Assembly (NCBI GenBank): GCA_041485885.1
Contig: JBGPKL010000005.1
Coordinates: 19,343-43,342 of the forward strand
Source of the DNA: Sulfurifustaceae bacterium
Lineage (GTDB): Bacteria; Pseudomonadota; Gammaproteobacteria; Acidiferrobacterales; Sulfurifustaceae
Length of the DNA stretch: 24,000 nt
Direction: 5' to 3'
A model generated the notes under the pieces. That model was not told the origin of the DNA, searched no databases, and worked only from the letters and a program-made list of their open reading frames with translations. Numbering within the stretch: position 1 is the first letter of the stretch; each line of letters opens with the position of its first letter. The translations under genes and the position numbers were made by a program. Below, piece by piece: positions 1-24,000 of the stretch.

Positions 1-272
1 ACGATGATGCGTGGCGGCTTTATCACTCGTCCGCCGCCGAATCGTGGCTGGCTGCGCCCCGCGATGAGCAACCCTTTATCCACATTGAAGTGCAGCACCT
101 GATCGAACTCTTTCCGATAGACCGATGCCAGCTCGCAGGCCGCCGCCTCGCAGACCGCGTCGGTTATCGTGTCCGGGTGACCGATACCCTTGTGCTCGCA
201 CATCTCCACGTAACGCCCGGAAGCTATCGGCTGCGGCGCCGGCCGTACGACGATATTGATGTTGTCCTGCAC
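1..272 (-). CDS. S-adenosylmethionine synthetase, archaeal-type (methionine adenosyltransferase). Only the N-terminal ~90 codons are present; the rest runs off the window.
   Basis: My own minus-strand translation from GTG at 272 gives VQDNINIVVRPAPQPIASGRYVEMCEHKGIGHPDTITDAVCEAAACELASVYRKEFDQVLHFNVDKGLLIAGRSQPRFGGGRVIKPPRII. This matches remembered archaeal MAT motifs (ERKGxGHPDSIxD, ILHHNTDK, PKFGGG). An in-frame TAA lies just upstream and GGAAAG sits ~7 nt before the GTG. It is absent from the ORF track because it is cut by the window edge. Confidence 0.7.
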   Translation of the reverse strand, partial: MQDNINIVVRPAPQPIASGRYVEMCEHKGIGHPDTITDAVCEAAACELASVYRKEFDQVLHFNVDKGLLIAGRSQPRFGGGRVIKPPRII

Positions 273-360
273 GTCTTCTTTCCGCTGTTAGCTACACATC
301 CAAAAGGGTCAATCCGGTTCCCTAAGCGCGACCTGGCTAATTCAAGTATCTTACTTGGCG

Positions 361-1002
361 CAATGCGCAGTGTCCCATCGGCCTTGGCGGTCACTGCAAA
401 AACAAAGCGCCGATGCGGTGGGCAACTTGCGCACCTCACCCTCCGCCATGACGCTGTCGCTCGCAGCGAGTTGGTTTTGCTTTTTGCGTGCCGCCCGCTT
501 ACCCGGTGTTATGCGTTGTGGCCCAAACCGGTGAGGCACTCAAGACCAGACTCAGAAGTGCGACAGCGTCGCACGCGACGTCGCGGAGTTTTTTGAGTCG
601 GTCCTGGAGGAACGCCAAATTACCCTTACGATCGACGGAAAGGCAACCGTTGCCGGAGATCTCGGACTGCTGCGCCGGGCGCTGACGAATCTGGTATCGA
701 ACGCGTTGCGCTACACGGCAACGGGCAACAGCATCCAAATCGCGATTGCCGACCAGGGGGGCTCGGCGAGCGTGCGCGTGCGAAACCCGGGTCCTTCAAT
801 TCCGGCGAAACATCTGCCGCAGCTTTTCGACCGCTTCTATCGCGCCGGTCCGGCGCGCAGCCACCGCGACCAAGGTCATGGGTTGGGATTGGCGATCGTC
901 AAGGCCATCGTGCAGATGCACGGCGGCAGTGTCTTCGTCCGCTCCCTCGACGGCGTTACCGAGATTGGGTTTTCATTCCCCGGTTCGCCGAACGCAAGGT
1001 AG
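361..1002 (+). pseudogene. Heavy-metal sensor histidine kinase (CusS/CzcS-like) remnant. The N-terminus is missing, the H-box is degenerate and there is an internal stop.
   Basis: Frame 1 reads RSLQKQSADAVGNLRTSPSAM (compare the H-box FSADIAHELRTP; the His position is Gly). An in-frame TGA follows at 532-534. After it come RDVAEFFESVLEERQITL, LLRRALTNLVSNALRYT (N-box), FDRFYR and GHGLGLAIVKAIVQMHGG (G-boxes), ending at the stop at 1000-1002. There is no TM, sensor or HAMP part. No ATG/GTG/TTG occurs between 535 and TTG 706. Confidence 0.7.
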
Positions 1003-1049
1003 GATAGGGGCGTCGTAATGAATCTATGTAGAGAATAGCGAGGAGAGCC

Positions 1050-1991
1050 ATGATACACACCGACGATTTATCGCCTTGGATGCATAACCACGTTTTCGAT
1101 CAAGGCAGCGACGCCGCCGAACGAAGCACGCGCGCGGTGACTTGGATCACGGCGGTCATGATGATCGTAGAAGTCATCGGCGGTTGGTGGTTTAACTCCA
1201 TGGCGCTATTGGCCGACGGCTGGCACATGAGCTCGCATGTGGTCGCGATCGGCCTGAGTGCCTTTGCCTATGCCGCCGCGCGCCGGTATGTGCAGGACAA
1301 GCGCTTCGCCTTCGGTACGTGGAAAATCGAGGTGCTCGGCGGTTTTGCCAGCGCGATCTTCCTGCTCGTCGTGGCCGCGATGATGGTGGTCGGGTCGCTC
1401 GAACGTCTGGCGATGCCTCAACCCATCCACTACGTCGAAGCGATCATCATCGGTACGATTGGCTTATTGGTCAACATCGTTTGCGCGATCATTTTGCGTG
1501 GCGCACATACCCATTCGCATGCGCACAACGACCACGCGCACGATAGTCATGCACACCACGACTTGAATTTGAAATCAGCGTATGTACATGTCACGGCGGA
1601 CGCGGCGACGTCGGTCCTGGCCATCGCGGCGCTCGCCGGCGGCTGGTGGTTCGGGTGGTCTTGGCTCGACCCGGTCATGGGACTCGTCGGCGCGGTCATC
1701 GTTGGGCTGTGGGCACGCAGTCTCCTTCGCGAAACCGGCAAGGTACTGCTCGATCGCGAAATGGATCATCCGGTCGTTGAAGAAGTTCGCGAAGCGATCG
1801 ACCGGCGCGCTGCCGACGGCATGACGCGGATCACGGATCTGCACGTATGGCGCGTCGGCAAATATGCCTGGGCCTGTGCGCTGAGCCTGGTAACACGTGA
1901 CGATCACCTCAGCGCAAAGCATGTCAGGGAGTGGCTGTCGGTACACGGGGAAATCGCCCATGTGACGATAGAAATCCAGCGACGCAACTAG
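1050..1991 (+). CDS. Cation diffusion facilitator (CDF) family metal efflux transporter, DmeF/CzcD-like, with a His-rich cytoplasmic loop.
   Basis: 313-aa ORF with GAGGAG 6 nt upstream of the ATG. It has CDF TM2/TM5 motifs (LLADGWHMSSHVVAIG and YVHVTADAATSVLAI), the loop HTHSHAHNDHAHDSHAHHD, and a C-terminal CDF domain (THLHVW-like ITDLHVWRVG). Confidence 0.9.
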   Translation: MIHTDDLSPWMHNHVFDQGSDAAERSTRAVTWITAVMMIVEVIGGWWFNSMALLADGWHMSSHVVAIGLSAFAYAAARRYVQDKRFAFGTWKIEVLGGFASAIFLLVVAAMMVVGSLERLAMPQPIHYVEAIIIGTIGLLVNIVCAIILRGAHTHSHAHNDHAHDSHAHHDLNLKSAYVHVTADAATSVLAIAALAGGWWFGWSWLDPVMGLVGAVIVGLWARSLLRETGKVLLDREMDHPVVEEVREAIDRRAADGMTRITDLHVWRVGKYAWACALSLVTRDDHLSAKHVREWLSVHGEIAHVTIEIQRRN

Positions 1992-2216
1992 CGCGCGAGT
2001 GCACACGAAAGCAATCGACTCGCAGAACCGAAGAACACGGCGCGAGCGCGGTGCGGTTCCATCCGAACGGCCGTTCGAGCCATGCGATCAAGCCGGATGG
2101 CCGGAGACCAAACCCGGACATCTGCTTTACGTCTTCCACTGTTCTTTCTGCCGGCTACACCGCTTTCCTATCTCTGATCCGTTCCATCCACCCTTCGATG
2201 GAACAGACCTTGAACC

Positions 2217-2275
2217 AACAACAGAAAAGAAATAATCGCCTACTGCATGGACATTATCTGTCCATCAAGTAGGCG
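2217..2275 (-). terminator. Rho-independent terminator closing the cus-like operon and the small gene.
   Basis: Nested hairpin cgcctact-gc-atggaca-ttatc-tgtccat-ca-agtaggcg at 2237-2275, overlapping the last codons and stop. On the minus strand it is followed by ATTATTTCTTTTCTGTTGTT. Confidence 0.6.
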
Positions 2276-2463
2276 TGTACGCGCCAGCAGTCGTTAATAT
2301 TCATCAAAGCCGGCTTGGACATCAGCTTCGCATGCATCTTGAAGCAGACCTCCTTCTTGGCGTCATTGCCGGATTGCTTGTCTTGCGCAGCGTAGGCGCC
2401 CGCCGACATAACGGCAAACAATGCCGCGGCGATCGAAGCGATGATATGGAAAGGCGTTTTCAT
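2254..2463 (-). CDS. Small secreted protein of 69 aa with a signal peptide. The mature part is rich in Cys, His, Met and Lys. Function unknown.
   Basis: An internal ATG at 2463 is preceded by AAGGGA. The sequence MKTPFHIIASIAAALFAVMSAGAYA/AQDK fits a Sec signal. The mature part is KEVCFKMHAKLMSKPALMNINDCWRVHAYLMDR. The opposite-strand ORF 2275..2517 looks spurious. Confidence 0.6.
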   Translation of the reverse strand: MKTPFHIIASIAAALFAVMSAGAYAAQDKQSGNDAKKEVCFKMHAKLMSKPALMNINDCWRVHAYLMDR

Positions 2464-2698
2464 GGTTTTCCCTTTAGTAGGTTGATTGCGGTTCAAAACA
2501 GACTTCTGACTGCCTGATAGAGCACGCTGCACCCTCCGACTCTTTGGTGAGACAGGTTTACTTCATTCTCGTGGGCGGATGAGTGTCAGACTAGTGGCTC
2601 GTTTTATTTTCCTGTTCCTTTCTCTAATAAGTTGAGGAACGTCAGGGAAGTCGGGCGCAGACAGGCGCCTGTGCAAAAGCTACGCGTCCTTTTCGACA

Positions 2699-5600
2699 TT
2701 AGTCCACCCTATGCCGTCGGTTTTGCCACAACAGGTACGCCGCCGGAATCACCGCGAGGGTGAGCACCGCCACGCTCAGCATGCCACCGACCATCGGCGC
2801 GGCAATGCGCTGCATCGCCTCGGAGCCGGCGCCGCTGCTCCAGAGGATCGGGAGCAAGCCCGCGATGATCGCGGTGTTGGTCATGATGATAGGACGGATA
2901 CGCATCAGCGCGCCTTCGGTAACCGCGTCGTGGATGTCCTTGCGTGTCAGCTTTTCGCCGCGCTGCGCGCGCGCCTCCGCGCGATGCTTCAGGGCCTGAT
3001 CGAGGTAGGCGAGCATCACCACGCCGATCTCGGCGGCCACCCCCCCGAGCGCGATGAAGCCCACGGCCACTGCGACCGACAGGTTGTAGCCGAGCAAATA
3101 CAACAGCCAGAAACCCCCGACCAGGGCGAGCGGCAGGGTGATGACGATAATGAGTACCTCCATCGCATTGCGGAAGTTGAGATACAAGAGGAACAAAATG
3201 ATCGTCACGGCGACCGGCACCACAATGGCAAGCCGTTCCATGGCACGCTGCAGGTACTCGTACTGACCGGACCAGATTAGCGAGTAGCCGGGCGGCAGCT
3301 TTACCTTCTCCGCAACCGCCTTCTGCGCCTCGGCGACATAAGACCCGATGTCGCGGTCGCGGAAGTCCACGTAGATCCAGCCGGACAGACGCGCATTCTC
3401 GGAGCGAATCATGTCGGGGCCGTCGGCGATGCGCACCTCGGCCACCTCAGCGAGCGGAATCGGCACCCCGCTCATGGTAACTATCGGCAACACCCGCAGC
3501 CGCTCGAACGAGTCGCGAATATCGGCCGGGTAGCGCAGGTTCACCGGGTAGCGCTCGCGCCCTTCAACCGTTTCGGTCACGTTCATCCCACCGATCGCCG
3601 TCTCTACCGTATCCTGGATGTCCATGATGTTCAGCCCGAAGCGTGCCGCGCGATTGCGATCGATCTTAATGTCCACGTAGCGCGCGCCGGTGAGTCGCTC
3701 GGCGTACACCGAGGTCGTGCCCGGGATCGTGCGCATGACCTCCTCGATCTCGCGACCGACGCTCTCAATGGTCGCCAACGATGAACCGGCGACCTTGATT
3801 CCCACGGGGGTACGGATGCCGGTGGTAAGCATGTCGATGCGCGTCTTGATGGGCGGCACGAAGACGTTCGACAGTCCCGGGAACTTCACCAGCTCGTTCA
3901 TCTCGGCGACAAGTTTTTCCGTGGTCATGCCCGGGCGCCACTCGGACTTGGGCTTAAGCTGCACCACGGTTTCGAACATGGACAGCGGCGCGGGATCGGT
4001 CGCGGACTCGGCGCGTCCCGCCTTGCCGAATACCGTCGCTACCTCCGGGAGAGTTTTCAGTGCCCGGTCGGTCTGCTGCAGCACTTGTTGCGCCTTGCCG
4101 GAAGAGAGTCCCGGTAGCGTCGTTGGCATGTAGAGGAGATCGCCCTCGTACATATCCGGCATGAATTCGGTGCCGACCTTCATCACCGGAATGGCGCCGA
4201 GCGCGATGAGCACGGCGGCGACTCCCATCACCTTCTTCGGGTGCACCAGTACGAGTTCGATGAGCGGGCGGTAGGCTCTGAGCAGAATGCGGTTGACGGG
4301 GTTTTCGTGCTCGGATCGGATGCGGCCGCGAATGAGGTAACCCATGAGCACGGGCACCAGCGTCACCGACAGCCCGGCCGCGGCGGCCATGGCGTAGGTC
4401 TTGGTGAAGGCGAGCGGCGAGAACAGCCGGCCTTCCTGCGCCTGCAATGCAAACACCGGGAGAAAACTGACGGTGATGATGAGCAGCGAGAAGAACAGCG
4501 GCGGGCCCACTTCCTCGGTGGCTTTGCGGATAATCTCCCAGCGGTTTTTCTCGGTGGCTTGCTCGCGCTCAAGATGCTTGTGCGCGTTCTCGATCATGAC
4601 GATGGCCGCATCCACCATGGCGCCGATGGCGATGGCGATGCCGCCGAGTGACATGATGTTGGCGGTGATGCCTTGAGACGTCATGACGATGAAGGCCACG
4701 AGGATGCCGATCGGAAGCATGAGGATGGCGACGAGCGAGGAACGCAGATGGAGCAGGAACACCACACACACAAGCGCCACGATGGCGAACTCTTCGATGA
4801 GCGTGCCGGTGAGGTTTTTCACCGCGCGCTTGATCAGCCCCGAGCGGTCGTAGGTCGGAATGATCTCGACGCCTTCGGGCAGGCTATTCTTTAAACTCGC
4901 AAGCTTGGCTTTGACGGCCTCGATCGTGGCGAGCGCGTTCTGGCCGTGGCGCATGATGATGATGCCGCCGGCGACCTCGCCCTCGCCGTTCAACTCGGTG
5001 ATGCCGCGGCGCATCTCGGGACCGAGACGGATCTCCGCCACCTGCTCGAGGCGGATCGGCATACCCGCGGAGGTGACACCGAGCGTGATCGCGCGCAGAT
5101 CCTTCAGGCTCTGAATGTAGCCGCGCGTGCGGATCATGTACTCAGCCTCGGCCATTTCGATCACCGAACCGCCCGATTCTTGGTTGGCCTTCTCGATCGC
5201 CATGCGCACGTCGGCAAGCGTGAGCCGATACGCGCGCAGCTTCACCGGGTTTACCACGACCTGATATTGCTTCACCATGCCGCCCACGGAGGCAACCTCG
5301 GATACGCCGGGTACCTTGCGCAACTCGTATTTCAGGAACCAGTCTTGCAGTGAACGCAGTTGCGCAAGATCGTGTTTGCCGCTGCGGTCCACCAGGGCGT
5401 ACTCGTACACCCAGCCGACGCCGGTCGCATCCGGTCCGAGCGCCGGGCGCGCACCGCGCGGCAGCCGCGGCAGCACCTGCGAGAGGTACTCGAGCACGCG
5501 CGAGCGCGCCCAGTAGAGGTCGGTGCCGTCCTCGAAAATGATGTAGACGAACGAGTCGCCGAACATGGAGTAGCCGCGCACCGTGACCGCACCCGGCACC

Positions 5601-5824
5601 GAGAGCATGGCGGTCGCCAGCGGATAGGTGACCTGGTCCTCGACAATCTGCGGTGCCTGGCCGGGGTAGCTGGTCTTGATGATGACCTGCACGTCCGACA
5701 GATCGGGTATCGCATCGAGTGGCGTGCGCGCGACTGCGAAGATCCCGCCGGCGACGAGCATCGCCGTGATGAGCAGCACCAGGAAGCGATTGTTGAGCGA
5801 CCAGCGGATGACGGCGGCGATCAC
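2699..5824 (-). CDS. cusA: CusA/CzcA-family heavy-metal efflux RND permease, Cu(I)/Ag(I) type.
   Basis: 1041 aa, matching CusA length. The three-Met relay context is conserved as remembered from E. coli CusA (GDLLYMPTT, PLSMFETV, TRIDMLTTGI). It has a 12-TM RND architecture. The GTG start overlaps the cusB stop (GTGA at 5821-5824). Confidence 0.93.
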   Translation of the reverse strand: MIAAVIRWSLNNRFLVLLITAMLVAGGIFAVARTPLDAIPDLSDVQVIIKTSYPGQAPQIVEDQVTYPLATAMLSVPGAVTVRGYSMFGDSFVYIIFEDGTDLYWARSRVLEYLSQVLPRLPRGARPALGPDATGVGWVYEYALVDRSGKHDLAQLRSLQDWFLKYELRKVPGVSEVASVGGMVKQYQVVVNPVKLRAYRLTLADVRMAIEKANQESGGSVIEMAEAEYMIRTRGYIQSLKDLRAITLGVTSAGMPIRLEQVAEIRLGPEMRRGITELNGEGEVAGGIIIMRHGQNALATIEAVKAKLASLKNSLPEGVEIIPTYDRSGLIKRAVKNLTGTLIEEFAIVALVCVVFLLHLRSSLVAILMLPIGILVAFIVMTSQGITANIMSLGGIAIAIGAMVDAAIVMIENAHKHLEREQATEKNRWEIIRKATEEVGPPLFFSLLIITVSFLPVFALQAQEGRLFSPLAFTKTYAMAAAAGLSVTLVPVLMGYLIRGRIRSEHENPVNRILLRAYRPLIELVLVHPKKVMGVAAVLIALGAIPVMKVGTEFMPDMYEGDLLYMPTTLPGLSSGKAQQVLQQTDRALKTLPEVATVFGKAGRAESATDPAPLSMFETVVQLKPKSEWRPGMTTEKLVAEMNELVKFPGLSNVFVPPIKTRIDMLTTGIRTPVGIKVAGSSLATIESVGREIEEVMRTIPGTTSVYAERLTGARYVDIKIDRNRAARFGLNIMDIQDTVETAIGGMNVTETVEGRERYPVNLRYPADIRDSFERLRVLPIVTMSGVPIPLAEVAEVRIADGPDMIRSENARLSGWIYVDFRDRDIGSYVAEAQKAVAEKVKLPPGYSLIWSGQYEYLQRAMERLAIVVPVAVTIILFLLYLNFRNAMEVLIIVITLPLALVGGFWLLYLLGYNLSVAVAVGFIALGGVAAEIGVVMLAYLDQALKHRAEARAQRGEKLTRKDIHDAVTEGALMRIRPIIMTNTAIIAGLLPILWSSGAGSEAMQRIAAPMVGGMLSVAVLTLAVIPAAYLLWQNRRHRVD

Positions 5825-6756
5825 GGTTTTTTCTCCTCGCCCTCGGCAGGTTGCATACGCGAGAAGCTCGCGCGCACATTTGCTTCGGAGTCGATCAGGA
5901 ACTGGCCCGAGGTCACTACGGTATCGCCTTCCTTGATGCCCTTGAGAATCTCGACCCAGTCGTCGCTCTCAACCCCGGGAACCACCTCGACCGATTGAAA
6001 GCGCCCCTCGCTTAAGCGCAGTACCACGGCGTTGCGCTGGCCGGTACGGATGAGCGCCTCGCGTGGAATGAAGAGCGACCGCCTGCCTGCGGGCGCGCCC
6101 TGGATCACGACTTCGGCCAGCATGTTGGGTTTGAGCGTGGCGTCCGGCCGGTTCAGTCGCACGCGTGCCTTGAGCGAGCGCGGGCCGATGTCGATGTCAG
6201 ACTCCACGCGGTCGACGGCGCCGGGAAAAACGCGCCCCGGCACGTCGGACACGCGGACCTCGGCCTGCTGGCCCGGGCGCACCAGGTTTACGTCGCGGTC
6301 GAAGACGTCAACCAGCACGGCCATACCCTGGTCATCGCGGAACAGATAACCCGTCGTCACCATCCGGCGCGGCGGCGCGCCGCGCGTGACCGTGTGGGTC
6401 CGTACGCCGAGGTTCTGCACGATCTCGGGGCGGACGGTGACGATGGGCGTCCCGTCCGTGGGCCCGCCAGTCGCTCCCGGCGTCCCGCCTCCCGCGACAC
6501 TAGTACTTCCCTGTGCGTCGTCGTACACGGGCACCATGTCCATGTTCATGGGCGACTTGCCGGGCTTGTCGCTCTTGAAGCCTGGGATCATCGGGTCGGT
6601 CCAATAGAGAATCTTGCGTTCCTTTTTCGCGCCCTCGGTCGCGGTCGCTGCCCCCTGGGACTTCTTTTCAGACAGGGCATACCACGCCCCGATGGCGGCG
6701 GCACCGAGTGCGGCGACTAACAGCACGGCGATCACGAGAGTGTGTTTGCGATTCAT
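5821..6756 (-). CDS. cusB: CusB-like periplasmic adaptor (membrane fusion protein), unusually short at 311 aa.
   Basis: N-terminal ILYWTDPMIPGFKSDKPGKSPMNMDMVPVY matches the CusB Cu-binding N-terminus (FWYDPMYPNTRFDKPGKSPFMDMDLVP). The C-terminus ends with SGQFLIDSEANV (CusB: SGLFLIDSEANI). An ATGA overlap with the upstream OMP gene lies at 6753-6756. Confidence 0.85.
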   Translation of the reverse strand: MNRKHTLVIAVLLVAALGAAAIGAWYALSEKKSQGAATATEGAKKERKILYWTDPMIPGFKSDKPGKSPMNMDMVPVYDDAQGSTSVAGGGTPGATGGPTDGTPIVTVRPEIVQNLGVRTHTVTRGAPPRRMVTTGYLFRDDQGMAVLVDVFDRDVNLVRPGQQAEVRVSDVPGRVFPGAVDRVESDIDIGPRSLKARVRLNRPDATLKPNMLAEVVIQGAPAGRRSLFIPREALIRTGQRNAVVLRLSEGRFQSVEVVPGVESDDWVEILKGIKEGDTVVTSGQFLIDSEANVRASFSRMQPAEGEEKKP

Positions 6757-8003
6757 GGCGCATCTCCGGTGAGATACAGAAGTTCCGCGTGCGTCTTGGC
6801 GAGATCTACGCGCAGGCGCAGGAGTTCGAGGTTGGTATCAAACTCCTTCAGACGCGCCTCGCGCAGCGTGGTCTGCTCGCGCGCAAAACCCGCGATCGTG
6901 ACCTGTGTCTCGCGGCGGATGGCGGGCAGCAGTTGTTCCTCGATAATCTTGGCGCGCGCCGCGAGCGCGTCGTACTCGGCGCGCATTGCCGCATACATGG
7001 TCTCCACCTCGCGGCGCTTGTCTTCGGTTTCGAGGCGCGCACCGGCCTCCAGCGCCTGCTTTTCGGCAAGCCGCCGATCTTGACGCTTGGAGCGAAAGAT
7101 CGGCAGGTCGAGCGTGACCATGGCCGTCACCATGTTGGGGCGCTCCGTGCCGTCTGGCATCGGCCGGCGGAAACCGTAGGAAAGATCCAGCATCACCCCC
7201 GGTTTGTAGTCCTGACGCGCCATGTCCACCTCGGCGCGCATGGTCTCGAGCTCGGCCTGCGCCGCCAACCATTCCGGATGGCGCGTGGGGTCGAAGTCGC
7301 CGGGAAGAGCGGACAAGGCCGGCAGCGCCTCGGGCAGAGGCGCTTGGGCGGCCGCGCCGATGAAGCGCTGAAGCTGCGCGCGCAGTCGCGCGGCCTGTGC
7401 CCGCAGCATCGGTTCGCGCTCATTCACCCGCGCGAGCACTTGGCGCGCCACGAACACTGTGCGCTGACTTTCCTGGGCGGCGCGGTAACGACCCTCGGCG
7501 GCTTCCAAGTCGCGCCTCGCGAGCTGCCGCGACTCCTCGAGAATTTTCAACGACTGATTCGCGAGATAAAGATCAAACCAAAAGGCACGAACCTGTCGGA
7601 GCAGGTTGCGGCGCCCGATCTCGAGGCGCGCCTGCTCGCGTGCAAGCTGCTGCTCGGCGCGGCGTGTGCGGATGTTAAGCGTGTCTCCGGGCGGAAACGC
7701 CTGGCGCACGCCGATCATCTTCATCGTCATGTCCTCCTCGCGAAAGCTGAACGAGTTCGCCGGTACGTTGATGGCCCCGAGCGTGAGCTGCGGATCGGGG
7801 AGCCGGCCTTCGTAGGTCACGCGCTCGGCGGCGGCGGCAACGCTCGTGTGTGCGCGCGCAAGCCCCGGCGCCTGTTCGAGCGCCAGGCGTTCTCCTTCGG
7901 CCAGCGACAACGGTGACTGCGCCATGGCGGTTAGCGGCGCGCCGAACGAAAGTACAGACATTAATAAAACCCCCGGACACGAAAACACGCGGCAAAAAGA
8001 CAT
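6753..8003 (-). CDS. TolC-family outer-membrane efflux protein (CusC position), with no lipobox.
   Basis: Two-repeat OEP-like sequence rich in L, A, R, Q and E. Signal peptide MSFCRVFSCPGVLLMSVLSFGAPLTAMA/Q. I prefer the ATG at 8003 because GGAGGG lies 6 nt upstream. The alternative ATG at 8015 is the one used in the ORF track. Confidence 0.85.
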   Translation of the reverse strand: MSFCRVFSCPGVLLMSVLSFGAPLTAMAQSPLSLAEGERLALEQAPGLARAHTSVAAAAERVTYEGRLPDPQLTLGAINVPANSFSFREEDMTMKMIGVRQAFPPGDTLNIRTRRAEQQLAREQARLEIGRRNLLRQVRAFWFDLYLANQSLKILEESRQLARRDLEAAEGRYRAAQESQRTVFVARQVLARVNEREPMLRAQAARLRAQLQRFIGAAAQAPLPEALPALSALPGDFDPTRHPEWLAAQAELETMRAEVDMARQDYKPGVMLDLSYGFRRPMPDGTERPNMVTAMVTLDLPIFRSKRQDRRLAEKQALEAGARLETEDKRREVETMYAAMRAEYDALAARAKIIEEQLLPAIRRETQVTIAGFAREQTTLREARLKEFDTNLELLRLRVDLAKTHAELLYLTGDAP

Positions 8004-8108
8004 GTGTCCCTCCATTCATTTCGTTAAACAGTTTCTGCATCCTCCGAGTAGACAAACACAAAGCACAGCACCAGACCGCCGGATGGCAGCCCGGACGAGG
8101 GCTACGGT

Positions 8109-8504
8109 CTACTTCCGGAAGACTACGTGGCGAACAAAAATCGGCGGGGAACCGTCGGGCGCGAGCCGCAACTGCGCGTAGGAATCCGCGCGCGACTCGC
8201 TCGCATCATCGAACGTTGCAAATGGCGTTAACGGCAACGCGACGACGGCAACCGGCGCGACGGGCGGGGCCGGTAGCTGATCCCCTTTGAGTTGCGATTG
8301 TGCATCGCTGTGGGCCTTGCATAGGTTCGACTGATCGGTGCTGCCGGCACCGGTCGTGCAATCCCGTGACATGGCCGATTCACCGATCCGCATGTCGGTC
8401 ACGTAAGGACAAGCATACGCCGCCACGGCGACCTGCATAAACAGCAGAGCCACAACAGCGACCCACGCAGTGAACCGGCGCGCGCTTCGGGAGATCCTCA
8501 TCAT
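8109..8504 (-). CDS. Hypothetical membrane-anchored or secreted protein with 4 Cys and a Pro/Ala/Val-rich middle. It is the first gene of the cus-like operon. A resemblance to DUF2946 is only a guess.
   Basis: 131-aa ORF. It has a basic N-terminus plus a hydrophobic helix (RRFTAWVAVVALLFMQVAVAAYA). Cys residues sit at ACPY, RDC and LCKAH. It is co-directional with the OMP gene, 93 nt upstream of it. Confidence 0.6.
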   Translation of the reverse strand: MMRISRSARRFTAWVAVVALLFMQVAVAAYACPYVTDMRIGESAMSRDCTTGAGSTDQSNLCKAHSDAQSQLKGDQLPAPPVAPVAVVALPLTPFATFDDASESRADSYAQLRLAPDGSPPIFVRHVVFRK

Positions 8505-9160
8505 GAAAATAGTCTAACAACCATTACGTTACTCTCGTTGTCCATACGCTACCCCATGAAGAGAGCGATGCTTACATCAAAGATTTCATCGCTATTTTCT
8601 AGGGGACTGTCCTTGTTAAAGAGTTTAGGTTCATGTCGAGCCTTTACATTGATCTAAGTCAAAGTTCAGAAGCAAGTAAGTATCCCAAGCTAGTGCTGTG
8701 CTCGGAAATAGAAACATAGGACGCGGGCACTTATGTATTAAGCAAGACCGTCGCCGGCGGCGCCGCAGAGATCCGCAAGTGGCTGGACGAGCGCCTCGAT
8801 CAGAGTTTCGACGCAGCGTTTGTACAACCTGGCGGCATATCCGATGAGGACTGTGTCAGGACTATCGCGCAAACAACTATCGCGTAGAAGCCAGCATCAC
8901 TGAACGTCGCCACGACTACGACGATCCCCAGCGTCTTCCACTAGTTCCGCGACCATTTGTACGAACTTAGGCCCTTCTTCTTCACCGATGCGTCTCCCGA
9001 TTGAACACTCGTAAGTTACCGCAAGTGGAAGTCCGGCAACGAGGCCACGTAGTCCTGTTGCGACACCGCGTGCCGTTACGTAGCTACACAAAGTTGCTGA
9101 TTCTGCATCTCGTGAGATGTTCGAGGCCAGCTATCTGAACTTGGGGATATAGAGCAAAAC

Positions 9161-10219
9161 ATGGCTGACCTTCGATACATCAGACCAAATCATTTGTGTC
9201 GTCGGGCAAACCGGGTGCGTGCATTGGTTGTTGTCCCTGGGATACCGACCGCCTTGTGCTTGGGTCTCATCCATCCGTTGCTTATGTTGCCAACCGGCAT
9301 CGCGTTATTGGCGATTTGGAATCGACAACGTCGACTGCTCAAGGGGGCACAAGGTGAAGACTTGGCGCTGGGAGTTCCAACTGCGGTACCGGGGCCACTC
9401 TCCCGCCTTGGGGACGACTATATGGTCTTCAACCAACTACGTGTCCCTTGGCGAAACACGACATTGGAGCTGGACTTTGTGGTCGTAGGACCAAACGGGG
9501 TCTTCGATATTGAGTGCAAACACCTTGTCGAGGAAATCGTCGGCCGCGACGTCGACCAGCAGTGGGTTCAGCGCAAGCGCGGACGCGGCGGTGTACTGAT
9601 CACCAGGGGAGCTCGCAATCCGGTAGTTCAGGTGCGGCGTTCGGCCCGTGCACTCGCGACCTACCTCCGCTCGATAGGGATAAATGTATCGGTGCACGCC
9701 GTGGTGGTCTTCACGCACCCGGTAGCAAAGCTCTCGGTATCGTCTAATTCTGTACCGGTTCTGACACTACCGCAACTCGCAGATCATATCGCGAATCTCC
9801 ACGGTCCGTTTCAACAACAAGGAGCGGTTATGCGAGCACTGAAAGTCCTGCGAGATACCGAGCCGAGCAGCGTCGCCATTGGAACTGCGCAACGGAAAGC
9901 GGTGTCGATGGCCGGCGGTCCCAAACACATTAGCTACTTCATGCGCGATATCGTGCCGGAGCGTGTCGAGGTGTTCATGAAACACGACATCCGGGCTGCT
10001 ATGCGCAAACAACATGGATCGGCGCCAGCGACTTCACAACGGTCGACAACAGCGTCTCCTCCGGCAATACCACGGACATACAGACCTCGACGACAACTAC
10101 GCGTAATCACCTTTGCTCGCTCGGGAGAAAAACTACGGCGTAGAACCGTAAGGACTTATAGATGCGAGGAGACTATCGAAACGGAGAAATCAAACGAAAG
10201 CGAGATAGGACGCGACTAG
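9161..10219 (+). CDS. NERD (nuclease-related) domain protein with two N-terminal TM helices and a basic low-complexity tail.
   Basis: GEDLALGVP..LGDDYMVFNQLRVPWRNTTLELDFVVVGPNGVFDIECKH...NPVVQVRRSARALATYL...HAVVVFTHP fits the NERD pattern with PD-(D/E)xK-like D...ExK residues. The hydrophobic segments are ALVVVPGIPTALCLGLI and LLMLPTGIALLAIW. Confidence 0.8.
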   Translation: MADLRYIRPNHLCRRANRVRALVVVPGIPTALCLGLIHPLLMLPTGIALLAIWNRQRRLLKGAQGEDLALGVPTAVPGPLSRLGDDYMVFNQLRVPWRNTTLELDFVVVGPNGVFDIECKHLVEEIVGRDVDQQWVQRKRGRGGVLITRGARNPVVQVRRSARALATYLRSIGINVSVHAVVVFTHPVAKLSVSSNSVPVLTLPQLADHIANLHGPFQQQGAVMRALKVLRDTEPSSVAIGTAQRKAVSMAGGPKHISYFMRDIVPERVEVFMKHDIRAAMRKQHGSAPATSQRSTTASPPAIPRTYRPRRQLRVITFARSGEKLRRRTVRTYRCEETIETEKSNESEIGRD

Positions 10220-10235
10220 CTCCCTACCGACTTGG

Positions 10236-10583
10236 TCAACGTCCCTCGCCCCGCCCTCTTTCGCGCTGGCCGTCTCTGTCTATCGGCCGAAGTTTCGCCA
10301 ACAACTCGCGCCGCTGCCTGGAGGGCATCCGATCGAGCAAAAGTACGATCTCAGCGATGTCCTCCTCACGAATATAGAAGTAGCTGGTCGGGCATCCGAG
10401 GACTTTCGCCAAGCGCTCAGCGGTCCGGAAGTCGGGTGTCCGCTTGCCTTGCTCGTACTGATTGATCCGTGGGCTGCTCGAAAGTACGTCGATGCCCGCA
10501 GCGATGCCGAGCCCACGCTGGGAAAGCCCGGCCCTGACGCGGGCCTGTTTGAGGCGTCTTGCTATCGGAGGGTCGCGATCCAT
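10236..10583 (-). CDS. XRE-family helix-turn-helix transcriptional regulator.
   Basis: RRLKQARVRAGLSQRGLGIAAGID...SPRINQYEQGKRTPDFRTAERLAKVLGCPTSYFY is a classic HTH_XRE fold. I prefer the ATG at 10583 (115 aa). The ORF track begins at TTG 10607. Confidence 0.8.
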   Translation of the reverse strand: MDRDPPIARRLKQARVRAGLSQRGLGIAAGIDVLSSSPRINQYEQGKRTPDFRTAERLAKVLGCPTSYFYIREEDIAEIVLLLDRMPSRQRRELLAKLRPIDRDGQRERGRGEGR

Positions 10584-10647
10584 GAGCAGTTTCTTATTTC
10601 TGCTCAAAATGGTCAGGCTTTTCGCATTGACCCTGGTACTAACATTT

Positions 10648-10671
10648 CGTTAGACTTTAATTCCGTTAGAC
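10648..10671. promoter_or_regulatory. Candidate operator: direct repeat CGTTAGAC x2 in the XRE-divergent intergenic region.
   Basis: CGTTAGAC occurs at 10648-10655 and 10664-10671, 16 bp apart. It lies between the XRE start and ORF 10688, with a TTGACC hexamer at 10626-10631. Confidence 0.3.
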
Positions 10672-10687
10672 CAAGGTCATCGGACTC

Positions 10688-11065
10688 ATGACTACCGAGG
10701 ATGAAGAAGACCCTGGCGGGTACGACGAACGTGGTGAAACCTATCACCACGACTCGGTGAGTGACCGAATTCAATTCATCAAGGAGAGTCCCGGCTACCG
10801 AACCCGCCGCACCGTGTTTAGGTCGGTCGGCGTCGACATCGACAAGGTAGAGACGGAAAGAAAGCTCTACGCACTCGATCGCCTGCACCGGGATCTTTTC
10901 TTCGAGGTGGTTACGGCGCGGATCATGTCTCGGCCGTCTACCAATCTCGAAAACGAGATCCTGAAAGCCACCGTTCTCAGCGAATACGAAAAGGCCAACG
11001 CCATTGCCAGGCGTCTCCGTCGCCGCAGGACCCTTGGACTTCGACCCGTTCCACATCGTGATTGA
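10688..11065 (+). CDS. Hypothetical protein of 125 aa, with an acidic N-terminus and a basic C-terminus.
   Basis: It is divergent from the XRE gene and lies 43 nt upstream of the next plus-strand gene. An antisense ORF at 10613..11056 is also open. I prefer the plus strand because the extra 3' part of the antisense ORF uses TTA, CTA and TCA codons and covers the repeat-bearing AT-richer intergenic sequence. No family recognised. Confidence 0.4.
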   Translation: MTTEDEEDPGGYDERGETYHHDSVSDRIQFIKESPGYRTRRTVFRSVGVDIDKVETERKLYALDRLHRDLFFEVVTARIMSRPSTNLENEILKATVLSEYEKANAIARRLRRRRTLGLRPVPHRD

Positions 11066-11108
11066 AATTCACACAAGTCTCTTAAATCAACAAAGACAAG
11101 GAGGAGTC

Positions 11109-11669
11109 ATGCGTTATGTCGGATCAGTGCTGGTTCTCCTGTGGGGTATTGCATCTACCGCACAAGCCGCCGCGCCCCTCTCGTTATTTGGTGTAAATCT
11201 AAAGGACGCTGAGCGCACAACGTTGCGTCAGGCGATCAAACAAGCCGGTGTCAAAGTCGAACGCGAAGACGATCGTTTCTGGCACGACGTGTATGACCCG
11301 AAAGCCGTGCTCGATGGCTCAAGCAAGCTAACCGTTGGCTACGAGGACAAAACAGGGCGTTTTGCGGTTGCCGCTTACACCTTCCCCGCCTTCGTGGACC
11401 CCGGGAAGGTTTCGGAAGTTGTTGACATGGTAAGCCGTAAGTACGGGAAGCCCTCTGAAATTGTCGGTTCCTACCAAATAGGCGCCGTCACGGCGACGTG
11501 GCAATTAGAGAAAGGCATGGGGATTGAGGTAAGCCGCGGGTGGCCGAATACGACTGTGACCTTAAAGTATTTTGACCGCGCGCGGTTTGTTCAGCTGCAG
11601 AAGGAAATACGGGCCCAAGAGGAGCAGGATCGCAACTCAAAGGCCAAGGAGCAGAGCAAGGCGTACTAA
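11109..11669 (+). CDS. Hypothetical secreted protein of 186 aa with a signal peptide.
   Basis: ATG at 11109 has the strong SD AAGGAGG 5 nt upstream. MRYVGSVLVLLWGIASTAQA/AAP fits a Sec signal. The C-terminal tail is Lys/Glu/Gln-rich. No family recognised. Confidence 0.7.
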   Translation: MRYVGSVLVLLWGIASTAQAAAPLSLFGVNLKDAERTTLRQAIKQAGVKVEREDDRFWHDVYDPKAVLDGSSKLTVGYEDKTGRFAVAAYTFPAFVDPGKVSEVVDMVSRKYGKPSEIVGSYQIGAVTATWQLEKGMGIEVSRGWPNTTVTLKYFDRARFVQLQKEIRAQEEQDRNSKAKEQSKAY

Positions 11670-11703
11670 CAAGGATCAATACGATGAACTACCGACACAC
11701 TTA

Positions 11704-11734
11704 CTCGCCGTGAGTTAGGGGGGCTCACGGCGAG
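11704..11734. terminator. Strong hairpin between convergent genes. It may act as a bidirectional terminator, but there is no clear U-tract.
   Basis: A perfect 11-bp stem ctcgccgtgag / ctcacggcgag with the 9-nt loop ttagggggg. It lies between the stop at 11669 (plus strand) and the stop at 11782 (minus strand). Confidence 0.4.
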
Positions 11735-11781
11735 CACATCTACGATGGACCAAATGTCAGCAACAGTTGACCTGTTGCGCC

Positions 11782-13053
11782 TCACTTGTCGCTCTCGGCC
11801 GGATTGCTGGACCCAGCGTTCCTCGGTGTAAGAAACGTGCCCAGATAGGCGGAGCTCACCTTACGCCTACCGTGGCCATAGAGCTTCGCAATCTGTTGAC
11901 GCGCCTGCTTGTCCCCCTCACGTTCTGCTGGCAGCGGCGGATGTCCTCCTCGCACCGGACTTTTTCTCCCTGTTAGCTTCTCGTAGAGGTCATTCCCAAA
12001 GCCGTGACGCAAACCATGCGGCACCAAACCCGTCTTGCGAGAAATTCCGTGGCGCCGACAAATACGGTAGAAACGCGCGCGCCATGCGGCAAGAGAATAC
12101 TTCGCGGGGATCATTGAGCCGATGGGGGCGTTTGCGAGCGACTTCGCAAAGTCTAGTGCCTTGCGCTGATCGCTGGTGTTGATCGGTTCATCGCGCTCCA
12201 AACCTCCTTTGGTCCCGTGGGCCACCTGGAGAGCATCCCCACCATCATTGTCATCCGGGCGCAGTTGCCAGGCCTCCTGAGCACGCAGGCCGAATACTGC
12301 CTGAAGCAGGAGACAGGTTCCTGCGTGACTATCATCTGCTAGTACCTCGGCGATACGCTCGGACGGATCAACATCCTTGGCGGTCCAGCTCTTATCTGTC
12401 GTGGCTACCCGTATTCTGGCGGCACGCGTTGGATCGACCAGGTAATAGCTGATATCACGTACCAGTCCGCGCTTTTCGATCCAGCGCTCTAGCGTCCGCA
12501 GGAACGAGTGATACTTCTGCAAAGTCGGCGCCGAATGGCCGCGGGTTTCCCACGACCGAACCAGATAGCGGATATGTTTCCCCCGCAGGTGGTGGACATC
12601 GCGAACTTTGTATCCGCCGTCGTAAAGGTCGGCGATACAGCGACTGAAGAATTGACGTCGCTCGCGCTGAGTAGCTGCGCTAATTATCCTCGCGCCCTCG
12701 ATGTCGCGATCGTTGCGGGCTTTGAGAAGCACGTGTAGCGAGCGTCGACAGGAGTTTCGTGCTCCCCCGCGTTCGCGCCCTTTTCGTACAGGTCTTTCCT
12801 TAGCGTGTTGTGCTGACGGAATGTTCTCCGCGGACACCGACTGCTGGCCATGCTCGACTGAATTTCTATTTCTCATACGTTCCTCTACATGCGGGAGATC
12901 CCGCCAAAGCAAATTGTTTATCGGCTGCATCGAGTGCAATGCAGGAAGAAATGGGCTCGTTTGCGCAAGTGAGCGCAGGCGTTCGTTTAGTGCTGGTTCG
13001 GCTTCCGACCGTCCGTATTGCGGGTACGATTGAATGTGGCTTGCACTAGCCAC
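11782..13053 (-). CDS. Tyrosine-type recombinase/integrase of the plasmid/ICE-type 'integrase N-terminal + Integrase_1' family.
   Basis: The core-binding part is RRQFFSRCIADLYDGGYKVRDVHHLRGKHIRYLVRSWETRGHSAPTLQKYHSFLRTLERWI. Catalytic-type residues are GLRAQEA (R), HGLRHGF (HxxR) and LYGHGRRKVSSAYLG (H...Y). The true start may be internal, for example M60 at ~12876. Confidence 0.8.
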   Translation of the reverse strand: MASASHIQSYPQYGRSEAEPALNERLRSLAQTSPFLPALHSMQPINNLLWRDLPHVEERMRNRNSVEHGQQSVSAENIPSAQHAKERPVRKGRERGGARNSCRRSLHVLLKARNDRDIEGARIISAATQRERRQFFSRCIADLYDGGYKVRDVHHLRGKHIRYLVRSWETRGHSAPTLQKYHSFLRTLERWIEKRGLVRDISYYLVDPTRAARIRVATTDKSWTAKDVDPSERIAEVLADDSHAGTCLLLQAVFGLRAQEAWQLRPDDNDGGDALQVAHGTKGGLERDEPINTSDQRKALDFAKSLANAPIGSMIPAKYSLAAWRARFYRICRRHGISRKTGLVPHGLRHGFGNDLYEKLTGRKSPVRGGHPPLPAEREGDKQARQQIAKLYGHGRRKVSSAYLGTFLTPRNAGSSNPAESDK

Positions 13054-13365
13054 TTGCCGTTAGAGGTTTCAAAAAGGATTGCCTGAACGAGGAACACGCT
13101 GAGCCCAACCGACCTGCCACCGGTGGTATGCGTGTTTGCGTCCTCTTCACCAGGCAACCGCGGCAGAGCGCAGTGGCGTCGGTGAACGGCCTTCGGCCTC
13201 GGTAAACGCAGCCTCGATCAGGATTTGCGGGATAGGCCCGCTGTTATGTGCGACACAAGGTCGTTTTGGATGTAGGAGACACGTTCGACGCACGGCTCGA
13301 GACCGTGCTGTTAGAGCGCATCGCGATGTAAAAGGCGGCGAGGAAAGTACCGCCTCTGTAGGAGC

Positions 13366-13403
13366 TGCGACTGCCAAAGTCGCATTTGTATGCTGATTGT
13401 TTT
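13366..13403 (+). terminator. Orphan terminator-like hairpin in the ORF-free stretch.
   Basis: tgcgact-gccaa-agtcgca (13366-13384) is followed by TTTGTATGCTGATTGTTTT. There is no credible upstream plus-strand gene. Confidence 0.3.
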
Positions 13404-14232
13404 GGGCGCCCAGCTAGCGCTTCCGGTCTTGCAACCCACCGGCAGGGTTTTGAAACCTTCGGTCCAGCGACCACCGTACTGGTCCGTTGACGCTTAAATT
13501 ACGCCTTCGATAGCAAGAGGTCAAACATTTTTCGTCCTGCAACTTTTTGTTTCTCTGCTGAAGATGTTTGGTCTGCGCTGCGGCCACCTGCAATTCAATG
13601 TGTTGCGTATCGCTGCGCGGGCGTCTCTCTTGCAACGACGAGTCGAGTCATGCATTTGCGGTGTGACGTAGCCTCGGACTTTCGCGCCGAACCTCACCGC
13701 GCTAAGGATGCTTTACTTCTTTGTTACTTATTCGCTGCTTACCTAGTATGACGGCGGGAAGATTGCCGATGCTGATCAACGTAACCACATGCTCACCTTC
13801 AAACAGGGAATGCAGAACTACTTTGCGACAACATGACGACGTGCTCGAGAGCGACAAATGGCGCGGTCGACATCGGCGCGACATCGACGATCGAAAGTGC
13901 CTCATGTCGTTGAACCCGACGAACCACTATTGCATTTTAAATTTGCTTGTGATGATATGAATGCGTTCCTTAAATCGTATCTTGAAGGAACTTACATCGC
14001 CGGCCACTCAGTGGCCGATTACGAAATAGCGCAGCGAGGATCCTCACCTGCTGCGTTCTGCTAGAAATAGATAGCGCGGCAACTAGCAACTGCGGCCGCT
14101 TATCTCGAAAACAGTCCCCTTAGAGATTTCCACAGTGATTCGCCGCGTCGTTCGCGCGCTGCGTCTCGCTTTGGCGTTTTCGCATTCTTTTTTTCCTGAC
14201 TACCTGTTCAACCGAGTTTCTTGGAGGAATAA

Positions 14233-14617
14233 ATGACTACCGTGATTCGTGCAATCGACGTTGGCTTCGGCAACACCAAATTTTCATGGTCTCTTTCGCT
14301 GGGAGGCGAAGTGCAGTGCAAAGTTTTCCCATCCATCGCGCCGCTGGCCGCCGCCTTCGATATATCTGGCGGCGTTATCGGGAGGCGGGATACCACCGTT
14401 GTTCTAGTCGACGGGAATGCGTATGAAATCAGGCCCGATGTCGCTAAGGCATTGGGCACGCGTCGGCGGTGGCGCGCAATTTTTCAGCGACGCGATAAGA
14501 CGGCGCTCCCCTTCCCATGCCGTAACGATCTCTCCAGATGCGGTGTTCTCGAACGTCCGTGGATTTCAATTGGCTGGCGAGGAGCTGATGCGTCGGCGCC
14601 AGGCTGATGCCGCATGA
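14233..14617 (+). pseudogene. ParM/StbA-like actin-type segregation ATPase remnant, with a large internal deletion and a frameshift.
   Basis: The N-terminus IRAIDVGFGNTKF...CKVFPSIA...RRDTTVVLVDGNAYEIRPDV carries the actin-fold phosphate-1 motif. From ~14450 a different frame reads VGGGAQFFSDAIRRRSPSHAVTISPDAVFSNVRGFQLAG, which resembles a ParM-family C-terminus. About 200 residues of a typical ~320-aa protein are missing. GGAGGA lies before the ATG. Confidence 0.65.
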
Positions 14618-14877
14618 ACGCTCTTCGAATAAACCTGTTCATACGCCCGGACGTCTCGCCGAAGTTACATGACGCACTGTCCAAGCTTCCGCCGCGGCCA
14701 CGAGCCGAACTCTTGCGCAAGATTGCTGAGATCGATTTGCAGGTTACAGTGTTCCCACCGGACCACATCGCTGCTAGCAATCACAGTGCGATCGCGGCAG
14801 GACAGATCTCAACGCCGGCAGCTGAAGGTAGTCTGGGGAGCGATCTTATGAGCGTCGTCGAAAAGGACTTCCTGTAG
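14614..14877 (+). CDS. Hypothetical protein of 87 aa in the ParR/StbB position, possibly a partition adaptor.
   Basis: Its ATG overlaps the stop of the shifted ParM C-terminal frame (ATGA at 14614-14617). The N-terminus is MNALRINLFIRPDVSPKLHDALSKLPPRPRAELLRKIAE. No confident family assignment. Confidence 0.5.
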   Translation: MNALRINLFIRPDVSPKLHDALSKLPPRPRAELLRKIAEIDLQVTVFPPDHIAASNHSAIAAGQISTPAAEGSLGSDLMSVVEKDFL

Positions 14878-14889
14878 AAGGCGAAAGGC

Positions 14890-15138
14890 ATGAACGGTCA
14901 TGATACTGCACTCACCTCCCTCGTGCTGAGTCACGAGGAGATCTGTGTGGTTACGGGCCGCAAACGTCATACGGCACAGGCGCGCGCGCTTGCCGAGATG
15001 GGGATTTCATTTCGCGTGAGGCCAGATGGGTTCCCTCTGGTCTCACGCGCGCACTTCCACCAGGCGCTTGGTACGGAGATGTCGACGAGGAAACAGCGCG
15101 CAATAGAACCGAATTGGAGCGCCATCGATGCCGCGTAA
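14890..15138 (+). CDS. DUF4224-like small protein in the excisionase/accessory position upstream of the integrase.
   Basis: LSHEEICVVTGRKRHTAQARALAEMGISFRVRPDGFPLVSRAHF resembles the DUF4224 pattern often found just 5' of phage integrases. It overlaps the integrase ATG by 11 nt. Confidence 0.6.
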   Translation: MNGHDTALTSLVLSHEEICVVTGRKRHTAQARALAEMGISFRVRPDGFPLVSRAHFHQALGTEMSTRKQRAIEPNWSAIDAA

Positions 15139-16188
15139 ACGCACGCGCAAGGAAAACAAACCGCTCCCCGCACGTTGGCGCTTCCGACACGGCGCTTACT
15201 ACTATGACGTGCCGTCCCACCTGCGCGAGCAATGGAACGGCAAGCGCGAATTTCGACTCGGCACCACGTTACCAGAAGCATATGCCGAGTGGGCCAAGCG
15301 ACTGAAGACCCGTGCAGACGTTCGAACGATCGGGCAGTTACTGGATCGCTACGCGTTAGAGGTTGTACCAACCAAAGCACCCAAGACGCAGGAAGAAAAT
15401 ACGCGCGCTATCGCGAATCTCAGAGCGGTCTTCGGCGAAATGCTCATAGAGATATTAAGCCGATTCACGCGTATCAATACCGCGACCGACGCGGCAAGAC
15501 GGCGCGAACCGCAGCCAATCGTGAGCTGGAAGTCTTGTCGCACTCATTTACGAAAGCCATCGAATGGGGTTACCGGGAAGATCATCCCATGATCGAAGGC
15601 AAGTTCCGCAAGCTACCGACTCCACCACGAACCCGGTATGTCGAAGACTGGGAGATCGCTGAAGCGCTTTCGCTCGAGCCGCGGCGCCGGAAAGGCAGCC
15701 TCCATGCCGTTCGCGCCTACATCAAGATCAAGTTGCTGACCGGCCTTCGCCGCGGCGATCTCCTGCGCCTTCGTACCTCCGATTTAAGGGACGACGGTAT
15801 TCACGTCGAGCCGCACAAGACGGCGAAGACGACCGGAAAACGCATCGTCATCGAATGGACTCCAACATTGCGCCAAGCAATCGACGAAGCGAAGGCCGCC
15901 CGACCCGTGGACATCGGACCATACCTGTTCTGTACGAAACGGGGTGATCCGTACGTGAGCGAAGATGGCAGAGCCAACGGCTGGGATTCGATGTGGGGTC
16001 GTTTCATGGATCGAGTACTGACGGAAACGAAGATAAAGGATCGATTCACGGAACATGATCTGCGTGCCAAGTGCGCCTCAGACGCAGAGACTCTTGAACA
16101 TGCACAACAGCTACTCGCGCATGCCGACAGTGCGACGACTCGCAGGGTCTATCGGCGGCGCCCAGAAAGAGTGAAGCCCCTCAAGTGA
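15128..16188 (+). pseudogene. Phage-type tyrosine integrase disrupted by a 1-nt deletion-type frameshift near 15449-15452.
   Basis: The N-terminal ORF 15128..15592 reads ...NLRAVFGEMLIE and then turns to nonsense. The ORF in the other frame continues DIKPIHAYQYRDRRGKTARTAANRELEVLSHSF...LLTGLRRGDLLRL (R)...HDLRAK (HxxR)...LLAHADSATTRRVY (H..Y). Restoring one G in GAG(G)AT gives a continuous 353-aa protein. The gene ends 117 nt from the tRNA-Arg 3' end. Confidence 0.8.
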
Positions 16189-16240
16189 CCCGTAGTGGCA
16201 AGGGGTAGCGATCGGCCGAACGCCACTCAGCAGTAGCGCG

Positions 16241-16269
16241 ATATCGGACAACTCTGAAAATATCGGACA
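16241..16269. repeat. 10-bp direct repeat ATATCGGACA x2 between the integrase and tRNA-Arg.
   Basis: ATATCGGACA occurs at 16241-16250 and 16260-16269. Confidence 0.5.
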
Positions 16270-16305
16270 GTGCGCCTTTTTTGGGCACCGTAAGCGACTG
16301 AATAT

Positions 16306-16382
16306 TGGCGCGCCCGGAGAGATTCGAACTCCCGACCACCTGGTTCGTAGCCAGGTACTCTGTCCAGCTGAGCTACGGGCGC
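16306..16382 (-). tRNA. tRNA-Arg (anticodon ACG), 77 nt with encoded CCA.
   Basis: The reverse complement is GCGCCCGTAGCTCAGCTGGACAGAGTACCTGGCTACGAACCAGGTGGTCGGGAGTTCGAATCTCTCCGGGCGCGCCA. The acceptor stem is GCGCCCG/CGGGCGC, the anticodon loop CTACGAA and the T-arm GGGAG-TTCGAAT-CTCTC. Confidence 0.95.
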
Positions 16383-16459
16383 GAGGGGGCAATTATAAAT
16401 GACGACGACGAGACTGTCGTGGATGAGTGAAGACCAGATGATTGCTTATGAAGAAGAGA

Positions 16460-16553
16460 TGGCGGAGAGAGAGGGATTCGAACCCTCGATGGGACTTTTG
16501 ACCCCATACTCCCTTAGCAGGGGAGCGCCTTCGACCAACTCGGCCATCTCTCC
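16460..16553 (-). tRNA. tRNA-Ser (anticodon GCT), 94 nt with a long variable arm and encoded CCA.
   Basis: The reverse complement is GGAGAGATGGCCGAGTTGGTCGAAGGCGCTCCCCTGCTAAGGGAGTATGGGGTCAAAAGTCCCATCGAGGGTTCGAATCCCTCTCTCTCCGCCA. The anticodon loop is CTGCTAA and the T-arm GAGGG-TTCGAAT-CCCTC. Confidence 0.95.
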
Positions 16554-16610
16554 TTTACGTACGGCAGCAAGCATACCCGCTGCTGCCGGTAACGTAAAGG
16601 AAACCGGGGG

Positions 16611-16829
16611 TTAGCCCTTGCCCTGTTCGGTTGCCGCGCGTGGTTGGTGCACGATGCCGGCTTCTTTTTCTTTTTTGATGCGCTCGTAGATTTCTTCTCG
16701 ATGGACCGGGATCTCTTTGGGCGCATTCACTCCGATCCGGACTTGGTTGCCCTTTATGCCAAGCACCGTCACTTGAACGTCGTCACCGATGTTCAGCGTC
16801 TCTCCAATGCGTCTAGTTAAAATCAGCAT
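16611..16829 (-). CDS. csrA: Carbon storage regulator CsrA/RsmA.
   Basis: [51 protein letters not shown] is the canonical CsrA sequence. AAGGAG lies upstream. Confidence 0.95.
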
Positions 16830-17095
16830 TCGCTGTACTCCTTTTTTAGTCGCTCCGTCTCAATGCAATATCCCTACTTACCCTACCATAGCCCCGTCGC
16901 CCTCCGGACGACGTACACCTCGAGTCCTAACCCGAGTGAATGCACGAGCACCGCTCGGGACAACGCATCGGACGCTAAGTTAAGGATCTTGTTAGAAAAG
17001 CCTGTGACCCTTTAACCTACGCGGACCCGCCGCCATACGCACTGCCAAACTATGCACCTTCCGTGCCAGTCTGCCTCACCGCTTGCCCCAGCCAG

Positions 17096-18355
17096 CTAGC
17101 GCGATGCGTTTTCAATCTTACGCTTGCCCGGCTCCGCGGTCGGTCGACCCAGCCCGAATGCATCATGCAACGCCCGCACCCCAAGCTCAAGATATTTTTC
17201 ATCCACAACGACGGAAATCTTGATCTCGGAGGTCGAGATCATCTGAATGTTGATCCCCTCGTCCGCCAGCGCTTGGAACATCGTGCTCGCGATACCCGCA
17301 TGCGAGCGCATGCCGACGCCCACTATCGAAATCTTGACGATCTTGTCGTCTCCGCTGACTTCGCGGGCTTTCAACACCTGAGCCACCTGCCGCAAGATTT
17401 CGATCGCCTTTTCGTAGTCGCTGCGATGTACCGTAAAGGTAAAGTCGGTAGTGCCGTCGGCTCCGACGTTTTGCACGATCATGTCGACATTAATGTTGGC
17501 CTTGCCGACGTCTCCGAGTATTCGCGCCGCGATACCCGGGCGGTCGGGTACGCCGCGAATCGTGAGCTTGGCCTCGTCTCGGTTGAACGCTATACCCGAT
17601 ATCAGCGGCGCTTCCATATCCGTTTCCTCATACGCAATTAATGTTCCGGGACCGTCCTCGAACGATGACAGCACCCGAAGTGGAACTTTATATTTGCCGG
17701 CGAACTCGACCGAGCGAATCTGAAGCACCTTGGCGCCGAGGCTCGCCATCTCGAGCATCTCTTCATCGGTGATGTGATCGAGGCGCCGCGCGGTCGGAAC
17801 GATTCGTGGATCGGTCGTATAGACACCGTCCACGTCCGTATAGATTTGGCACTCGTCCGCTCCGAGCGCGGCAGCCATAGCGACGGCCGTAGTGTCGGAA
17901 CCGCCGCGGCCGAGTGTCGTAATGTCGCCTTCCTCGTCGACGCCTTGAAAGCCCGCCACAACCACAACCCGTCCCTTCTTGAGATCGTCGCGCACGCGCT
18001 TATCGTCGATATCCAAGATGCGCGCCTTTCCATGAGCGTTATCCGTGCGTATGTGCACCTGATGACCGGTGTAAGAGCGCGCCGGCACACCCAAGCGTTC
18101 GAGCGCCATGCTGAGAAGCGCGATCGTCGTCTGTTCGCCCGTCGCCAACAACACGTCGAGCTCTCTCGCCGGCGGCTCCGGGTGCAACGCCTTCGCGAGT
18201 TCGATCAGGCGGTCCGTCTCGCCGCTCATCGCGGACACGACAACAACCAAGTCGTTGCCGGCGGCCCGCGCGCGCGCCACTTTCTGCGCCACTGCGTTAA
18301 TGCGATCGGGGCCGCCCACCGAGGTGCCACCGTATTTTTGGACGATCAATGCCAT
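17096..18355 (-). CDS. lysC: Aspartate kinase.
   Basis: The start at ATG 18355 gives MALIVQKYGGTSVG (kinase N-terminus), followed by VVVSAMSGETD, GRGGSDTTA and two C-terminal ACT-type repeats. The 27-codon upstream extension in the ORF track is unlikely to be translated. Confidence 0.93.
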   Translation of the reverse strand: MALIVQKYGGTSVGGPDRINAVAQKVARARAAGNDLVVVVSAMSGETDRLIELAKALHPEPPARELDVLLATGEQTTIALLSMALERLGVPARSYTGHQVHIRTDNAHGKARILDIDDKRVRDDLKKGRVVVVAGFQGVDEEGDITTLGRGGSDTTAVAMAAALGADECQIYTDVDGVYTTDPRIVPTARRLDHITDEEMLEMASLGAKVLQIRSVEFAGKYKVPLRVLSSFEDGPGTLIAYEETDMEAPLISGIAFNRDEAKLTIRGVPDRPGIAARILGDVGKANINVDMIVQNVGADGTTDFTFTVHRSDYEKAIEILRQVAQVLKAREVSGDDKIVKISIVGVGMRSHAGIASTMFQALADEGINIQMISTSEIKISVVVDEKYLELGVRALHDAFGLGRPTAEPGKRKIENASR

Positions 18356-18445
18356 GGAAAACAACGTGTACGGAGTGAGTCCACAGATTAAACAGGCTTT
18401 CCTTCTATGAGTAAACAGACGAAACGCGGCAGACATCCACGGGCG

Positions 18446-21406
18446 CTAAAGACGAGAGCTCACCCACTCGGAAACCGCTTTCAACGCGCGCTCGAGCCCC
18501 GCCGGATCGTTACCTCCCGCCTGCGCCATGTCCGCCCGTCCGCCGCCTTTGCCACCGATTTGCGCCGCCACGTGATTCACTAGTTCCCCGGCGTTTACGC
18601 GCGTCGTTAGATCCTTAGTCACTCCGGCGATTAGACTCACCTTGCCGTCCTGGATCGATGCCAACACGATGGCAGCGGGCGCGAGCTTGTCTTTATAGTG
18701 GTCCACGGCCTCGCGCAACACTTTTACATCCGCCCCATCCAACTGAGCCGCGAGCACGCGCACGCCTTTGATTTCTTCGACCTGGTCGAGCAATGACGTT
18801 CCGCCGCCGCTCGCGAGCTTCGCCTTCGTCTGTTCGAGTTCCTTCTCGAGACTCTTCGAGCGCGCTTGCAACTGCTGAACCTTGTCGACCACCGAGGCGC
18901 GGTCGGCTTTGAGCAGGCGCGCGATGTTGTCCAGCTGCTCTTGCTGCCTACGTATCCATGCTTCGGCGCCCGGACCGGTAACAGCCTCGATGCGACGTAC
19001 GCCGGCGGCGACGCCGCCTTCGGAAACGATCTTGAAGAGCCCGATGTCGCCGGTACGGCGCACGTGCGTACCGCCGCAAAGCTCGACCGAGAAATCGCTC
19101 AAGCGCAGCACGCGCACTTTCTCTTCGTACTTCTCGTCGAACAGCGCCATGGCGCCGCTCGCCTTCGCTTGCTCGAGATCCATCAAGCGCGTCTCCGCCT
19201 CATGATTAGCGCGAATCTGCTCGTTTACCAGATCCTCGACGCGCTGCAATTCTTCCGTTGTCAGTGGCTGCGGATGCGAAAAGTCGAAACGCAGATAGTC
19301 AGGATGCACCAGCGACCCTTTCTGGGTAACGTGCCGTCCCAACACCTGCTGTAGCGCGGCGTGCAACAGATGCGTCGCCGAATGGTTGAGACGAATCTTT
19401 TGGCGACGCTCCTGGTCCACGACCGTCTCCACGCGATCGTCTACACGGATTTGACCCTTCTCAACTCGTCCCTGGTGGACGTAAACTTGTCCGCGCTTCT
19501 GCGTGTCTTCGACCTGAAACACAGCGCCACCCACACGCAATACACCTCGATCACCGACCTGACCGCCGGATTCGGCGTAAAACGGCGTTCTGTCGAGGAC
19601 GATATTTCCTTGCTCGCCTGCGCTGAGGGCACCCGCCTGAGCAAGGTCCGCTCCGCGTGTTATCTGCAACACCTTACCCTCATCACGTAGGCGTTCGTAG
19701 CCAGTAAATTGCGTTGGGTGATCAACGGTAACGGCACCGATCTCAATCAATTTGAACACCGAAGCCGCACGGGCCCGTTCGCGTTGCGCTTTCATCTCGT
19801 GCTCGAAACCAGCCATGTCGATTTTCACATTGCGCTCCAGGGCGACATCGCGCGTGAGATCCACGGGGAAGCCATAGGTGTCGTAGAGCTTGAAAACTAC
19901 ACTGCCACTTAACGGCAACTGTTTCGGATCAAGCACGTCACAAGTGATCGATATTTTCTTCGAATCTGGGATGCTAATACCAGAAAATGCTTTACGCACT
20001 TGCTCATGCATCTCGGGAGCAACGAGAAACACCAACCGAAGCGAAATAGTTTCGTCGCCACGCGCTGCTGCGATTCGCTGCTCAATCTCTCGGTTGGCCT
20101 CGGACGCCACAAAGGCGCTTATATTGCGACCCGTCGGTACGGAGATTATCTCCCAGTATTGGCGGTCGGTTTCATTGTCGCTACGTGATGTAAATAGCAA
20201 TGAAGCCTTCCCGGATTTTGGCACCGCGCTGTGAAAATGTTTGAGACCTGATGAATGACTCTCAGCATATGTGGAAGATCTGGCCTCATCCGAAAGCTCT
20301 GATTCCAATATTTGCAGACCTTGAGACAACGTCTCGGTGAAGCGCTCTTCTTCCTGCTTAAGCACGCCCTCAATCTGCGAGCGCTCACTATTCAGTTCCG
20401 GATATGCGCCACCCATCTGCTCACATAGCGGTCCGACCAATTTATAAAAGAAGGTTTCGGTTGCACCGACCTTGTGACCGTGCCGAACCGCGCGCCGAAT
20501 GATGCGACGCAAGACGTAGCCGCGGCTTTCGTTCGACGGAAACACACCGTCGGCGATGAGAACCGCGGCTGCGCGGATATGATCGGCAATCACGTTGAGC
20601 GAAGGGTTCTTGAGATCTCGCGTCCCGATAATCTCCGCCGCCGCTTCGCGCAGTGCCTGGAACAGATCGATATCGTAGTTGCTGTGCACGCCCTGCATCA
20701 CGGCGGCGAGCCGCTCCAATCCCATGCCGGTGTCGACAGATGGCTTCGGCAACGGCGTGAGTTTCCCGTCACGGTCGCGGTTGTACTGCATGAAGACGAG
20801 GTTCCAGAGCTCGACGTACCGATCGCCGTCCTCGTCCGGACTTCCGGGCGGACCGCCGCCGATGCCCGGGCCGTGGTCGTAGAAGATCTCGCTGCAGGGG
20901 CCGCAGGGACCGGTGTCGCCCATCGACCAGAAATTCGACGCTTCGCCCAAGCGGCCGAAGCGTTTCGGATCGACCTCGATCTCCTTCAGCCAGACGTCGG
21001 CGGCTTCGTCGTCGTCGGTGTAAACCGTTACCCACAACCGCTCGGGCGCTAGGCGCAGCTCCTTAGTCAGGAATTCCCAGGCGTACTGAATCGCCTCGCG
21101 CTTAAAATAATCGCCGAAGCTGAAATTACCGAGCATCTCGAAAAAAGTATGATGTCGCGCGGTGTAACCCACGTTCTCAAGATCGTTGTGCTTACCGCCC
21201 GCGCGCACGCATTTCTGACTGCTCGCCGCGCGTGCGTAAGATCGTTTGTCGGTTCCCAAGAAGACATCTTTGAATTGCACCATGCCCGCATTGGTAAAAA
21301 GCAGCGTCGGATCCTTTGCGGGCACGAGCGAGCTGCTCGAAACGACCTGATGGCCATTCCGCTTGAAGTAGTCGAGGAAGACGTTGCGTATTTCGTTACT
21401 TGTCAT
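18446..21406 (-). CDS. alaS: Alanine--tRNA ligase, 986 aa, carrying a ~122-aa in-frame insertion.
   Basis: The start at 21406 gives [22 protein letters not shown]. Also present are [36 protein letters not shown], the editing-domain HSATHLLH and CGGTH motifs, and a C-Ala domain ending [12 protein letters not shown]. Confidence 0.95.
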
Positions 21407-21546
21407 CACTTCACATATAGACAATTTCGATCGTCTGGGTGGCGAGGACAACGGGCGCGAGGTCGAATTTAAGCCCCAAAAGGGCGAAATCGCTTACCTC
21501 CTAAGTCCATCGTTCCGCAAGCGCTTGATGGAATTCGCGCTTCGCC

Positions 21547-22013
21547 TCAATCGTGGCTACGCAGTCGTAACACGAGTTGGATCTGCTCGTAAGTAAAGCC
21601 GCGGTACTGAAGAAATCGCGCCTGCTTGGCGCGCTCCTCAAAGCGGCGTGGCGGTTGGTCCCCGAATTTTTTGCGCCGTACGCGTTCGATCTCGTCGATC
21701 CAATCGCCGTTACGGATATCGACGCTACGATCAACCGCTTCCGCGGCTAATCCTTTGTCGGAAAGCTCCTTGCGAATCCGCACCGGGCCGTAGCCGCGGC
21801 GGCGGCGGCTGCGCACCAATGTTTCAGCGAAGCGCTCATCGGACAGCACGCCCTGCGCAATTAAAGCGCTTGTCACCTCGCTCGCTACTTCCGGCGGACA
21901 TCCTTTACGTTCGAGCTTGGCAACGACCTCGCTCTGACTGTGCTCGCGCCGCGCGAGCCAGACGATGACGAGCTGTCGCGCCTTCGCGGCATCGATGGCC
22001 GGCGCACGACGGC

Positions 22014-22017
<4 letters not shown>
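21547..22017 (-). CDS. recX: Recombination regulator RecX. The start is uncertain: the homologous reading frame begins at a CTG overlapping the recA stop, and the first canonical start is GTG 21876.
   Basis: The track ORF (109 aa from GTG 21876) covers only the C-terminal two thirds. The same frame upstream reads [47 protein letters not shown], which is RecX repeat-1-like. It is closed by a TGA at 22021-22023. The full frame is 156 codons, a typical RecX length. Confidence 0.8.
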
Positions 22018-23054
<1,037 letters not shown>

Positions 23055-23264
23055 AAAGTGTCTCCCGCGGATAGACCGCTTAATCGATTAAACAACGTGA
23101 CGCACGGGGATGCGAGCCGAACGATTATTCCACAATTTTTGCAGGCGAGCCTAGTCCTGCAGCACGAAAGTCCTCGCCGATTGCGTTCCTAACGCGAACC
23201 CGCTAGCGTTACCGTCCGCCACGTGCTCTCGACTGGCTCCGATCAGCCTTTTTTGCTGCGCGCC

Positions 23265-24000
23265 GTGAATCTACCCCGCAATCCCACCCGATCCGTCCGC
23301 ATCGGCTCGATCATCGTCGGCGCCGGTCATCCGATCGCCGTACAAAGCATGTGCGCGACGCATACGCAGGACATCGATGCGACCGTCGCACAGATCAACG
23401 ACCTTGCGGCGGCCGGCGCCGACGTGGTTCGCGTCGCGGTCGACAATATAAAGGATGCCGCGGCGCTCGCCGCGATACGCTCGCAGACTGAAGCGAACCT
23501 TTCCGCGGATCTGCAGGAAAACTACCGCATGGCCGAGCGCGTGGCGCCGCACGTCGACAAGCTGCGCTACAACCCCGGTCACCTCTATCATCACGAGCGG
23601 CGCAAACCCTGGCAGGACAAGGTGCGCTATCTGGTCGATATCGCCGGGGAGCGCGATTGCGCGCTGCGGGTCGGTGTCAATTGCGGATCGGTGGACCCCG
23701 CCAAAGCGGAGAAATACGCGCCCGACGATCGCCTCTCGCCGATGCTCGAGAGCGCGCTCGACCATTGCGAGCTGCTCGATAAACTCGGTTTCACGCGCTA
23801 TTGCGTGTCGCTCAAGGATTCCGATCCGAACGAGGTGATCGAGGTCAACCGTCGCTTCGCTGCCGAGCGCGCCGACGTTCCATTGCACTTGGGCGTGACC
23901 GAGGCCGGGCTTCCGCCGGACGGCGTCATCAAGACGCGCATCGCTTTCGAGCAGCTCATCAGTCAAGGGATCGGCGATACGATTCGCGTGTCGCTCACGG
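23265..24000 (+). CDS. ispG: 4-hydroxy-3-methylbut-2-en-1-yl diphosphate synthase IspG/GcpE. This is the N-terminal part; it continues past the window end.
   Basis: My own translation from GTG 23265 gives ...[51 protein letters not shown]...LRYNPGHL...LRVGVNCGS...[10 protein letters not shown]...[11 protein letters not shown]. This matches IspG motifs (PIxVQSM, DIVRV, RINPGN, LHLGxTEAG, GIGDTxRVSL). The start codon is uncertain, with an in-frame TTG at 23253. The minus-strand ORF 23271..23966 is its antisense shadow. Confidence 0.85.

Follow-up and report, generated by a model that had tools for sequence, protein, structure and literature searches.

The window, that is, the whole stretch of 24,000 nucleotides that was analysed, carries four compactly arranged genes between positions 9161 and 11669, all of which are present and intact as the first-pass annotation had described them. 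The first one encodes a NERD-domain protein of 352 amino acids (9161-10219, plus strand), a putative membrane-anchored nuclease of the PD-(D/E)xK type. It is followed by the convergent gene of an XRE-family regulator (10236-10583, minus strand, 115 amino acids), and divergent from the latter lie orf125 (10688-11065, plus strand) and orf186 (11109-11669, plus strand), which code for proteins of 125 and 186 amino acids, respectively. Beyond orf186, a tyrosine recombinase of the Integrase_1/Phage_int_SAM_2 type is encoded on the minus strand (11782-12876); its gene, the fifth in the row that starts with NERD, is likewise intact. The first-pass annotation had placed the four genes on a mobile island at a tRNA gene and had read them as one candidate module for anti-phage defence or abortive infection; the first of these claims was borne out by the analysis, the second was not.

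Architecture of the island at tRNA-Arg(ACG)

The segment is mobile-island DNA and makes up the distal 2.5 kb of an island of about 7 kb, which is located beside its integration-site tRNA gene, tRNA-Arg(ACG) (16306-16382, minus strand), after which a tRNA-Ser(GCT) gene is found (16460-16553). The tRNA-proximal end is occupied by the island integrase of the Phage_integrase family (15128-16188, plus strand) and, upstream of it in the position of an excisionase, by a gene for a small DUF4224 protein (14890-15138, plus strand). The integrase gene is split by a frameshift, with the N-terminal 107 residues encoded in ORF 15128-15592 and the remainder in ORF 15232-16188; intact homologs with 56-77% identity are present in the loci L100, L103, L105 and L107. 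Further inside, a PRTRC-D/ParM-like actin-type partition gene is internally deleted, and its remnant (14233-14566, plus strand) aligns to residues 1-72 and 288-321 of a pHG1 protein. Since the integrase is frameshifted and the ParM-like gene has lost its interior, the island copy in the window is decaying.

The Integrase_1 recombinase consists of 364 amino acids when read from its ATG, and the ORF extends to position 13053. It scores above the cut-offs of both Integrase_1 (PF12835, 40.8 bits vs. 23) and Phage_int_SAM_2 (PF12834, 28 vs. 22), and the catalytic R..E, HxxR and C-terminal Y can be read in the motifs GLRAQE, HGLRHG and SSAYL. Homologs of this protein are common on plasmids, and within the island family it is a backbone gene. 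A recombinase gene does adjoin the four genes, as had been noted (Integrase_1, 11782-13053), but it is not the tRNA-proximal integrase, which lies at 15128-16188.

The same architecture is found elsewhere, and the order tRNA, integrase, DUF4224, Integrase_1, variable genes, XRE, variable genes and NERD recurs in an island family that also occupies tRNA-Lys and, elsewhere, the same tRNA-Arg/tRNA-Ser site. In L103, NERD is followed in turn by XRE, Integrase_1, a DUF4224-integrase pair (74% integrase identity) and tRNA-Lys, and the gene order of L105 is the same (67% integrase identity). In L107, NERD, an Integrase_1-like gene and the DUF4224-integrase pair (56% identity) are followed by tRNA-Arg(ACG) and tRNA-Ser(GCT), the tRNA pair of the window. 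The window island shares with small tRNA islands of the known kind a phage-type integrase with a small DUF4224 protein at the 3' end of a tRNA gene, variable cargo and a decaying integrase. The window island differs from them by the addition of a plasmid-type Integrase_1 recombinase and the ParM-like remnant, by a conserved NERD gene at its distal end and by the lack of a detectable att repeat. As no att repeats delimiting the island were found, the position of its distal border is tentative, and the island may reach into the czc block. A possible border is the AT-richer junction between the czc block and NERD (8505-9160, about 50% GC), which contains short coding-like fragments and presumably also holds the NERD promoter. 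The segment had been described as lower in GC content; however, its GC content of 54-58% is only slightly below that of the core genes recA, alaS and lysC (58-59%), and it is the czc block that stands out with 63-65%.

Co-occurrence of the four genes

Whether the four genes form one module was assessed by their co-occurrence in 15 distinct non-window loci with long-form or intermediate NERD homologs. Not all of these loci are independent: L108 and L133 are related elements, and the same probably holds for L107, L110, L112 and L115. Neither orf125 nor orf186 was detected by tblastn and HMM searches in any of the 15 loci. None of the retrieved loci of the orf125 family, for which a library of 1.84 billion proteins holds 22 cluster representatives close to orf125 in length, contained NERD or orf186, and homologs of orf186 are found in other surroundings, where NERD and orf125 are lacking. 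The full combination was only found in three identical metagenomic copies. Because none of the 15 other long-form NERD loci contains orf125 or orf186, the four genes do not make up one module, and it is highly probable that they are not a conserved unit.

A single anti-phage or abortive-infection system, in which NERD would be the effector, XRE the regulator and the two small proteins partners or sensors, would suit the contiguous and intact arrangement of the genes on an island. In addition, XRE is located between NERD and the orf125-orf186 operon and could couple them, and the two small proteins, for which no family had been recognised before, indeed match neither housekeeping nor phage structural families. 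However, the distribution of the genes already largely refutes such a system, and the search of PADLOC-DB v2 revealed no complete system but only partial matches (PglW N-domain, Control_protein and RmrA HTH regions), in agreement with the earlier statement that no named defence system fits. This explanation is thus regarded as very improbable.

The association of NERD with XRE is closer. An XRE homolog is located 0-5.5 kb from NERD in eight of the 15 loci, an Integrase_1 or Integrase_1-like recombinase is found near NERD in seven, and neither of them is present in three. In the window, L004 and L005, NERD and XRE are arranged tail-to-tail with an identical gap of 16 bp, at 61-63% identity of the NERD proteins. 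These findings would be consistent with a two-gene unit, either a toxin with its controller, comparable to a restriction-modification (R-M) system without methylase, in which the C-like protein would time or restrict the production of a harmful nuclease, for instance through convergent transcription or antisense, or a toxin-antitoxin-like pair. Furthermore, XRE is genuinely homologous to a controller of a restriction endonuclease, a terminator-like hairpin is present on the minus strand within the 3' end of NERD (10133-10151), and Sorokin et al. asked whether C proteins outside R-M systems control toxic genes (PMC2632904). However, the two genes are convergent and not co-transcribed, no operator precedes NERD in the window or in relatives, and 1-5 kb of other genes intervene between NERD and XRE in L006, L010, L105, L108 and L133. 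XRE homologs with 67-68% identity also occur without NERD (L098, L100 and L102), and NERD occurs without XRE in L007 and the short-form loci. A functional NERD-XRE unit is therefore considered quite unlikely. A type II toxin-antitoxin system with an XRE/HigA-type antitoxin was rejected, since the genes are convergent and are separated by others in several relatives.

NERD, XRE and Integrase_1 recur together with loose spacing and in varying order, which is the behaviour of an island backbone and not that of an operon-like defence system. NERD, XRE and both recombinases are thus assigned to the backbone of the island, and orf125 and orf186 to interchangeable cargo in a variable slot. The main value of this result is at present a corrective one: what appears to be a four-gene system is an island backbone with exchangeable cargo, and orf125 and orf186 are better not counted as parts of a NERD 'system'.

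The XRE regulator and its divergent cargo

The ORF of the XRE regulator extends to a TTG at position 10607 (123 amino acids); however, alignments with homologs begin at residue 9 of this longer frame, and the ATG at 10583 is therefore the likely start. Matches to HTH_31 (2.3e-11) and HTH_3 (1.5e-10) and the 16-bp distance between the stop codons of XRE and NERD confirm that a convergent HTH regulator follows the nuclease gene. The protein is homologous to the R-M controller C.Csp231I (PDB 3lfp, E 6.7e-26, residues 7-94) and to the protein of PDB entry 4o8b (E 3.6e-20), which is listed as uncharacterized and which we take to be BswR of P. aeruginosa. It is also matched by the Control_protein model of PADLOC (6.4e-27). 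Like the controllers of the C.Csp231I/C.EcoO109I class (motif 8 of Sorokin et al.), XRE possesses an extended C-terminal region.

C.Csp231I binds an operator that consists of two copies of CTAAG-N5-CTTAG (PMC4321490), and relatives of XRE likewise carry two such palindromes upstream of their own gene. In L004, L005, L006 and L010, the exact sequence occurs twice and only upstream of XRE, and it was found in none of the 92 other loci that were searched beside these four; two copies are also present in L100, L102, L103, L108 and L133. The start-to-start spacing is 34 bp in L108 and L133 compared to 33 bp in Csp231I, and it amounts to 48-56 bp in most relatives. In contrast to the C.Csp231I class, no methyltransferase or restriction endonuclease genes are found in the window segment or in relatives, the window XRE gene is monocistronic and convergent with the sole nuclease gene, and the partner genes divergent from XRE differ from locus to locus.

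The window itself contains one operator-like palindrome, CTAAC-ATTTC-GTTAG (10639-10653), in which both half-sites of the C.Csp231I-class sequence are altered symmetrically and which is the sole match in the 24 kb. It is adjoined by a degenerate half-site, CTTTA-ATTCC-GTTAG (10655-10669). As the region upstream of XRE thus offers one full variant palindrome and a half-site, whereas the relatives have two operators, regulation in the window may be altered or lost. An inverted repeat, GAGCAG-N10-CTGCTC (10584-10605), abuts the XRE start codon and may serve as a proximal operator or form a hairpin in the 5'-UTR. The palindrome overlaps the -10 element of a sigma-70-like promoter candidate, TTGACC-18-TAGACT (10627-10656, plus strand), which points into orf125 and orf186; it is a consensus match only and the only promoter-like match between 8400 and 13400. 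XRE would act as a dimeric repressor or activator of the C.Csp231I class that recognises CTAAS-N5-STTAG palindromes upstream of its own gene, and a function as operator-binding autoregulator of the divergent region is considered probable. Since the single palindrome overlaps the -10 element of the divergent promoter, XRE is also predicted to gate transcription of orf125-orf186; the homology and the sites were observed, and from them its binding and the direction of its effect are inferred.

The product of orf125 has a basic C-terminus and, as previously described, an acidic N-terminus, with a net charge of -8 in the first 30 residues. A confident structural model consists of a β-hairpin and five helices, and no known family or fold was matched in profile and structure searches; the comparison with PADLOC yielded one insignificant match to MTase_II (E 0.0045). 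With its 22 cluster representatives, orf125 is a real gene. An antisense ORF of 147 amino acids (10613-11056), which was chosen by gene callers in two public assemblies, is a shadow ORF overlapping orf125.

The earlier description of orf186 as a signal-peptide protein with a strong Shine-Dalgarno sequence also agrees with the analysis: AAGGAGG (11098-11104) is located 4 nt ahead of the ATG, and the hydrophobic N-terminal stretch, which is disordered in the structural model, ends with AQA-AAP. The protein looks exported and its N-terminus signal-peptide-like. The model displays an α/β fold with a long C-terminal helix, and the only significant fold match obtained with Foldseek is a weak one to YjgB/DUF4309 of B. 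subtilis (PDB 4ygt, E 2.6e-4, probability 1.0, TM 0.43/0.52), with 11% identity and an rmsd of 6.2 Å. Compared to YjgB, which is itself a protein of unknown function, orf186 has an additional C-terminal helix of 30 residues; Pfam DUF4309 does not match, and nothing was found in PADLOC-DB v2. The gap between orf125 and orf186 is 43 bp long and contains no terminator, and the two genes are probably co-transcribed. A hairpin with a 13-bp stem (11704-11734, z -3.3), located where orf186 and the Integrase_1 gene converge, is likely a bidirectional terminator. The orf186 protein would thus be directed to the periplasm and that of orf125 would stay in the cytoplasm, both as accessory cargo under the control of XRE. 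In three of the four other contexts, orf186 homologs are also divergent from an XRE-type gene, and in the orf186-homolog locus L102, this XRE protein is 68% identical to that of the window.

The NERD protein and its possible role

The NERD protein starts with a conserved motif, MADLRY..PN.L, which is followed by a hydrophobic hairpin region (residues 21-53), a core of about residues 60-213 and a basic tail (215-352). The Pfam domain NERD (PF08378) was detected at residues 83-185 in a profile search (E 3.5e-18, 66.6 bits vs. a cut-off of 22.1). The features ascribed to this protein by the first-pass annotation agree with its sequence. The nuclease motif is found as ELDFVVVG...FDIECKH, and its residues E103, D105, E118 and K120 are invariant in an alignment of 22 homologs and are also kept in 12 further ones, among them short forms from Idiomarina. 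The catalytic-type E-x-D...E-x-K residues are complete, and the protein is a predicted nuclease. Residues 21-53 are hydrophobic, include four prolines and lie between basic segments (residues 1-20 with a net charge of +5, and NRQRRLLK at 54-61); by hydropathy, this fits a two-helix membrane hairpin whose two ends are cytoplasmic. The Arg/Ser/Thr/Pro-rich tail has a net charge of +13 and 31 S/T/P residues, and is partly conserved (HISYFMRD..ERVE and a C-terminal R.VRTY..E..E.EE). The best matches among PADLOC and NCBIfam models are the NERD N-domains of BREX PglW and MADS6, both far below the cut-offs (45.7 vs. 460 and 21.1 vs. 990). An assignment to these kinases was rejected, since only the N-terminal NERD region aligns and no kinase domain is present.

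NERD would be a cytoplasm-facing nuclease that is tethered to the inner membrane by its N-terminal hairpin and carries a basic C-terminal tail. It probably acts autonomously, since the gene has a promoter region to itself, is not preceded by an XRE operator and has relatives that stand alone. A suitable analogy is SNIPE, a membrane-bound nuclease of the GIY-YIG type that cleaves phage DNA while it is being injected and has two transmembrane segments in 7% of its homologs (bioRxiv 10.1101/2025.11.03.685801). NERD resembles SNIPE in its predicted N-terminal anchor and cytoplasm-facing nuclease, a positively charged region, its single-gene nature and its location on mobile DNA. However, the folds are unrelated: the GIY-YIG and DUF4041 domains of SNIPE are absent from the NERD protein, in which Pfam finds NERD only. 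The likeness is one of mechanism and not of family membership. By this analogy, the job of NERD on the island would most likely be to cleave DNA that arrives at the membrane by phage injection, conjugation or uptake, and sequestration at the membrane would spare the chromosome, as was shown for the unrelated SNIPE. That NERD serves as such a barrier to DNA entry is a tentative proposal, which is weakened by the short-form relatives. These are solitary chromosomal genes, single-copy and syntenic in 10-12 Idiomarina species, and share the N-terminal motif, the hairpin and the catalytic residues with the long form. Such a vertical, syntenic pattern is atypical of defence genes and would better suit a housekeeping role comparable to that of SmdA.

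SmdA of S. aureus is a transmembrane-anchored NERD protein that functions as a cell division factor; it has one transmembrane helix, belongs to the core genes of Staphylococcaceae and does not retain several of the residues conserved among NERD proteins (PMC9040797). Compared on the basis of this description, it has the same layout of membrane anchor and NERD domain as the window protein, with differences in the conserved residues; the window family differs from SmdA, PglW and MADS6 by its conserved N-terminal motif and the basic tail of 140 amino acids. NERD might therefore have a membrane- or nucleoid-linked cellular function or a role in island maintenance or exclusion, with the XRE-controlled cargo being unrelated to it. 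Apart from SmdA and the Idiomarina genes, the fixed place of NERD at the end of the island that lies away from the integrase would suit this explanation, as would L006 and L103, where NERD adjoins the exclusion gene traT and a weak TraS-like ORF. However, the long form is rare (31 among 5.8 billion proteins), patchy and island-borne, unlike a housekeeping gene, the window family keeps all of the residues of which SmdA lacks several, and the window has no genes for a relaxase, replication or transfer alongside NERD. A role outside defence is thus judged to be unlikely.

The explanation favoured here, by a small measure, is that of a decaying tRNA island with a backbone of NERD, XRE and recombinases, XRE-gated swappable cargo and an autonomous membrane NERD protein. 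It is rather doubtful that the long-form protein is a new single-gene nuclease acting at the point of DNA entry, carried as payload by an undescribed family of tRNA islands, in which an R-M-free controller gates the cargo. Rather than a new defence system of four genes, the NERD/XRE island provides a modest lead towards a possible barrier to DNA entry. If NERD is a membrane-tethered barrier, the 'cut it at the door' strategy of SNIPE would have arisen a second time, independently, on another nuclease fold, and a bacterial NERD protein with intact catalytic residues would be assigned a function for the first time. The C.Csp231I-type regulator, which has textbook operators and lacks R-M genes, would then represent a clear case of a controller reused as a mobile-element switch; whether controller proteins are reused as general switches is a question left open in the C-protein literature (PMC2632904). 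Matches to defence models were also obtained among the neighbours of two NERD homologs, namely to HmaA (3e-171) and PDC-S61 (2e-12).

Layout of the region and co-occurrence of the four genes

A CDF transporter gene (1050-1991) is followed by a czcCBA-type efflux operon (RND/MFP/OMF) on the minus strand (2699-8015), a minus-strand ORF of 131 aa (8109-8504), hydrophobic near its N-terminus and without a family match, and an AT-richer junction of 650 bp (8505-9160). The four genes under study (9161-11669) lie between this junction and the minus-strand gene of an Integrase_1-type tyrosine recombinase (11782-13053); they encode a NERD protein (9161-10219, plus strand), an XRE regulator (10236-10583, minus strand) and two proteins of 125 and 186 aa, termed orf125 (10688-11065) and orf186 (11109-11669, both plus strand). 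After Integrase_1, about 1.2 kb is devoid of long ORFs; next come a ParM-like fragment (14233-14607), an 87-aa ORF, a DUF4224 ORF (14890-15138) and a phage-type integrase gene (15128-16188), which is followed by tRNA-Arg(ACG), tRNA-Ser(GCT), csrA, lysC, alaS and recA, in this order. An Rfam scan of the window returned the two tRNAs and nothing else, and a plasmid search found no near-identical DNA. The four genes had been placed in a lower-GC segment, which holds true when its 54-58% (NERD through integrase) is compared with the 63-65% of czc, but hardly in comparison with lysC, alaS and recA (58-59%); the low GC content is thus mainly relative to czc. The heavy-metal efflux block (1050-8504), whose GC content of 63-65% exceeds that of recA, alaS and lysC, may itself be acquired DNA.

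The first-pass annotation had described four real genes, and this is confirmed by profile matches or homologs for NERD, XRE, orf125 and orf186, and for the latter also by its Shine-Dalgarno sequence. Its reading of the four genes as one defence or abortive-infection module was not borne out by their co-occurrence. The identical arrangement was only found in three metagenomic contigs, whose proteins are 100% identical. Exact look-up, a genome scan and a metagenome scan yielded 15 distinct loci with NERD homologs of the long form, i.e. the window-type protein of 352 aa with a basic tail, or of an intermediate form (37-63% identity to NERD, 33-44% if truncated). An XRE homolog (51-64% identity) is located 0-5.5 kb from NERD in eight of these 15 loci, an Integrase_1 homolog or relative is present in seven and neither of them in three; since some of the loci are interrelated, these counts are upper bounds on the number of independent observations. 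Neither orf125 nor orf186 was detected in any of the 15 NERD loci using tblastn and profile HMMs (0/15 each), and a four-gene defence system is considered highly improbable. Homologs of orf186 occur in four other contexts, by a RelE/HTH pair, Cas2, MobI/AbiE and others, in all of which NERD and orf125 are absent. Both orf125 and orf186 are treated as accessory cargo.

The orf125 family comprises 22 cluster representatives of 108-194 aa with identities down to 25%, which establishes the plus-strand ORF as a real gene. An antisense ORF of 147 aa (10613-11056, minus strand), called as a gene in two public assemblies (L002 and L003), is a shadow ORF by homology and forms an annotation trap opposite orf125. 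No family had been recognised for orf125 and orf186, and Pfam, NCBIfam and PADLOC likewise gave nothing significant; Pfam searches with all 22 members of the orf125 family produced scattered single insignificant matches only. The orf125 model consists of a beta-hairpin and five helices (pLDDT 88.9), and a fold comparison against PDB and BFVD gave nothing better than E 1.6. A designed protein, the only match in a PDB sequence-profile search, was judged spurious. A metagenome scan for orf125 relatives yielded no confirmed match, the family offering no usable conserved pattern to search with. The strong Shine-Dalgarno sequence described for orf186 is present as AAGGAGG, 4 nt before the ATG, and the N-terminus of the protein resembles a signal peptide. 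Ten homologs with 45-57% identity were found; the model shows an alpha/beta domain and a long C-terminal helix (pLDDT 86), for which YjgB/DUF4309 is the only significant fold match (E 2.6e-4, TM 0.43/0.52), and a PDB sequence-profile search returned nothing. The gap of 43 bp between orf125 and orf186 contains no terminator and a strong hairpin follows orf186 (11704-11734, z -3.3), which suggests that both genes share a single transcript.

A decaying tRNA island

The segment makes up the distal end of a tRNA island that recurs elsewhere, and three other loci are arranged alike. In L103, NERD is followed by small ORFs, TraT, XRE, a small TM protein, Integrase_1, DUF4224, an integrase with 74% identity to that of the window and tRNA-Lys; L105 has the same gene order and an integrase with 67% identity. 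L107 carries NERD, an Integrase_1-like gene, DUF4224, an integrase (56% identity) and the pair tRNA-Arg(ACG) and tRNA-Ser(GCT), which it has in common with the window. A NERD-less relative, L100, possesses an Integrase_1-like gene, DUF4224, an integrase (77% identity) and, farther on, an XRE gene with two operators. Comparison of these four loci reveals a backbone of integrase, DUF4224, Integrase_1, XRE and NERD, which is interspersed with variable genes. The window holds a decaying member of a previously unremarked family of small tRNA islands, whose conserved non-recombinase genes are a regulator of the restriction-controller type with cognate operators and a NERD protein predicted to be membrane-tethered.

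Decay is seen in the window integrase, whose residues 1-107 are encoded in the frame 15128-15592 and the remainder in 15232-16188, with a frameshift near codon 107, whereas its homologs in L100, L103, L105 and L107 are uninterrupted. Two independent assemblies (L001 and L002) show the gene calls split in the same way, so the frameshift is probably real and no assembly error. A second remnant, 14233-14566, is an internally deleted PRTRC-D/ParM-like actin-type partition gene, whose product aligns with residues 1-72 and 288-321 of the pHG1 protein. Integrase_1 has many homologs on plasmids (217 records); in pHG1, the homolog adjoins PRTRC protein D, and the two genes are divergent there as they are in the window. 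This arrangement points to a plasmid-type stability module, for partition and resolution, in the ancestry of the island. NERD, XRE, orf125, orf186 and Integrase_1 are intact in the decaying island.

No att sites were found among the direct repeats of the window or the matches to the tRNA-Arg 3'-end, near 8000-9300 or elsewhere, nor in L103 and L107, and the distal border, at the junction 8505-9160 or beyond, is therefore only putative. A 16-nt repeat at 8793/13211 was considered as att, but it shows no extension and is ascribed to chance. The junction contains a coding-like plus-frame stretch (...AEIRKWLDERLDQSFDAAFVQPGGISDEDCVRTIAQTTIA*) that ends near 8886 and has neither start nor homolog, and a 64-aa minus-strand ORF at 8897-9091 without a homolog; both stretches may represent relics of genes at the border of the island. 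Pseudogene homologs of genes from other islands were sought in 8505-9160 and 13000-14300, and none was convincing. Between the integrase stop and tRNA-Arg, ATATCGGACA occurs twice, 19 bp apart (16241-16269), and ATTAGACA occurs twice at the equivalent place in L107; these repeats are possibly arm-type sites of the integrase.

The XRE regulator and its operators

The XRE gene most likely starts with the ATG at 10583 and encodes 115 aa. The protein matches C.Csp231I (E 6.7e-26) and the PADLOC Control_protein model (6.4e-27), as well as PDB entry 4o8b (3.6e-20), which the PDB search labels only as an uncharacterized protein and which we take to be BswR. Judged by these matches, XRE is a C-protein homolog and no generic HTH protein, and it is located outside any restriction-modification system. 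C.Csp231I is a structurally characterised restriction-modification controller, which binds two CTAAG-N5-CTTAG palindromes (PMC4321490). Paired sites of this kind are also found upstream of relatives of the window XRE; in contrast to C.Csp231I, however, no methyltransferase or restriction enzyme is encoded anywhere near XRE.

In L004, L005, L006 and L010, exactly two copies of CTAAG-N5-CTTAG or of its mirror CTTAG-N5-CTAAG lie upstream of XRE, and no others are present in the first 96 loci compared; operator pairs are also present in L100, L102, L103, L108 and L133. The sole operator match in the 24 kb of the window is CTAAC-ATTTC-GTTAG at 10639-10653, in which the same G-to-C change in both half-sites preserves the dyad symmetry. 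Chance alone accounts for a match in 24 kb (mean 0.79), but by our own arithmetic not for one within this particular 104-bp region (about 0.003). The palindrome overlaps the -10 element of a sigma-70-like site that is directed into orf125 and is the only one in 8400-13400; a further half-site (10655-10669) lies next to the palindrome, and a separate repeat, GAGCAG-N10-CTGCTC, abuts the XRE start codon. XRE would accordingly be expected to autoregulate and to gate the divergent orf125-orf186 operon. In L004, L005 and L010, the gene divergent from XRE encodes a protein of 329-413 aa without known function; the same position is taken by TraT in L006, by a TM protein gene with a downstream orf186 homolog in L102 and by yet other genes in L100. 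As these genes differ by locus, XRE appears to control a swappable slot. Pattern searches of the window and the compared loci revealed no operator upstream of NERD, which argues against NERD and the C-type controller acting as a toxin pair; such a pair is considered distinctly unlikely.

In L102 (4187-5724), an XRE gene with 68% identity and two operators is divergent from a small gene, which encodes an unrelated membrane protein of 118 aa, and the subsequent orf186 homolog (51% identity) is frameshifted in the contig. L098 carries an XRE homolog of 143 aa (7001-7432, 68% identity) without the operator palindrome, co-directional in an apparent secondary-metabolite/quorum-sensing cluster (LuxI/LuxR, P450, HMG-CoA reductase); the regulator clade is thus not confined to mobile elements.

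Possible roles of the NERD protein

The NERD protein matches PF08378 with 66.6 bits, and E103, D105, E118, K120 and an RNP..Q motif are invariant in 22 and then 12 more homologs, so that the predicted nuclease residues are intact, as previously described. Two basic segments, residues 1-20 (net +5) and 54-61, flank a hydrophobic stretch (residues 21-53) that includes four prolines, and the tail of 138 residues carries a net charge of +13. According to hydropathy and the positive-inside rule, this fits an N-terminal helical hairpin with a cytoplasmic nuclease domain. The protein is rare, with 31 relatives in 5.8 billion clusters. The gene combination had been matched to no named system, and PADLOC finds none either: NERD matches only the NERD N-domains of PglW/MADS6, far under the cut-offs. 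Searches of the NERD family against PDB sequence profiles gave nothing at E<=0.1, and PHROGs linked NERD only to a generic unknown family and otherwise returned generic regulators and integrases. No relatives of NERD or orf186 are present on IMG/VR viral contigs, which leaves a phage origin unsupported. A terminator-like hairpin with a T-run lies on the minus strand at 10133-10151, in the 3' coding end of NERD and about 85 nt beyond the XRE stop codon, where the XRE transcript might terminate antisense to NERD; alternatively, the hairpin could be due to chance, as seven such sites were seen and 5.2 are expected.

We tentatively favour, at less than even odds, the view that the long form is an entry-barrier or exclusion nuclease, based on its intact catalytic residues, its rare and patchy distribution and its location on an island. 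It was reported that SNIPE, a membrane-anchored GIY-YIG nuclease, cuts phage DNA during injection and that its anchor prevents self-cleavage (bioRxiv 10.1101/2025.11.03.685801). A membrane anchor is likewise predicted for the long form, but on a different nuclease fold, NERD in place of GIY-YIG. A SNIPE-like entry nuclease on another fold is offered as a concrete and testable hypothesis. The predicted TM-NERD architecture is also shared with SmdA, a division factor of S. aureus, whose NERD domain is degenerate (PMC9040797), whereas the catalytic residues of the long form are intact.

A housekeeping-like role has to be weighed in light of the short form, a relative of about 235 aa, which lacks the tail, but shares the N-terminal motif, the hairpin and the catalytic residues with the long form. 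Its gene is solitary in Aeromonas and Idiomarina, and in the latter (235 aa; L011, L013, L015-L023 and L025) flank comparison showed that both flanks are kept in 10-12 species, for instance beside suhB, trmJ and iscRS in L020; this synteny rules out that the gene sits in differing places. The protein can thus work alone, and vertical inheritance, an uncommon feature of defence genes, is evident at least for the short form. The Idiomarina short form is a conserved chromosomal gene, which bears on the question of whether the NERD family is defensive at all. For the long form, which is rare, patchy and island-borne and has retained its catalytic residues, a housekeeping-like role nevertheless seems unlikely. 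Two long-form homologs have defence-type neighbours, the HmaA helicase (3e-171, L004) and PDC-S61 (2e-12, L007), which give a weak hint at a link of the long form to defence.

Follow-up and report, generated by a model that had tools for sequence, protein, structure and literature searches.

Alanyl-tRNA synthetase (AlaRS) recognizes its tRNA by a single base pair, which is read by a few invariant residues. Why and how did one such essential enzyme come to carry about 120 extra residues close to these readers? The question is raised by an alaS gene, found in the order recA-recX-alaS-lysC-csrA, in a stretch of DNA of 24,000 nucleotides, hereafter the window. The answer that we consider probable, with considerable room for doubt, is that a 366-bp coding cassette is translated as part of AlaRS, is exchanged between alaS alleles by recombination, and would serve as a passenger or accessory domain.

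18446..21406, minus strand: alaS coding sequence, 986 aa, start ATG (MTSNEIR), stop included; assigned by Pfam and PDB matches to AlaRS and by a JGI gene call
19925..20290, minus strand: in-frame insert of 122 codons, residues D373-P494; delimited by the lack of a match in PDB and Pfam alignments, by gaps in 10 relatives, by GC3 and by reading frame

The gene product is matched by the Pfam families tRNA-synt_2c (3e-214), tRNA_SAD and DHHA1. An identical 986-aa gene call is present on JGI contig Ga0534150_0000113, and the exact protein is recorded in NCBI and JGI/IMG on two contigs. In a phmmer comparison with the PDB, query residues 1-369 correspond to residues 1-369 of a bacterial AlaRS chain and residues 499-548 to chain residues 379-428, leaving about 120 residues without a counterpart in solved AlaRS structures. 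The Pfam tRNA-synt_2c match is broken in two by the same segment, and a MAFFT alignment leaves 10 of 10 close relatives gapped throughout it. Measured from one flanking motif to the other, the loop is 143 aa long in the window gene; 61 of 65 genome loci have 22-24 aa here, and 112 of the 117 nearest AlaRS proteins have 23 aa. These comparisons bear out the first-pass annotation, which had counted about 122 extra residues: the segment does not align to ordinary AlaRS residues. The insert, whose boundaries are accurate to about 2 residues, lies in frame in a surface loop, and the host domain remains conserved in sequence to either side of it. The 90% protein cluster of the window AlaRS is corrupt and contains retroelement-like fragments of 33-56 aa. 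The sequence read amounts to 31 kb, and a second, insert-free alaS may be present elsewhere in the genome.

The loop that houses the cassette would be a length-variable part of the helical tRNA-recognition domain, and the residues known to read the tRNA lie nearby.

19871..19885, minus strand: Y508-D509-T510-Y511-G512, motif that recognizes G3:U70 from the minor groove; corresponds to Tyr399, Asp400 and Gly403 of E. coli
20531..20533, minus strand: N292, equivalent of E. coli Asn303, inside the putatively imported segment described below

In E. coli AlaRS, Tyr399, Asp400, Gly403 and Asn303 are the readers of G3:U70, with Asn303 reading U70 from the major groove (PMC6055181). By numbering checked against an E. 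coli-like AlaRS, 15 residues separate the end of the insert from Tyr508-Asp509, and Y508, D509, T510 and G512 are invariant in alignment A1. Since the known recognition residues are all intact, AlaRS with the extra domain is most likely a working enzyme.

Is this insert peculiar to one genome? Two other AlaRS lineages, P0030 (55% identity) and P0125 (38%), carry clearly homologous inserts at this position, which brings the known total to three. Both turned up again on metagenome contigs, sightings that may stem from re-assembly of one set of samples. Two further proteins have inserts of similar size at this site, P0108 (121 aa) and L006 (113 aa), neither with detectable similarity to the window insert (hhalign probability 0.08 each); in the one of these lineages with DNA, the insert is also AT-rich. 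P0033 retains a 23-aa remnant at the same site, resembling the P0108 type. Insert identities run from 15 to 55%, against 60-96% for the backbones. All related copies found sit at this one alaS site, while the carriers are patchy rather than universal across the clade: they fall in at least four separate places among insert-free relatives, and an insert or remnant occurs in about 4% of near relatives. For example, the genome of insert-free P0009 shares about 90-92% identity with the window in lysC and csrA, and this pair may reflect either gain or loss of the insert, the direction being uncertain. As read from these alignments, the insert seems to be a presence/absence polymorphism at one alaS site in Acidiferrobacterales-like gammaproteobacteria and at least one Lysobacteraceae genome.

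Queried with the insert by itself, or with four aligned inserts, a protein database returned no homologues; both queries also missed P0030 and P0125, which are representatives there, so that these nulls are uninformative. A first metagenome scan and a viral scan with the insert found nothing either. An exhaustive phmmer search of 1.84 billion representatives likewise gave no match. This null speaks against a close relative of the insert in any other protein family. AlaRS proteins with the insert probably sit unseen in clusters represented, at 50% identity, by an insert-free member.

Not only the insert but also its surroundings in alaS are anomalous.

19457..20569 (approximate), minus strand: recombinant tract, residues ~280-650; delimited by sliding identity, a per-segment identity matrix and NJ bootstrap

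The flanks of this tract are of Sulfuricaulis/'Muproteobacteria' type within a Sulfurifustaceae-like backbone. In NJ bootstrap analysis, segment B groups with the M-type (100/100) and segments A and C with the S-type (92/100 and 100/100). Between the window and locus L082, nucleotide identity in alaS ranges from 60% to 96% by segment, against a uniform ~90% in lysC. P0108 and insert-free P0043 are 94-96% identical outside the flanks and 77-80% within them. All sequences are metagenome assemblies, and chimeric assembly could cause some of this mosaicism; the imported downstream segment of the tract is also present in L082, an independent assembly. The nesting of carriers among insert-free relatives, together with the incongruent flanks, points to an apparent exchange of the insert among alaS alleles through homologous recombination, its flanks travelling with it. 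The cassette would pass from allele to allele with several hundred bases of flanking alaS, and codons ~280-650 of the window gene would have been imported from a different alaS clade.

The composition of the insert sets it apart from its host gene. Its GC is 0.50 and its GC3 0.49-0.50, against 0.59 and 0.70 for the remainder of alaS; the lowest other 366-nt windows of the gene reach 0.519 and 0.549, none coming down to the insert level, and its synonymous-codon score lies outside the range of every other alaS window. The AT-richness relative to the flanks remarked on at first pass is therefore real, and the contrast is stronger at third positions. In the five hosts with DNA, GC3 of insert and rest of the gene is 0.50/0.70, 0.39/0.73, 0.30/0.53, 0.39/0.81 and 0.44/0.82. 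Speculatively, repeated recent transfer may keep the insert AT-rich in all hosts examined; alternatively, it may escape GC-biased gene conversion because most recombination partners are without it.

Despite this composition, the insert stays open in the alaS frame, as had been claimed, and only 0.17% of its shuffled versions do so. All three homologous inserts are open in the alaS frame only; there is no internal promoter on the alaS strand in the AT-rich stretch, and no conserved antisense or alternative-frame ORF was found in the insert. Nei-Gojobori dN/dS between the window and locus L083 is 0.16 for the insert and 0.13 for the rest of the gene, and for more distant pairs the insert gives 0.3-0.4, with dS near saturation weakening the estimates; extra records sought as close pairs were identical or differed by one residue. 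Judged by these ratios, the insert is under purifying selection. A frame kept over 45-62% protein divergence, combined with dN/dS below 1, argues that the insert is translated, and selection would keep the domain foldable because misfolding within an essential enzyme is costly.

Structure prediction divides the translated segment into two parts.

20210..20290, minus strand: N-terminal tether, residues 373-399; low pLDDT, weak helices predicted
19931..20209, minus strand: predicted folded core, residues 400-492; AlphaFold2, beta1-beta2-alpha1-beta3-alpha2-beta4

With a three-sequence alignment, AlphaFold2 gives the core block a pLDDT of 80-92 (pTM 0.68), and a single-sequence run returns an identical topology; the model has two long helices. 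Invariant positions among the three homologues make up 41% of the tether and 23% of the folded core. The insert is thus predicted to consist of a conserved tether of ~27 residues followed by an independently folding alpha/beta domain of ~93 residues. This predicted domain belongs to no recognizable family or fold. Foldseek against PDB and BFVD gave no match with E below 0.001 (best E = 0.025, TM ~0.35), and the best non-significant matches were mostly restriction-endonuclease-like: Zip2-Spo16 (XPF-like), EcoO109I, Can2, the Rpb5 N-terminal domain and HamA. Searches of Pfam, PHROGs, PADLOC and NCBIfam, as well as sequence and profile searches of the PDB, returned nothing above noise, and no homology to RNA-binding or immunity domains was found.

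Could the segment be removed before the enzyme is made, or be an artefact? An intein was tried and rejected: Ser precedes the N-junction (ELS before D), the C-terminal regions of the three homologues, including ILDPIRLPLSGE, share no conserved Asn or His-Asn, and the insert matches no Hint or intein profile of Pfam or NCBIfam, its predicted fold being alpha/beta. The first-pass conclusion that this is not an intein, drawn from the lack of His-Asn plus nucleophile at the C-junction, thus extends to all three homologues, and we infer that the insert is retained in the mature protein. Handling at the RNA level, also suggested there, finds no support: the Rfam match is at chance level (E = 7), the RNA fold is no more stable than that of shuffled sequences (z = -0.73), and the conserved frame with dN/dS below 1 points to translation. 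A boundary repeat had been proposed to bring the two ends together in the mRNA.

19922..19929, strand not applicable: left arm of an 8-bp inverted repeat, TTTCGGAT; judged coincidental
20288..20295, strand not applicable: right arm of the 8-bp inverted repeat, ATCCGAAA; judged coincidental

The repeat does exist at these coordinates, but as a mechanism it fails: it is absent from the homologous inserts of L083 and L084, such a repeat turns up in about 2.3% of arbitrarily chosen pairs of sites spaced by 366 nt in the window, and it is probably due to chance. The analogy with in-frame palindromic elements fails as well, the insert being non-palindromic, single-copy in the 31 kb read and coding for a proper domain. 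No internal AlaRS duplication or further copy of the insert lies within these 31 kb, and tblastn against plasmid and phage collections found no match. It is accordingly very improbable that the segment is an assembly chimera, an intein, a group I or II intron, an intervening sequence or a Rickettsia-type in-frame MITE. The boundary repeat, the atypical GC and the metagenome source are what such a view could draw on; the same protein on two contigs in separate databases and homologous inserts in other samples stand against it, along with the results just given.

Three other explanations accept a translated domain. A single gain in an ancestor of the gammaproteobacteria concerned, followed by vertical descent and wide loss, with a tRNA-Ala role where the domain was kept, would account for the similar site and size in all carriers, the purifying selection and the conserved tether. 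It also fits the dN of 0.33 for the insert and 0.28 for the backbone between the window and P0030, which matches co-divergence. Vertical descent within one clade is nonetheless at odds with scattered carriers and with flanks whose phylogeny is incongruent with the rest of the gene: carriers are nested in at least four places among insert-free relatives, one of which has ~90% nucleotide identity in neighbouring genes and one 96% protein identity, and GC3 has not shifted toward the host value in any of the five hosts. Many exact losses would be needed, each restoring the standard 23-aa loop, and such losses again require recombination with insert-free alleles. We therefore regard an old, vertically inherited domain as unlikely, though the least so of the alternatives. 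Rather less credit goes to an adaptive shield or specificity module that alters access to the acceptor stem, conferring toxin or phage resistance or tuning G3:U70 recognition, and that spreads horizontally with a habitat-dependent benefit. A location 15 residues from D509 (the Asp400 equivalent), within an imported tract that includes N292, agrees with such a role, as do the fast divergence of the insert relative to the backbones and the combination of purifying selection with a conserved tether. Homology to RNA-binding or immunity domains is lacking, however, as is a link to any antagonist; the insert is rare, at ~4% of near relatives even with the remnant included, and that it is dispensable is indicated by the remnant in P0033 and by close relatives without the insert, which counts against an adaptive reading.

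A selfish element of homing type, kept in the protein as a non-splicing analogue of an intein, is slightly more doubtful still. A cut in insert-free alaS, made by the domain or a partner, would be repaired by copying the insert with its flanks, and a cycle of invasion, decay (of which P0033 would be a remnant) and loss would follow. The use of one constant site, next to the substrate-binding motif of a conserved and essential gene, sporadic distribution, flank import resembling co-conversion, GC below that of every host, a degenerate remnant and restriction-endonuclease-like folds among the top non-significant Foldseek matches all suit this proposal. Undriven, ordinary recombination predicts the same fixed site, patchiness and co-converted flanks, and explains the mosaic without drive. 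Moreover, there is no significant fold match, and Pfam, NCBIfam, PADLOC and PHROG yielded no nuclease; the conserved strands, beta3 (LxLVFLxxP) among them, are without (D/E)xK, no GIY-YIG, HNH or LAGLIDADG signature is visible, and 93 aa is small for a sequence-specific endonuclease. That these domain-sized cassettes form a new class of selfish in-frame element, homing to one site of an essential gene as harmless retained appendages, driven by a cryptic nuclease activity of the domain or a partner and cycling through invasion, decay, deletion and re-invasion, is to our minds similarly improbable; a drive mechanism, if there is one, would widen the idea of homing to more than inteins and introns.

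Exchange of a translated cassette by recombination remains the preferred reading. From the comparison with relatives, the cassette would have originated outside the present lineage and would not be a transposon-type insertion; it could be lost by the same recombination route or decay through internal deletion. Its role is the weakest step, for which position and conservation are the guides: we favour a dispensable passenger or accessory domain that would at most modulate acceptor-stem binding or dock a partner. Among the origins listed at first pass, foreign or mobile sequence that was tolerated or domesticated comes closest to the evidence, given the patchy distribution, the AT-richness in every host and the recombinant flanks. 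A lineage-specific accessory domain agrees with the folded domain and purifying selection, but the insert is neither confined to nor universal in one lineage.

Several known systems resemble the AlaRS insert in part. RNA polymerase beta/beta' offers examples of lineage-specific insertion domains, namely its SI domains and the polyphyletic BEAN/HABAS insertions (PMC11515920). Like them, the AlaRS insert is predicted to fold on its own and lies in frame within a surface loop of an essential enzyme, with the host fold intact on both sides and the same site used in more than one lineage. The polymerase domains have recognized folds and characterize whole phyla or classes, whereas the AlaRS insert is rare, present or absent among near relatives, AT-rich in every host, bordered by recombinant flanks and without a recognizable fold or family. 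We know of no report of RNA polymerase insertion domains that differ from their host in base composition. Inteins and mini-inteins share with it the constant position near substrate-binding residues in an essential, conserved gene, a sporadic distribution, a composition different from that of the host gene, co-transferred flanks and the existence of a degenerate remnant. They have an all-beta Hint fold, in contrast to the predicted alpha/beta fold here, and the AlaRS insert has neither splicing junctions and blocks nor a recognizable endonuclease domain and would stay in the protein. Rickettsia palindromic elements, which are short palindromes repeated many times within a genome and inserted in many different genes, likewise add in-frame DNA to essential genes and are tolerated on the protein surface; the AlaRS insert differs in occupying one site in one gene, without conserved terminal repeats or stable RNA structure, and in encoding a predicted structured domain. 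Finally, mosaic genes produced by interspecies homologous recombination are known, for example streptococcal pbp, and aminoacyl-tRNA synthetase genes are transferred horizontally. As in those cases, internal tracts of an essential gene appear to be replaced from a diverged relative, with breakpoints within the gene and neighbours unaffected; the AlaRS tract is unlike them in that what it brings, as a character present in some alleles and absent from others, is an entire additional domain, with no known selective agent.

The alaS locus would therefore present a whole domain as a presence/absence polymorphism in an essential gene, shuttled by recombination and compositionally foreign in every host examined. 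Because insert-bearing proteins are clustered under insert-free representatives, such events are hard to detect by standard searches and may be commoner than catalogues suggest. For AlaRS itself, tolerance of a ~120-residue domain 15 residues from the key aspartate marks the loop as a permissive site, and the natural alleles with and without the insert would allow testing whether appended domains tune G3:U70 recognition.

The alaS gene of the window encodes an alanyl-tRNA synthetase (AlaRS) within the usual gene order recA-recX-alaS-lysC-csrA. Aligned with the chain of a solved bacterial AlaRS, the window enzyme matches over residues 1-369 (chain 1-369) and 499-548 (chain 379-428), leaving ~120 residues without a counterpart, and the alignment with close relatives has a gap across this stretch in 10/10. 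Between the conserved motifs on either side, 61 of 65 genome loci of relatives have a loop of 22-24 aa, and 112 of 117 related proteins have one of exactly 23 aa; in the window enzyme it measures 143 aa. The in-frame insertion that the first-pass annotation had placed in alaS was borne out at its proposed coordinates:

18446-21406, minus strand: alaS, 986 aa, start ATG
20290-19925, minus strand: insert, residues D373-P494, placement +/- ~2 residues

The examined part of the source genome is 31 kb only, and every sequence compared is metagenome-derived. Elsewhere in the window, csrA is followed downstream by tRNA-Ser(GCT) and tRNA-Arg(ACG) (minus strand, 16306-16553), which adjoin two tyrosine-integrase genes and one gene each for a DUF4224 and a NERD-domain protein, in what looks like a tRNA-targeted genomic island (9161-16553). 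A Hainich relative that also has an alaS insert (L088) likewise carries an integrase and DUF4224 just after csrA. A heavy-metal efflux cluster occupies 1050-8015.

1050-1991: CDF transporter, efflux cluster
2699-5824: AcrB/CusA-like RND pump, efflux cluster
5821-6756: CusB-like fusion protein with a heavy-metal-binding domain, efflux cluster
6753-8015: outer-membrane factor, efflux cluster
9161-10219: NERD-domain gene
11782-13053: tyrosine-integrase gene
15232-16188: tyrosine-integrase gene

The insert adjoins the motif that reads G3:U70, ending at P494, 15 residues ahead of D509. In numbering against E. coli-like AlaRS, D509 is E. coli Asp400 and N292 is Asn303. In the E. coli enzyme, Asp400, Tyr399 and Gly403 touch G3:U70 from the minor groove, Asn303 works on the major-groove side, and the D400A enzyme is nearly inactive (PMC6055181). 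Since Y508, D509, T510, G512 and N292 are invariant across aligned insert-bearing and insert-free enzymes, the catalytic and recognition apparatus appears intact.

Searches using the insert sequence alone gave no match. These nulls are largely technical, because the 90%-identity cluster holding the window protein is corrupt, the profile search missed two insert-bearing proteins (P0030 and P0125) that are both representatives in the searched database, and insert-bearing AlaRS are probably merged under insert-free representatives at 50% clustering. In the 90%-identity cluster, the 986-aa enzyme is filed with unrelated 33-56-aa fragments (MIEEIMEVFMDDFSVYGKTF...) under a 48-aa representative, which looks like an indexing error that hides the protein from similarity searches. 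A full-length protein search returned AlaRS proteins of 982, 986 and 987 aa. The inserts of P0030 (locus L083) and P0125 (locus L084) occupy the same site and are 55% and 38% identical to the window insert, respectively. A metagenome scan with their alignment found both types again in two further loci (L085, L086), and P0129, from a third Hainich H51 assembly, is a one-residue variant; these recurrences may come from non-independent samples, and the demonstrably homologous inserts number only three.

In P0108 (987 aa), 121 inserted residues occupy the site of the window insert. A Lysobacteraceae MAG from a different order of Gammaproteobacteria (L006, JBIJAD010000360.1) has a 113-aa insert in the same loop, with a weak, sub-threshold resemblance to Pfam SpoU_sub_bind, an RNA-binding alpha/beta domain (E = 0.058). 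Sequence similarity of either to the window insert was undetectable (hhalign probability 0.08); by eye, both appear threadable onto the same strand/helix pattern. The loop of P0033 (889 aa, locus L087) holds a 23-aa remnant (GKAPTGEGNVFQS...LSTMYLLEPQSADT) similar to both termini of a P0108-type insert, and it looks like such an insert minus its middle. Separately, one Sulfurifustaceae relative (P0014) has a 17-aa low-complexity insertion (AVQGSTNAASAGRAGAA) in another loop near residue 263 (alignment columns 264-280).

The insert is more than a chance open stretch and is translated. Shuffled versions remain open in frame in 0.17% of shuffles only, and the alaS frame is the sole open frame in all three homologous inserts. 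The frame is conserved and purifying selection acts on the segment: Nei-Gojobori dN/dS between the window and L083 is 0.16 for the insert and 0.13 for the remainder of the gene, rising to 0.3-0.4 for the insert in more distant pairs, values that are rough because dS is near saturation. We found no Rfam match in the insert, no RNA stability above shuffles (z = -0.73) and no internal promoter on the alaS strand. An 8-nt inverted repeat noted earlier at the boundaries (TTTCGGAT / ATCCGAAA) is indeed present, but its significance did not hold: such repeats occur at ~2.3% of arbitrary site pairs with equal spacing in the window, none of at least 6 nt bounds the homologous inserts of L083 and L084, and we treat it as coincidence.

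The encoded segment, which has no family match in Pfam, NCBIfam, PHROG or PADLOC and no PDB sequence match, is predicted to fold. Single-sequence AlphaFold2 gave a beta-beta-alpha-beta-alpha-beta core (block pLDDT 67-86), and the three-sequence alignment of homologous inserts raised mean pLDDT to 74.8 and pTM to 0.68, with 80-92 across the core (residues 400-492), all of these being predictions resting on very shallow alignments. The first ~27 residues form a tether of low model confidence, yet all three homologues agree at 41% of its positions vs 23% of those in the core, so the tether is more than a passive linker.

The insert has a GC of 0.50 vs 0.59 in the remainder of alaS and a GC3 of 0.49-0.50 vs 0.70; both are below every other 366-nt window of the gene, and its synonymous-codon score falls outside the range spanned by all of them. 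Among five host records, none has an alaS matching its insert in GC3, and the compositional anomaly moves together with the insert.

GC3 of the insert and of the other alaS sequence in five host records
Window: insert 0.50, other alaS 0.70
L083 (P0030): insert 0.39, other alaS 0.73
L084 (P0125): insert 0.30, other alaS 0.53
L087 (P0033 remnant): insert 0.39, other alaS 0.81
L006: insert 0.44, other alaS 0.82

The insert is sporadically distributed and lies within a recombinant tract, and its carriers do not group together as nearest relatives. Identity of the window backbone is 85-87% with insert-free Sulfurifustaceae-like AlaRS and only 55-78% with P0030 and P0125. The insert flanks (residues ~280-372 and 505-650) are 82-88% identical to the Sulfuricaulis/'Muproteobacteria' type and 56-75% to the Sulfurifustaceae-like backbone type, whereas residues 1-270 and 665-986 show the reverse affinity in sliding and segment identities. 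In neighbour-joining bootstraps, the window joined the backbone type in outer segments A (92/100) and C (100/100) and, for the flank segment, the Sulfuricaulis/'Muproteobacteria' type (100/100). The same signature separates P0108 from insert-free P0043 (94-96% in outer segments, 77-80% in flanks). Insert-free P0009 is 92% identical to the window in B2 (flank) and C, 86% in A and 69% in B1 (flank); it has the imported downstream flank in common with the window and the native type upstream, and a recombination breakpoint therefore falls at the insert. The P0009 contig (L082) is ~90-92% identical to the window in nucleotides throughout lysC and csrA, while identity in alaS swings from 60% to 96% by segment. 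Outside the insert-bearing tract it is 61-65% at codons 1-65 and 76-79% at codons 666-755, beside segments of 93-96% and a uniformly ~90% lysC; this group seems to have a recombination hot spot in alaS. The simplest reading is gain and loss of the insert via homologous exchange of central alaS between diverged alleles.

An old, vertically inherited domain with many losses is a less likely alternative; the losses would have to be numerous and exact, in itself a sign of recombination, and the flank incongruence and the unameliorated composition would go unexplained. The natural history would also suit a homing-type selfish element, with its fixed site, patchy occurrence, co-transferred flanks, foreign composition and remnant; this reading is improbable given that the insert encodes no recognisable nuclease and ordinary recombination is enough. 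Only slightly less doubtful is an adaptive specificity or shield module, for which the position is attractive but direct support is absent. Artefact, intein, intron and MITE readings are very improbable on the features tested, the search for further copies covering 31 kb of the source genome.

Low GC3 might persist because transfers are recent, or because a rare hemizygous segment would escape GC-biased gene conversion while AT-biased mutation continued. Of the phenomena on record, the insertion domains of RNA polymerase, which are polyphyletic, come nearest (PMC11515920), and no AlaRS insertion at this loop was described in the literature searched. Inteins are alike in population biology, but their chemistry is missing here. 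In kind, the insert is a lineage-sporadic insertion domain of an essential enzyme. The mature AlaRS would retain it, appended to a permissive loop, and still be active; the domain would be dispensable, because insert-free close relatives and a deletion remnant exist, and selection would chiefly maintain it as foldable and non-disruptive. More speculatively, the conserved tether might dock on AlaRS or the acceptor arm and mildly modulate tRNA binding.
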